Part shown: piece by piece, positions 1 to 64,000 of the stretch | Position numbering within the stretch: the stretch's first letter is position 1 | How the letters are laid out: the number at the start of each line of letters is the position of its first letter | DNA from: Solirubrobacterales bacterium | GTDB lineage: Bacteria; Actinomycetota; Thermoleophilia; Solirubrobacterales; 70-9 | Reading direction: 5' to 3' | Assembly (NCBI GenBank): GCA_038329895.1 | Contig: JBBQNM010000004.1 | Coordinates: forward strand, 1,115-65,114 | DNA length: 64,000 bases | Notes under the pieces: generated by a model | Seen by the model: the letters and a program-made list of their open reading frames with translations, nothing else | Told to the model about the DNA's origin: nothing | Database searches by the model: none | Position numbers and translations under genes: made by a program

Positions 1-6
1 GGCACG

Positions 7-1293
7 GTGCGCGTGCTCGAGGACCGCATCGTGGTCGAGGACCTGACGATCGCCGATCGTGACACCGCACGGGTGGTCCGAGAGCGCGCCGAGGCTGGCG
101 AGGAGCCGGCGCGAACGGTCAGGCGGACGATCGAGATCGGCTCGCGGGTGCTCGACCGCGAGGACACCGCCGCCGAGGTCGATTTCGTGCGGCGCGAGTT
201 CGAACGCATGGCCGCCGAACACCGCGACCAGGTCGACGCTCGCAACCAGCAGACAGTGGAACGCGTCGAGGCGGAGGTTCGCCGGGCATTCGGCGCCGAG
301 GAGTCGGGCGGACTGCTCGGTGCGGCGCTGGAGAGCCACTCGAGCGGCCTCACCGACCAGCTCGCCGAGCTGTTTGAGGACGGCCGAGACAGCGCAGTAC
401 AGGCGCGGATCAAGGAGATGCTGGAGAAGCGCGACGATGCCTTCCTGCGGACCCTGTCGGCCGATGACGAGGCCAACCCCCTGCATCCGGTGCTCGCCGC
501 AGTGCGCAACTGGGCCAAGGAGCGGCGCGACGACCAGAACGCCCGCGACGAGAAGCTCGAGAAGAAGCTGGATCAGCTGCTCCAAGAGGCTGCCGCCCTC
601 GGTGGCATGCAGCGCGGCAGCGAAGAGCTCGCCGCGGCGGTCGAGGCGGGGACCCAGAAGGGATTCGACTTCGAGGACGTCGTCCACGAGGAGATCGAGC
701 GGATCGCCTCGGCGCGAGGCGACGCCGCCCACCACGTGGGTTCGGTCACTAACGAGGCTGGGAGCAAGAAAGGCGACACTCTTGTCGAGATCGGCGGCGG
801 GAACGGCCCGGCGCGCGCCCGTGTCGTCTTCGAGGCGAAGGACAGGAAGCTGAGCCGCAACGACGCCTGGAAGGAGCTGGACGCGGAGCTAAACGGCCGC
901 GACGCCGCCTTTGCGGTTCTCCTGGTGTCGGGCGAGTCAAAGCTCCCGGCCAAGACCGAGGAGCTGCACGAGTACCAGGGCAACAAGATGGTCGTGGTGT
1001 TCGACAAGGAGTCGCTCGACCCGCGTGCGCTCGAGCTCGTCTACCGCTACGCGTGCGCCCGCGCCCTGATGGCCGCGGAGCTGGATCTCGACGTCGACGC
1101 CGCCGGGGTGGACGCTCTGGTGGAGCGGGCCGCCGCAGCGCTGAAGCGAGGCAAGGGAGTGCGCGACAGCCTTACCCGGGCCCAACAGGGCATTGATGGT
1201 GCGCGGGAGGGCTTCGACGCGATCGCCGCGGACGTGGAGAGCTGCCTGGACCAGGTCCAGGAATTGATTGCGCCCGCGGTCGACGCCGACTAG
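7..1293 (+). CDS. hypothetical protein: coiled-coil N-half plus C-terminal PD-(D/E)xK-like (DUF2130/RmuC-like) nuclease candidate; 5' end may lie upstream of the window
   Basis: 428-codon ORF with G/C-rich third positions. C-terminal pattern KGDTLVEIGG...VVFEAKDRKLS...FAVLLVSGE resembles D..ExK cores of DUF2130-type proteins. No in-frame stop between window start and pos 7. Confidence 0.55.
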   Translation: MRVLEDRIVVEDLTIADRDTARVVRERAEAGEEPARTVRRTIEIGSRVLDREDTAAEVDFVRREFERMAAEHRDQVDARNQQTVERVEAEVRRAFGAEESGGLLGAALESHSSGLTDQLAELFEDGRDSAVQARIKEMLEKRDDAFLRTLSADDEANPLHPVLAAVRNWAKERRDDQNARDEKLEKKLDQLLQEAAALGGMQRGSEELAAAVEAGTQKGFDFEDVVHEEIERIASARGDAAHHVGSVTNEAGSKKGDTLVEIGGGNGPARARVVFEAKDRKLSRNDAWKELDAELNGRDAAFAVLLVSGESKLPAKTEELHEYQGNKMVVVFDKESLDPRALELVYRYACARALMAAELDLDVDAAGVDALVERAAAALKRGKGVRDSLTRAQQGIDGAREGFDAIAADVESCLDQVQELIAPAVDAD

Positions 1294-1296
1294 GCC

Positions 1297-1788
1297 CTAG
1301 GGAAGAAGCAACTCGTTCTGCGAGGAAACGCGGACCGGCCCGACATAAAACGGCGCCGGCTTTGCCCCTGGTAGGTCGGCCGCCTCGAGCGTGTAGTGGC
1401 CGGTCCCGAGCGCGACCTTGTAGACGTTGTTGCCCTTGGGGACGATCGGGCCGGAGCGTTTCTCTGACCCGCCCGGGCCGTGGATCTCAAGTGTGGTCTG
1501 GGTCGCAGTGGTGTTGGAGGTCGTGAAGTTGACGACCTGGTCCTTGGTGTCTGCGCTCGGCTCTTTGACGCCGTTCTGGCTCAGCGGGGCGCCGTTCGCG
1601 CGCTTTACCCCGACCGCGGCCGGCTGGGCCGAGACGGAGCTGCTGGTGATGTTCACCGTCACCTCCGCCGCGAGCGGGGGCCGGGGATCATTGGGGTGGC
1701 TCGTGGGTCCACACCCAACGCCGAGTAACCCCAGCGCGAACGTGCCGATTGCGGCCAGGATCGCCTGTTTGCCTCTCCCGCGACCCAT
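1297..1788 (-). CDS. secreted lipoprotein of unknown function
   Basis: ATG at 1788 gives MGRGRGKQAILAAIGTFALGLLGVGC, a lipobox-type signal peptide. The 28 codons upstream in the tracked ORF look like run-on. Confidence 0.6.
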   Translation of the reverse strand: MGRGRGKQAILAAIGTFALGLLGVGCGPTSHPNDPRPPLAAEVTVNITSSSVSAQPAAVGVKRANGAPLSQNGVKEPSADTKDQVVNFTTSNTTATQTTLEIHGPGGSEKRSGPIVPKGNNVYKVALGTGHYTLEAADLPGAKPAPFYVGPVRVSSQNELLLP

Positions 1789-1844
1789 CTCGGCCCAGAA
1801 TCTAGCCGACTCGACCCGGCACGCGCCCCGGTCAACGGGTTTTT

Positions 1845-1954
1845 GCCGCGGCGCTGCGCCGCGGCACAGCACTTGTGGCTGCTCCGCAGCCTGACATGCA
1901 TGTGCCGGTGCCTGGGCACCGGCCAGGCACGACTGTCAGGCGCCGGAAGGCGCC
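1845..1954. repeat. GC-rich multi-hairpin intergenic element containing the CCTGACATGCAYGTGCCG motif (copy 1 of 3)
   Basis: Hairpins GCCGCGGCG-CTG-CGCCGCGGC (1845-1865), GCCGGTGC/GCACCGGC, CTGACA...TGTCAG and GGCGCC-GGAA-GGCGCC (1939-1954). Motif CCTGACATG at 1890-1898. Related copies at 7804 and 12066. Confidence 0.45.
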
Positions 1955-1967
1955 GCAAATTCTGTCT

Positions 1968-2918
1968 TCAGCCGAACCAAACCGAGTTCCGCGCCCTCAG
2001 CATCTCCTCCAGCTGGACCTGGATCCGGGCCCGGATCTCCTCCGCGATCGCCTGAATCGCGCCCGAGTCCTCGGCGATCTCCGGCCCGTACTCGGACATG
2101 TCGACCGGCTCGAGGAAGCGGATCTTGAACTTCGCCGGCAGGTACATCAGCCCCGCCGCGAGGCCGAATTGCGGGAACGCGTGGTTGAGGGGGAAGTAGA
2201 TCAGGCCGCTGATCCGTTGCAGCGGGCGCAGGTGGGCGAAGATCGGCATTGCCTCCTCGGCCCCAACGACGGCGATCGGGACGATTGGGACGCGGGCGCG
2301 GATCGCGGTGCGCACGAAGCCCCCGCGGCCGAAGCGGCGCAACCGGTAGCGCTGCCAGAGCACCTTGCGGCTGCCCTTCTGGCCCTCCGGGAAGGCGATC
2401 GCCAGCCGACCCTCGTCGTGGAGCAGCCGCTGGGCGTTGTCACGGTGGGCGCTGACCATTCCGAGCTTGTTGGCGAGCATCCCGACGCCGGGAAAGCCCT
2501 TGAACCAGTTCTCGCCCAGCATGTAGAGCGGGCGGGGATTGGGGTGCTCGTTGCGGATCGCCTCCATCACCATCGGCCCGTCCGGCGGAAGCGCGCCCGA
2601 GTGGTTGGCGACCAGCAGCGCCCCGCCCTGCGAGGGGACGTTCTCGATGCCCTCGGTCTCGACTCGAAACCAGTAGCGGTAGTAGAAGTTCAGCAGCGGC
2701 TCGACCAGCGACACGAAGCTCTCGGAGCGGCCCCAGTCGTCAAGCGAGCGCTCCTCGTCGGTGGCGGGGAGCAGCGCCCGCAGGTCGCGCAGGTTGGCGC
2801 GCTCTGGCACGACCTCGGGCGTGACCTCGGGCCGAGCGTAGTCGTCGGCGCGTGGGTCAAAGCTCGCCGCCACGGACGCCTCTTCGGCTCCCGCCCTCGC
2901 TTCTACCGGCCCGCCCAT
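1968..2918 (-). CDS. 1-acyl-sn-glycerol-3-phosphate acyltransferase family (PlsC-like) protein
   Basis: LVANHSGALPPDG and AFPEGQKG acyltransferase blocks. ATG at 2918. An alternative GTG at 3029 overlaps the upstream stop as GTGA. The N-terminal 211 codons of the tracked 527-aa ORF are Arg/Pro-rich run-on. Confidence 0.8.
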   Translation of the reverse strand: MGGPVEARAGAEEASVAASFDPRADDYARPEVTPEVVPERANLRDLRALLPATDEERSLDDWGRSESFVSLVEPLLNFYYRYWFRVETEGIENVPSQGGALLVANHSGALPPDGPMVMEAIRNEHPNPRPLYMLGENWFKGFPGVGMLANKLGMVSAHRDNAQRLLHDEGRLAIAFPEGQKGSRKVLWQRYRLRRFGRGGFVRTAIRARVPIVPIAVVGAEEAMPIFAHLRPLQRISGLIYFPLNHAFPQFGLAAGLMYLPAKFKIRFLEPVDMSEYGPEIAEDSGAIQAIAEEIRARIQVQLEEMLRARNSVWFG

Positions 2919-3025
2919 CGGGGGCTCGGTGACCACCGGGCCGCCGACCAGCGGACTGTCGGGTCCGAGGCGGCGCCGGCCACCCAACCAGCGGCGGTGG
3001 GTGCTGGGGCGCCTGGCCCCGTCGC

Positions 3026-3991
3026 TCACCGGTCGGCTCCGAATGGCAGCTCGACGACCTCTGCCGTTGCGGTTCCGTCGCCGACTCGAACGGTGTTGCC
3101 CGGCTCCGCTTCGCGGCGCACGACCGCAAGGGCGATCGGCCCGAGGGCGGGGGAGACGCAGGCGGTGCCGATCGAGCCCACGTCGCGGTCCTCGAGCTGC
3201 AGCGCGGCGCCTGGCTCCGCCGGCGCGCCGAGCCGTAGGCCGCGAAGCCGGCGGTTGGGCTTGCCTCGGTAATGCAGCCTGGCGACCGGCTCCTGGCCGA
3301 TGTAGCAGCCCTTCTCGAAATCGACTGCCCGCTCGACGATCCCGGCCTCGGCCGGCATCGTCGACTCGCCCATCTCGGCGCCCAAGCGGGGGCGCCCAGA
3401 CTCCACTCGGGCGATCTCCGCGGCAGCCTCGGTGATCTCGACGGCGCCAGCGGCGCTCAGCAGCTTGCGGAGCGAGGCCTGCTGGTCGACCCTGGTGATC
3501 AGGTCGAGGCCGAGATCGGTGGCCACCCCAAGCACCTCGACCCCGTCCCACTCACGGAAGCGCTGCGCATGCTCCGGCCCCAGCCCCTCGAAGCCGGCAA
3601 TCCCGGCGGCCCGCGGACCGAGCAGCGCGGTGATCGCCCAGCGATCGGAGACGTCCTCGATCTCGACCTCGCGCCCGACGGAATAGGTCTGGAGGTGACG
3701 GAGCACCGTGGGGACGGCTTGTGGCTCGAGGTCGAGCCAGATCTCCCCGCTGCTCAGCCGCAGGACCCGCATGTCCGCCTGGATGTGCCCCTTGCGGTCC
3801 AGCAGTGCCGCGTAGCAGCCCCCGTCGGCGCCGAGCGCCTCGACGTCGTTGGTGAGCTGCCCCTGCAGATACTCGGCCGCTTCGGGGCCGCGCACGATCA
3901 GCTTGCCCCGTTCTGAGCGGTCCAGAAGGCCGGCCTCCTCGCGCAGCACCCGGTACTGCGCGTCCAGCTCGGGCATCGCCTTGGTTGCCAT
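3026..3991 (-). CDS. ygfZ: folate-binding YgfZ/GcvT-like (aminomethyltransferase-fold) protein
   Basis: N-terminus YRVLREEAGLLDRSERGKLIVRGPEAAEYLQGQLTNDV and C-terminal KGCYIGQE block are typical of the YgfZ/CAF17 family. Confidence 0.75.
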   Translation of the reverse strand: MATKAMPELDAQYRVLREEAGLLDRSERGKLIVRGPEAAEYLQGQLTNDVEALGADGGCYAALLDRKGHIQADMRVLRLSSGEIWLDLEPQAVPTVLRHLQTYSVGREVEIEDVSDRWAITALLGPRAAGIAGFEGLGPEHAQRFREWDGVEVLGVATDLGLDLITRVDQQASLRKLLSAAGAVEITEAAAEIARVESGRPRLGAEMGESTMPAEAGIVERAVDFEKGCYIGQEPVARLHYRGKPNRRLRGLRLGAPAEPGAALQLEDRDVGSIGTACVSPALGPIALAVVRREAEPGNTVRVGDGTATAEVVELPFGADR

Positions 3992-4002
3992 CTCCCATAT
4001 CC

Positions 4003-4021
4003 TATCTTTAGGCTAACCTAA
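4003..4021. promoter_or_regulatory. DtxR/IdeR-family operator candidate upstream of the regulator-mntH operon
   Basis: TATCTTTAGGCTAACCTAA matches 15/19 positions of the iron-box consensus TTAGGTTAGGCTAACCTAA. Contains near-palindrome TTTAGGCTAACCTAAA (4007-4022), about 30 nt upstream of the ATG at 4051. Confidence 0.6.
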
Positions 4022-4050
4022 ATTTGAATTTCGTCCGACAGAACCGAACG

Positions 4051-4761
4051 ATGGCCCCGAGCACTCACGCCCGCCACGAGAAGCCCGCCGCCGCATCGGA
4101 AGCGATCGAGGACTACGCAAAGGCAATCTACGCGCTCTCGCGGCGCTCCGGGCGGCCGGTGGGCACCAGCGAGCTTGCGGCCCGCCTCGGCGTCGCCCCG
4201 GCAACCGCGACGGCGATGCTGAAGCGACTCGACGGCATGGGATTGGTCCATCACCAGCCCTACCACGGTGGCAGCCTCACCCCGGCCGGCGAGCGAGTGG
4301 CGCTGGAGGTGATCCGCCACCACCGCCTGCTCGAGTCCTACCTCAGCGAGGCGCTGGGCATGCCCTGGGACCGCGTGCACGAGGAGGCCGAGGTGCTGGA
4401 GCACTACATCTCCGAGGAGCTCGAGGGGCTGATCGCGGCGAAGCTGGGGGAGCCCAGCCACGACCCGCATGGCGACCCGATTCCGGGGCCGGACCTGGAG
4501 TTTCCCGACGAGGCGGGCAGCCGCCCATTGGAGGCCCTGGAGGACGGCGAGACGGCGACCTTCACCCGCGTCTCGGACAGCGACTCGCAGATGCTCCGCT
4601 ATCTGGCCGAGCGCGGGATAAGGCCCGGAGCCCGCGTGGTGGTGAAGGGGCGCCAGCCGTTCGGCGGACCGGTCTTCGTCGAGGTCGACGGCGCCGAGCA
4701 CGCACTCGGCGGCGAGCTGGTTCGGCGGATGCGCGTTTCGGTTGCCGAGCAGGCCCGATGA
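4051..4761 (+). CDS. mntR: DtxR-family metal-dependent transcriptional regulator (MntR/IdeR-like)
   Basis: AIEDYAKAIYAL...TSELAARLGVAPATATAMLKRLDGMGLV...TPAGERVALEVIRHHRLLESYL...HEEAEVLEHYISEEL is the DtxR N-terminal HTH plus metal-binding/dimerisation pattern. Stop overlaps the mntH start as ATGA. Confidence 0.85.
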   Translation: MAPSTHARHEKPAAASEAIEDYAKAIYALSRRSGRPVGTSELAARLGVAPATATAMLKRLDGMGLVHHQPYHGGSLTPAGERVALEVIRHHRLLESYLSEALGMPWDRVHEEAEVLEHYISEELEGLIAAKLGEPSHDPHGDPIPGPDLEFPDEAGSRPLEALEDGETATFTRVSDSDSQMLRYLAERGIRPGARVVVKGRQPFGGPVFVEVDGAEHALGGELVRRMRVSVAEQAR

Positions 4762-6074
4762 AGCCGCCTCCGCCGCCCCCCGGCGAAGCCACCGTCGAGG
4801 ACGTCCTTCCCGGCGAGGCCGCGGTCGCAGCGGCCGCGCGCCGCTCGCTTGAGGGGCGGGCCCAGGGTTTGAACAGGGTGTGGCCGTTCCTCGGCCCCGC
4901 CTTCGTCGCCGCGGTCGCCTATATCGACCCGGGCAACTTCGCGACCAATATCGCCGGGGGAGCGAAGTTCGGCTACCTGCTGCTCTGGGTGGTTCTGGCA
5001 GCGAACCTGATCGCGATGGTGGTGCAGACCCAGTCGGCGAAGCTCGGGATCGCCACCGGCAAGAACCTCGCCGAGGCCTGTCGCGAGGCGTTCCCGCGCC
5101 CGGCCTCGATCGGGCTCTGGATCCAGGCCGAGATCGTCGCCATGGCGACCGACATCGCGGAGGTCGTCGGTGCGGCGCTCGGCTTGTACCTCCTGTTCGG
5201 AATCCCGCTCTTCCTCGCCGGACTGATCGCGGGGGCGGGGGCCTTCGCGATCCTCGGCCTCCAGCAGATGGGCTACCGGCGGCTGGAGGCGGGGGTCTCG
5301 GTACTGGTCGGCGTCGTCGTGCTCTCGTTCATCGCCGAGCTGTTCTACGCCAAGCCCGACGCGGGGGAAGTAGCTCGACACTTAGTGATCCCGGGCTTTG
5401 GCGGCACCGAGAGCATTCTGCTGGCGACGGGGATCATCGGGGCGACGGTGATGCCGCACGTGATCTACCTTCACTCGGCGCTGACCCAGAAGCGGATCGT
5501 CGGCCGCGATGACGAGGAGCGGCGGCGCATCCTTCGCTTCGAGAAGGTCGACGTGGTGATCGCGATGTCGATCGCCGGGGTCGTCAACCTCTCGATGATG
5601 ATGGTGGCCGCGGCGCTCTTCCACAGCAGCGGGCTTGCCAACATCGACACGATCCAGGGCGCCTTCGACGGCTTCAAGCATCTTGTCTCGCCGAACGCGG
5701 CGACGATCTTCGGCGTCGCGCTGCTCGCCTCCGGCTTTGCGTCGTCGTCGGTGGGAACGATGGCCGGGCAGGTGGTCATGCAGGGCTTCATCCAGCGCCG
5801 CATCCCGATCTTCGTGCGCCGGGCGGTGACCCTGGCGCCGGCCCTTGTCGTGCTTGGAATCGGTCTCAATCCGACCGACGCGCTGGTCGGGAGCCAGGTG
5901 GTGCTCTCCTTCGGCATTCCCTTCGCGCTGGTGCCGCTGCTGCTGATCGCCGGGCGGCGCGACGTGATGGGCTCGCTGGTCAACCCGAGGTGGGTCTCGG
6001 CGGTCGCCGGCACGCTGGCGGCGCTGATCATCGCGCTGAACCTGTTCCTGCTCCAGCAGGTCTTCTTCGCCTAG
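4758..6074 (+). CDS. mntH: NRAMP-family divalent metal (Mn2+/Fe2+) transporter MntH
   Basis: DPGNFATNIAGGAKFGYLLLWVVL signature, multi-TM profile and length of about 438 aa. Confidence 0.9.
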   Translation: MKPPPPPPGEATVEDVLPGEAAVAAAARRSLEGRAQGLNRVWPFLGPAFVAAVAYIDPGNFATNIAGGAKFGYLLLWVVLAANLIAMVVQTQSAKLGIATGKNLAEACREAFPRPASIGLWIQAEIVAMATDIAEVVGAALGLYLLFGIPLFLAGLIAGAGAFAILGLQQMGYRRLEAGVSVLVGVVVLSFIAELFYAKPDAGEVARHLVIPGFGGTESILLATGIIGATVMPHVIYLHSALTQKRIVGRDDEERRRILRFEKVDVVIAMSIAGVVNLSMMMVAAALFHSSGLANIDTIQGAFDGFKHLVSPNAATIFGVALLASGFASSSVGTMAGQVVMQGFIQRRIPIFVRRAVTLAPALVVLGIGLNPTDALVGSQVVLSFGIPFALVPLLLIAGRRDVMGSLVNPRWVSAVAGTLAALIIALNLFLLQQVFFA

Positions 6075-6092
6075 AGGGCTACGCTTCGACCG

Positions 6093-6455
6093 ATGGCCCT
6101 CGCTGACGACTTCCAGGAGCTGCTCGATTCGCTGCCGGCCGATTGGACCGACCTCGAGCTGGACCTGCGGATCGACGACGAGAATCGCTACGTGGACGCG
6201 GCCGTGATCCTCAGCACCGTCAACGCGCAGCCCTATTCGAAGGCCGACTGGCACTGGCGCCTGCTCGTCGCCCACAGCTTCGGGCACGCGGCGGCGGCGG
6301 AGACCGTCAATGGCGTGCTGGTAAAGCTCGACGGGGGAGGAATCGGGGGCGAGATGGCGCTGCGCGAGGTGCGCGAGGGCCGAGCGGAGGTGGTGCAGAT
6401 GTGGGGGCGGCCGGAGAGCGTCCGCGAGGAGTTCCGTCAGCGCCGCAGTCTCTAG
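6093..6455 (+). CDS. hypothetical protein
   Basis: 120-codon ORF with good GC3 bias and non-repetitive composition. No recognisable motif. Confidence 0.5.
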   Translation: MALADDFQELLDSLPADWTDLELDLRIDDENRYVDAAVILSTVNAQPYSKADWHWRLLVAHSFGHAAAAETVNGVLVKLDGGGIGGEMALREVREGRAEVVQMWGRPESVREEFRQRRSL

Positions 6456-6457
6456 GC

Positions 6458-6781
6458 GTGGCCCATATCGTCGTGATCGCGCCCGAGCTTTTGCTTGGCA
6501 CCCGCGTCGAGGAGACGCTGACCGCGGCTGGGCACGAGGTCGCGCTTGCGCCGACGATCCCGGAGGCATCGCTGGACGGGGCCGAGTTGCTGATCGCCGA
6601 CCTCGAGCACAGTGAACCGGACGCCCTGGTGGGGCTCGGCCTCCCGGTGCTCGGCTTCTACCCTCACACCGACGCCGAGCTGCGCCAGAGGGCGGAGGCG
6701 GCGGGCGTCGACCTGGTGGTGCCGCGCTCGCGACTGGTTCGCGAAATGCCCCAGCTGGTCGAGCGCCTACTCGGCGACTAG
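6458..6781 (+). CDS. hypothetical protein
   Basis: GTG at 6458, 3 nt after the preceding stop. Only the last 107 codons of tracked ORF 6143..6781 look protein-like (VAHIVVIAPELLLGTRVEETL...). Confidence 0.45.
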   Translation: MAHIVVIAPELLLGTRVEETLTAAGHEVALAPTIPEASLDGAELLIADLEHSEPDALVGLGLPVLGFYPHTDAELRQRAEAAGVDLVVPRSRLVREMPQLVERLLGD

Positions 6782-6788
6782 TCGCGCG

Positions 6789-7769
6789 TCATCCGAGCGG
6801 GAACGCTTGCGCCTCGACCTCCTTCGCCCGGGCGATCGTCGCTGGGCCGGCGAGGATCCCGTGCTCGGCGTCCCAACGCGCCCACCCGACCAGAGCGGCC
6901 GTTCGCAGCTGCCCTGGTGGCGAGAGAGCGGACAGGAGCACGTGCAGCTCGGCCTGCTGCTCGGCGCGGTCGAGACCGGGGTTCGCGGCAAGCAGGTTGT
7001 CGAGTCCAGCGGCGGGATCCCGCAGCGTGGCCTGGTAGCCCCGCCTCGTGGCGCCGACAACCCCGCGCACCAGCTCCGGATCGTGCTGAAGCGTGGACGG
7101 CGACGTGCACAGCACCAGCTCGGGGTAGCCCGGAGCCCCATAGCGGTCCACCTTGAATACCCGCACCGGGACACCCTGTCGTCGCAGCGCAACGGCCTCG
7201 GCGTTCCAAAAGCCGGTCGCCGCGTCGACCTTGCCCGCGGCGAGGTCGACGACCGCGTTGAAGCCGATCGTCACCCGATCGACCTTCGCCGGGTCGCCAC
7301 CGTCGGCCGCCACCTCTGAGTCCACCACGGCGTCGTCGGAGGGCAGTCCGGTGACGCCAACGCGCCGGCCCTCCAGGTCGCGGGGTCGACGAACCGGCCC
7401 GTCCGCGCGGGCGATCACCGAGGCCAGCGGCCGCTGCACGATCGGTGCAATGCCGACCAGGTTCAACCCACGCTCGCGGGCGATGCCGAGGTCGTGGATG
7501 TCGAGGATCGCGAAGTCGGCCCTGCCGGCCTCGAGCAGCTTCGGGGCGTCGGTCGAGGCCGACGGAGCACGCACTTCGAGGTTGACGCCGGCGTCGCGGT
7601 AGTAGCCGCGCCGCAGCGCGACGTAGATCCCGCTGTGCACGGCGTTGGGCGTGAAGTCCAGCACGAGGGTCGCCCTCTGAGGAGCGCCCGGTTCAGCGCC
7701 GTCCCCTCCACAGCCCACGACGGCGAGCCCGAGCAGGACGGCCGCCAGCGACGCGACGACCATTCTCAT
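6789..7769 (-). CDS. ABC-transporter substrate-binding lipoprotein, NMT1/THI5-like (ThiY/SsuA-type)
   Basis: MRMVVASLAAVLLGLAVVGCGG lipoprotein signal from ATG 7769. LVLDFTPNAVHSGIYVALRRGYY block is typical of NMT1-like binding proteins. Confidence 0.75.
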   Translation of the reverse strand: MRMVVASLAAVLLGLAVVGCGGDGAEPGAPQRATLVLDFTPNAVHSGIYVALRRGYYRDAGVNLEVRAPSASTDAPKLLEAGRADFAILDIHDLGIARERGLNLVGIAPIVQRPLASVIARADGPVRRPRDLEGRRVGVTGLPSDDAVVDSEVAADGGDPAKVDRVTIGFNAVVDLAAGKVDAATGFWNAEAVALRRQGVPVRVFKVDRYGAPGYPELVLCTSPSTLQHDPELVRGVVGATRRGYQATLRDPAAGLDNLLAANPGLDRAEQQAELHVLLSALSPPGQLRTAALVGWARWDAEHGILAGPATIARAKEVEAQAFPLG

Positions 7770-7790
7770 GCGCGCGCCAGCATATTCTGC

Positions 7791-7838
7791 GGCGCCTTCG
7801 GCGCCTGACATGTCACTGCCGCGACACTTTGTGTCGCC
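7791..7838. repeat. intergenic hairpin element with CCTGACATG motif (copy 2 of 3)
   Basis: GGCGCC-TTC-GGCGCC hairpin followed by CCTGACATGTCA (perfect palindrome TGACATGTCA 7806-7815) and GACAC-TTT-GTGTC. Confidence 0.4.
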
Positions 7839-7908
7839 AAGACAATTGCTGGCCGGATGGCCGAGTGCGGCGCAACTCGTCCCCGTTCGGTCAGTTATTG
7901 ATTCGTAG

Positions 7909-8982
7909 ATGAGTCGATTGGGGATACGGCCGGGGCCGCTGGTCTGCGCGCTCGGGTTGCTGGTGATCCTGGCGCTCGCGTCGGCGGCGCAGGCCCGGCG
8001 GACGCCGCTGATCGCCGCCGCGGGCGACATAGCCTGCGGTCCCAACAACCCCCGCTTTAACTCGGGGTTCGGCACTTTCAACAGCTGCCAGGAGCTCTTG
8101 ACCTCGAACCTGCTCGCCGGCCGATCGCTCTCGGCGGTGCTGGCACTCGGGGACCTGCAATACGACGACAACGGCTCGCTGGACAGCTTTCTCGACTCCT
8201 ACCAGCCCACCTGGGGACGCTGGCATGCCGCCAGCCATCCGGTGATCGGCAACCACGAGTACGACGACGGCCAGGGTGCGCAGGGCTACTGGGACTACTG
8301 GGACGGGGTCGGGGTCGGCGACGGCGCGGCTGGCGTGCGCGGACAGGGGTGGTACTCCTACAATCTCGGCTCCTGGCACCTCGTGGCGCTCAACTCCAAT
8401 TGCGACGAAGTCTCCTGCCGCGGCAACTCGCGGCAGCTGAGATGGCTGCGACAGGACCTTCGCGAGCACCCGCGCCGCTGCGTGCTCGCTTACATGCACC
8501 ATCCGCACTTCTCGTCCGGGCTGTTCGAGGAGCACGGGAACACGCGCTCGCTGTGGAAGGCGCTCTATCGCGGCCGGGCCGACGTGGTACTCAACGGACA
8601 CGAGCACATCTACGAGCGCTTCGCGCCGCAGCGACCGAGCGGCATCGTCGATCACAAGCGCGGCATCAGCCAGTTCACGGTCGGCACCGGGGGTTATTTC
8701 CTCTTTCCGATCGCTTCGCCGCGTGTGCCGCACAGCCAGTTCGCCTACAACCAGGACTTCGGTGTGCTGTTCATGAGCCTCGGTTTCAAGCGCTACGGAT
8801 GGTCGTTCGTGGACGTCTTCGGTCACACGATCGACCACGGCACGCGCCGCTGCCATCGCGAGAAGCCGCCCAAGCGGCGCCACCACAGGCATCACCATCA
8901 CCATCGGCACGGCGGCGGCGGCGGGGGTAACAACGGAGGCGGTCAGCGGCCCGCCGACGCCGCGCGCCGCCGGTCTGGTTAG
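7909..8982 (+). CDS. secreted calcineurin-like metallophosphoesterase with C-terminal His/Gly-rich tail
   Basis: Signal peptide ...LALASAAQA. Metallophosphoesterase blocks AAGDIAC, LGDLQYD, GNHEY, MHHP and GHEHIYER. Tail HHRHHHHHRHGGGGGGNNGGG. Confidence 0.8.
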   Translation: MSRLGIRPGPLVCALGLLVILALASAAQARRTPLIAAAGDIACGPNNPRFNSGFGTFNSCQELLTSNLLAGRSLSAVLALGDLQYDDNGSLDSFLDSYQPTWGRWHAASHPVIGNHEYDDGQGAQGYWDYWDGVGVGDGAAGVRGQGWYSYNLGSWHLVALNSNCDEVSCRGNSRQLRWLRQDLREHPRRCVLAYMHHPHFSSGLFEEHGNTRSLWKALYRGRADVVLNGHEHIYERFAPQRPSGIVDHKRGISQFTVGTGGYFLFPIASPRVPHSQFAYNQDFGVLFMSLGFKRYGWSFVDVFGHTIDHGTRRCHREKPPKRRHHRHHHHHRHGGGGGGNNGGGQRPADAARRRSG

Positions 8983-9018
8983 ACTGCCGCCGGCATTCAA
9001 CCGAGGAGGTTCGACGCT

Positions 9019-9762
9019 GTGCAGGATCGAGGACTCGCTGCCTACATCGCTGAGCTAGTCGGCACCCTATTTCTGGTCTTCTTCATCACCAGCGCCGTCA
9101 CCCTGTTCGTGGCGACCGGAAACCAGGCCCAGTTCGGCTCCGACTTCGCCGTCATCGGTCTCGTCCATGCATTTCTGCTCTTCGGTCTGATCTTGATCTT
9201 CGGACCTGTCAGCGGGGGTCACTTCAACCCCGCGGTGACAGTGGCGGTTGCGGCAATCCGCAGGATCGACCCGATCGACGCCGTCATCTACATCCTCGCC
9301 CAGCTGTCCGGCGCCGTGCTCGGTGCGCTGCTGACCAAGGCCCTGCTGGTCGATGAGGGGCGGGCCGGTCACTACGGCGCCGTCCAGGTCAGCTCTCTGC
9401 TCGGCTCGAAGCTCCAGGGCTTCGTCGTCGAGGGCATCGGCGCCCTGGTGTTGGTCCTGGCGGTGCTGGTCGTGGCGCTCGGAACGCGCTCGGCGAAGGA
9501 ATGGGCCCCGCTCGGCATTGGGGCGACGCTCGGATTCGCGGTGATGGTCACCGGTCCACTCGCCGGTGGTTCGCTGAACCCGGCCCGCTGGTTCGGACCG
9601 GCGCTGGTCAGCAACCACTGGGGTGGCGTCTGGCCGTATGTGCTCGGCCCACTGGTTGCGGCATTGATCGGCGCTGTGCTGTTCCGCTTCGTGATCGAGG
9701 CTGGCGAGAAGGTCTCCCCGCCAATTCCCGGTCAGGGCGGCAGGCAAGGGCCCAACACCTAG
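9019..9762 (+). CDS. MIP-family channel (aquaporin/glycerol facilitator-like)
   Basis: Two NPA boxes (GGHFNPAVT and GGSLNPARW) and six hydrophobic segments. GTG start preceded by GAGGAGG. Confidence 0.9.
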   Translation: MQDRGLAAYIAELVGTLFLVFFITSAVTLFVATGNQAQFGSDFAVIGLVHAFLLFGLILIFGPVSGGHFNPAVTVAVAAIRRIDPIDAVIYILAQLSGAVLGALLTKALLVDEGRAGHYGAVQVSSLLGSKLQGFVVEGIGALVLVLAVLVVALGTRSAKEWAPLGIGATLGFAVMVTGPLAGGSLNPARWFGPALVSNHWGGVWPYVLGPLVAALIGAVLFRFVIEAGEKVSPPIPGQGGRQGPNT

Positions 9763-9795
9763 GGGCGACGCCCGCCGTGCGGTAGCGTCCCCGGC

Positions 9796-12048
9796 GTGCG
9801 CCGGGTCACCTTCTCGCGCAATTACACGCTGTCGCTCTCGCGCACCTGCCAGTGCTACTGCAAGTACTGCGCCTTCGCAACGCATCGCGCCCACATCTAC
9901 GCACCCGACGAGGTCGAGCAGCGCCTCGATGAGGCGCTGCGACATAACTGCAAGGAGCTGCTGGTCCTCACCGGCGAGCGGCCGGAGGTAAACGACGAAG
10001 TCGCGGACCGGTTGCGCTCCTGGGGCCATCCGGACTTCACGTCCTATGTCGTCTGGACCTGCGAGCGGGGGCTGGAGCGGGGACTGCTTCCCCACACCAA
10101 TGTCGGGGTCCTCGACCGCGGCGACCTGCTGCGGCTGCGCGAGGCCACCGCGTCCCAGGGGCTGATGCTGGAGTCGGTCTCCGAGCGGCTGATGGAGACT
10201 GTCCACGCCGGCTCTCCAACCAAACACCCAGCGCGGCGGCTGGAGATGATCGATGCTGCCGGCGATCTGCGGGTCCCGTTCACGAGCGGGATCCTGGTCG
10301 GGATCGGCGAGACCGAGGAGGAGCGGATCGCGTCGCTGGAGGCGCTCGCCGAGCTGCAGGCCCGCCACGGCCACATCCAGGAAGTGATCCTGCAGAACTA
10401 CGTGCCGCACCCGCGGTACTACGGCAGGGAGGTTGCGGACATAGCTGATGCCGCTGCCAGCCGCCGTTGGAATGAGGACAGTTCCTCGTTCCTTGTTCCT
10501 CGTTCCTCGGCCGAAGCCCAAGCCCCAAGTAACAAGGAACAAGCAACAAGTAACTCAGAGCCGGTTCCAGCTTGGGCCTCCCCGATCACGCTCGAGGACA
10601 TGAAGCGCCTCGTCTCCGAGTGCAAACGTTTGATGCCCGACGTCGGGATCCAGGTGCCGCCGAACCTCTCGGACTGGTGGTCGGAGCTGGTCGAGGCAGG
10701 TGCCACCGATCTCGGCGGCCTGTCGGCAAACGGCGACCACATCTCGCCCGAGCACGCCTTCCCCAGTCCCCACCAGGTGCGAAAGGAGCTTGCGCCGCGC
10801 GGCTTCGCGCTCACCGAGCGCCTCTGCGTCTACCCTCAATTCCTCGAGCCAGAGTGGATGGAGCAGGGGGTGCTGGACTTGGTGAAGCTGAAGTACTGGA
10901 GCTTCATCCCGCGCCGCGGCTCCGGTCGCCGTCGCGAGGAGACGCTCGATCCGGGCCTCGCCCCGAAGGCGATCGCCAAGGGGCGCGAGGGAAAGCAGCT
11001 CTCGGAGGACGAGCTGACGGCGCTGTTCGCCGAGACCCGCCCCGAGGTGATCGAGGAGATGCGGCTGGCCGCCGACGAGCTGCGGGCCGAGCTTGCCGGG
11101 GATCAAGCGACCTTCGTCGTCAACCGCAACATCAACTTCACCAACATCTGCATCGTCGGATGCGCGTTCTGCGGCTTCGGCCAGGGCAAGCGCTCGCCCG
11201 ACGCCTACCACGTGGAGGAGGAGGACTTCGTCGCCAGGGTGGAGGAGGCGGTCGAGTTCGGCGCCACGGAGATCTGCATGCAGGCCGGCATCCACCCCGA
11301 CTACACGCTCGAGGACTACGGGCGCTGGCTTCGTCTCGCCAAGCAGGTGGCGCCGCAGATCCACCTGCACGCCTACTCCCCGATGGAGATCGAGTTCATG
11401 TGCGAGCGATCCGGCCGTGAACCGGAGTCGGTCTTCGAGTACCTGATCGAGTGCGGCCTGGGGTCGACGCCGGGCACTGCCGCCGAGGTGCTCGACGACG
11501 GGGTGCGCCAGCGGATCTCCCCCAACAAGCTGCCGGTCGAGCGCTGGGTGCGGATCATCGAGGCCTCGCATCGGGTCGGATTGCGCTCCACCTCGACCGT
11601 GATGTTCGGCCACATCGAGGAGCCGCGCGAGCTGGCCCGCCACATGAAGGTCGTGCGGGCGCTGCAGGAGCGAACTGGAGGCATCACCGAGTTCGTGCCG
11701 CTCAGCTTCATCCCCTTCCAGACGCTGCTCGGCCGCACGCACGGGATCGAGGAGATCGGGCGCGACGAGAATCTCAAGCACACCGCCGCCTTCCGCCTGG
11801 CGCTCGGCCGCACGATCCCCAACCTGCAGGCGAGCTGGGTGAAGATGGGCCTCGAAGCCGCAACCGAGAGCCTGCGATGGGGGGTCAACGACCTCGGCGG
11901 CACGCTGATGGAGGAGAACATCTCGCGAATGGCGGGTTCTCATCACGGCGTGCGGCTGGAGCCGCAGCAGCTGATCGAGGCGGCGCGGGCCGCGGGACGC
12001 CAGCCGGCACAGCGCACGACGCTCTACGAGATCATCGAGACGTATTGA
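9796..12048 (+). CDS. fbiC: bifunctional FO synthase (7,8-didemethyl-8-hydroxy-5-deazariboflavin synthase, CofG+CofH fusion)
   Basis: Two radical-SAM cysteine triads (CQCYCKYCAF and CIVGCAFCGF) in a 750-aa two-domain protein with CofG-like and CofH-like halves. Confidence 0.9.
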   Translation: MRRVTFSRNYTLSLSRTCQCYCKYCAFATHRAHIYAPDEVEQRLDEALRHNCKELLVLTGERPEVNDEVADRLRSWGHPDFTSYVVWTCERGLERGLLPHTNVGVLDRGDLLRLREATASQGLMLESVSERLMETVHAGSPTKHPARRLEMIDAAGDLRVPFTSGILVGIGETEEERIASLEALAELQARHGHIQEVILQNYVPHPRYYGREVADIADAAASRRWNEDSSSFLVPRSSAEAQAPSNKEQATSNSEPVPAWASPITLEDMKRLVSECKRLMPDVGIQVPPNLSDWWSELVEAGATDLGGLSANGDHISPEHAFPSPHQVRKELAPRGFALTERLCVYPQFLEPEWMEQGVLDLVKLKYWSFIPRRGSGRRREETLDPGLAPKAIAKGREGKQLSEDELTALFAETRPEVIEEMRLAADELRAELAGDQATFVVNRNINFTNICIVGCAFCGFGQGKRSPDAYHVEEEDFVARVEEAVEFGATEICMQAGIHPDYTLEDYGRWLRLAKQVAPQIHLHAYSPMEIEFMCERSGREPESVFEYLIECGLGSTPGTAAEVLDDGVRQRISPNKLPVERWVRIIEASHRVGLRSTSTVMFGHIEEPRELARHMKVVRALQERTGGITEFVPLSFIPFQTLLGRTHGIEEIGRDENLKHTAAFRLALGRTIPNLQASWVKMGLEAATESLRWGVNDLGGTLMEENISRMAGSHHGVRLEPQQLIEAARAAGRQPAQRTTLYEIIETY
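10481..10554. repeat. inverted arrays of tandem heptamers inside the fbiC interdomain linker
   Basis: (GTTCCTY)x4 at 10481-10508, an 18-nt spacer, then (AAGNAAC)x4 at 10527-10554, the reverse complement of GTTNCTT. Local GC is clearly lower than the rest of the gene. Confidence 0.7.
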
Positions 12049-12061
12049 TTGCGGTGGCTTC

Positions 12062-12099
12062 GCCGCCTGACATGCACGTGCCGCGGCGCAACGCCGCGG
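12062..12099. repeat. intergenic element with CCTGACATGCACGTGCCG motif (copy 3 of 3)
   Basis: CCTGACATG at 12066-12074 followed by hairpin CCGCGGCG-CAA-CGCCGCGG (12081-12099). The same stem sequence occurs in copy 1. Confidence 0.45.
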
Positions 12100-12229
12100 C
12101 CAACGTCTTTAGCGCGGAAGCGCACGAAGCGCCTAGCCGTCAATCTCTTTAACCGATCGCAAAATGCGGGTTTATGCTGGGAGCAATGCTGTCTCCGTTT
12201 GAGGCGGCGACCAGAGGAAGGAACGGAGT

Positions 12230-12421
12230 ATGGGCGACGCAATCCGCATAGAGCAACGACTGCTCGACCTGTTCGCGGGCCGGAGTCGCAAGGAGGGACC
12301 AAAGCAGCCCGATCGCCAGTCGCCACGCGAGATGGAGCGGCGGGCCGTCGAGCGCTTGTACGGCGGCCACCCGAGCGTTGTCGTGCGCACCGAGCGGGAA
12401 GCGGGAGATAAGGGCAGCTAG
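12230..12421 (+). CDS. small hypothetical protein (63 aa), weakly supported
   Basis: ATG preceded by GGAAGGAACGGAG. Mostly G/C third positions. No motif. Confidence 0.3.
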   Translation: MGDAIRIEQRLLDLFAGRSRKEGPKQPDRQSPREMERRAVERLYGGHPSVVVRTEREAGDKGS

Positions 12422-12469
12422 CCCGGCTTTCGGTCCGCGGCGCCCGGCGGTTGCCGCGACAATCAACTT

Positions 12470-13465
12470 GTGGACGCGATGGTGCTCGAGCAGCAGCGGC
12501 AGCCGCTGCGCCACGCCGACCTCCCGGTCCCCGAGCCCGGTCCGGGCCAGGTGCTGGTCGGCGTTCATACCTGCGGGGTCTGCCGCACCGACCTGCACGT
12601 CGTCGATGGTGACCTGACCGAGCCGAAGCTTCCGCTGGTGCCGGGGCATCAGATCGTCGGCACGGTCGAGCGCGCGGGGGAGGGTGCCGAGCGGTTCGCG
12701 GTGGGCGACCGGGTCGGCGTGCCGTGGCTCGGCTGGACCGACGGCGAGTGCCGCTACTGCCGCTCCGGCCGCGAGAACCTCTGCGACCGGGCGCGCTTCA
12801 CCGGCTACGACACCGATGGCGGCTACGCCGAAGCGGCGGTTGCCGACGAGCGCTTCTGCTTTCCGATCCCCGACGACTATCCGGACCTGCAGGCGGCCCC
12901 GCTGCTCTGCGCCGGTCTGATCGGCTACCGGGCGTTGCGCCTCTGCGGGGACGACGCGGAGCGAATCGGCTTCTACGGATTCGGCGCCTCAGCGCACATC
13001 CTCTGCCAGGTCGCCGCCCATCAGGGAAGGCGGGTCTTCGCCTTCACTCGGGCCGGCGATTCCGAAGGCCAGCACTTCGCGCGCCGGGTTGGCGCAGAGT
13101 GGGCTGGAGCGGTCGAGGATCAAGCCCCTGAGCTGATCGACGCGGCGATCATCTTCGCGCCGGTCGGTGAGCTGGTCCCGGCGGCGCTGCGGGCGAGCGC
13201 CAAGGGGGCGACGATCGTCTGCGCGGGGATCCACATGAGCGACATCCCCGAGTTTCCCTACGAGATTCTCTGGGGCGAGCGAGCCGTGCGCTCGGTTGCC
13301 AACCTGACCCGGCGCGACGGAGAGGAGTTTCTGGAGCTGGCGCCCCGGGTCCCGGTGCGCACGGAAGTCCAGGTCTATCCGCTCCAGGACGCCAATACAG
13401 CGCTCGACGACCTGCGCGCAGGTAGGCTTGCGGGAGCAGCGGTTCTGAGCGTGACCGATGGCTGA
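12470..13465 (+). CDS. zinc-dependent alcohol dehydrogenase family oxidoreductase
   Basis: GVCRTDLHVVDG catalytic-Zn motif and a structural Zn Cys cluster (CRYCRSGRENLC). GTG at 12470, alternative ATG at 12479. Confidence 0.85.
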   Translation: MDAMVLEQQRQPLRHADLPVPEPGPGQVLVGVHTCGVCRTDLHVVDGDLTEPKLPLVPGHQIVGTVERAGEGAERFAVGDRVGVPWLGWTDGECRYCRSGRENLCDRARFTGYDTDGGYAEAAVADERFCFPIPDDYPDLQAAPLLCAGLIGYRALRLCGDDAERIGFYGFGASAHILCQVAAHQGRRVFAFTRAGDSEGQHFARRVGAEWAGAVEDQAPELIDAAIIFAPVGELVPAALRASAKGATIVCAGIHMSDIPEFPYEILWGERAVRSVANLTRRDGEEFLELAPRVPVRTEVQVYPLQDANTALDDLRAGRLAGAAVLSVTDG

Positions 13466-13874
13466 CGTCACCGTAAAGAGGCTTGAGGAGTTCGAGGCCG
13501 TGTTCGGCGGCGGAATGCGCCGCGTCCGGGCCGGCCTCGGTGTGACCTCGTTCGGGATGCAGGTGATCGAGCTGCCGCCCGACTTCTCGATGTACCCCTC
13601 CCATGATCACTCCCACGACGAGCAGGAGGAGGTCTACCTGACGCTCGGCGGCAGGGCGACGCTGCAGGTCGGGGAGGAGGAGTTTTCGCTGGAGCCTGGA
13701 GTCTTCGCCCGCGTCGGCCCCGGGCAGCTACGCAAGTTGGTGACCGGCGACGACGGCGCCCGCATCCTCTGCCTCGGCGGCAACCCGGGGCAGGCCTACG
13801 AGCCGCCGGACTGGACCGAAGAGGGGGGCGCGCTTCCCCCGATGCCGGACAAGGAACAGGCGCCGACCGCCTAA
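13458..13874 (+). CDS. cupin-domain protein
   Basis: PSHDHSHDEQEEVYLTLGG...FARVGPG two-motif cupin pattern. 8-nt overlap with the preceding gene. Confidence 0.7.
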   Translation: MADVTVKRLEEFEAVFGGGMRRVRAGLGVTSFGMQVIELPPDFSMYPSHDHSHDEQEEVYLTLGGRATLQVGEEEFSLEPGVFARVGPGQLRKLVTGDDGARILCLGGNPGQAYEPPDWTEEGGALPPMPDKEQAPTA

Positions 13875-13889
13875 CAGGGCGCCGACCGC

Positions 13890-14639
13890 CTAGCGGAATA
13901 GGTCCTCTTCGCGGGAGCGTCGCAGCACCGCGGCGCCCGGACCGTCGTCTTCGGTCACCTGGCGTTCCAGGCCCCGGACGATCGCTGCCGGCACGCCGCT
14001 GGCCTTGTCGCGGACCAGGTCGGCTGCTGCTGCCGCCTCGTCGGCGATCGCGATCGCAGTGACCGTCAGCGTGCGCCCGCCGGCGTCGGCACGTCCGCGC
14101 CAGTCGTCGAGGGGGCGCAGGCCCGCGCAGCCGATCGCCACCTCGTACTGGCCATGTCGCCACGCCCGGCCGAAGCTGTCCGAAACCACCACGGCCACCG
14201 ACGCGCCGCTCGACTCCGTGAGCTCGGCACGGATGTGGCGGGCCGATGCATCTGGATCCAGCGGCAGCAGCGCGGCGGAGCCCTGGGGGACGTTCGATGT
14301 GTCGACTCCGGCGTTCGCGCAGACCAGCCCATGTCGCGTTTCGCAGATCAGCACGCCGCGCTCGGCGCGGATGACCTCGCGGCACTCGTCGAGCACCAGC
14401 TGCACGATCGCCGTGTCCTTGCCCAGCTCGGCCGCGAGTTCCTGGGCACGCTCGGAGGGTTTGACTTCGGAAAGCTGCACCACGCGGCTCTCCGCCTTCG
14501 AGACCACCTTCTGCGAGACCACCACGACGTCACCCTGCTCGAGGTCCGTCCGGGCGGCGATCAGCTCCCCCAGCCGGTCGCCTTGTTCGATCTCGGGCAG
14601 CCCCTCGACCGGCAATACCCGGAGCTCCCTCGTGCTCAC
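13890..14639 (-). CDS. cofE: coenzyme F420-0:L-glutamate ligase, single-domain CofE type
   Basis: VVVVSQKVVSKAE, VCANAGVDTSNV and VVSDSFGRAWRHG blocks. GTG at 14639 preceded by GAGGGGG. The tracked TTG at 14672 is less likely. Confidence 0.85.
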   Translation of the reverse strand: MSTRELRVLPVEGLPEIEQGDRLGELIAARTDLEQGDVVVVSQKVVSKAESRVVQLSEVKPSERAQELAAELGKDTAIVQLVLDECREVIRAERGVLICETRHGLVCANAGVDTSNVPQGSAALLPLDPDASARHIRAELTESSGASVAVVVSDSFGRAWRHGQYEVAIGCAGLRPLDDWRGRADAGGRTLTVTAIAIADEAAAAADLVRDKASGVPAAIVRGLERQVTEDDGPGAAVLRRSREEDLFR

Positions 14640-14694
14640 AGCCCCCTCGGTTCGCGCTCGGCCCGGCACCAAGCTCCTTGGTAGAGCCTCGCGC

Positions 14695-15342
14695 TCACAG
14701 CCCCAGCACCCGAGCCGTGTGGACGGCCCGCCCGCGGCCCGCTTCGAGTGTCGTCGTCAAGGCGACCAGGTCGGCTGGGGTGTCGAGGTCGAGGGCGAGC
14801 GAGTCCAAACGCTCGACCCCGTGCGGAAGGCCTGCCGCCCGAGCGGCTTCGAGATGGCGCTCGCAACTTCCCTCTCCGAATGCCGGGCGGATCGCGTTCG
14901 GGGGGCGCAGCAGCAGGGCGTTGGTGCCGGTCCCGTGGCGATCGGGGACGATCGCCACGTAGGGGTCCGGCACGGCGGTGAGCAGGCGGTCGAGGTCGCG
15001 CGGGTCGAGCAGCGGGCAGTCACCGGGCACCAGCACCACGCAGGATGCGGCGGCGGCCTGCGCTTCACCGATCCCAATCAGGGCGGCCTCGGGGTGTCCC
15101 TCGTCGCCGGAGTCTGAGACCACGTCTGCGCCCCCATCGCCCGCGATCTGCTGCGCGGCGGGCTCGCCGCTGACGACGATCGTCCGGTCGATCATCCGCG
15201 CAGCGCCGATCGCCTCGAGGACGTCTTTCAGCATCGCGGCGACCAGCGCATGGCGGCGGTCCTCGTCGATGCCGACACCCAGCCGCTGCTTGGCGGCGTC
15301 GAAACGCTTCACCGGCAGGACCGCGGTCGCCTTAGAATTCAT
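14695..15342 (-). CDS. cofC: 2-phospho-L-lactate (or PEP) guanylyltransferase CofC/FbiD
   Basis: AVLPVKRFDAAKQRL N-terminus, LVPGDCPLL and GTGTNALL blocks. 4-nt overlap with cofD. Confidence 0.85.
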   Translation of the reverse strand: MNSKATAVLPVKRFDAAKQRLGVGIDEDRRHALVAAMLKDVLEAIGAARMIDRTIVVSGEPAAQQIAGDGGADVVSDSGDEGHPEAALIGIGEAQAAAASCVVLVPGDCPLLDPRDLDRLLTAVPDPYVAIVPDRHGTGTNALLLRPPNAIRPAFGEGSCERHLEAARAAGLPHGVERLDSLALDLDTPADLVALTTTLEAGRGRAVHTARVLGL

Positions 15343-16265
15343 CCTCGAGCGAGGCTAGCGCCGAAGCCGAGCGCGACCCGAGCCACCCGCTTGCGGGACT
15401 TGGCGCTGTCCATGAGGATCGGCGCGGCCAGCGTCTTGATCCCCTCCGGCGGTGGGTCCGGATCGCCCCCGTCCACGACCATCCCGTCGAGCAGGCCCTC
15501 GTAGAGGCCGGCGACCCCGGCCGCCGTCGCCGGCCGGCCAAGGGCGCGCATGAACTCTTCGGTCGGGCCCTTGACGACCCGGCCCTCGACAAACGGGCTC
15601 ACCGCGACCACCGGCGCCGTCGCGGTCATGATCGCCTCCCGCATCCCGGGGACGGCGAGGATCGGCCCGATACTGATCACCGGGTTGGAGGGGCCGATCA
15701 CGATCAGCGACGCGGCCGCGATCGCCTCCGTGACCTCCGCGGTCGGTCGAGCGGAGGAGATCCCGCCCAGCTCGACGGCCTCGATCGGGAGCTCGGCCCG
15801 GTCGATGATCAGGTACTCCTGCACGTCGCGCCAGCCGGCTGGGGTCTGCACTCTCGTGCGGACCGGCTGCTCGCACATCGGCAGCACCGTCGCCTTGACC
15901 CCGACGGCGCGGGCGATCTGCTCCTGGGCGGCGGTGAGCCTCCCTCCCTCGGCGAGGAAATGGCGCCGGTAGAGGCAGGCGGCGAGGTCGCGGTCGGTGA
16001 GTGCGAACCAGTCCGGGGCGCCGAGCTTCACCAGCCGCTCGAATACGACAAGGCTGTCGTCGCGGATTCCCCAGCCCCGGTCTTCGTCGATGTCGCCGGA
16101 GAGCCAGTAGGTGATCAGGTCGGGGTCGGGGGAGACGTGCACTCCCAGAGTCTCGATGTCGTCGCCGGTGTTGGCGATCACCGAGAGGTCGGCGCCGATC
16201 CGCGCCTGCATTCCGGCGGCCAGCTTGGCGCCGCCGGTACCACCGGCAAGCAGTGCGACCTTCAT
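15339..16265 (-). CDS. cofD: 2-phospho-L-lactate transferase CofD/FbiA
   Basis: MKVALLAGGTGGAKLAAG N-terminus and IGPSNPVISIGPIL block. Confidence 0.9.
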   Translation of the reverse strand: MKVALLAGGTGGAKLAAGMQARIGADLSVIANTGDDIETLGVHVSPDPDLITYWLSGDIDEDRGWGIRDDSLVVFERLVKLGAPDWFALTDRDLAACLYRRHFLAEGGRLTAAQEQIARAVGVKATVLPMCEQPVRTRVQTPAGWRDVQEYLIIDRAELPIEAVELGGISSARPTAEVTEAIAAASLIVIGPSNPVISIGPILAVPGMREAIMTATAPVVAVSPFVEGRVVKGPTEEFMRALGRPATAAGVAGLYEGLLDGMVVDGGDPDPPPEGIKTLAAPILMDSAKSRKRVARVALGFGASLARG

Positions 16266-16269
16266 TGGT

Positions 16270-16977
16270 TCACTCGGCCCAGTGGTCCGCGCCGGGGATG
16301 CCCGTGATGCGAATCCCGGTGTGCGTCTTGTAGCGGCTGTTGATCGAGATCAGAAGCGGCGTCAGCTGCTCGACGATGCGGGCGGTCTCCAGTGCGCCGG
16401 CGTTGACCGCTCTCAGCCCCGGGATCAACTCCACCAACCGCGCCACCATCGCCTTGTCGGCCTTGCGATCGCCGCAGAGCAGCACGTCCTCGTCGAGTTC
16501 CCGTTCGAGGTCGCCGAGGACCGGCGCGCTGACGGTGTGCAGCGCCGAGACAACCGTCACGCCCTCGGGCACCATCTCCTGCGCTTGCTGGGCGGCGGAG
16601 CCCTGCCAGACCCCGAGCGAACGGGTCGCCTTGCCACTCACCGCTGCGGCAAGGGGCACCGTGCAGTCGACGAGCAGCTGGCCGGATGTCAGCGTGCCCC
16701 GAAGGTTGTTCAGGTTCTCCGACTGGGCGCGAAAGGGAACGGTGAGGAAGACGACCGGTGCCCCGCGTGCGGCCTCCTCGTTGACCAGCCCCTCGGCCTC
16801 GGCGTCCGGTACCGCCTCGGACAGCCGCGCCGCCGCTTCGGTCGCGCGCTCGGCATTGCGCGATCCGATTACGACCGGTACGCCTGCGGTCGCCCAGCGC
16901 AGCGCCAGGCCGAAGCCGAGGGCGCCGGTTCCGCCAACGATCGGGATCGGAGGCGTCGAATCGCTCGCTTGGGCCAT
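16270..16977 (-). CDS. npdG: NADPH-dependent F420 reductase (Fno/NpdG-like)
   Basis: IPIVGGTGALGFGLALRWATAGVPVVIGSR Rossmann N-terminus from ATG 16977. C-terminal ...LLISINSRYK block. The upstream 190 codons of the tracked ORF are run-on. Confidence 0.8.
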   Translation of the reverse strand: MAQASDSTPPIPIVGGTGALGFGLALRWATAGVPVVIGSRNAERATEAAARLSEAVPDAEAEGLVNEEAARGAPVVFLTVPFRAQSENLNNLRGTLTSGQLLVDCTVPLAAAVSGKATRSLGVWQGSAAQQAQEMVPEGVTVVSALHTVSAPVLGDLERELDEDVLLCGDRKADKAMVARLVELIPGLRAVNAGALETARIVEQLTPLLISINSRYKTHTGIRITGIPGADHWAE

Positions 16978-17208
16978 CGGCGCGCCAGTGTAAGTGCCAC
17001 GTCCGCCGATGGACGCCCCGTTCTGGCGGCTGCAAGTCTTCGCCTCAGCGCCGAAGGCGCGGTGCGAGCGCGAAGCGCGAGGTCCTCGGTCGGGCGAGTA
17101 GCACTTGACTACTCGCCCTCCCTGCCTCCTTGCCATGCTCGACTTTCGCTCGCCAGAAACGGGCCGACATCGGCGGACGCGGCACCATGGGCCGTATGCT
17201 CCGAGCGG

Positions 17209-17943
17209 ATGAGATTGGAGGCACGCAAGGCCCTGGTCACCGGGGGGGCCGGAGGCATCGGCGCCGCGATAGCCCGCCGCCTGGCCGGCGAGGGCGCCGA
17301 GGTGTGGGTCGGTGACCTGGACGAGGACGGCGCCGCCAAGGTTGCGGCGGAGATCGGGGGTCACGCGGTACAGCTCGACGTCACCGACCACGAATCGGCC
17401 CGCAGCGTGGTCGACTCGATCGCTGACCTTTCGGTGTTGGTCAACAACGCCGGCACCGACGAGTTCGGCTTCTTCAACCAGACCACGCCCGACATGTGGG
17501 AGCGGGTGCTGGCGGTCAACCTCAACGGCGTCCTCAACTGCACCCACGCGGCGCTGCCGGGCATGCAGGAGGCCGGCTACGGGCGGATCGTCAGCATCTC
17601 CTCGGAGGCGGGGCGTGTCGGCTCCAAGGGCTCGGCGGTCTATTCGGCGGCCAAGGGTGGTGTGATCGCGTTCATGAAGGTGATCGCGCGCGAGAACGCC
17701 CGCTTCGGGGTCACCGCCAACTCGATCGCCCCGGGTCCTATAGAGACGCCGCTGCTGATGGGCGCGGCGCAGATGGGCGAGCTGGGGGAGAAGCTGATCG
17801 AGACGATGAAGGGCGCGACGCAGATGCGCCGGCTCGGAAAGCCGGACGAGGTCGCCGCCGCGGTCGCCTTCCTGGCGGCCGAGGAGTCCTCTTACGTCAC
17901 CGGCGAGACACTGGGCGTCAGCGGCGGCCTGGGGATGGTCTGA
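17209..17943 (+). CDS. SDR-family oxidoreductase (FabG-like)
   Basis: ALVTGGAGGIGAA, NNAG and YSAAKGG (YxxxK) motifs. ATG at 17209 within a much longer run-on ORF. Confidence 0.85.
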   Translation: MRLEARKALVTGGAGGIGAAIARRLAGEGAEVWVGDLDEDGAAKVAAEIGGHAVQLDVTDHESARSVVDSIADLSVLVNNAGTDEFGFFNQTTPDMWERVLAVNLNGVLNCTHAALPGMQEAGYGRIVSISSEAGRVGSKGSAVYSAAKGGVIAFMKVIARENARFGVTANSIAPGPIETPLLMGAAQMGELGEKLIETMKGATQMRRLGKPDEVAAAVAFLAAEESSYVTGETLGVSGGLGMV

Positions 17944-17974
17944 TGCCCGATCCGATCACCGAACCGGTCGCCTG

Positions 17975-18421
17975 ATGTCCAGCGACCCGCAGCGCAAGCT
18001 GGCCTCGATCAGCGAGGTCGTACCGGACTCCGACCGCCCCGCGGAAGCCACCCTGGAGCCCGGGCTGCAGAGGGTCGACGAGTTCGTCGTCGAGGGCCGG
18101 CTGGTCACCGACGTGGGGGGCACGATCGGCGCCAGCGTACTGTCGACACCCGGGATGGTCGCTGTGATGGAGCGAAACACCGCGGTCCTCAGCTACCAGA
18201 ACCTTCCCGAGGGGAAGGCCACGGTTGGCTTCGAGATCTGCGTCAAGCACGTGGCCGCCGCGGTTGAGGGGGCGCTCTGCCAGGTGCGATCCGATCTGCG
18301 CGAGGTGGTCGACGGGCGCAAGCTCCGCTTCGAGGTCGAGGTGATGGATGGCGACCGCACAATCGGCGTCGGGACGCACGAGCGGCGCGTCATCGAGGTC
18401 GGCGGGGTGAAGAAGGATTGA
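17975..18421 (+). CDS. hotdog-fold thioesterase-like protein
   Basis: Size and a pattern similar to fluoroacetyl-CoA-thioesterase-like hotdog proteins (STPGMVAVME...GFEICVKHVAA...VVDGRKLRFEVEV). Confidence 0.55.
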   Translation: MSSDPQRKLASISEVVPDSDRPAEATLEPGLQRVDEFVVEGRLVTDVGGTIGASVLSTPGMVAVMERNTAVLSYQNLPEGKATVGFEICVKHVAAAVEGALCQVRSDLREVVDGRKLRFEVEVMDGDRTIGVGTHERRVIEVGGVKKD

Positions 18422-19353
18422 GCCCCGCCGGGCTCCCCGACCGCGTCCGGATCCGCGAGGTCGGCCCGCGAGACGGATTTCAGAACGAGCCCGAGGTGAT
18501 CGGCACCGACGACAAGGTGCGGCTGATCGACATGCTGTCGGAGACCGGGCTGGCGCGCTTGGAAGTGACCTCGTTCGTGCGCGCCGACGTGATCCCGCAA
18601 CTCGCCGACGCCGAGCAGGTGCTGGAGCGGATCGAGCGGCGCGAGGGCGTGTCCCTCTCGGTGCTGATCCCCAACGAGCGCGGCCTGGAGAGGGCGCTGG
18701 AGATGCGGGATCACTTCGACGAGGTCAACCTGTTCCTCTCCGCGTCGGAAACCCACAACCAGCGCAACGTCAACCGCTCGATCGAAGAGTCGCTCGATGG
18801 GCTCGAGCGCACGATCTCCACCGCTCGCGCCGAGGGGCTGCGCTGCGAGGGGGTGATCTCGGTCTCCTTCGGATGTCCCTACGAAGGGGAGGTCACGCCC
18901 GAGCGTGTTTTCGAGATCGGAAAGCGTTTGGCGGCAGCGGGGTGCGAGGAGGTCGCGTTTGGCGACACGACCGGGATGGCCAACCCCCGCCAGGTTCACG
19001 AGTTCTTCATCGCCGCCCGCGCTCAGCTCGGCGGGGTCGAGCTGACCGCCCACTTCCACAACACCCGCGGTCAGGGGCTGGCCAACGTGCTGGCGGCGCT
19101 GGAGGAGGGCGTGGACTCGTTCGAGAGCTCATTCGGCGAGCTGGGCGGTTGTCCGGTTCCGCCGGGTTCGACCGGCAACGTCGCGACCGAGGACGTGGTT
19201 TCGATGCTGCACGAGATGAGGATCGAGACCGGGATCGACCTGGCGAGGCTGATCGAGGCCTCACGCGGCGCCCAGCAGACACTCAGACGCCCCTTGGGCG
19301 CGCATGTCCTGCACGCCGGGCCGGTCGACTGGCAGGGCTCGATCGACGCCTAG
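18418..19353 (+). CDS. hydroxymethylglutaryl-CoA lyase
   Basis: VRIREVGPRDGFQNE signature, EVTSFV, and HFHNTRGQGLANVLAALEEG metal-binding block. TTG start overlapping the upstream stop. Confidence 0.9.
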   Translation: MSPAGLPDRVRIREVGPRDGFQNEPEVIGTDDKVRLIDMLSETGLARLEVTSFVRADVIPQLADAEQVLERIERREGVSLSVLIPNERGLERALEMRDHFDEVNLFLSASETHNQRNVNRSIEESLDGLERTISTARAEGLRCEGVISVSFGCPYEGEVTPERVFEIGKRLAAAGCEEVAFGDTTGMANPRQVHEFFIAARAQLGGVELTAHFHNTRGQGLANVLAALEEGVDSFESSFGELGGCPVPPGSTGNVATEDVVSMLHEMRIETGIDLARLIEASRGAQQTLRRPLGAHVLHAGPVDWQGSIDA

Positions 19354-19509
19354 GATCTCGAGGTCGGGGGAACGAGGATCAACTGACTTTGAGTCAGCGA
19401 ATCGCAGACGCCAAGACCCATGATTTTCGCCGCAATTGCTGGTCCTTCTCTGAGCTTTGGGCGGCGCCAAGAGGCGCAATCGGCGATCTCTCACTAGTCT
19501 GCGCATTCG

Positions 19510-19890
19510 ATGAGAAGCGACCGCTTCAGGGCAGCGGCCGAGGAAAAGGACTTCTCGGCCGTGGACGAGCTTTTCGCTGAGGAAGCCTCGTTCCGCAGCC
19601 CGGTGGTTTTTGCGCCCTACGAGGGCCGCGAGGCGATTTCGATGCTCCTGGGCGCTGTCGTCGAGGTGTTCGAGGATTTCCGCTACACCGATCAGGTCGA
19701 GTCGGGCGACACCGCTGTTCTCATATTCGAGGCCCGGGTCGGCGACCGCGAACTCAACGGAGTGGACATCCTGCATTTCGACGCCGACGACAGGATCGTC
19801 GAGCTGATGGTGATGGTGCGACCGATGAGCGGCGTGCACGCCCTGGCGGAAGCGATGCAGACCAAGGTGGCAGGGGCGGGAAGTGGATAA
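19510..19890 (+). CDS. NTF2/SnoaL-like fold protein
   Basis: 126 aa, alpha+beta cone pattern (FRSPVVFAPYEGREAI...VLIFEARVGDRELNGVDILHFDADDRIVEL). Confidence 0.6.
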   Translation: MRSDRFRAAAEEKDFSAVDELFAEEASFRSPVVFAPYEGREAISMLLGAVVEVFEDFRYTDQVESGDTAVLIFEARVGDRELNGVDILHFDADDRIVELMVMVRPMSGVHALAEAMQTKVAGAGSG

Positions 19891-19921
19891 GCTCCGGGCC
19901 GTGAAGAGGAGGAAGGGAAGA

Positions 19922-20827
19922 GTGGAGGCGATCGAACGGATTCGGAACGCGACTTTCACGCTCACGCGACGCGGGTATGACAGGCGCGAGGTCGATAACT
20001 ACCTCTCGAAGCTGGCCGAGTGGCTGGAGGGCGGTGGCGCCGACCAGGTTCATTCCCACACGATCAAGCACGAGCTGGAACGGATCGGCGACAAGACGGG
20101 CAAGATCCTCACCGCGGCCGAGGAGGCAGCCCAGTCGCTGCGGACGGACGCCGAGCACGACGCGCGCCAGATCCGCGAGGTCGCACACGGGAGCGTGGAG
20201 TCCATCAAGACTTCTGCCGACGAGTACGCTAAGCACGCGCGCGAAGAGGCCCAGGCTTTCGCCACCAAGGCCCGCGCGGAAGCGGAAGCGCACTCGACGC
20301 AGCTTCGAAGTGAGGCCGAGACGATCTCGGGGCGGGCTCGCCAGGAGGCTGAGTCGCAGGCCACGAAGCTCCGCGACGAGGCCGATGGCTACGCGAAGAG
20401 GGTCCGCAGCGAGGCGGACGCCCACGCCTCCAAGACCGTGAAGGAGGCCGAGGACAAGGCGATCCGGATGGTCGAGGAGGCCGCCAAGCGCCGCCGCGAG
20501 ATGGAGAAGGTGATCGCCGACCTGGAGACGCGGCGCGACGCGGTGATCGGCGGGCTCGAGAAGCTGTCGAGTCAGCTCGCCGGCGCGGCAACCGTAGGCA
20601 AGTCGCGGGGCGATTCGCCGGCCGACGCGAGGCCGCCGGCCACGGACGCGAGCACACCGGCTACGGACGCAAGGCCGCCGTCTAAGGAGGTCACGCCGCC
20701 GGCCACGAACGCCAAGCCGCCGACCACAGACGGCAGCTCGCGGCCGCCCGACCCCCAGTCGGCTGCCCCGCTGGCCGGGTCGAAGACCCCTCTTTCGACG
20801 CCGCCGCCCGCTCCCAGCAGGCAGTGA
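19922..20827 (+). CDS. DivIVA-domain protein with coiled-coil repeats and Pro/Thr-rich C-terminal repeats
   Basis: FTLTRRGYDRREVDNYL DivIVA N-terminal motif. GTG at 19922 preceded by AGGAGGAAGGGAAG. Repeated AEAEAH../EADAHA.. helices. C-terminal (A/R)PPATDA-like repeats. Confidence 0.75.
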   Translation: MEAIERIRNATFTLTRRGYDRREVDNYLSKLAEWLEGGGADQVHSHTIKHELERIGDKTGKILTAAEEAAQSLRTDAEHDARQIREVAHGSVESIKTSADEYAKHAREEAQAFATKARAEAEAHSTQLRSEAETISGRARQEAESQATKLRDEADGYAKRVRSEADAHASKTVKEAEDKAIRMVEEAAKRRREMEKVIADLETRRDAVIGGLEKLSSQLAGAATVGKSRGDSPADARPPATDASTPATDARPPSKEVTPPATNAKPPTTDGSSRPPDPQSAAPLAGSKTPLSTPPPAPSRQ

Positions 20828-22344
20828 CCGACATCCGACTGGCGTTGGAGGCGGCGCTGGCCGGCGGTCCTGAGCGTCATCACGCGAAGCTAGCCGAGCA
20901 GGAGAAGCTTCCCGTCCGTGAGCGAATCGAGCGGCTCGTCGACCCCGGGTCGTTCGCGGAGGAAGCGCTGCTCGCCAACTGGGAGCAGGAAGGTTTGGGT
21001 GCCGACGGGGTGGTCACCGGTCTGGCGCTGGTCGGAGGGCGCCGCGCAGCGCTGATGGCCAACGACCCGACCGTCAAGGCCGGGTCGTGGGGTCCGAAGA
21101 CCGTCGAGAAGATCCTCCGCGTCCAGGAGCGGGCGCTGAAGTTGGGCGTGCCGATGGTCTATCTGGTCGACTCCGCCGGGGCACGGATCACCGACCAGGT
21201 GCAGATGTTCCCGGGCCGCCGCGGCGCCGGGCGCATCTTCTACAACGAGGTGCGGCTCTCGGGCCAGGTGCCGCAGGTCTGCCTGCTGTTCGGGCCGAGC
21301 GCCGCGGGGGGCGCCTACATCCCGGCCTTCTGCGACGTCGTGATCATGCGCGAGGGCAACGCCTCCATGTATCTGGGCTCCCCCCGAATGGCCGAGATGG
21401 TGATCGGCGAGAAGGTGGCGCTGGAGGAGATGGGCGGCGCGAAGATGCACACCGGCGTCTCGGGCTGCGGGCACTTCCTCGCCGCCAGCGACGAGGCCGT
21501 GATCGATCTGGCGCGCCGCTATCTGTCCTACATGCCGGTCAACTGGCGCGAGGACCCACCGGCGGCGCCGCCGGCCGACCAGGCCTCGACAGCTTCGATC
21601 GGCGACATCGTTCCCGCCGACGAGAACCAGATCTTCGACATGCGCGAGGTGCTCGACGCACTGCTTGACGCCGACTCGTTGCTCGAGGTGCATGCGCGCT
21701 GGGCGAAGGAGCTGATCACCGGCTACGCGCGCCTCAACGGCCGCGCCGTCGGCATCGTCGCCAACCAGCCGAACGAGAAGGGTGGCGTGCTGTTCGTCGA
21801 CTCGGCCGACAAGGCGGCACGCTTCATCCAGACCTGCAACGCCTTCAACGTCCCGCTGCTGTTCCTCGCCGACGTGCCCGGCTTCATGATCGGCACGGCG
21901 GTAGAGCGTCAGGGCATCATTCGCCACGGGGCGAAGATGATCAGCGCCGTGGCCGAGGCGACGGTCCCGAAGATCTCGGTGATCGTTCGCAAGGCCTATG
22001 GCGCCGGTCTCTACGCGATGGCCGGCCCGGCGTTCGAGCCCGATTGCTGCATCGCCCTCCCGACTGCCTCGATCGCGGTGATGGGCCCGCAGGCGGCGAT
22101 CAACGCGGTCTTCTACAACCAGATTCAGGCGATCGAGGACCCCGACGAGCGTGAGAAGTTCGTGGCCAACAAGCGCCGCGAGTACGCGAAGGACATCGAC
22201 ATCCTGCACCTCGCCTCCGAGCTGGTAGTCGACGCCGTCGTACAGCCCGAGCAGCTGCGTGCCGAGCTGATCCGCCGCTTCGCCTACGCCGAGGGCCGCG
22301 ACCGCCGTTTCGCCGAGCGGCGCAACCCGGTGACGCCGGCATAG
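20824..22344 (+). CDS. acyl-CoA carboxylase carboxyltransferase (beta) subunit, methylcrotonyl-/propionyl-CoA carboxylase type
   Basis: Two crotonase-like halves: VTGLALVGGRRAALMANDPTVKAGSWG, DSAGARI and GIVANQPNEKGGVLFVDSADKAARFIQTCNAFNVPLLFLADVPGF. GTGA overlap with the upstream gene. Confidence 0.9.
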   Translation: MTDIRLALEAALAGGPERHHAKLAEQEKLPVRERIERLVDPGSFAEEALLANWEQEGLGADGVVTGLALVGGRRAALMANDPTVKAGSWGPKTVEKILRVQERALKLGVPMVYLVDSAGARITDQVQMFPGRRGAGRIFYNEVRLSGQVPQVCLLFGPSAAGGAYIPAFCDVVIMREGNASMYLGSPRMAEMVIGEKVALEEMGGAKMHTGVSGCGHFLAASDEAVIDLARRYLSYMPVNWREDPPAAPPADQASTASIGDIVPADENQIFDMREVLDALLDADSLLEVHARWAKELITGYARLNGRAVGIVANQPNEKGGVLFVDSADKAARFIQTCNAFNVPLLFLADVPGFMIGTAVERQGIIRHGAKMISAVAEATVPKISVIVRKAYGAGLYAMAGPAFEPDCCIALPTASIAVMGPQAAINAVFYNQIQAIEDPDEREKFVANKRREYAKDIDILHLASELVVDAVVQPEQLRAELIRRFAYAEGRDRRFAERRNPVTPA

Positions 22345-22421
22345 GGCCATATCCTGCGGCCGGATGCAGCGCGCCACCGCGATCGGTGGCGGCGGACCTC
22401 GGCCTCGCTACCGTGTCGGGG

Positions 22422-23279
22422 ATGCAATCACGCGTGAACCGACCACTGCTCCTCGCGGCCGGCGGCATCGCCGCCCTGACGGCATTGCTGTTCGCGGCGT
22501 ACTTCGTCGGACCGGTTGCCCGTTCGGACGCCATCGCTCTGCACGGGCTGAGGACGTTGTCCGAGCATCGGTGGGTCTGGGTCGTCAACGACGGGCTCGC
22601 GCACAGCGTTGACCTGCCGTTTCTGGTCGCGGCGCTGCTCGTGATCTGTGGCGCCGGTCTCCGTTGGGGCCGGCCTCGGCAGGCGGCGGCGGCGGCGCTG
22701 CTGGTCGGCGGCGCCAACATCGCCACCCAGGTGGTCAAGATCGCCGCCGCGCATCCTCGATATCAGCCGATTCTGGGGTCGGACCAGCTGGGGGGCCCAG
22801 CTTTTCCAAGCGGTCATGCGACCGCCGCGATGTCACTGGCCCTGGCCGCTGTCCTGGTTGCCCCGAGCCGCTGGCGATCGGCGACTGCGATCGTGGGTGG
22901 CGCCTTCGCCCTCGCGGTCTCGATCGCGCTCGTGATCCAGGCCTGGCACTTCCCAAGCGATGTGCTGGGGGGCTTTCTGGTCGCCGGTACCGTCAGCATG
23001 CTGGCTCTCGCCGGCCTGCGGGCAAGCGAGGGCAGGAGGGCCGGAGGCGCTGCAGTCGACCGCCAACCCAGGCTCTCGGTGCGATCGATCAGCGTGCAGG
23101 TGCTCGAGGCCTTGGCGGCCGCCGTGGCGATCGGCATCGCCCTGCTGCTGGTCACGCACCCGAACGCGCTGACCTCATATGCAGCTACCCACACGACCTC
23201 GGTCCTTGCCGCGATCGGAATCGCCGCTGCCTCGGTCGCGCTGATCTACGGCGTGGCTCTCGAGGCCGACAGCCGCTAG
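22422..23279 (+). CDS. PAP2-superfamily membrane phosphatase
   Basis: FPSGHATAA and WHFPSDVLGG motifs. Multiple TM segments. Confidence 0.8.
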   Translation: MQSRVNRPLLLAAGGIAALTALLFAAYFVGPVARSDAIALHGLRTLSEHRWVWVVNDGLAHSVDLPFLVAALLVICGAGLRWGRPRQAAAAALLVGGANIATQVVKIAAAHPRYQPILGSDQLGGPAFPSGHATAAMSLALAAVLVAPSRWRSATAIVGGAFALAVSIALVIQAWHFPSDVLGGFLVAGTVSMLALAGLRASEGRRAGGAAVDRQPRLSVRSISVQVLEALAAAVAIGIALLLVTHPNALTSYAATHTTSVLAAIGIAAASVALIYGVALEADSR

Positions 23280-24274
23280 CTTCTCGCCGGCTGCTCCTCG
23301 GGGACGTCGTCGCGGCCCCTGTCCTCGGGCGATGGCCAGTGCTCCGCGGTGCCATCGGTCGAGGGCTCACGCCGCTCGGGCATCGGCGTGATGCCGGCCC
23401 AGCCGGGCCGCTCCGTGACGCGCCGCCGCGCCGCGTCGAGGTAGTCCTCGATCAGCGTCAGGCCCTCCAGCCCGGGCAGCGCGGTGATCGTCTCGTCGAT
23501 CCCGCGCGCGGCCTCAAGTCCCTCCGCGCTGCCGTCGCCCATCAGGTAGAGGGCGAGCGCGTCGGTCTCCTCCTGCGTCTTGACGCCGGCGCCGACCGGG
23601 GTCCAGAACGCCTGCAGGGCCCGGCGCACCATCCGCCCGGCGGCTGGATTGCCCTCCATCCGCGCCTTCGCCTGGGCGCGGTAGAACGCGAAGTGGCGGC
23701 GTTCGTCCTGGATCACGCGGCGCAGCATCTGGTGGAGAACCGGGTGCGAGGAGCGGCGCATCAGCTGGTAGTAGCCGGTCAGCGTGGTGAGCTCGTTGAT
23801 CGCGCCCCAGGACATGTGGATGGCGATGAAGTTGCGGGTCAGCGCCGAGCCGACCATCGAGGGGACGATCGCGAAGCCGTTGCCGACGCCGATGTCGGTG
23901 CGCAACCGGCGCAGCCGGTTGGTCCGGGTTGGCATCGGCGAAGAGCCGTCGGGGAGCCGGGGCTCGATCGGTTCCTCGATTCCGTAGGCGCGCAGGAAAT
24001 CCGAGAACGCCTCCCCGTGCCAGAGCTCCTCGTAGACCCAGCAGGAAAGGAAGGCGGTGATGTAGGGGTCGGCGGCGGCGCGGGTGGCGAGCAGGTCGCG
24101 CAGGTAGATCACCGTGTGCGACTCGATGTCCATCATGTAGTGCATGCTCATCACGTCCCCGTCCGAGAGGTGGTGGTTGGGGATGCCCTCCCAGTCGAGA
24201 TGGCTCAGATCCACCTTCTTGGAGTTGCGCATGTAGCGGTCGATGTCAAAGTCGACGACGGTCTTCTGCTCCAT
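23276..24274 (-). CDS. ferritin-like di-iron protein (acyl-ACP-desaturase-like)
   Basis: Two ExxH motifs in helical context (VYEELWHGEAF and VIQDERRHFAFY). Confidence 0.65.
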   Translation of the reverse strand: MEQKTVVDFDIDRYMRNSKKVDLSHLDWEGIPNHHLSDGDVMSMHYMMDIESHTVIYLRDLLATRAAADPYITAFLSCWVYEELWHGEAFSDFLRAYGIEEPIEPRLPDGSSPMPTRTNRLRRLRTDIGVGNGFAIVPSMVGSALTRNFIAIHMSWGAINELTTLTGYYQLMRRSSHPVLHQMLRRVIQDERRHFAFYRAQAKARMEGNPAAGRMVRRALQAFWTPVGAGVKTQEETDALALYLMGDGSAEGLEAARGIDETITALPGLEGLTLIEDYLDAARRRVTERPGWAGITPMPERREPSTDGTAEHWPSPEDRGRDDVPEEQPARS

Positions 24275-24460
24275 TTTTGTCCTCGGTCTTTGGGCGGTTG
24301 GGTTGCGGGTGAAGTGCGTCCCGGAAACCTACGAGATGGCGGAAATAGCGGATCACCGCCTCGGTCAGCGCGCGATCTAGTCGATTTCGGGGTCATCGGG
24401 CTTCACGCCCCTGCCGATAGCTCCACAGGCGCCGGTTACACGGCTCCTTCTTGTACTGCC

Positions 24461-26212
24461 ATGTTGGAAATGTCTCCACATCTCGACCCCCCTCTGAAGG
24501 CCCGCCTGCGGTTCTCCAGCGGGATGTCGACGACGCGGATCGTCGAGGACAGGGCGCTTATGGCGCGGACCTTCGCCTATCTGTTCGGGATCGGCGGGAC
24601 GCTCGCCTTGCTGACGCTGCTGCTGCCCGGTTCCCCGGATCGCGCCGAGTTGCCGTTCGCCGCCGTCGCCGTCGAGGCGTACCTGACGACGGCCCTCTTC
24701 ATCCTCGCCTATGACCGGCTGCCGCAATGGTTCTTCCGGATATCGCCGATGCTGGGCAACCTGCTCGTTGCGCTGGCGATCGTGTTCGGCGGAACCCAGG
24801 CGACTGGCGCCTATGCGCTGTTCTACTTCTGGGTTGCCCTGGCCGCGTTCTACTTCTTCGAGTTGCGTTGGGCGATGGTCTGCGGGGCGGTGGCCAGCAT
24901 CTCCTATGCCGGCGTCTTGAACTTCCAATCGGGGGTCCAGCTGGGCCAGCTGAAGTGGTTGATGCTGACCGGTGGGCTGTTCGTCTCCGGGGTGATCATG
25001 GGCCTGCTGCGGTCCCGGGCGGAACACCTGGTCGGTCAGCTGTCCACGGCGGCCAGCATCGACGTGCTGACCGGTCTGCCCAACCGCCGCGAGTTCGATA
25101 CCAAGCTGCGCCATGAGCTTGCGCGGGCGAAGCGGGTCGGGATCGAGTTTGGACTCGTCTGGCTCGACCTCGACCGCTTCCAGCCAATCAACGACAGCGC
25201 CGGTCACCATGCGGGCGATCTGCTGCTCGAGCGCGTCGCGCGCCTGATGCGCAGCGAGTTACGGGAGAGCGACACGCTGGCGCGTCTCGGTGGCGACGAG
25301 TTCGGGGTGATCGTTCCGGAGGCCGCTCAGGTCGACACCTACCTGCTCGCCGAGCGGCTCCGCAAGAGGGTGCGCGAGACGCTGGAGGACGGAGGGAACG
25401 GACTCACTGTTAGCGCCGGCGTGGCGATCTTCGGAAGGCACGGCAGCACCCCCCAGGAGCTGATCGCGGCCGGCGAGCAGGCGCTGCTGGCGGCGAAGCG
25501 GTTGGGGCGCGACCGCACGGTGATCTTCAGCGACGAGGTTGCGTCGAACCTTCTCGAGCTCGGCCTCGGCGCCGCCAACGAGTTGCCGACGAGCCTGGAG
25601 ACGATCCTCTCGCTCGCCGAGCTGGTCGACGTCAACCAGATGGGCTCGGCGCGCCACTCGCAGGTGGTCGGACGTTACGCCGAGGCGATGGGAGAGAAGA
25701 TCGGGTTGTACCCGGACGACGTGCAGCGCCTTCGCCTCGCCGGGATCCTTCACGACGTCGGCAAGATCGGCGTCAGGGGCTCGATCCTGGCCAAGCCGGG
25801 CCCGCTCACCGCGGCGGAGATGGAGGAGATGCGTACCCACCCGGAGATCGGGGCGCGGATAGCCCGCAACGCGGGGCTCAGCGATATTGCCCTGTGGATC
25901 AGCGCCCACCATGAGCGCCCCGACGGCCGCGGCTATCCGCTCGGGCTCAGCGAGGGCGAGATACCGCTGGAGGCGCGGATCCTCGCGGTCGGCGACGCAT
26001 ACGAGGCGATGACCAACGACCGCGCCTACCGCTCGGCGATGAACGAGTCGAAGGCGCGCGCCGAGCTGCGGCGCAACGCTGGAAGCCAGTTCGACGAGCG
26101 GGTCATCGAGGCGTTCCTGTCGCTGCTGGAGTCTGACGCGTTCGACGAGCTGGCCCGGACGAACGGAGTTCAGGCCGAAATGTCAAGTCTCTCGGCCAGC
26201 TCGACGAAGTAG
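24461..26212 (+). CDS. membrane-anchored diguanylate cyclase (GGDEF) fused to an HD-GYP phosphodiesterase domain
   Basis: Five to six N-terminal TM segments, DVLTGLPNRREF and RLGGDEFGV (GGDEF), LHDVGKI and HHERPDGRGYP (HD-GYP). ATG at 24461. The 599 upstream codons of the tracked ORF are run-on. Confidence 0.85.
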   Translation: MLEMSPHLDPPLKARLRFSSGMSTTRIVEDRALMARTFAYLFGIGGTLALLTLLLPGSPDRAELPFAAVAVEAYLTTALFILAYDRLPQWFFRISPMLGNLLVALAIVFGGTQATGAYALFYFWVALAAFYFFELRWAMVCGAVASISYAGVLNFQSGVQLGQLKWLMLTGGLFVSGVIMGLLRSRAEHLVGQLSTAASIDVLTGLPNRREFDTKLRHELARAKRVGIEFGLVWLDLDRFQPINDSAGHHAGDLLLERVARLMRSELRESDTLARLGGDEFGVIVPEAAQVDTYLLAERLRKRVRETLEDGGNGLTVSAGVAIFGRHGSTPQELIAAGEQALLAAKRLGRDRTVIFSDEVASNLLELGLGAANELPTSLETILSLAELVDVNQMGSARHSQVVGRYAEAMGEKIGLYPDDVQRLRLAGILHDVGKIGVRGSILAKPGPLTAAEMEEMRTHPEIGARIARNAGLSDIALWISAHHERPDGRGYPLGLSEGEIPLEARILAVGDAYEAMTNDRAYRSAMNESKARAELRRNAGSQFDERVIEAFLSLLESDAFDELARTNGVQAEMSSLSASSTK

Positions 26213-28167
26213 TCGAGCGCCGCCGGGTTGGCGAGCGAGTCGCGACTCGCGGCCTGCTCGGGAGCGGTGCCCATCAGGATCCGCTTCACCGGGACCTCCA
26301 GCACCTTGCCGCTGAGTGTCCGCGGCACCTCGGCGATCCGGTAGACCGCATTGGGAACGTGGCGGGGCGAGCAGCGCTCGCGGATCCGTCGCTTGATCTC
26401 GTCCTCCAGCTGCTCGTCCAATTCGGCGCCCTCGCCCAATACGACGAACAGCGGCATCCATCCCTCCGTTCCGGGTCTGGGAACGTCGACCACCAGGGCG
26501 TCGAGCACGTCCGGGATCGCCTGCACGGCGCGGTAGATCTCGCTGGTGCCCATCCGCACTCCCTGTCGGTTGATGGTCGAGTCGGAGCGCCCGTAGATCA
26601 CCGCGGTGCCCCGCGAGGTGATCTCGATCCAGTCGCCGTGGCGCCAGATGCCCGGGTACTGCTCGAAGTAGCTGGCGCGGTAGCGGGAGCCGTCCCCGTC
26701 GCCCCACAGGAAGAGCGGCATCGAGGGCATCGGCTCGGTGATCACAAGCTCGCCGACCTCGTCGATCACCGGGCTTCCCCCCTCATCGAAAGCCTCGACC
26801 TTGGCGCCCAGTGCCCGTCCCTGGAGCTCGCCGCGGTAGACGGGAAGCAGCGGAACGCCGCCGACAAAAGCGGTGCAGACGTCGGTGCCACCGCTGGTCG
26901 AGAACAGCCAGGTGTCGCTCCCGACGTGGTCATAGATCCAGTCGAAGCTCTCCGGGGACAGGGGAGAACCGGTCGAGCCGACCGCGCGCAGGGCCGAGAG
27001 GTTGCGACCGGCGCCGGGCTCGACCTCGGCCTTCATGCAGGTGGCGATGTAACTGGCGCTGGTGCCGAAGCAGGTGATGCGGGCGCGGTCGGCGAGGTCC
27101 CAGAGCACCCCCAGGTCCGGGTGGCCGGGGCTGCCGTCGTAGAGGACGATGGCCGCCTCGGTCAGCAGGCCGGAGACGAGGAAGTTCCACATCATCCAGC
27201 CGGTCGTCGTGAACCAGAAGATCCGGTCCCCGCGTTGTCCGTCGACGTGCAGATGCAGCTTCTTGAGGTGCTCGAGAAGGATCCCGCCGTGCCCCTGGAC
27301 GATCGCCTTCGGAAGCCCGGTGGTGCCGGAGGAGTAGAGGATCCACAGCGGGTGGTCGAAGGGGACTGACTCGAAATGCAGCTCGGCGCCCGTACCGGCC
27401 GAGGCGAGCTCGTCCCAGGTGATCGCGTTTCGCAGCGGTGAGAGGTCGGGGTCGGCGTCGAGGTAGCCGAGCACGGCGGTGTGTTGGAGCGTGGGCATCT
27501 GCGCCTGTAGCCCGGCGAGCACGTCGCGGCGGTCGAACCCCTTTCCGTTGTAGCTGTAGCCGTCGACGGCGAACAGCACCTTCGGCTCGATTTGGGCGAA
27601 GCGGTCGACGACGCTGCCGGGCCCGAAGTCGGGCGAGCAGCTCGACCAGACCGCGCCGATGCTGGCTGTGGCGAGGAAGGCGATCACCGCCTCGGGGATG
27701 TTCGGCAGGTAGGCGGCGACGCGGTCGCCACGCCCGACGCCGAGGTCGCGCAGGCCGGCAGCGATCTCGGCGACCTGGTCGCGCAGCTCTGCCCAGCTCA
27801 GCTGGGTCAGGTCCCGCAGCTCGGAGGCGTGCAGGATCGCGGGCTCCTCGTCGCGCTTGTCGCGGAACAGGTGCTCGGCGTAGTTGAGCTCGGCGCCCTC
27901 GAACCAGCGCGCCCCCGGCATCGTGCGGTCGCTAAGCACCGCCGAGTGCGGGGTGGGGGAGGTGACGCCGAAGTAGTCCCAGATCGAGGACCAGAAGTCC
28001 TCCAGCTCGATGACGGACCACTCCCACAGTGGCGGGTAACCGTCGAAGCGGAGGCCGCGCTCGCTCTCCAGCCAGCGCATGTAGCGGGTCATTGCGCAGC
28101 GCTCGACCATCTCGGCCGGCGGCTCCCAGAGCAGTTCCCCAGCGCGGCCCGCTGTCCCCTCTTCCAT
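26170..28167 (-). CDS. acetoacetyl-CoA synthetase (acetoacetate-CoA ligase)
   Basis: 665-aa AMP-forming ligase: YSSGTTGLPKAIV, plus the N-terminal MRWLESERGLRFDGYPPLWEWSV block typical of acetoacetyl-CoA synthetases. Confidence 0.85.
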   Translation of the reverse strand: MEEGTAGRAGELLWEPPAEMVERCAMTRYMRWLESERGLRFDGYPPLWEWSVIELEDFWSSIWDYFGVTSPTPHSAVLSDRTMPGARWFEGAELNYAEHLFRDKRDEEPAILHASELRDLTQLSWAELRDQVAEIAAGLRDLGVGRGDRVAAYLPNIPEAVIAFLATASIGAVWSSCSPDFGPGSVVDRFAQIEPKVLFAVDGYSYNGKGFDRRDVLAGLQAQMPTLQHTAVLGYLDADPDLSPLRNAITWDELASAGTGAELHFESVPFDHPLWILYSSGTTGLPKAIVQGHGGILLEHLKKLHLHVDGQRGDRIFWFTTTGWMMWNFLVSGLLTEAAIVLYDGSPGHPDLGVLWDLADRARITCFGTSASYIATCMKAEVEPGAGRNLSALRAVGSTGSPLSPESFDWIYDHVGSDTWLFSTSGGTDVCTAFVGGVPLLPVYRGELQGRALGAKVEAFDEGGSPVIDEVGELVITEPMPSMPLFLWGDGDGSRYRASYFEQYPGIWRHGDWIEITSRGTAVIYGRSDSTINRQGVRMGTSEIYRAVQAIPDVLDALVVDVPRPGTEGWMPLFVVLGEGAELDEQLEDEIKRRIRERCSPRHVPNAVYRIAEVPRTLSGKVLEVPVKRILMGTAPEQAASRDSLANPAALDYFVELAERLDISA

Positions 28168-28181
28168 CGCGCCCGCTTATA

Positions 28182-30197
28182 TCACCGGCTCTGCTGCCGG
28201 CCCACGTCGCGGTCGATCTGGCGCGCCAGCTCGACCGTGAACTCGACCGCCCGCGTCATCGCATCCTCGTCGAGCTTGTCCGGGGTGTCGGCGTGCGTGT
28301 GGTAGTAGGGCGGTCCGACGCCATCCTCGGCGCCGATCAGCGAGATGGCTCGAAATCCGCGCGTTCTGGCCGGCAGCGCGTCGGTGTGGAAGGGGATGCG
28401 GATCGGACGCGCCCGGTAGCGGTCACCGTTCTCGCGGTCGGCGGTCGCGATCGCGTCGCAGAGATCGAACAGGCGGCGATCCAACTCGTAGCTGATGATC
28501 GCGCCCTCGCTGGCGAGGTAGTGGACGTCGCCATAGGAGACCGAGTCGACGTTGACGAAGAAGGTGTTCTCGGCGTTTAGCTCCTTCCGATGGGCCGCGA
28601 ACCAGCGCGCCATGCCCTCGCAGTTGCACTCCTCGGCGCCGGGGAGGACCACCCAGACGTCGAGGTTCTGCGGCGGGTCGGCGTCGAGCAGTTCGGCGGT
28701 CGAGAGAACGGCGGCGACGCCGGAGGCGTTGTCGTAGGCGCCCGGCACGACCCCGGAAAGCGCGATGTCGATCAGCAGCGCGAGGGTGACGAGCAGCAGC
28801 GCCATGGGGATGAGCTGGGCGATCGCCAGCCCTTGCGTTTCGATGCCGCCCAATCGTGCTGCGCTGATCGCCAGCAGCGGGACGATGCCGACCCAGAAGA
28901 AGAGCCTGAACGGGCCGAGCAGCAGCCTCGCGGTCTCGGGAAGGCGCTTTGCCGCGCGGGTCGAGCGGGGCCCGAAGACGAGCCCGGTCTTGGCGGCGTC
29001 GTAGTGGGCGCTCAGTACGAGGCGGGCCGGGGCGGAGGGATTGGGGCCGGGGGAGACGACGTTCTGGGAGGCACGGCGGAAGAACAGTCTGCGGATCAGG
29101 TAGAGGCGCGTGTTCTGGTCCAGGTAAAGGGAGGTGGCGGCGATCAAAACGATTACGAAGCCGAGCGGCGCCAGCACCAGCGCAACCAGCGAGCCGGCGA
29201 CCGCCAGCAGCAGGTGCGCGGCCATCACCAGCGCGTACTCAGGGTGGACGTATGTCGGCTCGATCGCGACCTTGCGGCCCGTCTTCCGCAGCCGCTCGGC
29301 GAGGCGGTTGGCGGCCCGGCGCTCGGCGTCGGTGCCGGGCCCGCGACCCTCGAACGAGCACAGCTCCTCGATCAGCTCCCTGCGGTCGGCGGCGTTCAAG
29401 GGCGGCGGATTATCCCTGAGCCATCGCTTCGGGCCTATGTGTCGGTCGAGAATCTGGACCGACTCAGACCGGGCGACCGAGATGTTCCAAGGGCCATCCT
29501 GGCGCCATTGCACACCGAGGCGATCGCATGCATCGCAGAAAATCGCCTGGATGTCCTGAGAACGGTTGGAAAAGAAATAGCGCGGATAGGAATAGGTTTT
29601 CTTCGGGTGGCGGATCTTGTTCTGGACGCGGTATCCATCGGAGTGGATCAGACCCCGAGCGATGCGGCCGGGAAAGCACTCAGCGATGCGCTGCTGCCAG
29701 GGCTTCAAGGCGATGCGCCTTTTGTGCTTCATGCCAGGGCCGTGCTGGGGAAATAGGCATGGCCAATGACGCGAATACGAGGAGACCTCATTGAGATGCT
29801 CATTGCGGCGCCGGAAGACACCGACCTTGCTCGAGGGCATTACGAGGCTCATCGCAGCTCCGCACTCGTCGACGATCACCGGATATGCCCGATCAAGGAA
29901 GACGCGGAGGCGATGCACGTTCCGCGGAGCCCGGGACACGAGACCGTCTCCCAGATAGAGACCGAGAAGATAGGCGTACGCGAATGCCGTGGTTCCGGGG
30001 AGGAACTCCGCCGACTCGCTGCAACGAGGGCAACTCGTCCTCCGGTGTACATATCTTCGTCCCGATCCTGGTGTGTTGCCCGATAACCACGGACGAAACG
30101 TCGCCCGAGAAATGCCCATGCGACGGGAGATTTCAGAGTTGTTGAGGCCCGCGGCATGCAGCTCGAGCACGAGGTCCACCTCAGCCTGAGATCTCAT
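28182..30197 (-). CDS. single 671-codon ORF joining an N-terminal HTH + LAGLIDADG-like domain (about aa 1-263) to a membrane-associated M28-family peptidase (about aa 265-671)
   Basis: N-half: NNSEISRRMGISRATFRPWL (HTH), CPRC, YLLGLYLGDG and IARGLIHSDG (two LAGLIDADG-like motifs). C-half: RGPGTDAERRAANRLAERL, TM segments, and the M28-like blocks YDNASGVAAVL and PGAEECNCEGMARW. No in-frame stop between the halves. Confidence 0.7.
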   Translation of the reverse strand: MRSQAEVDLVLELHAAGLNNSEISRRMGISRATFRPWLSGNTPGSGRRYVHRRTSCPRCSESAEFLPGTTAFAYAYLLGLYLGDGLVSRAPRNVHRLRVFLDRAYPVIVDECGAAMSLVMPSSKVGVFRRRNEHLNEVSSYSRHWPCLFPQHGPGMKHKRRIALKPWQQRIAECFPGRIARGLIHSDGYRVQNKIRHPKKTYSYPRYFFSNRSQDIQAIFCDACDRLGVQWRQDGPWNISVARSESVQILDRHIGPKRWLRDNPPPLNAADRRELIEELCSFEGRGPGTDAERRAANRLAERLRKTGRKVAIEPTYVHPEYALVMAAHLLLAVAGSLVALVLAPLGFVIVLIAATSLYLDQNTRLYLIRRLFFRRASQNVVSPGPNPSAPARLVLSAHYDAAKTGLVFGPRSTRAAKRLPETARLLLGPFRLFFWVGIVPLLAISAARLGGIETQGLAIAQLIPMALLLVTLALLIDIALSGVVPGAYDNASGVAAVLSTAELLDADPPQNLDVWVVLPGAEECNCEGMARWFAAHRKELNAENTFFVNVDSVSYGDVHYLASEGAIISYELDRRLFDLCDAIATADRENGDRYRARPIRIPFHTDALPARTRGFRAISLIGAEDGVGPPYYHTHADTPDKLDEDAMTRAVEFTVELARQIDRDVGRQQSR

Positions 30198-30213
30198 CTG
30201 GCCTCGAACCTCA

Positions 30214-30297
30214 TGCGGCGGGTGGGACTCGAACCCACAAGCCCTTGCGGGCAGCGGCTTTTGAGACCGCCTCCTTTGCCAGTTTGGACACCGCCGC
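30214..30297 (-). tRNA. tRNA-Leu (anticodon CAA)
   Basis: Cloverleaf by hand: acceptor GCGGCGG/CCGCCGC, anticodon loop CTCAAAA, long variable arm GCCC-GCAA-GGGC, T-arm GTGGG-TTCGAGT-CCCAC, discriminator A. Confidence 0.9.
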
Positions 30298-30443
30298 AGG
30301 TCATTTCAGTCTACGGGCGGGGTAGGCGACCGGGCGGTCGCGGAAGCCCCGAATCCCGCATTCCTGCGCCATTTGAGGCAGTTCCGTTAGGAAGCTTTCA
30401 CAGGGCACCGGCTCGACGGAGGCGCTGAATGGGCTGGGCGCGC

Positions 30444-30986
30444 CTAGGCCGGCTGCGGGCTGCCAGTGTCGGGCGGCGGCTCGGCGCCGTAATCCTCGCC
30501 GGAGCCGATCGGCCGCTCCTCCTCCACGTGCCAGTCCTGGTTGAAACCGATCATCGCGACTGCGATCACCAGCACCTGGAGTGGGATCAGGATCACCAGC
30601 AGCAGACCGATCAACGTGTCGGGGAGGATCGCGGTGTCGAAGCCCGACTTGTCGCGCGCGAACCAGCTCGGGACACCGACGGCGGCGAAGATCAACAGCA
30701 GGATCGAGAGCGCCGCCGAGACCGGCAGCACGCCGCGGCTCCAGCGCGCGACCATCACGGCGAAGCCGATGTAGAGGGCGACGTAGATGATGCAGACGAG
30801 CCCCATGGCGGCGCCGCCGTCCAGTAGCGACCAGCCGCCGATCGTCACCACCAGGCAAACTCCGGCTGTGGCCAGCAGCAGCAGCACGATCACGGCCTTC
30901 GTCGTGATGGCTTGCGGCTTCTCCCTGTTGGGTCGCCACAGCTCGTAGCCTGGCCTGACCTCTCCTACCGCCATCAGCACAAGCAT
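30444..30986 (-). CDS. integral membrane protein (4 predicted TM), unknown function
   Basis: 180-aa ORF with four long hydrophobic segments and an acidic, Pro-rich tail. Confidence 0.6.
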   Translation of the reverse strand: MLVLMAVGEVRPGYELWRPNREKPQAITTKAVIVLLLLATAGVCLVVTIGGWSLLDGGAAMGLVCIIYVALYIGFAVMVARWSRGVLPVSAALSILLLIFAAVGVPSWFARDKSGFDTAILPDTLIGLLLVILIPLQVLVIAVAMIGFNQDWHVEEERPIGSGEDYGAEPPPDTGSPQPA

Positions 30987-31044
30987 AAATCCCCGCGCTT
31001 AAAAACGCGACGGTTGGGCGCCGACCTAGTATTCGTGGCCACGC

Positions 31045-31129
31045 GCGGGCGTGGTGGAATTTGGAAGACACGCCGGCTTTAGGTGCCGGTGCTCGAAAGA
31101 GCTTGGGGGTTCGAGTCCCTCCGCCCGCA
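31045..31129 (+). tRNA. tRNA-Leu (anticodon TAG)
   Basis: Acceptor GCGGGCG/CGCCCGC, anticodon stem CCGGC/GCCGG with loop TTTAGGT, long variable arm, T-arm GGGGG-TTCGAGT-CCCTC. Confidence 0.9.
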
Positions 31130-31200
31130 CTCCGGCAAGCCCCAGCGATGTTGCGATTACGACCGTTGCCAGAGGCCTCGGCGTTACGATTCGAACGCTT

Positions 31201-31274
31201 GGGGCAGTGGCCAAATTGGTTACGGCACCGGTCTCCAAAACCGGCGATTCCAGGTTCGAGTCCTGGCTGCCCCG
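31201..31274 (+). tRNA. tRNA-Trp (anticodon CCA)
   Basis: Acceptor GGGGCAG/CTGCCCC, anticodon stem CCGGT/ACCGG with loop CTCCAAA, T-arm CCAGG-TTCGAGT-CCTGG. Confidence 0.9.
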
Positions 31275-31285
31275 CTGGCGACTCG

Positions 31286-32515
31286 CTAGCCCTTCGGCTC
31301 GAAGCGGTGCAGCGAGTAGTAGCCGACCAGGTAGAGGCTCTGCCCGTCGGAGATCATCGGTGTGTAGCCGGGGGAAGCGAAGCTGAAGACCTTCTTGTGC
31401 GTCAGCACGTCGATCCCGATCGACTTGCCGGTCGCGAAGCTCGACGTGTACACCGTGTGACCGATCACCACCGCGGTACCCGGTATCGAGCCGCCGACGT
31501 TGTAGCGCCAGCGCAGCTTGCCGCTCAGCGCGTCGATCGCGTAGAGGCGATGGTCGTAGGAGCCGATGTAGACGGTCGGTCCCGGCGTGCCGGGAACGTC
31601 GGCGACCGCCGGCGAGCCGTAGACGAAATTGCCGGTCTGGAACGACCAGCTGTACTTGCCGGTTTTCTGGTCGAGCGCGAACACGGTGCCGTCGTCGCGC
31701 CCGGCGTAGACGCGCCCGTTCGCGATTGCCGGCGAGGAGTAGAAGCCGCCATCGCCGCCCGGCGGCAGGTCCTCGGTGTTGACGCGCCAGATCTCGCGCC
31801 CGTCGGAGGCGCGCAGCGCGAACATCGCGCCGCCGTAGTCGCCGAAATAGACCATCCCGCGGTCGAAGCTGGGGCTGGCCTTGATCACGTGCGGGACGTG
31901 GAACGTCCAGCGTGTCTTGCCGTTGGCGGTGTTCAGCGCAAAGAAGATCCCCTTGTCGGAGCCGATGTAGATCGTCTTGCCGATCACCAGCGGCGATGAC
32001 TGGAGGGTGGTGGGGAGCTTGCGCTTCCATTCGATCTTCGCGTCGCTGGCGTTCAGCGACAGCAGCGTCCCGTCCTCGAAGGAGACGAATATCTGCTGGC
32101 GCCCGAAGACCGGCGCGGTGACGTCGGAGGCCGGCCCCTTGTAGTGGCGGTCGCGGCGCAGATCCCAGACCACCTTGCCGGTCTCGGCGTCCAGGGCCCG
32201 CACGTTGCTGTACTTGTTGACGAGGTAGAGGCGCCCGTTGGCGATCGCGGGCGGGAACTCGATTAGCGCCTGGTCGTTGTAGGCCCAGACCTGCTTCAGC
32301 GGCGGGTTGAGGTCACTCGGCAGGTAGTGGAGCCGCTGCGGTACGCGTCCGAACAGCTTCCACTCGATCAGGTTGCCGTTCGATGCAGTGCCGCCGCCGG
32401 CGCTCGTGGTCCCGCTGTCAGACCCGCCGCAGCTGGTCAGCGCGACGAGCACAAGCGCGAGCAGGGCGAGGCTCAGAAACCTTGCCAGAGGGAAGGTCGA
32501 GAAGCGGCTTCGCAT
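31286..32515 (-). CDS. PQQ-like beta-propeller repeat lipoprotein (BamB-like fold)
   Basis: MRSRFSTFPLARFLSLALLALVLVALTSCGG signal from ATG 32515. Repeated motifs of the form G.(L/V)Y.....G.(L/F/V).AL....G...W. Confidence 0.75.
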   Translation of the reverse strand: MRSRFSTFPLARFLSLALLALVLVALTSCGGSDSGTTSAGGGTASNGNLIEWKLFGRVPQRLHYLPSDLNPPLKQVWAYNDQALIEFPPAIANGRLYLVNKYSNVRALDAETGKVVWDLRRDRHYKGPASDVTAPVFGRQQIFVSFEDGTLLSLNASDAKIEWKRKLPTTLQSSPLVIGKTIYIGSDKGIFFALNTANGKTRWTFHVPHVIKASPSFDRGMVYFGDYGGAMFALRASDGREIWRVNTEDLPPGGDGGFYSSPAIANGRVYAGRDDGTVFALDQKTGKYSWSFQTGNFVYGSPAVADVPGTPGPTVYIGSYDHRLYAIDALSGKLRWRYNVGGSIPGTAVVIGHTVYTSSFATGKSIGIDVLTHKKVFSFASPGYTPMISDGQSLYLVGYYSLHRFEPKG

Positions 32516-32639
32516 CGGGTGACGTATCGGCATCTCTGTCGCCAACCCAAAGACCCGGAGAGGCGACGCCCAATGCGGCTCTCACATCCGGGGATCACGC
32601 CTGTGAGGCGAGCGGGCGGACCTATAATCGGTATTCGGC

Positions 32640-32711
32640 GCGGGCGTGGTGTAGTGGTTTGCACATGAGCCTTCCAAGCTCAGAGCGCGGGTTCGAGCCC
32701 CGTCGCCCGCT
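32640..32711 (+). tRNA. tRNA-Gly (anticodon TCC)
   Basis: Acceptor GCGGGCG/CGCCCGC, anticodon stem TGAGC/GCTCA with loop CTTCCAA, T-loop TTCGAGC, discriminator T. Confidence 0.9.
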
Positions 32712-32726
32712 TCAGGTCGCAGCGCG

Positions 32727-33184
32727 CTATCGCTGCGTCAACACTGCGCGAAGGGCGCCCCGCCGCCGAGACGTGCGGCGGCGATGACAGTTCGCGCACA
32801 CGACCTCGCACTTCTTCATCTCTTCGAGAATGTTTCCCCAGCTCTTGCGCGAGAGCGCAGGACCGATCGCAAATGACTTGTCGCGCAGGTGATCGAACTC
32901 GAGAACGATTGGATCTTCTCTCCACAGTCGATACAGGGGTGGGTCTTGAAGTACTCGATCAGATACAGGGTCCGCTCCCGCGTCAACCTTCGCTTTACCC
33001 TTGCAGCCTGATCGATGTAGCGCTGTCGATTTGCTTCGTAGTGCTCTCTGCCGTATGCGGAACGGCAGGGCCGGCAGAAGGAATCCCTCTGACCCCTTGA
33101 TTTGCGGCGCCACGCGAAGTCATCGACTGGTTTCAACTCGCCGCACCGGTAGCACTTGCGAACTTCCGACCCTCTACCTGCCAT
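32727..33184 (-). pseudogene. HNH endonuclease, interrupted by a frameshift
   Basis: ORF 32816..33184 (CYRCGELKPVDDF...CRPC...THPCIDCGEK) continues in another frame as ORF 32727..33113 (DPIVLEFDHLRDK...VVCANCHRRRT, the HNH core). The frame change maps to the purine run GGAGAGAAGATCC (32911-32923 on the + strand). Confidence 0.7.
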
Positions 33185-33241
33185 CGAACATATGTTCCCA
33201 TCGTTCTCGGACGGAACACTGGCGTAAACTCGCGATCACCA

Positions 33242-33315
33242 CGGGGCGTGGCGCAGTCTGGTAGCGCATTCGGCTGGGGGCCGAAAGGTCGCTGGTTCAA
33301 ATCCAGTCGCCCCGA
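33242..33315 (+). tRNA. tRNA-Pro (anticodon GGG)
   Basis: Acceptor CGGGGCG/CGCCCCG, anticodon stem TTCGG/CCGAA with loop CTGGGGG, T-arm GCTGG-TTCAAAT-CCAGT. Confidence 0.9.
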
Positions 33316-33326
33316 CTACAAGAAAG

Positions 33327-33352
33327 GCGAGCAAATCAGCATGTTTGCTCGC
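33327..33352 (+). terminator. stem-loop immediately downstream of tRNA-Pro
   Basis: GCGAGCAAA-TCAGCATG-TTTGCTCGC, 9-bp stem. No U-tract. Confidence 0.35.
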
Positions 33353-33392
33353 TACCTCCTTCTCTTGGTTCGGACTCCGACCCCGGCCTCGG

Positions 33393-33413
33393 GGGCCCAA
33401 TAAGGGCCCAATA
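33393..33413 (+). repeat. direct repeat GGGCCCAATA x2 preceded by CCCCG-loop-CGGGG hairpin (arm-type site candidate)
   Basis: GGGCCCAATA at 33393-33402 and 33404-33413. Same architecture as the GGTCCATT repeats at 43204 and 46727. Confidence 0.45.
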
Positions 33414-33501
33414 GGTGCAGATGCAGTGCCTCGCTTCGTCGGGCTCCGCGCTCAGAGGTGGATCTCTGGGCACCGTTAGCCACCTGCCGGCGAGCTTGGG
33501 C

Positions 33502-33549
33502 CACGGGTTGTGGTCCAGGTGGTCGCCGGTTCGAGTCCGGTCGCTCACC
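33502..33549 (+). repeat. tRNA-His-like 3' fragment (anticodon-loop TTGTGGT through acceptor), not a complete tRNA
   Basis: TTGTGGT loop (GTG anticodon), T-arm GCCGG-TTCGAGT-CCGGT, 3' acceptor CGCTCAC+C. No matching 5' acceptor strand upstream. Followed by a CCCC-TGC-GGGG hairpin and a T-rich tract. Confidence 0.35.
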
Positions 33550-33726
33550 CCTGCGGGGGTTTCGTTTTACCTACCCTCCTTTGCGACGCATGGACAGGCA
33601 TAGAACGGGCATAGATTTGGTCGTGCGGCGGTGCGCTTCCCGACTCTGGAAGCGAGGATCTGAGGCCATCCGCGCCGGAAGGATTGTGAGTCCTGTGGCC
33701 GAGTGGTCAGCACTACGCCCGAATTT

Positions 33727-33770
33727 GGCTGGGGGCCGAAAGGTCGCTGGTTCAAATCCAGTCGCCCCGA
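33727..33770 (+). repeat. 44-nt exact duplicate of the 3' part of tRNA-Pro (att-like repeat)
   Basis: GGCTGGGGGCCGAAAGGTCGCTGGTTCAAATCCAGTCGCCCCGA is identical to 33272-33315. Confidence 0.85.
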
Positions 33771-33997
33771 TTCTCAGGCTTACGCCTGTTAAGCACAGGA
33801 CAGGCACGCAGTACCACGCATAACTCCGCACGGCTCCGCAAGAACCTAGACACCTGGCAGACACCCGGGGTGTCTACGCCCCCGGCGGGAGCGCGCCGGC
33901 GCCGCCCCCGCGGTCTCGCGCCTGGGTCTGCGATCGCATTCTTGACCTGAATCTGACCTATTCCGCCGACCTAGGATCAAGACACAGGGTTAACACC

Positions 33998-34225
33998 ATG
34001 CAGAAGGTGCAGGCAAACACGAAGCTCGACCCCCGCTGGAAGCGGGAGCTGGAGCGACGTGCCGAGGCCGCGCACATGACGACTTCGGCGTATATCCGCG
34101 AGCGGCTGATGCAGCACCTCTACCGAGGCGCAGGCCATCAGGAGAACACGAACGACGAACGCCGACTTGGAGGAGTCGGCGCCGTCAAAGAACCGCTGAG
34201 GACGCAGCGGCATGAACAAGCCTAG
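33998..34225 (+). CDS. ribbon-helix-helix (CopG/Arc-like) DNA-binding protein
   Basis: KLDPRWKRELERRAEAAHMTTSAYIRERL is an RHH strand-helix-helix pattern. Overlaps the primase start. Confidence 0.6.
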   Translation: MQKVQANTKLDPRWKRELERRAEAAHMTTSAYIRERLMQHLYRGAGHQENTNDERRLGGVGAVKEPLRTQRHEQA

Positions 34226-35696
34226 CCCGCACGCGCCGACGGCCCCGGCCACAGCACGGGTCGACGAGGGAGGCGAGTGGCCAACCATTCACAAATGGAC
34301 CGACCTCGGAAACGCCGAGCGTCTCTCTGACAGCGCGGACGGAAAGCTCCTCTGGGTCTACGGGCTTGGTTGGCTGTGCTGGGACGGGAGGCGCTGGCGC
34401 CGCGACGAGTCGAACTGGGTGCTCCGGGAAGCCACGCACACCGTGCGCGGGATCTACGGCGAGGCCGCGTTTCTCAAACGGGCAGGCGGGCAGGGCGACC
34501 GATGAGGACGAGCGCCGCCAGTGGGCCGAGCAGGCGAAGGGAGCCGGGAAGTGGGCCAGGAACAGCGAGGCGGCGAACCGCATCGCCGCGATGGTCAAGC
34601 TCGCGACCGCGCAGAGCCGACTCGTCGTGGACGACGGTGCGCGAGCGCTCGACGCCGATCCGATGGCGCTCAACGTCGCCAACGGCACGCTCGACCTCGA
34701 GACCCTGACGCTACGCCACCACGACCCAGCCGAGCACCACACTCGGATCGCGAACGCGAACTACGACCCCGACGCCGACGCGCCTTTCTTCCGCGAGTGC
34801 GTGGCGAAAGCGCTGCCCGACGAGGAGCTCCGGCGCTGGGTGCAGAAGGCCGCCGGCTACTCGATCAGCGGCAAGTTCTCGGAGTTCCTATTCATCCCGC
34901 ATGGCGGCGGAGCGAACCTCAAGTCCACGATCGAGTATGCGTGGCGCCACGCGCTCGGCGACTACGCGGCCGAGGCTCCGTCCGACCTGCTGGGGGCGCG
35001 CCGCGGGAGAGTCGGCGCTCGCCGGGGCTGCTCGGCCGCCGGCTCGTCACGGCGACCGAGACCGAGCAGGGCAAGCAGCTCGCGGAGGTCTTGGCGAAGA
35101 AGCTGACCGGCGAGCCGGAGATCACCGCGAAGTTCATGCGCCAGGACTACTTCACCTACCCGAACCAGCTAGCCGTATGGCTCGCCACCAACTACAAGCC
35201 CGTCGTCCAGGGCACCGACCTCGCGATCTGGCGGCGGATCAGGCTCGTGCCGTTCGAGGTCACGATCCCGCCCGAGGAGCGACTGGAGCCCGGGGACGTG
35301 CAGGCCCGACTGCGCGAGGAGGCAGATGTGATCCTGGCGTGGCTGGTCGAGGGCTGGCGCCTGTACCAGCAGGAGGGCCTGCTGCCCGAACCCACGGCCG
35401 TGCGGGCCGCCACCGACGACTACCGGGCGGAGATGGACCCCCTGAGCGGCTGGATTACCGAAACTTTCGTCGACGATCCCGAGGGTCTCGTGCCGATCGA
35501 GTGGGTGAGGGAGTCATACGCCGACTACTGCGAGCAGACCGGAAAGCGCCCTCTCGGCGAGCGGCGCTTCAACGAGCTGATGGAGCAGCGCGGCTACTCG
35601 CGGCCGAAGTCCGCAGTCCAGTTCGATGAGCCGACTTCCAACGGGCCGATCAGGTTGCGCAAGAAGGCGTGGAGGGGCCTTCGCGTAAAGAACTGA
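34212..35696 (+). pseudogene. phage/plasmid P4-type primase / D5-like helicase, disrupted by at least two frameshifts
   Basis: The reading frame passes through three tracked ORFs: 34212..34505 (WTDLGNAERL...WLCWDGRRW), 34366..35106 (DADPMALNVANGTLDLETL...FLFIPHGGGANLKSTIEYAW) and 34521..35696 (LVTATETEQGK...WRRIRLVPFEV...DDYRAEMDPLSGW). The Walker A-like GGGANLKST deviates from GxGxNGKS. Confidence 0.7.
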
Positions 35697-35715
35697 TCTC
35701 GCCTAAGGTGGCGCC

Positions 35716-36414
35716 GTGGTCCAGCGTTTCGCGATAGCCGCTCTCTTGGTCACGGCCTTTCTGGCGCTGCCTGCATCCGCGAGCGCCTACCGCGACCCGA
35801 CGCCCGAGGAGGCCACGGCGATCACGGCGCTGCCACCGCCCTCGGAGAACCCGGACCCCTACGTCTTCAAGTACATACAGGTCTCTACCGCGGGACCCTG
35901 GGCGGTCGCCAAGGTCGTGCAGGTGGAGCCCTACGACGAGTTCGCGCTGTATCGCGGCAGCGGCGCACACTGGAAGTTTGTCGTCGCCACGAACCGGCTC
36001 TGCGCCGATGAGACCGGGGTCCGAATCCCCAGGCCAGTGCAAAAAGACCTCCGTTACAGAGAGGAATGTCACCCGACGTTCGTCCGCGACACGACGCGCA
36101 GATTCAAGAAGCATCCTCGCGTCCTGAACTTCGCTTTCCCGGCGCTCTTCCCGCCTATAAAGGTCACTGGGATCCACTGGCGCAACTGGAATGGGTGGTT
36201 CTACGGAAGTGCCAGCGGTCGCGGCAGGCTGCACTACGACACGTGTGTGCCGGACTGCGCCACCGGCAAGTACCGGAAGATCGGCGCGCGCGTGACGCTG
36301 TGGCGGATCGGGCGCTGCAGGGGTCGGGACGTCTTCACGCGGATCGATGTCGACCCCAACGGCCCGCAGCCAGTGCACACGCACAAGATCGAGTGCAGCG
36401 GCTACCTACTCTGA
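35716..36414 (+). CDS. secreted Cys-containing hypothetical protein
   Basis: GTG start, signal peptide ...FLALPASASA, Trp/Cys-rich mature part. No motif recognised. Confidence 0.55.
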   Translation: MVQRFAIAALLVTAFLALPASASAYRDPTPEEATAITALPPPSENPDPYVFKYIQVSTAGPWAVAKVVQVEPYDEFALYRGSGAHWKFVVATNRLCADETGVRIPRPVQKDLRYREECHPTFVRDTTRRFKKHPRVLNFAFPALFPPIKVTGIHWRNWNGWFYGSASGRGRLHYDTCVPDCATGKYRKIGARVTLWRIGRCRGRDVFTRIDVDPNGPQPVHTHKIECSGYLL

Positions 36415-36750
36415 GCGGCGCGTACCGCTCGGTACCACTTCTGGGATGACGCCCAGTTTCGAGCTCTTACGTGAGGGTTATCGACGAAGTGGTACGAAGC
36501 GGTACCAGGCGCCCGCGGCTGCACGGAGCGATTGCGTGACGGTTGCGCCAGAGCCGCACAGCGGCGCCCGGCGCGACCTCGGGCCCCGTCCCGGCCTCGC
36601 GTAGGACCGGTCACTGGCGGGGCTCCTCGGCTCGGCGGCGCTGCAAGTCTCACGGCTCCAGCGAGGCCCGTTTGTCGTCTCGTCCTGCGCGCGGAGACGC
36701 CGCTCGAGCTCAGTAATGTCACGCGGTGAAAAGACGGCGCTGACAAAGCT

Positions 36751-37440
36751 ATGCGCTCAGTCGGTTACGCGCGCCGCTCGCGCGAGCGAGACAACGGCGC
36801 TTTCAGCCTCGATGACCAGGAGGCCCGCATCCGCGCCTGGGCCAAGTACCGAAGGTGCGACCTGGAGGGGGTCCTGCGCGAGGACGACGTGTCGGGCGGT
36901 CTCGCACCGGACGACCGCCCGATGCTCGGGCCGGCGCTCCGACGTCTTCGAGACGGCGAGCTCGATTCGCTGGTCGTCGCCAAGTTCGACAGGCTCTCCC
37001 GCTCGCTGCGCGACTTCGCCGACCTGCTCGAGCGCAGCCAGCGGGAGGGGTGGGCGCTCGTTTGCCTGGAACCCGGGATAGACCTGACCACGCCCAGCGG
37101 TGAGGCGTTCGCCGGGATGCAGGGGGTGTTCGGCACCGCCAGTACGTCGAGCGGATGCGCGGCGCCAAGGCGGCGAAGGCCGCGGCCGGCGGCTACGTCG
37201 GCGGACCCCGCATCGCCTGGCGCTACGGCTACCGCCTCGAGCAGCGGTTGGACGGTAGGCACGAGTACATGCCGGTTGCCGAGGAGCAGGAAGCGATTCG
37301 AGACATGGCAAGCCGCTACCTGCAGGGCGAAACGCTTCGGCAGATCACCGACTGGCTGCAAGAGAGTGGAATCCCCAACGTCACGGGCAGGCCGTGGGCG
37401 CACCAGGCAGTCGGGGCGATCCTCAAGCGCGAGGGCGAGT
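36751..37440 (+). pseudogene. serine recombinase (resolvase/large serine recombinase N-terminal part), frameshifted and 3'-truncated
   Basis: Catalytic domain VGYARRSRERDNG...LVVAKFDRLSRSLRD...G(x)QGVF. It then continues in frame +1 from about 37131-37145 as QYVERMRGAKAAKAAAGGYVGGPRIAWRYGY...LRQITDWL. The ORF runs into the 3' end of the convergent gene at 37423. Confidence 0.7.
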
Positions 37441-38139
37441 CGCTCCGCCGGCGTGGCCGGGCCGCTCCCCGGGCCGTGGGGGAATCCAGGGCTGCCGGAA
37501 CGGCGCGAGCCAGTCGTGCTGAATCGCGGGGACCATGACCGCGTAGTCCGAGGCCGTGAACAGGCTGTTGTAGCGGCGGAAAAGTTGGCCAATCACGTCG
37601 ATGGGCACGTGAACGTCGTTCAGGGTAAAGGTCACTTCGGTGCCAACTGCACGAGTGTCGGTGTGGGCGACGTGGCGATCCGCGTAGCCCTTGATCGCCT
37701 CGGCGGCCGACTGCAGCTCCGCGAGCTGGCGGGCCGGGACGGATGGGTCGAGGTGGTCGCCAACATCTCCTGCGAAGTGCTCGCACCACTGCTTCTCGGC
37801 TACCTGCACCCAGTACGGGTCCTCATCCGGCTTGCGCCACAGCTCGAGCCAGAAGTCCCGCGTAATCAGCTCGGCCGCGTCGCCGACCTCGACCAAGAGT
37901 CGACCGAGGCTGGCGGCGCGGTGATCCGTGTCGGCCTGCCGGCGGACGGCCATCGCCTGATTCGCCGCGTATATATCGCGGTAGTACTCCCAGAAGTAGG
38001 AATCCGGCAGCGATCCGTGATCTTCGATCACCTTCGCGAGCTCCTGCCACGTGTCGCGGTGCAGGTACATCGTCAGGACGTTGCTTCGGATCGGCCCCTC
38101 GATCCAGCGCGTCCACTTATCGATTCGGGGGTCGGTCAT
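37423..38139 (-). CDS. hypothetical protein with AbiU2/HEPN-like architecture
   Basis: 238 aa, Trp/Tyr-rich helical protein. C-terminal ...LQSAAEAIKGYADRHVAHTDTRA... resembles the conserved R(N/D)KxxAHxD block of AbiU2-type HEPN proteins, with imperfect spacing. Confidence 0.6.
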   Translation of the reverse strand: MTDPRIDKWTRWIEGPIRSNVLTMYLHRDTWQELAKVIEDHGSLPDSYFWEYYRDIYAANQAMAVRRQADTDHRAASLGRLLVEVGDAAELITRDFWLELWRKPDEDPYWVQVAEKQWCEHFAGDVGDHLDPSVPARQLAELQSAAEAIKGYADRHVAHTDTRAVGTEVTFTLNDVHVPIDVIGQLFRRYNSLFTASDYAVMVPAIQHDWLAPFRQPWIPPRPGERPGHAGGATRPRA

Positions 38140-38536
38140 ACGGGGTCACCCTAGACCGCACCTAGCCTCCAGGACCTGAGCTGCGAACTTTCGCGAGAGG
38201 TTTCGTCCGCAAGCACTCTTAGCCTGGTAATCATGGCCAAGGCTCCCCGGAGTCCGAGCACGGTCTTCAGCCGCAGCGGACGACAGGGCAAGCGAAACCA
38301 AGTACGAGGCGGAACGGGTGTAGGGCCTTGGCTACCTGAGGGTCGTCGCGGTATCGGCCGCGGCGACCCTCTCCTTCATTTCAGGGCGCTCCCAGCGCGA
38401 GCGCGGGGTCACGAAGATGTCGCGCTGCGAGTCCACGGTGCTCTGCTGCTCCTCGGTCGGGTTGCGCTCACCACGGTGAGCAGATCCACAGAGTAACGGC
38501 GATCATCGGACGTAAAAGGGTGCGAACATACGTTCG

Positions 38537-38854
38537 GTGACGTCACAGGGTTCAGCTTATGGTCGTTTTCGTCGCTCGCTCGACCGTCGTCTCGTCGTCC
38601 CGGCGCTGGAGGCGGCGGGCGAGCTGGAACGGGTCACGCTCGCCGACGCCCTCGAACTCTGCGAACTCCTGGCACAGGCGGACGACGATCGCTTCGCCCC
38701 GGCCGCACGGCGCTGGCTGATCCGCTTTCTCGAGGAGGTGCGGCCGAGCATCGGGGAGGCGCTGATCGCCAGCGCCGCGTTATCGGAGTTGGCCGCCCGT
38801 CCCGACTCGCCGGTCGCCCTTGAAACCCTCGGCCAGCTCGTGGAGCCTGGCTGA
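38537..38854 (+). CDS. small helical hypothetical protein
   Basis: GTG start. AYGRFRRSLDRR...LADALELCELLA...AARRWLIRFLEE pattern. Followed by a strong hairpin. Confidence 0.5.
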   Translation: MTSQGSAYGRFRRSLDRRLVVPALEAAGELERVTLADALELCELLAQADDDRFAPAARRWLIRFLEEVRPSIGEALIASAALSELAARPDSPVALETLGQLVEPG

Positions 38855-38878
38855 CCTGTTGGGGCTCAGTAAAGAGCC

Positions 38879-38916
38879 GAAGGACCGCCGCCCATGGGAG
38901 GAGGCGGCGGTCCTTC
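38879..38916 (+). terminator. 14-bp perfect stem-loop downstream of 38537..38854
   Basis: GAAGGACCGCCGCC-CATGGGAGGA-GGCGGCGGTCCTTC. No U-tract. Confidence 0.4.
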
Positions 38917-38991
38917 TAAGCGCGGACAATCTACCCCCCGGTAGATGCAGATCAGGGGGCGTCGTCGAGGATCCCTAGGATCGGCACAAGC

Positions 38992-40347
38992 GTGAGCCCA
39001 AGACCTACCACCATTGACCTTTTCGCCGGCTGCGGAGGCTTGTCGCTCGGGCTCGAACAGGCCGGGTTCGATGTGGTCGCCTCCTTGGAATACGACCCTG
39101 TCCACGCTGCGACCCACGAGTTCAACTTTCCGCTGACCGCGAGCATCTGCGCTGACATCCAGGCCGTCGAGACCGACACTCTCCGCGACGCTGTCCGGGA
39201 GGGGGCCCGCCGACACGGAAACCGCTCCTCCGCAGCTCGCCGGGGCGAGGTCGATGTGGTGGTCGGTGGGCCGCCGTGCCAGGGGTTCTCGACCATTGGC
39301 AAGCGGTTGATCGACGACAAGCGCAACCGTCTCGTCTTCCACTTTTTCCGCGCAGTTGCCGACCTGCGCCCGAAATACTTCGTGATGGAGAACGTGCCCG
39401 GGATGCGGGCGGGTGGGCACGCCGGCATTCTCACGCGCCTCGTCGAGGAGTTCGAGCGAATCGGCTACCAGGTCCCGAAGCCGAAGATCCTCAACGCTGC
39501 CGACTACGGCGTGCCCCAGTCGCGAACCCGTCTCTTCGTTCTGGGGGCCCGCGAGGACCAAGCGCCGGTCAAGCACCCCGGTCTGCGAGTCCGTCCGGTT
39601 GCCAAGAGGCTCGGAGAGAAACGGGTCGACGCCGATCTGCCAGACGGCCCTACGGTCTGGGACGCCATCGGGGACCTGCCCGACCTGGACACCTTCGACG
39701 AGCTGGAAAAGACTGATGAGGTCCGCCTCTCGGCGGCGCAGCTACGCGATTCGGAGCGGTCGAGTAGCGAGTACGCGCGGCTGCTCCGCGGACTCCAGAC
39801 AGACACCGGCGACCTGTCGCACCCGCGCGCGGGCGACCCTAGGCTCCTGACGAGCTCCCCCAGGACTCGGCACACTGAGCTCTCGATTTCGCGCTTCGAC
39901 GCGACCCCGCCGGGGGAGACCGAGCCGGTCAGCCGGTTCTACAGGCTTCCCCCGGAAGGGCTCTGCAACACACTGAGAGCTGGCACGGGGAGCGAGCGAG
40001 GGGCGTACACCTCCCCCCGGCCGATCCACCCGACTCTGCCTCGCGTCATTTCCGTCCGTGAGGCTGCGAGGCTGCACTCGTTTCCGGACTGGTTCCGCCT
40101 GCACGCCACGAAGTGGCACGGCTTCCGCCAGGTGGGGAACGCCGTCGCCCCGCTAGTTGGGCGTGCCGTCGGTGACGAGATCCGCGCCAGCCTCGGGGTG
40201 GCGGCGACGCGGCCGGACTCTGCGGTAGAGCTCGGCCCGGTTGGGCTCCTTCGCATGGCGATGGCGGAAGCGACCGACTTCTACGGGGCGGACCCAGACC
40301 AGGTCCCGCCGCCGCGAAAGCGAAGGACCGAGTCCGTAGCCGCGTGA
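38992..40347 (+). CDS. DNA (cytosine-5)-methyltransferase
   Basis: Motif I IDLFAGCGGLSLG, motif IV GGPPCQGFS, motif VI ENV, motif VIII QSRTRLFVLG, motif X QVGNAVAP. Confidence 0.92.
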   Translation: MSPRPTTIDLFAGCGGLSLGLEQAGFDVVASLEYDPVHAATHEFNFPLTASICADIQAVETDTLRDAVREGARRHGNRSSAARRGEVDVVVGGPPCQGFSTIGKRLIDDKRNRLVFHFFRAVADLRPKYFVMENVPGMRAGGHAGILTRLVEEFERIGYQVPKPKILNAADYGVPQSRTRLFVLGAREDQAPVKHPGLRVRPVAKRLGEKRVDADLPDGPTVWDAIGDLPDLDTFDELEKTDEVRLSAAQLRDSERSSSEYARLLRGLQTDTGDLSHPRAGDPRLLTSSPRTRHTELSISRFDATPPGETEPVSRFYRLPPEGLCNTLRAGTGSERGAYTSPRPIHPTLPRVISVREAARLHSFPDWFRLHATKWHGFRQVGNAVAPLVGRAVGDEIRASLGVAATRPDSAVELGPVGLLRMAMAEATDFYGADPDQVPPPRKRRTESVAA

Positions 40348-41150
40348 CCGACACGAGCCGCTATGGGCAGATCATCGAGCACATATTCCTTTCGGGACAC
40401 AAGGAAGGGGCGACAGAAGTTGACTTCACGCGAGACGAGATAGAGAGCGCCGCGAAGGCCCTCAAGATCGCCCTCCCGAAGAATCTCGGGGACGTTCTCT
40501 ACTCGTTCCGCTATCGCCGCGAGCTGCCTAAGTCCATCTCGGACCGAGCGCCCGAGGGCAAGGTCTGGATCATTAGGCCCGTCGGGAGGGCCAAGTACCG
40601 ATTCGTTGCGGTCTCCACGGCCCAAGTAGAGCCGAACGAGCTCATGAGCGCGATCAAGGTGCCGGATGCGACGCCGGGCCTGATCACGCGCTGGGCCCTC
40701 AGCGACGAGCAGGCTCTCCTCGCGAAGCTCCGCTACAACCGGCTGATCGACATCTTCTCGGGCGTTACCTGCTACTCGCTCCAGAATCACCTGAGGACGT
40801 CGGTGCCGGCGATGGGCCAGGTCGAGACGGACGAGGTCTACATCGGCGTGGACCGCCGGGGCGCCCAGTACGTCTTCCCCGTGCAGGCCAAGGGGGGGAG
40901 CGACAAGCTGAGCATCGTGCAGATCGAGCAGGACTTCGCGATGTGCGCCGATAAGTTTCCGCACCTAGTGTGCAAACCCATCGCAGCGCAGTTCGTAGGC
41001 GACGACCTGATCGCCCTCTTCGACTTCGAGGAGAACCCCGAACAGGGAGTCTCGATCCAATCCGAGAAGCACTACCGGCTCGTTCCTGAGGGCGATCTGT
41101 CCGACGAGGAGATCCGGGCCTACGCCGAGGACCTCCCGCCGTCGAAATGA
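40344..41150 (+). CDS. putative type II restriction endonuclease (PD-(D/E)xK-like) partnered with the m5C methyltransferase
   Basis: GTGA overlap with the methyltransferase stop. QVETDEVYIGVD...YVFPVQAKGG fits a D...(E/Q)xK core. No named family recognised. Confidence 0.6.
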   Translation: MTDTSRYGQIIEHIFLSGHKEGATEVDFTRDEIESAAKALKIALPKNLGDVLYSFRYRRELPKSISDRAPEGKVWIIRPVGRAKYRFVAVSTAQVEPNELMSAIKVPDATPGLITRWALSDEQALLAKLRYNRLIDIFSGVTCYSLQNHLRTSVPAMGQVETDEVYIGVDRRGAQYVFPVQAKGGSDKLSIVQIEQDFAMCADKFPHLVCKPIAAQFVGDDLIALFDFEENPEQGVSIQSEKHYRLVPEGDLSDEEIRAYAEDLPPSK

Positions 41151-41578
41151 CAGACACGCGAACCCCCGAGAAACGCAGCGAGATCATGGCCGCAGTCGGG
41201 AGCCGCGACACTGGCCCAGAGGTCGCGCTCCGTCGGGCGCTCTTCGCCGCTGGCGCGCGGGGGTGGCGATGCAACTACAAGCGGGCACTCGGGCGTCCCG
41301 ATATCGCGTGGCCGCAGCGGAAAGTTGCAGTGTTCGTGGACGGAGCCTTCTGGCACGGCCACCCCTCGCGCCACCGCCCCGGTCGCTCGGGCCGCTACTG
41401 GGACCACAAGATCGAGCAGAACGTCGCAAGGGACCGCCGGGTTGACGCGGAACTGACGGCCTCGGGATGGGCGGTCCTGCGCTTTTGGGATTTCGAGGTG
41501 AGCAAGGAGCTTCCGAGGGTCGTCGATGAGGTCCTACAAATCCTGGCCCACCGCCGCAGCGAGGCAAAGGCGGCATGA
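41147..41578 (+). CDS. vsr: very-short-patch repair endonuclease
   Basis: TPEKRSEIMAAVGSRDTGPEVALRRAL...GRPDIAWPQRKVAVFVDGAFWHGHP...KIEQNVARD...GWAVLRFWDFEV. ATGA overlap with the upstream gene. Confidence 0.9.
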   Translation: MTDTRTPEKRSEIMAAVGSRDTGPEVALRRALFAAGARGWRCNYKRALGRPDIAWPQRKVAVFVDGAFWHGHPSRHRPGRSGRYWDHKIEQNVARDRRVDAELTASGWAVLRFWDFEVSKELPRVVDEVLQILAHRRSEAKAA

Positions 41579-41850
41579 CCGAGACGAAACGCGTCTGGCG
41601 GAGTGGTGTCCGGTTCGACTGCCCGGATTGCGGCCGCCTCTGGAAGGACGACGATAAGCACGCCGAGGAGCTCGTAGACGAGTGTGCAGAGTGCGGAGGC
41701 ACGCTGCGGATGGTCGGCAAGGGGGAGCAGAGGGTCGAAGGGGCCGACTGGTTTCGGTGCCTGGATTGCAAGTCGCTCTTTATGCGCCGCCGTGGCGAGG
41801 TAGTTCCGACCCAGAACCGCTCTGGCTTCGACGAGTTCACCGAGTTCTGA
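41575..41850 (+). CDS. zinc-ribbon protein (three CxxC pairs), unknown function
   Basis: CPDC, CAEC and CLDC motifs in 91 aa. ATGA overlap with the vsr stop. Confidence 0.6.
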   Translation: MTETKRVWRSGVRFDCPDCGRLWKDDDKHAEELVDECAECGGTLRMVGKGEQRVEGADWFRCLDCKSLFMRRRGEVVPTQNRSGFDEFTEF

Positions 41851-41917
41851 CCCAGCGAGTTGGCAGGCGCTTTCTCGACCTTTCCGCGCCGTTTACGGGG
41901 TTCTCAGGCACGGGAAC

Positions 41918-41946
41918 TTGACTTAGACCCGAGATTTCCCATAATG
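41918..41946 (+). promoter_or_regulatory. sigma-70-like promoter candidate
   Basis: TTGACT (41918-41923), 16-17 nt spacer, CATAAT/ATAATG (41940-41946). Unusually AT-rich and consensus-like for this genome. Confidence 0.55.
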
Positions 41947-41951
41947 GGTGG

Positions 41952-42080
41952 TGGTTGGAGTGAGCTCCGACCAATGGGAAGCCCCGAGTCAGGTCGGGAT
42001 CCTTCCTAGGGCTAGCAGCCCATACGCCTGGGACCCGTGCGTCCCCGGTTTCCCTCAGGGGCCTTCGGGCCTCTTTTTTT
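41952..42080 (+). ncRNA. candidate structured small RNA or cis-regulatory leader (about 130 nt), family unknown
   Basis: Lies between the promoter above and an intrinsic terminator. Hand-foldable hairpins GGAG-TGAG-CTCC, CCGACC...GGTCGG, GGGCT-AGC-AGCCC and GGGAC-CCGTGC-GTCCC. No convincing ORF: the tracked 41948..42352 ORF reads through the terminator. Confidence 0.45.
42057..42080 (+). terminator. rho-independent terminator with UUCG tetraloop
   Basis: AGGGGCC-TTCG-GGCCTCT followed by a run of T (42074-42080). Confidence 0.7.
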
Positions 42081-42113
42081 ATGTCCAAAACCGCCTGAAA
42101 GGAGGTGAGAGCA

Positions 42114-42284
42114 GTGGACTGTGCAGAGGAGATGATCGTCTGGGCTCGGGTCCTTCTCGAGGCCGGGTATCCCTCCTGCCTGCTGGTCGAGTACCTGAGC
42201 CGCGAGTTTCGCCTCACGGCTCGAGAAGCGGTGCTCGTAACACTGGAAGCGCAGCAACTGGGCACGACAACCCTCGTCGCATAG
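42114..42284 (+). CDS. small hypothetical protein (56 aa)
   Basis: GTG at 42114 preceded by AAAGGAGGTGA. Translates to VDCAEEMIVWARVLLEAGYPSCLLVEYLSREFRLTAREAVLVTLEAQQLGTTTLVA. Below the ORF-track length cutoff. Confidence 0.45.
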   Translation: MDCAEEMIVWARVLLEAGYPSCLLVEYLSREFRLTAREAVLVTLEAQQLGTTTLVA

Positions 42285-42616
42285 CAGCGGAGATTCTCGC
42301 TGCCCTCATCCAACCTCCGGGCGATCCGGGGATCAGAAAGGAGTGGTTATGAGACGAAAAGTCTCAGTCCGCATCTCGCTCTCGGTGCTCGGTGACTTCG
42401 AGCTCGAGTTCGAGATGCACCGACCTGCGCCGCCGGCCCGCGAGTGGCGGGGTTCGCGCCGACGCGAATCCCGCCGGCCGGCGGCGAGGGTTGTCAGCCC
42501 CTCATCCACGCGCCCCTTACCAGGTGAGAAGCCTCAGGCTGCCCCGATCACGCACGCGCGGCAGATCCTCGATCCGCGCACAGCGCACCACGAAGTACCG
42601 CTCGCGCCGCCCGGAT

Positions 42617-42886
42617 GCGGCGGTCTATAGGGGACGGGCCGATATCGGGAAGTTCTGGGACGAGTGGCATGAGCTGTGGAATCTGGAAATTGAGCCCTCG
42701 GAAATACGCGATCTCGGTGACGCCGTCCTGGTGCGCGCGGTACTCCGAACACAAGGCAAGTCGAGCGGGGTGGAGGTGGAGCGGTCGATTGGCTACGTGT
42801 TCCAGTTCGAGGACGGCCTGGTCCGGAGGGCTACGGCATATATGACGCCGCAGGAAGCACTCAAAGCCGCTGGGCTGCGGGAGTAG
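42617..42886 (+). pseudogene. NTF2/SnoaL-like gene, C-terminal two-thirds only (5'-truncated remnant)
   Basis: AVYRGRADIGKFWDEWHELWNLEIEPSEIRDLGDAVLVRAVLRTQGKSSGVEVERSIGYVFQFEDGLVRRATAYMTPQEALKAAGL lacks the usual MSQENVE.. N-terminus. The upstream part of ORF 42392..42886 is Arg/Pro-rich run-on. Confidence 0.5.
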
Positions 42887-42889
42887 GGG

Positions 42890-43102
42890 ATGTCTCAGGA
42901 GAACGTCGAAATCGCGCGGCGAATGTGCGCCGCCGCCTGGCGCAGACCCGAGCCTGACTACGACACGATCAATGCGCTTGGCCACCCCTCTCACGAGCTT
43001 GCCCGGGAACGTCTGCGTCGAGCCTATGGCGCAAACGTCGTGCCTATGCGTTCCAAGAGGTCGGGCGCAGATCGGTCGCCAGCGACGGGGAGGGCTAGAT
43101 GA
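42890..43102 (+). pseudogene. NTF2/SnoaL-like gene, N-terminal fragment only
   Basis: MSQENVEIARRMCAAAW...INALGHPSHEL matches the family N-terminus, then degenerates. Ends 25 nt before a tRNA-Pro 3' fragment. Confidence 0.4.
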
Positions 43103-43126
43103 CAAGCCGATTTCGCGGCAGTTTGT

Positions 43127-43143
43127 TCCAGTCGCCCCGACTA
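43127..43143 (+). repeat. 17-nt copy of the extreme 3' end of tRNA-Pro plus its downstream base context (att-like)
   Basis: TCCAGTCGCCCCGACTA equals 33302-33318. Followed, as at the intact tRNA, by a stem-loop (AAGAAAATCGCC...GGCGATTTCTT). Confidence 0.6.
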
Positions 43144-43203
43144 AAGAAAATCGCCAACTTGCGGCGATTTCTTGCTTGGACGTAGGTTCGACAACCCCGC
43201 GAC

Positions 43204-43224
43204 GGGGTCCATTTAGGGTCCATT
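43204..43224 (+). repeat. left inverted repeat GGGGTCCATTTAGGGTCCATT (internal direct repeat GGTCCATT x2)
   Basis: Preceded by hairpin CCCCG-CGA-CGGGG. An inverted near-identical copy lies at 46727-46747. Confidence 0.75.
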
Positions 43225-43252
43225 CCTCTCAGCAGCGTCCAGCCGGCTAGCG

Positions 43253-43316
43253 GCGCCTTGCTCAGAGCCACGGTGTACGAAACCGAAGGTCACAGGTTCG
43301 AATCCTGTCGGGCGCG
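43253..43316 (+). pseudogene. decayed tRNA-Arg(ACG)-like sequence
   Basis: T-arm ACAGG-TTCGAAT-CCTGT, 3' acceptor CGGGCGC, and an anticodon-like loop GTACGAA. The D-arm is truncated (GCTCAGAGC) and the stems are mismatched. Confidence 0.4.
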
Positions 43317-43614
43317 TTCCGTCTGTCTCCTTGAGACGCCGGGTTCTTCCCATTGCAGAGCCGGATGGGGTGACTGGGTCTGAATCCGGAGTTCCGATGC
43401 TCTCCGCGCCCATCCGGAGGTTTCCGCGAGGTCGTGGTCTCATCCTGGTCTCATTTCCTGGGCATCGCGGACTGCCGAAGCGAAAACCGGCTCCGCGGCG
43501 CTGCTGCTTTCACGCGAAAGCAGCAGTGGCGCAGTCCCTTCCCAGCCGCATGCACCGGCGCCCAATTCCGCTCGGGGCGATGAGCACCACTTGGCTCAAC
43601 CCTACACTCAAGCG

Positions 43615-45018
43615 ATGGCTGAGAAGCGTCGAGTAATCCGCCTCGAGGGACCGCGGTACGCGCGCGTGCGCTACGGACGGGCAACGCTGACGATTGCTCG
43701 CTGCGGGATCCTCAGCATGGGAGACTTGGGCAAGTCAATCCACGCCTACCAGCGCGAGGAGCTGAGCGCCGAGGAAGTGTGCGCTGCGTTTGTTCGCCGC
43801 CGCGTCCGCGAGCACTCGCCGAGCTTCGACTGGGAGACGGCCGATCCGCAGCGCTTACTGCGCCTAGTCGCTGAAGCCTCAGAGGAGCCCAAGTTTGCGG
43901 CGACCGACGCCGGGTCGGTCGCCGATGAACTCGCCCGTGCGGCCGATGCCGAGCTGAAGCAATTGAAGGAGGCGCTGCAAGGAATCGCGGTGCCAGTGAT
44001 CAAGAAGCTCAGCGACTTGTTCGACTCCAAGAAGTACTCGCCGATCGGCAAGCTGCAGGCTGATGCGGCGGCGAAGGCAAAGCTGTTCGATCTCACCGGA
44101 TCTAGCCGGTTGCTTCAGCAGATGAAGGCCTCCCTGCCGGACTTGAGCAAGTCCGGATTCGCCGGAGGCAGCGTGCGAAACCAGCACCTGAAGCAAATCG
44201 GCGAGATCACTCGGGCCAACGCGCAGATTCCGAAGCTGACCGATCTCGGAATCACCTCGAAGGTTCTGGACCCGGATTGGTTCAAGGCCGCCGGCTGGAT
44301 GCGCACGTTGCCCGACCCGGCGCCGTTCTTGCGTCGGCTCCAAGAGGCGACCGCCGGGATCGTCGAGCAGTTCAAGGCGGCATTGCCCGCCAACTGGCGC
44401 GAGCTTGAGCCCGAGGAGGTCGAGCAGGCCGTCGAGCTGATGAAGACCGAGGGCTGGGGCCTGGCCTGGGTCCCGCGCGAGGAGATCCTGCGCCTGTTGC
44501 TAGCGGCGGTGACGCATGAGGAACGCTGCGCGGTGCTGATCGAGCACCGGGAGCAGATCATCGAGGACGTCGAGCAAGCCCTCGGGAAGGTCGAGCGCGA
44601 GGACATGCTGTACCTGGCAGGCGCGGGAGAGAAAGCGATCGCCGGCTACCGCGACGGCTATCCGGAGCTCGCTCAAACCTACGCCGCCGCTGCGATCGGC
44701 GAGGTCATTCACGGCCCCCTCGGCTGGGAGGGTTTTACGGAGGTTCGCCAGGCCTTCAAGGACAAGGACCCGATGCACGGTGTCCAGTACGCCTACTTCC
44801 CCTTCTTCGCTATGGGCCACGCCCTAATGCGGGTGCTCGATCGCTTCGAGAAAGCAGGGGCCGGGTTCAACCGCGCCCTGACGGTTCACCGGATCGGCTC
44901 GCCGCACACCGAGGCCAATCTGCTGATGGTGCTGATGCTCTTCGCCGGGCTCGTGCTCGAGGTCGAGTGGCTGCTGAATCGCCACGACGTCGACCAACTC
45001 GACGAAGAGGCTGTCTGA
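43615..45018 (+). CDS. uncharacterised 467-aa protein; C-terminal helical domain with HEPN-type Rx4H motif
   Basis: Clean ORF with normal amino-acid composition. C-terminal ...RFEKAGAGFNRALTVHRIGSPHTEANLL... carries the Rx4H. No other family signature recognised. Confidence 0.65.
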   Translation: MAEKRRVIRLEGPRYARVRYGRATLTIARCGILSMGDLGKSIHAYQREELSAEEVCAAFVRRRVREHSPSFDWETADPQRLLRLVAEASEEPKFAATDAGSVADELARAADAELKQLKEALQGIAVPVIKKLSDLFDSKKYSPIGKLQADAAAKAKLFDLTGSSRLLQQMKASLPDLSKSGFAGGSVRNQHLKQIGEITRANAQIPKLTDLGITSKVLDPDWFKAAGWMRTLPDPAPFLRRLQEATAGIVEQFKAALPANWRELEPEEVEQAVELMKTEGWGLAWVPREEILRLLLAAVTHEERCAVLIEHREQIIEDVEQALGKVEREDMLYLAGAGEKAIAGYRDGYPELAQTYAAAAIGEVIHGPLGWEGFTEVRQAFKDKDPMHGVQYAYFPFFAMGHALMRVLDRFEKAGAGFNRALTVHRIGSPHTEANLLMVLMLFAGLVLEVEWLLNRHDVDQLDEEAV

Positions 45019-45048
45019 CCGCGGCTACCCGTTGCCGCCCGCCTCCGC

Positions 45049-46314
45049 CTAGTTCTGCGCGTCTGCTTCGGCTACTTCCTCGGAGACCATCCGCCACTTA
45101 CCCTTTGTGGCTGGCACGTAGCGGCTGACGAAGGCGTAGTCCGGGCCCTCCGGGCTGAGGTTCGCTTCCTCGTCGGAGACGGGACGTGCCTTCTCCATGC
45201 GCTGTTTGACGTCAGCCGGGATCTCGCGATCAGCCTCGTCTCGTGGCTTCCCGAGCCGTACCTCCAGCGATTTCGCACTCTCGCGCCAGTCGGGTCGCAT
45301 GTGCTTGTCCCAGAGCCGGGTCACTGCGTTGTCGATGGTGGAAGGCGGATACGGGGCGAAGGCCAGGACGCCGAGGTCTTTGATCGGCTCGGGCAGGGCG
45401 TCGTAGTGCTCGTCGAACTCGTGCAGCGCCGACTTGAGCTCCTCGCCGCCTAAGTACGACTGGTCTTCGCGCAGAAAGAGCGGCACCGTTCGCTGGTGCA
45501 GGCGGTCGCTGGAAGTGAAGACCATGGCGAACGGCAGGTAGTAGAGATAGGCCATGTCGGCCTTGTTGCTCGCCCGCTCGCCGGATATGAAGCTGCGGTG
45601 GATGCCGAGGTAGAAGACCAAGTCGACCTTGAGCACGTGGGTCAGATAGGGCGCGAACTCATCAAGCCGGGGCCGCCCGACTGCCTGCCAGCGGGTGACG
45701 GCGAGCCGCTGGTACTCGTCTGGGACACCGAGGACATCGAGCGCCAGCTGGAACACCTGCGGGTCGTCGCTTGAGCAGAAGGAATCCACAAAGTCCTTCA
45801 ACTCCTCGAGGGTGGAGATCTTGGTGTCGGTTGGGAGGACGTTCTTCAGCGCGCCGACGACTGCGGCCGGGTCCTGCTGGGCGAGCTCCGCTCGCCAGTC
45901 CCGCGCTACTTCGCGCTCAATCTCGAGGAACTCGTGGTTTCTCCAGCGCAGCAGTGCAGCCTGCTCGGGAAACTCGCCGACATGCAGGCCGACGCTGCCG
46001 TCGGGCGCGACCTTTGTCTCGCCCTCACCGATCAACACTTGGCCGGTCATCGGGATCTCTTCGCCCGTTAGCTCGCCGAGCAAGATGTGACGGTGGTGGA
46101 CATTGGGGTAGGCCTGCGACGGGGTCTTCTCGGCGAGCATCCCCACTAGGTCGTCTGGCGTCTTTCCTTTCGCGACGTCCTTCTCGAGGTCAGCGAGGGT
46201 CTCGACGTAGAAGACCGGGACGACGTTCGCCAAGAAAAAGGCGTCGAACCACACCGCTTCATCCATGCTCAATGCCTGAAGCGCTGACTTGTCGAAGGTC
46301 GTGATCGGTCCCAT
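45049..46314 (-). CDS. uncharacterised 421-aa protein; split PIN-like motif set
   Basis: ATG at 46314: MGPITTFDKSALQALSMDE...FYVETLADLEK (Asp, Glu positions). Later NKADMAYLYYLPFAMVFTSSDRL (Asp and T/S-x-D positions). The upstream 39 codons of the tracked ORF are run-on. Confidence 0.65.
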   Translation of the reverse strand: MGPITTFDKSALQALSMDEAVWFDAFFLANVVPVFYVETLADLEKDVAKGKTPDDLVGMLAEKTPSQAYPNVHHRHILLGELTGEEIPMTGQVLIGEGETKVAPDGSVGLHVGEFPEQAALLRWRNHEFLEIEREVARDWRAELAQQDPAAVVGALKNVLPTDTKISTLEELKDFVDSFCSSDDPQVFQLALDVLGVPDEYQRLAVTRWQAVGRPRLDEFAPYLTHVLKVDLVFYLGIHRSFISGERASNKADMAYLYYLPFAMVFTSSDRLHQRTVPLFLREDQSYLGGEELKSALHEFDEHYDALPEPIKDLGVLAFAPYPPSTIDNAVTRLWDKHMRPDWRESAKSLEVRLGKPRDEADREIPADVKQRMEKARPVSDEEANLSPEGPDYAFVSRYVPATKGKWRMVSEEVAEADAQN

Positions 46315-46726
46315 GCGTTCATGCTGGCACGCGCGAGCCCGCTGTCTGCTTGGATCGCTTCCTTGTCTGCGCTGAGGTGCGGAGCGCTCCCAGCCGAACT
46401 CGCTTCTCCTTCGCGCGAAAAGCAAGAGCACTTACCGGTCCGAAATGAGGATGTTGCGACGAAGTGTCGAGCGAGCGATCGGTGCGCCAGTGGTGCGCCA
46501 GTCAGAACCGAATTCGAGCGGTTAATGGCGGTCCGTAGCGGCCCGATTTGGCTTGAGCAAGCGATTTTCGCCGAATTCACGCGCGCGGATCCACATCTCT
46601 CCTCTCTGTCAAATCCGCGGCGGCCTCCGTCGCCTTGCTCCTTTGGTCCCGCCGCCGAGACTCGGTGACCGGCGCCAGCTCGAACACCCTCTGCATGCCA
46701 GCTTGCTCTGCCCCTGCCGAGGGGAA

Positions 46727-46747
46727 AATGGACCCCAAATGGACCCC
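46727..46747 (-). repeat. right inverted repeat (minus strand reads GGGGTCCATTTGGGGTCCATT)
   Basis: 20/21 identity to 43204-43224 in inverted orientation. Adjacent hairpin CCCCGTG...CACGGGG. Confidence 0.75.
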
Positions 46748-46811
46748 GTGGCGCGGCACGGGGAGTCGCAGCCCTACGTGAAACCATCGCAAAAGCGGTG
46801 GTTTCGATGAA

Positions 46812-46851
46812 TCGGGGCGACTGGCAGCGACCTTTCGGCCCCCAGCCGAAT
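46812..46851 (-). repeat. tRNA-Pro 3'-half copy with an internal 8-nt deletion, inverted orientation
   Basis: Minus strand reads ATTCGGCTGGGGGCCGAAAGGTCGCTG--CCAGTCGCCCCGA (T-loop GTTCAAAT missing). Followed by stem-loop GAAACCACCGC-TTTT-GCGATGGTTTC. Confidence 0.7.
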
Positions 46852-47013
46852 ACTCCACCCTCCCGAGCGCATGCGGATCGTGCGGCTGAAGAAGGAGTGC
46901 AAACCGTGCGTCAACTCCGACTTCGAGGCGAATTGAGAGCATCTCAACACGCATGAGCCGCGCCTATCCGGCCTCAGACGACCCCTTCTCGCCGTCGTCA
47001 TAATCCGCGTGTC

Positions 47014-47038
47014 GGGGGTTCGAGTCCCTCCCCCGGCA
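47014..47038 (+). repeat. tRNA 3' fragment (T-arm identical to tRNA-Leu-TAG, different acceptor)
   Basis: GGGGGTTCGAGTCCCTC + CCCCGGC + A. No matching 5' half upstream. Lies at the transition to the next gene block. Confidence 0.45.
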
Positions 47039-47116
47039 TTCCTGATCCTCCTGCAAAGGCGGCTGTTCCGAAACTTTGTCCGTCCTTCCGTGGGGCACAC
47101 CTCGGTCTTCGAAGGC

Positions 47117-48289
47117 CTATACGGGACGAGGTTCGCGTATCGGCTCAGTCAGGACCTCTACGTATGGACCCTCGCTCGGAGATCCTGGCGCGAACTTCGC
47201 CAGTCGCTCGAAGAATCGGTCCGGATCGACCGCCACCTCAGGACCGTTCACACCGGGATTATCGACCTGGTCCCCCAAAAGCATCAGAGTCGCAACGGCA
47301 AGCGGGATGCCCGTGTACTCTCCCATGTCGCGGTCGGGAATCGCCAGCGGTCGGGCCCCAACACTGATTGGCTCGCCATCCTTGATCCCTTCGACGACCG
47401 CGAACAGGTCGGGAAAGGTGGGCGCGGGACCGGCAGCACTGCCGAACATGTCGGGCTCCAGAAGCAGCTTGTCGGAGGCGACCGACACATCAAGCTCGCC
47501 GCTCCTGACACGGTCCGCGATTCGGATAAGCGCGTCCATCATCCCGCGCCTTGAGGTCATTAAGTTGAGCGACTCGCGGACTCCCCGTTGCGCTCGGGGG
47601 ATCGTCAACGGTTCTGGATGCCCGCAGGTCCAGGCCGGCTCCACGCCTCGGCCAGGATAGGAAAGGGGCAGCTCCTCTAGGGCCCACGCCTCGACGAGTT
47701 TGCCGTCGCGCCAGACCTTTATTGGATCGGAGACGTTGTGAACCCAATGCACGACGTTCGCGGCTGCCTTGGGCTCCGGATTCTCGGGCGACCGGCGCGG
47801 GACGCCGGCGCCGGCCCGCCACGCAGTGAAGACGCGATCGACCTGGTCGCACTCGTTCATCGCCAGGGCTGCGAGCAGATTGCTGATTCCGGGGCTCGCG
47901 CCCATCCCGATGACGGCAGTCACCCCCGCATCGCGTGCCCGCTCGTCGAGTTCCAGCATCTGCAGCGTCGGCTCCCAGTCGTCGCAGATGTCCAGGTAAT
48001 CGATCCCGGCTTCGATCGCCGCTTCGAGGACGTGCCGGCCATGGCGATAGAAAGGGCCCGCGGTGCCGAGCACGACATCGACTCCTTTCAGCGCCGTCCG
48101 AAGGGCCTCATCGTCGTAAATGTCGAGGCGAAGCGCCGTGGTCTTTGAACCAGTGTCTTCTACCACCGCGAGCGCGCTTGCTTCGTCGATGTCCGCAACG
48201 ATCACTTCATCTACAGCGGCATCCGCCGCCAGGGTGCGGCTGGCGTAGGCGCCCATCGCTCCGCCACCGCCCGATACCAAGATCCTCAT
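47117..48289 (-). CDS. saccharopine dehydrogenase-like NAD(P)-binding protein (paralog 1)
   Basis: MRILVSGGGGAMGAYASRTL Rossmann N-terminus, GTAGPFYRHGRHVLEAAIEAGIDYLDICDD and IGMGASPGISNLL blocks. Confidence 0.8.
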   Translation of the reverse strand: MRILVSGGGGAMGAYASRTLAADAAVDEVIVADIDEASALAVVEDTGSKTTALRLDIYDDEALRTALKGVDVVLGTAGPFYRHGRHVLEAAIEAGIDYLDICDDWEPTLQMLELDERARDAGVTAVIGMGASPGISNLLAALAMNECDQVDRVFTAWRAGAGVPRRSPENPEPKAAANVVHWVHNVSDPIKVWRDGKLVEAWALEELPLSYPGRGVEPAWTCGHPEPLTIPRAQRGVRESLNLMTSRRGMMDALIRIADRVRSGELDVSVASDKLLLEPDMFGSAAGPAPTFPDLFAVVEGIKDGEPISVGARPLAIPDRDMGEYTGIPLAVATLMLLGDQVDNPGVNGPEVAVDPDRFFERLAKFAPGSPSEGPYVEVLTEPIREPRPV

Positions 48290-48370
48290 CTGTCTGAGAC
48301 TGCCGGAGGGGCGCTAACCCCCGCCGTCTCTATTGCACGCATCGCATCCCGAGCGTGTTCGGCGCACCCG

Positions 48371-48808
48371 TCAGTCACTTGGTACACCGGTGCCACTCAG
48401 CGAACTCACTAACTCCGTGGGGTCAAAGTAGGCTTCTTCCAGAACTGTCTTTCCGTTCGCGATGGTGTGAAAGGTGGACACTCGGTACGACACTTTGGAT
48501 CGGGTTGCGGGGTATCCGTACAACTCACCAGAATGGATCCCTGAAACGACTAGCTGGAGCGCAGCTCGATCCCCAGAAGTCGTCACGTGCCGAACCTCGA
48601 TGCGGAAGTCGTCGAGGCCGCTTAGGAGTTCCTCGAGGTACCGCCGAAGCTCATCATGACCTTTGATCTCCGCGCCGTCAGCGGTGATCTCTCGGACTAG
48701 GCAGTCGTCCGCGTAGTAGTTCATGAGGCCGTCAATGTCGCCGGCATTGAGGCTCGCGACTTGGGCCCGGACGATCTGCTCAGCGGACTGCGGGCTGGAT
48801 TCGGCCAC
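48371..48808 (-). CDS. SnoaL/NTF2-like (ester-cyclase-like) protein
   Basis: SLNAGDIDGLMNYYADDC...GHDELRRYLEELL...ALQLVVSGIHSGELYGYPATRSKVSYRVSTFHTIANGK. Confidence 0.7.
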   Translation of the reverse strand: MAESSPQSAEQIVRAQVASLNAGDIDGLMNYYADDCLVREITADGAEIKGHDELRRYLEELLSGLDDFRIEVRHVTTSGDRAALQLVVSGIHSGELYGYPATRSKVSYRVSTFHTIANGKTVLEEAYFDPTELVSSLSGTGVPSD

Positions 48809-48814
48809 GGAGTA

Positions 48815-49864
48815 CTAAGAGCTCCGATGCCCGGACGGACCCAGGTTCGATCCTGCCAGGCCCAGCCAATCGTCGAAGCGGCTGTCGCTCAACCTCCCCA
48901 GGGCTCCCTCTAGGTTGATTTGGCGGTACCCCTCGTAGAAGTCGAGTTGACCCTGGCCGCCCCCGGGAAGGACGTCAACGAGCGTGTCGGTAAGTCCGCT
49001 GAGCTCGGCAGGCGCCGTTAGACACCATGACCATTCACGGACTGCATGTATGAACCGCATGAGCTCAACGCGGCACACGTCGACAGGAGACAAGTCCGAG
49101 ACCGCGGCCTTAAGGACGCGTTTGGTTTCCTCTTCGTTTAGCTCTCCGTACTGCGCAATCATGGCGATGTCCAGGTACGGAGTGTCTATCCCTGCGTAGT
49201 CGTAGTCGAGGAGCCGCAATCCGTCTGGCGTCGCCACGAGGTTTTGGGGGTTCACGTCTCGGTGGCTAAATACGGATCCCGAAATGCGGTCGAACAATTC
49301 TTCGCACGCCGCCAAAGGACCCTCAATCCGCTCGAACACTGCTGGCAGACTGTGACGCTCTCGTGCCGTCTGCACGAACCGCCGGACTTCGACGAACACT
49401 GGCCTGTCCCGGATGGAGTCGACGGGAAGCCGGTGTAAGCGTGCCAGCAAGTCGCCCACGGCCTCCAGGTTGTTGCCTTCACGGAGGCGTGTGTGGTCGA
49501 GCGTGCCGCCCTCCAGGAACTCGATCAGCGAGTGCCCTTCCGGCATGCTCACCCCGAACACAGCAGGGCCGAGCTCCGCCTTTCCGGCAATCCGAGCGGC
49601 TGCTGCCGAGTTGACCATGTCGGTCGCAACGATCTCGTTGAGTGCACTCGGCGGTGCAATTCGAAGTACGAATCGCTGGCTTCCGTGCTCGACCAAGAGA
49701 TTGCGATTGATCGCGCCTCCCGGCAGCATCGAAACAGTGCACTCCAGCGGCGAGGCACTGTTTGGCAACAGTTCCTCCAGCAATACACCTGCCTGTTCAC
49801 GGACCGCCTGATCGATATCTTCGGCAAAGCTCATTTGCAACGAGCGGTGCGCCATGACCGCCAT
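48815..49864 (-). CDS. choline/ethanolamine-kinase-fold (APH-family) phosphotransferase
   Basis: Brenner motif HRDVNPQNLV and LLDYDYAG. ATG at 49864, alternative TTG at 49870 overlapping the upstream stop. Confidence 0.75.
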   Translation of the reverse strand: MAVMAHRSLQMSFAEDIDQAVREQAGVLLEELLPNSASPLECTVSMLPGGAINRNLLVEHGSQRFVLRIAPPSALNEIVATDMVNSAAAARIAGKAELGPAVFGVSMPEGHSLIEFLEGGTLDHTRLREGNNLEAVGDLLARLHRLPVDSIRDRPVFVEVRRFVQTARERHSLPAVFERIEGPLAACEELFDRISGSVFSHRDVNPQNLVATPDGLRLLDYDYAGIDTPYLDIAMIAQYGELNEEETKRVLKAAVSDLSPVDVCRVELMRFIHAVREWSWCLTAPAELSGLTDTLVDVLPGGGQGQLDFYEGYRQINLEGALGRLSDSRFDDWLGLAGSNLGPSGHRSS

Positions 49865-49866
49865 CC

Positions 49867-51060
49867 TCAACTGCTCACCACGACCGGCGCGATCAGACTG
49901 TCGCGATCTGGCAGCAATGCATCCGGATCCGACAGAGACGTGGCCTCACCATCAAGGACCCACTCAGCCGCCAGACGGCCAAGCGCGCAACCGGAGCTAA
50001 TCCCTACGCCCCCGAGACCGGCGCATGCCACGATCGTTGGATTGTCTTGATGAGGACCAACGATGTACTGATCGTCAGGGCTCATCGGATAGATCCCCGT
50101 CCAGGCGGGCGCGAAACCCGAATCCTTCAGATTGACCCGCTCCTCGAACAGCCTGGCAACCATTTCCACATACGCGTCGTCCACGGATTGCTTGTAGTTG
50201 TCGGGGTCGACGCTGCCGAGGCTCTCCTGCAAATCGCTGCTGTGAACGCCCACGATCAAATCGCGCCCTTGCTCGTGACGAAAATAAAGCCTCTCGTCAC
50301 CCTTCGGAAGATGCTCCGCAAAGAAGGGCATCCGATAATCGAGGTCCTCCGCGAGCCTTGCGAACACCACTTGGTGGCGTTGTGGCACACACGGAACGGT
50401 GACACCGCACATCTCGGCTACTGTCGGGGCCCAGGCGCCGGCCGCGTTGACGACGCTCTCGCACTCGACGACACCCCTGGATGTCGTCAGTCGATGCCGG
50501 GTCATGCGGTCATCGAATTCATATCCAACCAAGGGGGTCTTTGTCTGCAGCTCTGCCCCTCGCTCGCGCGCACGATCCCAGAGCGCACCGCAAAGCTGGT
50601 GACCATCGACGAAGCCATCCTCGGGCGAGAAAAGCGCGGCCACGAAGTCATCGGCGACGATATGTGGGAAAAGCTCAGAGAACTCGGCCTGAGAGATGAT
50701 CCGGTTCGAGTTGAACCCATACTCACGTGAAATCTCGATACACGCCTCGTAACCGGGAATATCGTCCTCACTTCGGATCGGCTTCACAGACCCGATCGTC
50801 TGCTTCGTCACGCTACCCTCGGCTGCGAGTCGGTCCACCTCGCCGACGCTGCGAACGCGGACTTCCTGGGCCAGTGGGTCGAGGTTGATACGCGCAACTA
50901 CCCCCGCCGAATGAACGGTTGAGCCGCTCGCCAATTGGTTCCGCTCCAGGACAAGCGTTCGCGCTCCTCGCTCAGAAAGAGCTGCGGCAGTCGACATTCC
51001 AGCTACTCCGCCGCCGATTACGACGACGTCGTATGAAACGGCCTTGCTACTCACCGGCAT
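49867..51060 (-). CDS. FAD-dependent oxidoreductase (DAO / sarcosine-oxidase-beta-like)
   Basis: YDVVVIGGGVAGMSTAAALSERGARTLVLE dinucleotide-binding N-terminus from ATG 51060. Confidence 0.8.
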   Translation of the reverse strand: MPVSSKAVSYDVVVIGGGVAGMSTAAALSERGARTLVLERNQLASGSTVHSAGVVARINLDPLAQEVRVRSVGEVDRLAAEGSVTKQTIGSVKPIRSEDDIPGYEACIEISREYGFNSNRIISQAEFSELFPHIVADDFVAALFSPEDGFVDGHQLCGALWDRARERGAELQTKTPLVGYEFDDRMTRHRLTTSRGVVECESVVNAAGAWAPTVAEMCGVTVPCVPQRHQVVFARLAEDLDYRMPFFAEHLPKGDERLYFRHEQGRDLIVGVHSSDLQESLGSVDPDNYKQSVDDAYVEMVARLFEERVNLKDSGFAPAWTGIYPMSPDDQYIVGPHQDNPTIVACAGLGGVGISSGCALGRLAAEWVLDGEATSLSDPDALLPDRDSLIAPVVVSS

Positions 51061-51901
51061 CCTCCTTGATTTGCTTGATCGCTTGGTCCTGTACCTCTGC
51101 CCATCCGGTCTCCTCGACGCTCTCGAGGGCGTAGAGGTCGGCGGTAAGTCCACCATCGACCATGATGTCGGTGCCGTTCAGGCCCGAGGCGCGATCGGAG
51201 ATAAGAAACGTGCAAGTCGCCGCAACCTCTTCGACATTGACCATTCGGCGGATCGGCGAGCGGCGCCAGTCGCGCAGAATCTGACTGAGAGGTGGCGCGT
51301 CCTCCACGGTGTCCTCTGCCATCGGCGTGCCCTCTACGTAGCCAGGGCTGACCGTGTTGCAGCGTACGCCCAAAGGTCCTAGGTCGATTGCGAGCGATCG
51401 AGTGAGGCCGAAGAGTCCGGCTTTGGCCGTGTTGTAGGGGGCGTTGGTTGCCTCCGCGAGGTGCCCATCGACCGATGACATGTTGACTATCGATCCGCTC
51501 TCGGCCCGAGCCATGACCCGCCCAACGGCCTGCGATACGAAGAACACCGCTGAGAGGTTGGTCGAGATCACCGAATCCCAGGCGTCTCGGGACATCTCCA
51601 GCGAATGGGCCACCTCGAACACACCCGCGTTATTGACGAGGCCGTCGATCCGACCCCATTCCTTAACTGCTCGCTCGACCGCGCCATCGATGTCCTCCTG
51701 CTGAAGGACATCTGCGCGCATCGCGACTGCCTCCCCCCCGGCCCCTACGATGCTCTCCTTTGTCTCCTCGAGCGTCTCGGCGGTCCTGCCGAGCAACAAC
51801 ACTGCGGCACCCTCACCGGCAAGATCTCTCGCGACTCCCGCACCGATTCCAGTCCCGGCCCCGGTGACGATCACCGTGCGCCCGTCTAGTTGGCCGCCCA
51901 C
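51047..51901 (-). CDS. SDR-family oxidoreductase
   Basis: VIVTGAGTGIGAG, NNAG and YNTAKAG motifs. Start uncertain (GTG 51901 or TTG 51949). Confidence 0.8.
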   Translation of the reverse strand: MGGQLDGRTVIVTGAGTGIGAGVARDLAGEGAAVLLLGRTAETLEETKESIVGAGGEAVAMRADVLQQEDIDGAVERAVKEWGRIDGLVNNAGVFEVAHSLEMSRDAWDSVISTNLSAVFFVSQAVGRVMARAESGSIVNMSSVDGHLAEATNAPYNTAKAGLFGLTRSLAIDLGPLGVRCNTVSPGYVEGTPMAEDTVEDAPPLSQILRDWRRSPIRRMVNVEEVAATCTFLISDRASGLNGTDIMVDGGLTADLYALESVEETGWAEVQDQAIKQIKEDAGE

Positions 51902-52005
51902 GCAAGCCCCCTTGTGTCCATGGACGCAGGCGGTGCCGCGCTTGCGCAAGTGGGAACAACGCTAGCTCTACTCGTCAGCTGCAACACCGAAATCCTACCA
52001 CGTTA

Positions 52006-52017
52006 ACAAACGTTTGT
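52006..52017. promoter_or_regulatory. perfect palindrome ACAAACGTTTGT, operator candidate (site 1 of 3)
   Basis: Lies upstream of the SDR operon start. The AACGTTTGT core is shared with 56814-56826 and 61486-61501. Confidence 0.5.
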
Positions 52018-52048
52018 AAGCCATCGGAGCCGCGTGTGCTCCTCGGCG

Positions 52049-52882
52049 TCAATCACCGACTTGGAGGGCATCCTGGACACGCAGAAGCTCGCGCATCGCC
52101 TCGAAGTGACGATCTGCCTCCTCGGGGTTGTCCTCATGGCGAAGTTGGGCGATCTCCGCCTCAGAGAACCGCCGAAGAGTTTGGCCGGTCGACATGGCGA
52201 GTACCTGGGTCTGACAGGCCCGTTCCAACAGGTAAAGATCGAGGTAGGCCTGCTGGATCGTCCGGCCGACGACCACGACGCCATGCCCGGCGAGTATCAC
52301 CGCGTCGTTCTCGCCCAGCGCATCCGCGATGACTTCTCCCTGGTCGTTGCCGGCGAGGCCGTCATACGAATCGGTCCAGGCAAGCCGGCCGGCGAAGTCC
52401 ACCGACACCTGAGATGCAGTGAGGAGCTTCGGCTTATCCAGAACGCTCAGCGCAGTGGCATATGGCGGGTGAGTGTGGAGGGCACACACAGCGTCCGGTC
52501 GCGCGCGGTGGACCGCTTCATGAATCCGGTATCCGATCCAAAAGAGTTCGGTGGCATCCTCTGAGACCTCATCCCGCCCCGCTGTCAAAACCAGTGAGTC
52601 CGGCCAGACCACGGACCAGTGCTGATCGGACGGCGTGATCAACATCTGCCGCGCATCGAGCATGGCCGAGAAGTGATTCCACGTCCCTTCGGCAAGACCG
52701 TCGTAGATCGCCATCTGGTGGGCGGCTGCTAGATCCCTCCGAGCTTGACCCTCTGAGGGGTAACTCACCGCCTGCTCTCTTCCGCGAGGGTTCCCGATTG
52801 GAACCGAGCCCGTGTCCGATGCAGCTCGATGCGACCCCTCGAACAGGTGCCGGATCGTATGAGCATGTGCGCGCGAGATCAT
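52049..52882 (-). CDS. class II aldolase/adducin-family protein
   Basis: ALHTHPPYATALS, ILAGHGVVVVGRT blocks. ATG at 52882. Upstream codons of the tracked ORF overlap the binding-protein gene. Confidence 0.8.
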   Translation of the reverse strand: MISRAHAHTIRHLFEGSHRAASDTGSVPIGNPRGREQAVSYPSEGQARRDLAAAHQMAIYDGLAEGTWNHFSAMLDARQMLITPSDQHWSVVWPDSLVLTAGRDEVSEDATELFWIGYRIHEAVHRARPDAVCALHTHPPYATALSVLDKPKLLTASQVSVDFAGRLAWTDSYDGLAGNDQGEVIADALGENDAVILAGHGVVVVGRTIQQAYLDLYLLERACQTQVLAMSTGQTLRRFSEAEIAQLRHEDNPEEADRHFEAMRELLRVQDALQVGD

Positions 52883-52922
52883 CTGCGATCCATCATGGCG
52901 TTGCGCTGTAACCGAGACATCC

Positions 52923-54065
52923 TCAGCCACCCCACGCCTTCGTGTACATCGCCTCGAAGTCGACTGGGGATTGGCTTGCTCCGGTCTTGGGGAGGTTGTG
53001 TGTTGCGTCGATGAGCTGGTGTCCTTGCCCGGTCGCAACCGGTTTTTCTCCGGCGAAGATGCGGCCGAGGGCATCAATGGGAGCCCAGCCTCCATCCCAG
53101 GGCACCGGCCAAGCGAAAGCGAAGCCGTTTGCACCTTGTCGGATGAGATCTAGTCCGGCCTCACCCCCCTCACCCATGAACGTGAGGATCTTCGATTCCC
53201 TGCCTGAGGAGCGAACCGCCGGATAATCCTCTAGGGCCGTCGCTTCGTATGGGTTCAGAAGCGTGTTGACCTGCGGATCCTTCGCGAGTTCCTGCTCAGC
53301 GATCCCCTGAAGGCGCGATCCGTACGCCGAAACCGGAATCCGGACCATGTTGAGAGTGCATCCAGCGCACTTCGCGTAGATCTGCTGAATCGCAGTCACG
53401 AGCGGGTCGATGGACGGCGTGTCATCCATGAGTGCCAGTGCATGGGATTGACCGTTGAACTTATCGACGGCGTACTGAGCTGAAGCTCTCGCAAAGGCTG
53501 CGGACTGTTGTTCGTAAGTTTCCCCGTGGCCGTAGTGGATCACGTAGCTGAACAGCGAAGGTGCGCCGGGAGAGGTCTCGTTGCAGTCACGACTCTCGGC
53601 GGCCACGACTGGCACGCCGGCCTTCTTGGCATCCTCCAACCCCGCCTTGAAATATTGACAATCGACGAAGAACGAAATGATGCCGTCAGCGCCTTGCGCG
53701 ACGGCCTGGCGGACGCCTTGAGAAGCGGAGGGATAGTCCAGCTTGGCGTCAAAAAGCGTGATCTTCCAGCCTCGCAACTCGGCGGCCTGCTGCGCCGCCT
53801 CCCATGCGGTGGAGCAGGCGGTGACCTGCTGTCCGCAGGAGATGAAAGCAATCTTCTTCTGGCCCGGGGGAGTACTGGGGCTGCTCGTGGGCTCTTTAAC
53901 GAACGTTCCCTTGGGACGGAGCAAGTTGTTGACCTCGCCCTTCACGGTTTTCAGGTAGCTCGAGGACGACACACCTCCGCCCGAGTCATTCGACTTGCTG
54001 CCACACCCCACAAGCGCGACGAGCACAACCACGGCCCCTACCATTATTGCTCGATGTACTTTCAC
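52923..54065 (-). CDS. sugar-type ABC transporter substrate-binding lipoprotein (periplasmic-binding-protein type I)
   Basis: MKVHRAIMVGAVVVLVALVGCGS lipobox. KKIAFISCGQQ...GADGIISFFVD...GVPVVAAE pattern of RbsB-like binding proteins. Confidence 0.8.
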   Translation of the reverse strand: MKVHRAIMVGAVVVLVALVGCGSKSNDSGGGVSSSSYLKTVKGEVNNLLRPKGTFVKEPTSSPSTPPGQKKIAFISCGQQVTACSTAWEAAQQAAELRGWKITLFDAKLDYPSASQGVRQAVAQGADGIISFFVDCQYFKAGLEDAKKAGVPVVAAESRDCNETSPGAPSLFSYVIHYGHGETYEQQSAAFARASAQYAVDKFNGQSHALALMDDTPSIDPLVTAIQQIYAKCAGCTLNMVRIPVSAYGSRLQGIAEQELAKDPQVNTLLNPYEATALEDYPAVRSSGRESKILTFMGEGGEAGLDLIRQGANGFAFAWPVPWDGGWAPIDALGRIFAGEKPVATGQGHQLIDATHNLPKTGASQSPVDFEAMYTKAWGG

Positions 54066-54126
54066 TGTTTTACTCCTCCTTGCCTAAATGGTGTGCACTT
54101 TCGCGCCTGTTGATCGGAGACTGATT

Positions 54127-55200
54127 TCATGTCATCTCCAGCGTTCTGCCGCGACGCCTAGCGAGAGCGTTCGCGATTCCGACACCACCGATTAACGCCG
54201 CGCCATTGACCAAGCTATTCACGTATGAGTTGGCTCCCGCTAGGGTCAAGCCGTTGTTGAGAATTCCGAGAAAGACAACAGCCGTCACAGTCCCCCAAAC
54301 GTTCCAACGACCCGGGGTAATAGCGGAGGCACCGAGGAACACAGCTGCGTAGGCCGGAAGGATGTATGCAGGGCCCGCCGCCGGGTTTCCCGTTCCCGTC
54401 CTGGCAAGCAGCAACACTCCGGCAATCCCACAGAGTGCCCCGCTTATCAGGTAGGTCGAGAAGACCAAACGCTCGTTCCTCAAGCCGACCAGTCGGGCAG
54501 CAGCGCGGTTCGCTCCGACGGCATAGAGGCGGCGCCCGTATATCGTGCGCGAGAGGGTAAAGCTGATCACCAACGCGGTCAGGATCCCGACCCACGCAAG
54601 GTTGGGAACACTCAGCGTGTAGTCGGCGCCGAAATTGACAAGCCCGGATGGGATGCCGGTCACAATCGTGCTGCCGCCCGTCTTCCACTGCACGACCCCG
54701 CTGATCACGAGGGTCATTCCGAGTGTGGCGATGACCGAATTGATCCTCGCCTTCGTGATCAAGAGACCGTTGACGACCCCCACCGCAAGCCCTACTCCAA
54801 CCGCGGCAAGAATAGCCACCATGATTGAGCCCGAGCTCTGCACCGTCGTTGCGGCGAAAACAGCAGTTATGCCGGTCGTCGCGCCCGGCGTAAAGTCCCA
54901 AGTGCCACCAACCATCGGCACAAGCACGGCGATGGAGATCATCAGCAGCACGGCTTGATCGGCTGCGACGATCCGGAGATTGTCTGTCGTGGGGAAAGCG
55001 TCCCTCGTGCTCGGCAGGGCCCAGAAGAAGACGAGCAATGCAATGGTCAACACGACCAGCGCGTACGCCTCCGCCACTTCGGCAAGTCTGCCTTTCTTGA
55101 CCTTGGAGGATCCCGGCTCGCCGCCTCGCGAGTGTACGGCCCTCGGACTAAGCCTCTTCTCCGCATCAGCGTTCCGCTGCTTCGGCCGCGTCTCTATCAC
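54127..55200 (-). CDS. ABC transporter permease (RbsC/AraH-like, CUT2 family)
   Basis: 8-10 hydrophobic segments. ATGA overlap with the ATPase gene. Confidence 0.8.
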   Translation of the reverse strand: MIETRPKQRNADAEKRLSPRAVHSRGGEPGSSKVKKGRLAEVAEAYALVVLTIALLVFFWALPSTRDAFPTTDNLRIVAADQAVLLMISIAVLVPMVGGTWDFTPGATTGITAVFAATTVQSSGSIMVAILAAVGVGLAVGVVNGLLITKARINSVIATLGMTLVISGVVQWKTGGSTIVTGIPSGLVNFGADYTLSVPNLAWVGILTALVISFTLSRTIYGRRLYAVGANRAAARLVGLRNERLVFSTYLISGALCGIAGVLLLARTGTGNPAAGPAYILPAYAAVFLGASAITPGRWNVWGTVTAVVFLGILNNGLTLAGANSYVNSLVNGAALIGGVGIANALARRRGRTLEMT

Positions 55201-56765
55201 GCTGCCACCGGAGTTGGCCTATGTATGAGCTCTGTGACGTCATCCGCGCTCGTCGAGCTGCCGTCCAGCTCATGAGTGATGCGCCCAGAATGCAGCACCA
55301 AAATCCGGTTGCATACGCGCGCAAGCTCCTCTGGATCAGACGAAGTCATCAGGACACCAGCACCCTCGTCAACGGCCTGATCTATCAGGGTCCACAGGTC
55401 GGAGCGGGCCCCGATATCGATTCCGCGCGTCGGATCCTCCAGGAGCAGGATGCGAGGAGTCCGCCTCAACCATCGCGCGACGATGACCTTTTGCTGGTTG
55501 CCGCCGGAAAGGCTGGAAACAAGGGCCGCAGGCGAGCTGGCTACAACTCCGAAACGCTCGAGGTCTCGCGAAGCCTCGGCTCGTTCGGCCCGACGGCTAA
55601 GTCCAAACGCACGACGGTACCGATGCAGGGAAACGATGCCGAGGTTCTCTTCGAGAGAAAGGTCCGGAAAGATGCCGTCCGCGTACCGATCCGCAGGAAT
55701 GTAGGCGAGGCCAGCAGCAATTGCCAGATGCGGAGCACCGAGACGTAGTGCCTCTCCGTCCACCGAAACTTCGCCTGCCTCCAAGTTCTCGATGCCGAAG
55801 ATTTGCCGAAGCAGCTCCGTGTGGCCCGAGCCCACAAGACCGGCTAGGCCGACGATCTCCCCCGCATAGACACTGAGATCGACACCGTCAACGCAATTGC
55901 CGCAGAGGCCGGAGGCGCGCAAGACCGGGTTCTCATCGCCGCGGACACCCGGGCTGGGAAAGTAAGTCGCCAACGGCCTGCCCACAATCAATTCGCTGAG
56001 AGCACTCTCGGTGAACTCTTCTCGCCGCAGCGTTCCGGCGTTGCGGCCGTCTCTGAACACGGTGGCCCGATCAGCGAGGTTCATCACCTCGTCGAGGTGA
56101 TGCGAAACGAAGATGATCGTCTGGCCGGCGGCCGCATACCGCCGCAATGCATCAAAAAGCATCCGCACGTCTGCCGCCTCGAGTGTCGCTGTCGGCTCAT
56201 CGAGAATCAGGATGCGGTCGCGCGAGTCCTCGTCGTCCTGCAATGTTCGCGCGATCATCAGCGTCGTCCGGGCGGCGGGCGCCAGGTCCAGCATGAGCGT
56301 TTCCGGCTCCGCATCGACCCCGAAACGCTCAAGCGTCGCTCTGGTCCGCTCATGAAGCGCAGATCGACGAACCGAGGCCAGAGGGTTCCGCCCAGCATCG
56401 CGCTGGAGCTGCAGATTCTCGGCAACGCTGAGGCTGGGGAAGACGCTCGGCTCTTGGTGAACGAAATGCAAGCCGGACGCCCGAACGTCAGACGGCAGGT
56501 GCGCAGTCAAGTCGATCTCGCCACTAGGCATGTTGAGTGTCCCGGCATCCGCCTGGTAAACCCCCGCCAAGATCTTGATCAGCGTGGACTTCCCCGACCC
56601 GTTGCTTCCGAGGAGCGCGTGTATCTCCCCCTTTGCGACTCGCAGGTCAACGCCGACCAGAGACTTGGTGTCTCCGAAGGCCTTGGTCACACCTTCGATC
56701 GTTAGGTAATCGCGACTGGGTCGCGCGCCATTGCTTCGATGGCGGGGGTTCTCGCCGGCGTGCAT
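55197..56765 (-). CDS. sugar ABC transporter ATP-binding protein with duplicated NBDs (RbsA/MglA-like)
   Basis: Walker A GSNGSGKST, signature LSGGNQQKV, Walker B ILLLEDPTRGID. 522 aa, two-domain. Confidence 0.9.
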   Translation of the reverse strand: MHAGENPRHRSNGARPSRDYLTIEGVTKAFGDTKSLVGVDLRVAKGEIHALLGSNGSGKSTLIKILAGVYQADAGTLNMPSGEIDLTAHLPSDVRASGLHFVHQEPSVFPSLSVAENLQLQRDAGRNPLASVRRSALHERTRATLERFGVDAEPETLMLDLAPAARTTLMIARTLQDDEDSRDRILILDEPTATLEAADVRMLFDALRRYAAAGQTIIFVSHHLDEVMNLADRATVFRDGRNAGTLRREEFTESALSELIVGRPLATYFPSPGVRGDENPVLRASGLCGNCVDGVDLSVYAGEIVGLAGLVGSGHTELLRQIFGIENLEAGEVSVDGEALRLGAPHLAIAAGLAYIPADRYADGIFPDLSLEENLGIVSLHRYRRAFGLSRRAERAEASRDLERFGVVASSPAALVSSLSGGNQQKVIVARWLRRTPRILLLEDPTRGIDIGARSDLWTLIDQAVDEGAGVLMTSSDPEELARVCNRILVLHSGRITHELDGSSTSADDVTELIHRPTPVAA

Positions 56766-56813
56766 CTAGTCGGGTCCGCTCCCTCTCCTCTAAGCGTGAC
56801 CCTAACATGCTAA

Positions 56814-56826
56814 TTAACGTTTGTAA
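56814..56826. promoter_or_regulatory. operator candidate half-palindrome TTAACGTTTGTAA (site 2 of 3)
   Basis: About 50 nt upstream of the ABC-transporter operon start codon (56765). Shares AACGTTTGTAA with site 1. Confidence 0.45.
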
Positions 56827-56912
56827 AGGACCGGATTCGGGTCCGTCATGACCCGTTAGCCCGCGCGGTCAGGTCCGGATTACTCCCGGCGTTGGCTCGA
56901 AAGGAGAGAGCT

Positions 56913-57497
56913 TCAGTTCACGTCGAGCATGGCCGCGACCATCGTCCAAATCTGGTCCGCGACCTGCTCGGGAGACAGGCGCCCGTCAGGGCGATACCAG
57001 GTGATCACCCGCTCACAAATCGAAACGATCGAGAATGTTGCAACCGCAGGATCGATTTTGCTTTCCGGGGCCGCCTCTCTGATCAGACCCTCTATGAGCC
57101 TGACATATGCGTGTTGAGCGTCGCTCATCTTGCGGAGCTCAGACTCAGGGAGCAGCCGTTCGATCGTTCGCCGATTGCTTATCGCTTCATACGCCCAGGC
57201 CAGGTCAAAGTTCTCGATTTGGTAGAGGACGTGGCGGCGGACGATGCCGCGCAGCTGCTCGAGCGGTGGATCGTCGGCTGCGGGCTCCAGTACCGCCCGG
57301 AAGAACACCGCGAGGGAAGAGCGAAGAACCTCCGTCAAGATTGCTTCTTTCGAAGAAAAGTGGTTGTAGAGGGCCGGGGCTTTCACGTTGACCGCCGTGG
57401 CCAGATCTCTCATCGTCGACGCCTCGAATCCACGATCCGCGAACAAGTGGATCGCGGCGACGACGATGCGCTCACGCGGAGTCGAGCAGCCACCCAT
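56913..57497 (-). CDS. TetR-family transcriptional regulator
   Basis: RERIVVAAIHLFADRGFEASTMRDLATAVNVKAPALYNHFSSKEAIL HTH region. ATG at 57497 chosen. Confidence 0.85.
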   Translation of the reverse strand: MGGCSTPRERIVVAAIHLFADRGFEASTMRDLATAVNVKAPALYNHFSSKEAILTEVLRSSLAVFFRAVLEPAADDPPLEQLRGIVRRHVLYQIENFDLAWAYEAISNRRTIERLLPESELRKMSDAQHAYVRLIEGLIREAAPESKIDPAVATFSIVSICERVITWYRPDGRLSPEQVADQIWTMVAAMLDVN

Positions 57498-57603
57498 GAG
57501 ATCGACGGCTCCCTCAAGATCTTCAAGGGCGACGCGAACGAGCTCCTGCGATGACCCATCAAGCCAGGTCTGTTTCGGTGGGGACGGTTGGCTCACCTGA
57601 CTA

Positions 57604-59187
57604 TCACCTTGAAGCTGTAGACCCGACGTGAGCATCCCAGGTTCTCATAGTGATATCGCCCAGATCTCGCTTTCGGACCTTTCCCGCCCCGTCGCGGGGT
57701 AGTTCTCCGCGAATTTCGATGTACCGCGGAACCATGAAGCTCGGCAGATTCTGCTGACACCACGCGTAGAGCGCAGCCTCATTGACCTCGGGTATCGCCG
57801 CGGCTGGAACCACCACGGCCTTCACCTCCTCTCCTACGGCATCATCAGGAATGCCAAGCACGGAGCACTCAAGGATCGCGGGATGAGTGGCCAGAGTGTT
57901 CTCGACCTCCCAGGATGAGACATTCTCATTCCCACGCCGGATCGAATACTTCTTCCGGTCGATGAAGTAAACGAATCCCTGCCTATCGGTCCTGCCTCGA
58001 TCGCCGGTGTGAAACCAAAGGTTCCGCATCGCTTCTGCCGTGGCGGCATCATCGTTTTCATAGCCACGCATCAATACGTTTGCAATGCGTGGACGGGCGA
58101 CGATCTCGCCGACCTCCCCCGGCGGGCACAGGACATCGGACGCATCCGCGATCGCAATCTCCCAATCCGGACTCGGGAGGCCGCAGGAGCCGGGCGGGAA
58201 GTCCCGGCCGGGTCGCGGGAACACAAGCGGCTCTGCCTCACTCATGCCGTAGATATCGATCAGCCGGACACTGAATCGCTCCTCGAAGTCGCTATGCAGC
58301 CAGCGTGGAGTCGCGCCGATCAGACCTAACCGGAGCGACGATTCGCGCGGCCCCGAGCGTGCGTATAGCCACTCGGCGATGTTTCCGAATCCGCCGAAGA
58401 CTGTCGAATTCGTTTGCGCCACCTGATCCCAGAAACTCTTGACCGAGAACCTCTCGAAGAGGGCGACAGATGAGCCGGCGACGATTGCAGCAAGCACCAG
58501 GTCCACCTGCGCTCCCACGTGGTAGATGGGCATCCAGCAGTGGATGATGTCGGAGCCGTCGAGCTCCGCAGACCAGCAGACCCACCCAGCGCCGCGAGCC
58601 AGTGCGTTCTGCGGCACGATCGCCGCCTTGGACCGACCGACCGTCCCTGAAGTGAAGAGGATCTCAGCCGGGTCGCTCGGTCGGATTTCATAGGCCGCCT
58701 GAGCGAGATCCAAGCCAGGCTTAACGACAGGAAGGGATGCACCACTCATCGCCGGCGGATCAAGTACGACGGCAGAAAAATCTTCTAGCCGGGACCCCAG
58801 CACTTCCGCGCCGTGCTGGTCCGTGATCAAGATCTGCGCTCGCGAACGGGTCAGAAGATCCTCGAGTAGAGGACCTTTATGTGCACGATTCAATGGCACG
58901 TAGGTTCTGCCTGAAACCAAGGTGCCAAGCCATGCGATGACAGCTTCCGGCCGGTTGGGGAGAAATCCGGCAACTCTTCCTGACGGTTGCGTCCGAAGCC
59001 ACCCAGCGAAGCCACTCATTTCGTCCAGCGCTTCCGCGTACGTCCAAGTCTTCCCTGCATAGGAGAGAAACGGAGCATCAGGGGTGGCCCTCTTTCGCCG
59101 CACGAGAATTTCTGGGACGGTCAGCTGGGACGATCCAACGAGCCTTTCGGCATAGTTGATTGGGACTTGATCTTCAGTCATGGTCAT
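57604..59187 (-). CDS. AMP-dependent synthetase/ligase (acyl-CoA synthetase family)
   Basis: ILFTSGTVGRSKAAIV (AMP-binding motif), WFHTGDRGRTD, GKVRKRDL. Candidate ATGs at 59208, 59187 and 59181. Confidence 0.85.
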   Translation of the reverse strand: MTMTEDQVPINYAERLVGSSQLTVPEILVRRKRATPDAPFLSYAGKTWTYAEALDEMSGFAGWLRTQPSGRVAGFLPNRPEAVIAWLGTLVSGRTYVPLNRAHKGPLLEDLLTRSRAQILITDQHGAEVLGSRLEDFSAVVLDPPAMSGASLPVVKPGLDLAQAAYEIRPSDPAEILFTSGTVGRSKAAIVPQNALARGAGWVCWSAELDGSDIIHCWMPIYHVGAQVDLVLAAIVAGSSVALFERFSVKSFWDQVAQTNSTVFGGFGNIAEWLYARSGPRESSLRLGLIGATPRWLHSDFEERFSVRLIDIYGMSEAEPLVFPRPGRDFPPGSCGLPSPDWEIAIADASDVLCPPGEVGEIVARPRIANVLMRGYENDDAATAEAMRNLWFHTGDRGRTDRQGFVYFIDRKKYSIRRGNENVSSWEVENTLATHPAILECSVLGIPDDAVGEEVKAVVVPAAAIPEVNEAALYAWCQQNLPSFMVPRYIEIRGELPRDGAGKVRKRDLGDITMRTWDAHVGSTASR

Positions 59188-60067
59188 GCTCCGGCGAAGC
59201 GCTGCCATGCTCCGGCGAAGCGCTGGATACGACGCTCGCCATCCACTCGCCTCGAGCTGCATGCAGGGCCCACTCTTTCCGGGAGGCCGGGAGACCAAGG
59301 TCCAGGTCGATCGGCGTCAATGCGAAGGCTCCGTCGGCGATTGCGCCGAAGTCGGTTTCCGCCGTAGACTCGAAGGGCGCAGGCGGATCACCAGGACTAC
59401 CGAACGTCAGATATCCGTTTGTCCCTTGCGGATCAGACGGGCTAGCCGGCCGCAGACTGCCGCGCCGGTAGTACCGCCGACCTGGGCGGCAAACACGAAG
59501 CGGAGCGTTCCGAGAGTCGGGCGGTGCGTTGAGGTTGAGCACCGCGCGGTCATCGGGCGGTTTTTTGAGAATCGCTTCCGCGAGGCGAGCAGCGGTTGCT
59601 GCCGTCGCCGCATAGGTCCCGCGCTCGCTGACCTCGAAGATGCCGAACTGATCGTCGCGGTCCTGCTGAGAGACAGCGAGCCCAGTACAACCGAGCAAAG
59701 CGCCTTCGATGGCGGCCCCGACAGTCGCCGAAAGTAACGCATCGTCGCCGAGATTCGGACCGAGGTTGATGCCCGAGATCACGACTTCGGCCAGTGGTGC
59801 GACGTCTGCAAGCAGACCTACTCGAACGCAATCAACCGGGCTTCCGCTGCACCGCCAACGTCGGATTGCTCCGACTGGGTCGATCTCCTCGATGGTCACG
59901 GGGGAGCTGAACGTCGCTCGCCGCGCCCAGCCACTGCGGTTTTCCGCCGGAGCTATGACGACAGCCTCAATCCCTGCAAGCTCAATCGCCACGACCATTT
60001 CATGTAGACCCAGAGCCGAGATCCCGTCATCGTTGGTCAGGAGGACGCGCGGTCCCTTACTACGCAT
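59174..60067 (-). CDS. surE: 5'/3'-nucleotidase SurE
   Basis: RVLLTNDDGISALG N-terminal signature, GINLGPNLG block. Confidence 0.85.
   Translation of the reverse strand: MRSKGPRVLLTNDDGISALGLHEMVVAIELAGIEAVVIAPAENRSGWARRATFSSPVTIEEIDPVGAIRRWRCSGSPVDCVRVGLLADVAPLAEVVISGINLGPNLGDDALLSATVGAAIEGALLGCTGLAVSQQDRDDQFGIFEVSERGTYAATAATAARLAEAILKKPPDDRAVLNLNAPPDSRNAPLRVCRPGRRYYRRGSLRPASPSDPQGTNGYLTFGSPGDPPAPFESTAETDFGAIADGAFALTPIDLDLGLPASRKEWALHAARGEWMASVVSSASPEHGSASPEHDHD
59185..59226. repeat. 21-bp tandem duplication at the surE stop / ligase start overlap
   Basis: CATGCTCCGGCGAAGCGCTGC (59185-59205) and CATGCTCCGGCGAAGCGCTGG (59206-59226). Confidence 0.85.
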
Positions 60068-60233
60068 GGATCACAGGGTCCATTCCGCTGGCTGGGCCAC
60101 GAAGGTTGCGCAAACCAGCATCGCATCCGCTGGCATCGGGGTGATCGATGAAGTCTCTAGCTTGAATCTCCGCTCGGCAACGCAGATCCCCATCCGGTCC
60201 AGAATTCCCATGTCGCCCTCTCGCCCGAAGCCC

Positions 60234-61442
60234 TTACACCTGTTTGACGCGAGTCGAGCGAGCGACCGCCCACGGGAGGGTTTCGAAGGCGAGCAGATCC
60301 TCATTCTCGTCAACACCGACTACCTGACCGAACAGCTCGAAGAATCGATCCGCGTCTAGGGCGTCCTCCGGTGCCCTGACGCCCGGCCCCTCGATCTCGC
60401 CTCGGCGCAAAAGCTCCAACCCGATCGCCAGAGGTAGTCCTGTGTTTCCCCCCATCTTGCCTGGCGGCCTGCATGCAAAGTGCACAGACACCGATTTCGG
60501 GCGCTCATCCACTTGACCACGCGCCAGCGCCCAGACCGCGGGCATCGGATCGCGTGGCGCGGGGCGAGTGGGTCTCGTGGGGTTGGCGAGCGCGGCAGCT
60601 CCCTCCTTAAGGTTGACCTCACCGTTGTCATACTCAGCTGCGGTCCGCCGCACGTTCTCGAAGATCCATTCCGGTCCCGACATCACATTCATGGAGTTTT
60701 GAAGAGTCGGGATGGATTGAGGAAGGGTCACCGGCTCCGGATGTCCGACGGAATAGAAGTCCGCTGGACCGATCCCGGGGTAATCCAGTTCTATTCGCTC
60801 AAGCGGAGTGACCTTGACCGACCTGCCGTTTCGCCATACAGGGACCGTGCCGCTGCATTGAAGGAGCCAATGCTCGACGGCCGCCGAAGCAGACCCCGAC
60901 GCGAGTGGGTAATTGGGCTCCTCCTCGGGGACCGCGCCCCACATCGACCAGCCGGTGAAAAGGTCATCCACGCGGTCGAGCTGTCGGGCGGCGAGGATCG
61001 CCAGCAAGTTCGATGAACCTGGACTGCCTCCGAGACCTTTGACCACCCGAAGCCCCCGGCGCCGGGCCTCGGCATCTAGCTTCAGTCCTTCAAGAGTGGA
61101 CTGCCAGTCATCGTCGATATCGAGGTAATGGCAATCGCAGTCGAGTGCGGCCTCGAGCACCGGTCGCGCGAACTTAGCGAAGGGGCCCAAGGTGTTCAGC
61201 ACCACGTCGCACTGGCGAAACAGCGTCCGCATCTCCCGGCCATCGGTGGCATCCAAACGAACAGGCCGGGTCGCCCCTCCGGCCTCGGTCGCCATGCGTT
61301 GCGCGCGCCCCAAGTCGACGTCCGCGATGAAAAGCGTCACCGCGCTGTCGAGCATGGTGATGAATCGGACCGCCCACCGACCCATCGATCCAGCCCCGCC
61401 GACGATCGCGACGGTTAGAGGTGAAAGGGTGCCTGGCGACAT
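60234..61442 (-). CDS. saccharopine dehydrogenase-like NAD(P)-binding protein (paralog 2)
   Basis: VAIVGGAGSMGRWAV, NTLGPFAKFARPVLEAALDCDCHYLDIDDD and GLGGSPGSSNLL are collinear with the 47117..48289 product. Confidence 0.8.
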   Translation of the reverse strand: MSPGTLSPLTVAIVGGAGSMGRWAVRFITMLDSAVTLFIADVDLGRAQRMATEAGGATRPVRLDATDGREMRTLFRQCDVVLNTLGPFAKFARPVLEAALDCDCHYLDIDDDWQSTLEGLKLDAEARRRGLRVVKGLGGSPGSSNLLAILAARQLDRVDDLFTGWSMWGAVPEEEPNYPLASGSASAAVEHWLLQCSGTVPVWRNGRSVKVTPLERIELDYPGIGPADFYSVGHPEPVTLPQSIPTLQNSMNVMSGPEWIFENVRRTAAEYDNGEVNLKEGAAALANPTRPTRPAPRDPMPAVWALARGQVDERPKSVSVHFACRPPGKMGGNTGLPLAIGLELLRRGEIEGPGVRAPEDALDADRFFELFGQVVGVDENEDLLAFETLPWAVARSTRVKQV

Positions 61443-61485
61443 CGAGCATCTGCAGCAGTGGGACCGAACTACATCATTTGCGTCT

Positions 61486-61501
61486 GTACGAACGTTTGTT
61501 C
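61486..61501. promoter_or_regulatory. operator candidate GTACGAACGTTTGTTC (site 3 of 3) in a divergent promoter region
   Basis: Lies between the starts at 61442 (-) and 61557 (+). Contains the AACGTTTGT core. Confidence 0.45.
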
Positions 61502-61556
61502 ATGATGCTAGCATCCGCCCGCTAAAGGACGCTGAGCCGAAGGGAACAAGGTCTAG

Positions 61557-62927
61557 ATGTCTTCCTATGCGGTCGTGAACCCGGCGACCGGGCAGACGAT
61601 CAAGCAGTACCCCACCCTGAGCGACGAGGAGCTGGAAAGTTCAATAGCTCGGGCCTCCGCCGCCCACGCCACATGGAGCACGGGACCTACGGTAGGCGAA
61701 CGGACAGAGGTCCTTGGCTGCGCGAGCGCCCTTCTGATCGAGCGCAGCAGAGAGCTCGGACTGAGCATCTCCCAGGAGATGGGAAAGCCCGTTCGAAGCG
61801 CCGTCGGCGAAGTGAAGTTCAGCGCGTCAATCTTCGAGTACTACGCCGAGCACGCCGAATCTCTCCTGGCCGACGTACCGCTTGACGTCACCAGCGGCGA
61901 GGGGTCCGCGTTTCTGCGCAGCACGTCACTGGGCGTGTTGCTCGGAATCATGCCCTGGAACTATCCGTATTACCAAGTGGCTCGATTTGTCGCGCCAAAC
62001 CTAGCTGCAGGCAACACCATCCTTCTGAAGCATTCCTCGCAGTGCCCCGAGTCGGCTGCGGCAATAGAGAAATTGCTCCATGAGGCGGGTGTTCCGACGG
62101 ACGCCTACATCAACCTCTACGCAACAGCGGACCAGGTCTCGCAGGTGATTGCGGATCCTCGCGTGCAGGGCGTGTCGCTGACCGGATCCGAGCGAGCCGG
62201 CTCAGCCATCGCCGAGCAAGCCGGCCGTCACCTGAAGAAGGTAGTGCTCGAGTTGGGCGGCTCAGACCCGTTCATTGTCCTTTCCGCGAGTGACCTCGAC
62301 TCCGTGGTAGATGACGCCGTCTCGGCTCGCATGAGCAACGCCGGCCAAGCCTGCAACGCGGCCAAGCGATTCATCGTGATCGAGCAGCTCTACGAGCCGT
62401 TTCTCCAAAAGGTGATCGCGAAGCTCTCCAATATGGCACCAGGCGACCCCACCGATGAGAACGTCCGGTTCGGCCCGCTGTCGTCTTCGGCTGCGGCTGA
62501 AGGTCTCGAGGATCAAGTCCGACGCGCCGTCGCAGAAGGTGCGACCCTCGCACTGGGTGGTGGCCGCCACGAGAATTTTTTTGAGGCGACCGTCCTGACG
62601 GATATTGCGCCCGACAATGAGGCAGGTCACGAAGAATTCTTCGGACCCGTTGCGCTCGTCTACAAGGCAGAATCAGAAAGCGGAGCGGTGGAGCTTGCGA
62701 ATGACACGCCGTTCGGTCTCGGCTCCTTCGTCATTTCTGACGATCGAGATCAGGCCATGCGTGTCGCGGACCAGATCAACGCCGGCATGGTCTTCATTAA
62801 TGCTGTCGGCGCAGAAGGTCCAGAGCTGCCCTTTGGCGGCGTGAAAGCCTCCGGCTTCGGGCGGGAGCTTGGTGCTCTCGGCATTAGTGAATTCGTCAAC
62901 AAAAAGCTGCACCGCCTCGGTGGGTAA
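61557..62927 (+). CDS. NAD(P)-dependent aldehyde dehydrogenase (succinate-semialdehyde dehydrogenase-like)
   Basis: LELGGSDP (catalytic Glu), NAGQACNAAKRF (catalytic Cys), EEFFGPV and PFGGVKASGFGRE blocks. Confidence 0.9.
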   Translation: MSSYAVVNPATGQTIKQYPTLSDEELESSIARASAAHATWSTGPTVGERTEVLGCASALLIERSRELGLSISQEMGKPVRSAVGEVKFSASIFEYYAEHAESLLADVPLDVTSGEGSAFLRSTSLGVLLGIMPWNYPYYQVARFVAPNLAAGNTILLKHSSQCPESAAAIEKLLHEAGVPTDAYINLYATADQVSQVIADPRVQGVSLTGSERAGSAIAEQAGRHLKKVVLELGGSDPFIVLSASDLDSVVDDAVSARMSNAGQACNAAKRFIVIEQLYEPFLQKVIAKLSNMAPGDPTDENVRFGPLSSSAAAEGLEDQVRRAVAEGATLALGGGRHENFFEATVLTDIAPDNEAGHEEFFGPVALVYKAESESGAVELANDTPFGLGSFVISDDRDQAMRVADQINAGMVFINAVGAEGPELPFGGVKASGFGRELGALGISEFVNKKLHRLGG

Positions 62928-63106
62928 TCGCATTTCAGTCCACTAGCACAGAACACCACGGCGGCGATATCGACGTGGCGGCCGGCAGCCTAATTGCGAT
63001 CCCGCAGAACCCGATCCCGCAGAACCTGATGTATCCCCTGACTCCCGAATTGAGCCCCTCTTGGGACCTCCAGGAATGTCTAGGTCGGAGATCAGCAACC
63101 TCGGGT

Positions 63107-63265
63107 AGGGCGCTTTGCGACTGGCTCGAGGGCCGCTTCGATCTGATCGTCTCGCCGCTTCTGCTCGACGAGCTGAGGCGAGCGCTGAGCCGCCTTTCAC
63201 CGCGGCCGCGGCAATCCCGATGTGCCGGTGAAACCGAGCTCCACCGCTATTTCGAACAGGTCTGA
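63107..63265 (+). pseudogene. possible PIN-family toxin remnant (C-terminal part only)
   Basis: RALCDWLEGRFDLIVSPLLLDELRRALS resembles the central part of TIGR00305-type PIN proteins. No N-terminal Asp-containing strand found. Confidence 0.25.
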
Positions 63266-63285
63266 CCACGAGCGAGGAGGAATCC

Positions 63286-63702
63286 ATGCCGCGTCCCGCG
63301 ATCGTCGATGAGCTTCTCAGCGGCCCCTACCCCTGCTGCGTCACGACGCTGGGTCCAAAGGGGGAGCCCTATGCGGTATATGTGTGGTGCGCGGCCGAGG
63401 GCGCGCGGGTGACGATCAACGCCGCCGAGGTGCGCTGGCTGAGCAATCTGCGCCGCGATCCGAGGATCTCGCTGGCAATCGTCGACACCGGCAACATCCT
63501 TCGCCATGTGACGATATTCGGCCGCGCGAGGAAGATCAGCGAAGACACCGACTACAAGCACATCGACTCGCTCTCGCAGATCTACGAGGGACGCCGCTAC
63601 CAGTACTCGACTCCCGACCAGGTGCCGAGGTACAAGGTCGTCGTCGAGCCGAAGAGCATCCGCACCCTCGACCACGATCCGCCGACGGAGGAGATCCGCT
63701 GA
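63286..63702 (+). CDS. pyridoxamine-5'-phosphate-oxidase-fold (PPOX-class, possibly F420-dependent) protein
   Basis: 138 aa. CCVTTLGPKGEPYAVYVW...RWLSNLRRDPRISLAIVD...HVTIFGRA pattern of split-barrel flavin/deazaflavin-binding proteins. Confidence 0.65.
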   Translation: MPRPAIVDELLSGPYPCCVTTLGPKGEPYAVYVWCAAEGARVTINAAEVRWLSNLRRDPRISLAIVDTGNILRHVTIFGRARKISEDTDYKHIDSLSQIYEGRRYQYSTPDQVPRYKVVVEPKSIRTLDHDPPTEEIR

Positions 63703-64000
63703 GAAGGCTGTTCGCTCAGGCAGGGTTCTCGGCGAGCGACCACCAGGCGTCAAGGAGACGGAATGCCAGCCTTGCAGCACTCTCGCCGCTACCCCTGCCC
63801 GCTCGCCTCACCACCGTTTAAGAACATTACCCAGGCCCAGGACGGAACCTTGCCCCCCGGGGGCCGCCGAAAAGGGACGCAGCGTCGCGGTGCAACAAAC
63901 CGCCGCGCCAAATGCTCACGGATGAACCGTCGAACCAGGCTCCAAGTCGCCTGCTCGGAAGCTGGGTCGCGCGTCAGAGCAGTTGAACCGGCCCAGGTCC

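Follow-up and report, generated by a model that had tools for sequence, protein, structure and literature searches.

Two nuclease-like cargo genes at a putative junction of decayed integrative elements in a tRNA-Pro(GGG) hotspot

The segment at 43204-46747 of the window (the whole 64,000-nt stretch of DNA analysed here) contains two convergent genes, ORF A and ORF B, and had been predicted to be a mobile cassette encoding a two-gene defence or toxin module. We propose that the segment is instead a junction of decayed integrative-element cargo at tRNA-Pro(GGG), neither a mobile unit nor a two-gene system, in which ORF B would encode a stand-alone PIN-like nuclease and ORF A possibly a HEPN-like RNase; we put the probability of this joint reading at about 0.55. 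Our analysis supported the presence of two undescribed nuclease-like cargo genes, and the terms module and cassette were unsupported. The features concerned are as follows.

33242-33316, + strand: intact tRNA-Pro(GGG) (ARAGORN; Rfam tRNA, 64.5 bits)
33317-33422, + strand: block 1 (alignment; folding z = -2.9)
33727-33770, + strand: tRNA-Pro 3'-half copy, from the anticodon arm to the 3' end (self-BLAST: 44 nt, 100% identical to 33272-33315)
43128-43140, + strand: short tRNA-Pro 3'-end fragment CCAGTCGCCCCGA, opening the left block
43141-43224, + strand: block 2, left (alignment, repeat search and folding)
43253-43316, + strand: decayed tRNA-like sequence whose anticodon loop reads ACG (Arg) (Rfam tRNA, 27.7 bits, E 0.045)
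43501-43526: perfect hairpin (11-bp stem, 4-nt loop) ~90 nt upstream of ORF A
43615-45018, + strand: ORF A, 467 aa
45049-46314, - strand: ORF B, 421 aa
46727-46811, - strand: block 3, right and inverted (alignment, repeat search and folding)
46812-46851, - strand: inverted tRNA-Pro 3'-half copy (sequence search and self-BLAST)

Inverted repeats and the tRNA-Pro hotspot

The 21-nt inverted repeat said to bracket the segment was borne out: GGGGTCCATTTAGGGTCCATT occupies 43204-43224, and an inverted copy, identical at 20 of 21 positions, occupies 46727-46747. The extended arms (43195-43224 and 46727-46756) comprise 30 nt with 90% identity (27/30). With up to three mismatches allowed, the 21-mer matched just two sites in the 64-kb window (shuffles, 0/100), and its matches in metagenomes were unrelated tandem repeats or were located outside an IS21 end. 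No copy of the segment was seen in the window beyond 43204-46747, and Pfam and NCBIfam revealed no recombinase or transposase within it. An insertion sequence, transposon or MITE was considered and rejected; the inverted repeat is present, but there is no transposase and no further copy in the window. A target-site duplication is not definable, since each repeat extends outward as far as its tRNA homology does, and this differs in length between the two. An independent Logan assembly from the same organism was 100% identical over 43414-47026 and crossed the right repeat in the same orientation; L030 is the same organism as the window, and no second copy of the segment was found.

As the original prediction stated, the repeats lie within longer, diverged homologous blocks (~100 nt in our analysis) that start with the 3' end of tRNA-Pro, and the stem-loop, ACGTAGG, G/C hairpin and direct repeat described for these blocks were all present in both copies. 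Block 2 comprises the stem-loop (43146-43171), ACGTAGG (43180-43186), the hairpin CCCCGcgaCGGGG (43195-43207) and the direct repeat GGGGTCCATTTAGGGTCCATT (43204-43224), and block 3 comprises the direct repeat GGGGTCCATTTGGGGTCCATT, the hairpin CCCCGTG..CACGGGG, ACGTAGG and the stem-loop. In block 1, a stem-loop directly 3' of the tRNA is followed by the hairpin CCCCGgcctCGGGG and then by two copies of GGGCCCAAT, a direct repeat with an 11-nt period. The stems of the three blocks are preserved although their sequences differ, and the direct-repeat units vary in concert (GGGCCCAAT twice in block 1; GGGTCCATT twice in blocks 2 and 3). The inner 30 nt of the two flanking blocks are identical at 27 of 30 positions, compared with ~65-70% for the remainder of the blocks.

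All tRNA-Pro fragments derive from the intact tRNA-Pro(GGG) at 33242-33316. In the inverted 3'-half copy, 46851-46825 (27 nt) is 100% identical to 33268-33294 in inverted orientation and is followed by an 8-nt deletion in the T-loop and then by CCAGTCGCCCCGA at 46812-46824; this 3'-end fragment was observed four times in the window, against 0.19 expected. The att-type repeat at 33727-33770 forms the start of a primase, serine-recombinase and Dcm-Vsr island. Four tRNA-Pro-derived copies are found in one hotspot, three of which then carry the same diverged architecture, and inserted DNA is bounded by a repeat of the 3' part of a tRNA, as in tRNA-targeting islands. Because the repeats extend into tRNA-Pro and the same architecture follows the intact tRNA-Pro, we regard them as att-type scars and not as transposon ends; the supposed ends of a mobile cassette are att-type blocks derived from tRNA-Pro, of which this tRNA integration hotspot holds four copies. 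The third block, after the intact tRNA-Pro, and the fourth tRNA-Pro fragment (33727-33770) had previously been overlooked.

A tblastn search of limited sensitivity found no tyrosine integrase in the window, where tRNA att sites would lead one to expect it. The sole recombinase found in the window is a serine recombinase (467 aa, with a Resolvase domain) at 36751-38154, in the neighbouring segment 5 kb upstream, and no protein could be tied to the architecture of two hairpins and 11-nt repeats.

The decayed tRNA-Arg-like sequence noted previously is present as a sub-threshold Rfam match (cut-off, 29 bits) at which ARAGORN also makes no call, and the 11-bp hairpin at 43501-43526 was confirmed. 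The GC content of the segment (0.639) is, as had been claimed, below that of the first 29 kb (0.689), but it is above that of the downstream flank (0.617); low GC is thus not peculiar to the segment. Dcm and Vsr were verified as neighbours, whereas no Abi-like gene was found, the unassigned neighbours having no Pfam or PHROG match.

ORF B: family and predicted structure

The two ORFs (467 and 421 aa) are convergent with a gap of 30 nt, their N-termini agree with those of their homologues, and the motifs quoted for them earlier are present. In agreement with the view that both proteins lie outside named families, neither ORF A nor ORF B had a match in Pfam, NCBIfam, PADLOC or PHROGs, or, at E<=1, among the known anti-phage systems in PADLOC-DB v2.

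The ORF B family comprised 1,814 representatives (50%-identity clusters) at E<=1e-3, mostly from uncultured soil lineages and distributed over more than 10 bacterial phyla, including Actinomycetota, Patescibacteria, Acidobacteriota, Proteobacteria, Planctomycetota and Nitrospirota. ORF B is a solo gene, the commonest neighbour family reaching no more than 5 of 78 loci, and in the closest loci the DNA homology is limited to the coding region (46335-45085). Among the immediate neighbours of its homologues are genes for Mrr_cat (4), RtcB (3), integrases (3), DEAD/ResIII helicases (3) and TIR (2) proteins, as well as ApeA, a NACHT/STAND NTPase and a PLD-helicase; the suggested defence context held, in that ORF B homologues often adjoin defence or mobile-element genes.

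The AlphaFold model of ORF B had a pLDDT of 94.9 and a pTM of 0.92. Among 117 family sequences, down to 30% identity, E38, D253, S268 and D270 were invariant and D8, K9 and S10 were at least 90% conserved. DSSP assigned strands to residues 4-7, 28-31 and 265-268 and helices to residues 33-44 and 249-262; in the model, strand 1 is followed by D8, the helix downstream of strand 2 contains E38, the helix leading into strand 4 begins with D253, and S268-x-D270 marks the end of strand 4. The PIN fold has a characteristic order of strands and helices and four acidic residue positions, and the placement of the acidic residues of ORF B fits this pattern. The four acidic positions singled out in the original prediction are thus conserved in the 117 members and have a PIN-like placement around an insert in a high-confidence model. 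The insert (residues 74-248, helical and β-hairpin, located after the third strand and before the Asp helix) does separate the acidic positions, as suggested, but measures ~175 aa rather than ~200 aa. A C-terminal extension of 115 aa carries an invariant GKWR patch. ORF B probably carries a split PIN-type nuclease signature, and we infer from the model that its core would adopt a PIN-like, metal-dependent nuclease fold interrupted by the insert.

The PIN fold suggested for ORF B received no fold or HMM evidence from Pfam, Foldseek, profile or hhalign searches. Foldseek found no significant match in PDB and BFVD (best E, 0.1), with faint PIN matches of the whole model to Rrp44 (5k36_K, probability 0.09) and a Medusavirus PIN protein (probability 0.15). 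There was no PIN-clan Pfam match for ORF B and none that recurred among the 117 members (a single Mut7-C match, E 0.087); searching PDB with a spliced-core profile retrieved no PIN chain, and hhalign against two VapC sequences, a weak template, found nothing. It is unlikely that ORF B is not a nuclease and has a Rossmann-like core whose conserved D/E/D/S-D residues take part in something else, for instance transferase activity or the binding of a nucleotide or cofactor, with horizontal transfer and not defence accounting for its place in an island. The top non-significant Foldseek matches were Rossmann enzymes (UDP-glucose dehydrogenase, ketopantoate reductase and TrpRS); however, their TM-scores below 0.2 and RMSD of ~20 Å make them uninformative. 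Although the absence of a PIN HMM or profile match and the numerous ordinary metabolic genes among the neighbours would suit a non-nuclease, the conserved columns include no glycine-rich nucleotide-binding loop, the succession of acidic residues along the predicted secondary structure matches PIN in particular, and conflict genes typically show such a patchy spread over phyla and such variation in their neighbours.

ORF A

In ORF A, a variable linker connects an N-terminal α/β domain to a C-terminal helical domain that holds an invariant GFNR(N)LTxH motif (R420 and H425) just ahead of the last long helix. An Rx4-6H motif is the signature of HEPN proteins. The Rx4H motif pointed out earlier proved to be conserved: R420 and H425 are invariant in 29 of 29 family sequences and are kept in a relative at 33% identity (L048). 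The motif reads RNLTQH in most members, RHLSAH in L048 and RALTVH, without the Asn, in the window, and its loop was modelled with low confidence (pLDDT ~42). The HEPN assignment itself found no fold or HMM evidence by Foldseek against PDB, by a profile against PDB sequences or in Pfam, NCBIfam and PADLOC. The conserved motif suggests that ORF A may be a HEPN-like RNase.

The ORF A family is rare, being ~60-fold smaller than the ORF B family. In its main clade, the usual partner is an upstream helical protein of ~245 aa that is weakly DUF5677-like, with sub-threshold matches; L001, L003, L004 and L005 carry the gene for this partner, which in P0143 forms an N-terminal extension. It is absent from the window, L112 and L113, and ORF A stands alone in the clade of the window.

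Relationship between ORF A and ORF B

An ORF A-like gene was found in one of 80 ORF B genome loci, and ORF B was absent from all six independent ORF A contexts. The single case is a Conexibacteraceae MAG (L048), in which a distantly related ORF A-like gene lies upstream of an ORF B homologue at a distance of 3.3 kb, with two genes in between. Since the ORF A family is so rare, this shared island is unlikely to have arisen by chance, raising the possibility of a link between the genes. A broad form of such a link, which we consider improbable, is that ORF B represents a new widespread family of stand-alone split-PIN nucleases acting as single-gene anti-phage or abortive-infection effectors and ORF A a new HEPN-type RNase, both belonging to one loosely coupled, partner-swapping conflict network in which ORF A occurs with a DUF5677-like protein or next to ORF B (in the window and L048) and ORF B can be fused to DUF5677, as in the homologue P0217.

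Also improbable is the original idea that a HEPN-like ORF A and a split PIN-like ORF B form one undescribed defence or toxin module on an inverted-repeat-bounded mobile cassette. The adjacency of the genes (30-nt gap) inside a 30-nt, 90% identical inverted repeat, the conserved nuclease-like motifs in both proteins, the co-occurrence 3.3 kb apart in L048 and a weak three-way DUF5677 link (the sub-threshold partner of ORF A, the P0217 fusion and a DUF5677 gene near the ORF A pair in L001) are in its favour. However, no ORF A-like gene is present at 79 of 80 ORF B loci and ORF B is missing from 6 of 6 ORF A contexts; the two genes are not a conserved pair, and this lack of co-occurrence largely refutes a single module. 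Even in L048 the genes are not adjacent, the family sizes are ~60-fold apart, and the main clade of ORF A has another partner, missing from the window. In addition, the genes are convergent and hence form no operon, the repeats run outward into unequal lengths of tRNA-Pro and recur elsewhere in the hotspot, and the segment has no internal transposase or recombinase and yielded no second copy, L030 being from the same organism.

Origin of the segment

Under the integrative-element reading that we prefer, such elements would have repeatedly targeted tRNA-Pro(GGG) and left decayed cargo behind. Each flanking block would be an att-type scar in which a copy of the 3' part of the tRNA is followed by a stem-loop resembling a terminator, then by a G/C hairpin and finally by a pair of direct repeats spaced at 11 nt, these repeats being putative binding sites for a recombinase or accessory protein. 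The scar with ORF B, now inverted relative to the scar with ORF A, probably reached this orientation through a putative inversion, which would have created the apparent inverted-repeat bracket. Tandem integrations do not typically leave a scar in inverted orientation. ORF B, a solo gene from a very large unannotated family that is scattered horizontally, would most likely act as a single-protein nuclease effector in phage or mobile-element conflict.

Serine invertases act on short inverted repeats; however, it is highly improbable that the 30-nt repeats are crossover sites for a site-specific recombinase (e.g., the serine recombinase at 36751-38154) in an invertible A/B phase-variation switch, because, despite the Resolvase-domain gene 5 kb upstream and the closer match of the inner 30 nt, the 467-aa recombinase sits in a separate island with its own tRNA-Pro repeat, the convergent genes offer no obvious promoter-switch logic and the independent Logan assembly shows the same orientation across the right repeat.

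Significance

The ORF B family, with at least 1,800 clusters at 50% identity in more than 10 phyla, is without a model in Pfam, NCBIfam, PADLOC and PHROGs, and no similar structure, solved or viral, was detected for its near-perfect AlphaFold model. If the four conserved acidic residues form a PIN-type active site, the family would add a new branch, one that bears an insert, to a major nuclease superfamily, and ORF B would be a candidate single-gene defence effector. Of practical use, the scar analysis illustrates how a tRNA integration hotspot can hold inverted repeats that look like a cassette.

Comparison with known systems

Like HEPN RNases (ApeA, MNT-HEPN toxins and Abi-type HEPN), ORF A has an all-helical C-terminal domain with an invariant R-x4-H, and it resembles ApeA (486 aa, C-terminal HEPN) in size and layout; an ApeA gene is convergent to an ORF B homologue in L009. 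Unlike these RNases, ORF A has no HEPN HMM or structural match, its motif loop is poorly modelled and the window copy lacks the Asn (RALTVH). Its usual partner is a helical, weakly DUF5677-like protein and not a nucleotidyltransferase.

ORF B shares with PIN nucleases (VapC, SMG6/PINc and the insertion-bearing FEN/Mut7-C) a conserved Asp at the end of a strand (FDKS), a conserved Pro in strand 2 and, in the helix after it, an invariant Glu (PxFYVETLADLxK), and an invariant Asp that opens a helix (DxAYLYY) before a strand ending in S-x-D (FxSxDxLH), together with a core of ~130 residues excluding the insert and a context of mobile and defence islands. It differs from them in its ~175-aa insert and 115-aa C-terminal extension, in being solo with no antitoxin-like neighbour, and in having no Pfam PIN-clan, significant Foldseek or profile match.

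Identity segments of 45-50 nt with the tRNA are typical of integrases whose crossover falls in the anticodon loop. As in tandem tRNA islands, perfect or near-perfect tRNA-Pro 3'-half copies bound successive island segments here, and these segments hold primase, recombinase, restriction-modification and orphan cargo genes. The hotspot differs from such islands in that one copy is inverted, no tyrosine integrase was detected, and three copies add a downstream architecture of two hairpins and 11-nt direct repeats.

Structure of the segment at 43204-46747

The segment is bracketed by the 21-mer GGGGTCCATTTAGGGTCCATT at 43204-43224 and its 20/21 reverse complement at 46727-46747, as described in the original prediction. 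A repeat finder extended the arms to 30 nt with 90% identity (43195-43224 and 46727-46756) and revealed a further outer inverted pair at 43128-43155 and 46797-46824. When up to three mismatches were allowed, the 21-mer occurred within the 64 kb only at 43204-43224 and 46727-46747, with zero occurrences in 100 shuffles. The two predicted genes are convergent and separated by 30 nt:

43615-45018, + strand: ORF A, 467 aa
45049-46314, - strand: ORF B, 421 aa

The start codons of ORF A (MAEKRR...) and ORF B (MGPITIFDKS...) are backed by the conserved N-termini of their homologues. The predicted 11-bp hairpin was present at 43501-43526, and the tRNA-Arg-like sequence at 43253-43316 matched the Rfam tRNA model with 27.7 bits, below the 29-bit cut-off. 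The GC content of the segment (0.639) was, as proposed, lower than that of the first 29 kb (0.689); however, the downstream flank was lower still (0.617), and GC is therefore no marker of the segment. The GC content of the window fell from ~0.69 to 0.60-0.65 from ~29 kb to the window end (29000-64000). Because this drop covers the tRNA cluster, the islands and downstream metabolic genes, low GC is regional rather than segment-specific.

Probable tRNA-Pro att scars and the neighbouring island

Although the inverted repeats had been taken as the ends of a cassette, they are better read as a pair of tRNA-Pro att scars in opposing orientations. Both flanking blocks have a tRNA-Pro 3' end as their outer part, and CCAGTCGCCCCGA was found in four copies in the window versus 0.19 expected:

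33242-33316: intact tRNA-Pro(GGG), containing one copy
33758-33770, + strand: copy
43128-43140, + strand: copy
46812-46824, - strand: copy

Self-BLAST identified 33727-33770 as a perfect 44-nt repeat of 33272-33315 and 46851-46825 as a perfect inverted repeat of 33268-33294, the latter followed by an 8-nt T-loop deletion and then by the terminal 13-mer. The copies start at the anticodon arm and extend to the 3' end, the identity segment that tRNA-integrating elements would be expected to carry. The flank architecture given in the original prediction also occurs in the block that follows the intact tRNA-Pro (block 1), which has a stem-loop directly next to the tRNA, the hairpin CCCCGgcctCGGGG and a direct repeat with an 11-nt period. 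Folding showed that the two hairpins form in all three blocks, with differing stem sequences. The direct-repeat units shift in concert (GGGCCCAAT x2 in block 1; GGGTCCATT x2 in the left and right flanks, blocks 2 and 3), from which we infer a pair of putative protein-binding sites that may co-evolve with their protein. Fragments resembling halves of tRNAs other than tRNA-Pro were present at 33523-33549 (T-arm), 43253-43316 (the Arg-ACG-like pseudo-tRNA) and 46993-47038 (3' half with a CAT anticodon), each 30-200 nt from a tRNA-Pro scar; Logan contigs of this organism end at the third of these fragments.

The neighbouring island at 33771-43127 is bounded by tRNA-Pro 3' repeats and encodes the following:

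34366-35106: D5_N primase
36751-38154: serine recombinase, 467 aa
38992-40347: Dcm
40344-41150: unassigned protein, 268 aa, a candidate for the restriction enzyme
41147-41578: Vsr
42392-42886: SnoaL_2 protein

Dcm and Vsr had been named as neighbours of the segment and were both found, whereas the Abi-like neighbour was not confirmed. The tRNA-Pro copies, together with these island contents, therefore identify the region as a tRNA-Pro integration hotspot with several decayed elements. SnoaL genes lie on both sides of the segment (42392-42886, and 48371-48808 on the - strand), and eight tandem SnoaL_2 paralogues of ~133 aa adjoin the closest ORF B homologue (71% identity) at L007 8790-12041 (the same locus as L031).

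Several findings speak against the segment being a mobile unit. Searches with HMM libraries detected no recombinase or transposase inside it, and no tyrosine integrase was found in the window. A target duplication cannot be defined because the two tRNA-derived ends are unequal in length. The organism is also represented by an independent Logan assembly (L030), which was 100% identical over 43414-47026; it continues across the right repeat and breaks instead near 47010-47026, at another tRNA-like fragment. The 18 stretches recovered by a metagenome scan with the 21-mer were mostly unrelated tandem GGGGTCCATTT arrays, and the matches are not regarded as related elements. The 21-mer was rejected as a transposon end: in one metagenome locus (L025) it is placed immediately beyond the boundary of an IS21-like element that itself ends in TTCCGGAAATTCTGAGCC repeats. 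A tRNA-Val(GAC) in an unrelated host of 54% GC is followed, ~45 nt downstream, by the exact 21-mer GGGGTCCATTTGGGGTCCATT (L017 12-32 and L027 2752-2772). This copy is near glycosyl hydrolase and transferase genes, with no integrase found nearby; its position beside tRNA-Val may be a coincidence. A search for empty sites or polymorphism with identical flanking proteins recovered contigs of the same organism only.

Association of ORF A with ORF B

The two genes had been proposed to form a module. A genome scan revealed 147 stretches encoding ORF B relatives, of which the best 80 were used as the locus set (species representatives, the window's own genome not among them). An ORF A-like gene was present at one of these 80 loci, and no ORF B homologue was found in any independent ORF A context, which argues against a two-gene module. 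The single case, L048 from a Conexibacteraceae MAG, carries on one strand (3595-12386) the ORF A-like gene, a 114-aa gene, genes for an 881-aa TPR protein and the ORF B homologue, and an Mrr_cat_2-ResIII helicase gene, in that order; the ORF A-like protein matches via its C-domain. Since ORF A is rare, mere chance is an unlikely reason for this co-occurrence. The simplest explanation is that islands of one kind carry both genes as cargo, and a functional link between ORF A and ORF B is unlikely.

ORF A and its upstream partner

As predicted, neither ORF A nor ORF B could be assigned to a family: both lacked matches in Pfam, PADLOC, NCBIfam and PHROGs. The ORF A family is rare: the first search gave 29 clusters, nearly all with ~50% identity to the query. 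When the C-terminal domain was used for a profile search, only four close relatives were retrieved, adding three clusters, and no annotated distant relatives. In the AlphaFold model (pLDDT 70), an alpha/beta domain at the N-terminus (about 10-120) and a helical domain (235-466) are confident, whereas the variable linker between them (125-234) has low confidence; within the helical domain, the motif-bearing loop at 410-430 is poorly modelled.

The proposed HEPN-like motif, GFNR-x-LT-x-H, is invariant in the family; most members have RNLTQH, the canonical HEPN spelling, and the window has RALTVH. The relative in L048, which is 33% identical to ORF A, retains GFNRHLSAH. However, Foldseek gave no match with E<0.1 for the model against the PDB, and the family profile matched nothing meaningful among PDB sequences. 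Because no HEPN family or structure was matched, HEPN is a motif-level hypothesis for ORF A, a tentative reading to which we give somewhat less than even odds.

In the main clade of ORF A relatives, outside which the window's ORF A falls, a conserved helical protein of ~245 aa is encoded upstream of ORF A on the same strand, with a spacing of ~46-49 nt. This partner was found in four contexts (L001/L002, L003, L004 and L005), and also in the mis-called N-terminus of the relative P0143:

L001 7070-7954: ORF A partner
L003 1-918: ORF A partner
L004 7158-7952: ORF A partner
L005 337-1074: ORF A partner

The partner yielded only sub-threshold DUF5677 matches (E 0.003-0.008). L001 additionally carries a genuine DUF5677 gene at a distance of 5 kb. 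No partner gene was detected in the window (best tblastn E 0.46) or beside the ORF A homologues in L112 and L113, the most query-like in alignment A1 with retrievable contigs.

Distribution and gene neighborhoods of ORF B

A word-indexed search returned >1,140 relatives of ORF B, all annotated as hypothetical and without Pfam domains, and an exhaustive HMMER scan returned 1,814 representatives (50% identity), of which 544 were below 1e-30. Among the best 80 loci, the closest were from Solirubrobacterales and Thermoleophilia (56-71%), and others were from Patescibacteria, Acidobacteriota, Gamma- and Deltaproteobacteria, Gemmatimonadota, Planctomycetota, Nitrospirota, Elusimicrobia and further groups. 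Sequenced plasmids contained almost no relatives, the one exception being a partial match in Granulicella; INPHARED phages contained none, and 4 of 2.9 million IMG/VR contigs did. C-terminal fusions to DUF5677 (P0217, 703 aa, 36 bits; this part had no direct similarity to the ORF A partner) and to a SEC-C motif (P0294) were found, as were C-terminal extensions of unknown identity (P0185 and P0218). A further protein, P0280, matches ORF B over the first 272 residues only and continues with group II intron RT/maturase domains.

At the nucleotide level, the closest loci resembled the window only within the coding region. Clustering of three genes per side at 78 loci revealed no neighbor family in more than five, and ORF B is therefore a solo gene. 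Pfam domains among 143 immediate neighbors included Mrr_cat (4), RtcB (3), phage integrase (3), DEAD/Helicase_C (3), ResIII (2), TIR (2), SPFH (2) and small terminase (2), together with a transposase, a D12 methylase and ApeA. Individual neighbors included an Mrr-ResIII helicase, a NACHT/STAND NTPase, a PLD-ResIII-DUF3427 protein and a tyrosine integrase; the L009 locus is an ICE that carries a relaxase, a TraG-like coupling protein (TraG-D_C) and, in convergent orientation, an ApeA HEPN gene. Such a mixture may point to islands of variable defence or mobilome content. A Pfam-confirmed RtcB RNA ligase gene is the immediate upstream neighbor of an ORF B homologue, on the same strand, in an Acidobacteriota MAG (L105 6499-7758), and a homologous ORF is likewise placed at L106 6495-7763 and L077 5608-6054 (148 aa, short). 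The adjacency in these three related Acidobacteriota MAGs would fit a theme of RNA damage and repair; it may also reflect a single lineage.

PIN-like signature of ORF B

The AlphaFold model of ORF B, built with 117 diverse sequences, was confident (pLDDT 94.9, pTM 0.92). Seven residues are invariant (E38, W124, D253, Y259, P261, S268 and D270), and D8, K9 and S10 are at least 90% conserved. In the model, D8 follows strand 4-7, P33 and E38 fall within strand 28-31 and helix 33-44, D253 stands at the start of helix 249-262, and S268-S-D270 closes strand 265-268, ahead of a further helix (271-280) and strand (286-289); the insert spans residues 74-248. The acidic residues of PIN domains follow the order hhhD..., P..V.EL, D..hAA and hhT.D. 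Those of ORF B follow the same order, and the idea of a split PIN domain therefore fits at the motif level.

Every profile or fold test of this idea was, however, negative or uninformative. Foldseek gave nothing with E<0.1 for the model against the PDB and BFVD, and faint PIN hits were the only nuclease-like names among its matches. Pfam searches of 117 relatives showed no recurring family, the family profile and a spliced-core profile matched nothing meaningful among PDB sequences, and local hhalign of the core against the only two VapC PINs from fetched loci was null, the template being too thin to be informative. We put the probability that ORF B is a PIN-like nuclease at about 0.5.

The sequence observations of the original prediction are correct; beyond the motifs, no formal membership test placed ORF A among HEPN proteins or ORF B among PIN proteins. 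The ORF A protein is rare and carries a HEPN-like motif. The remaining interest lies in ORF B. Its family is very large, lacks annotation, is confidently folded and occurs scattered in variable islands; it is distinguished by a predicted PIN-like catalytic signature arranged around a big insert.
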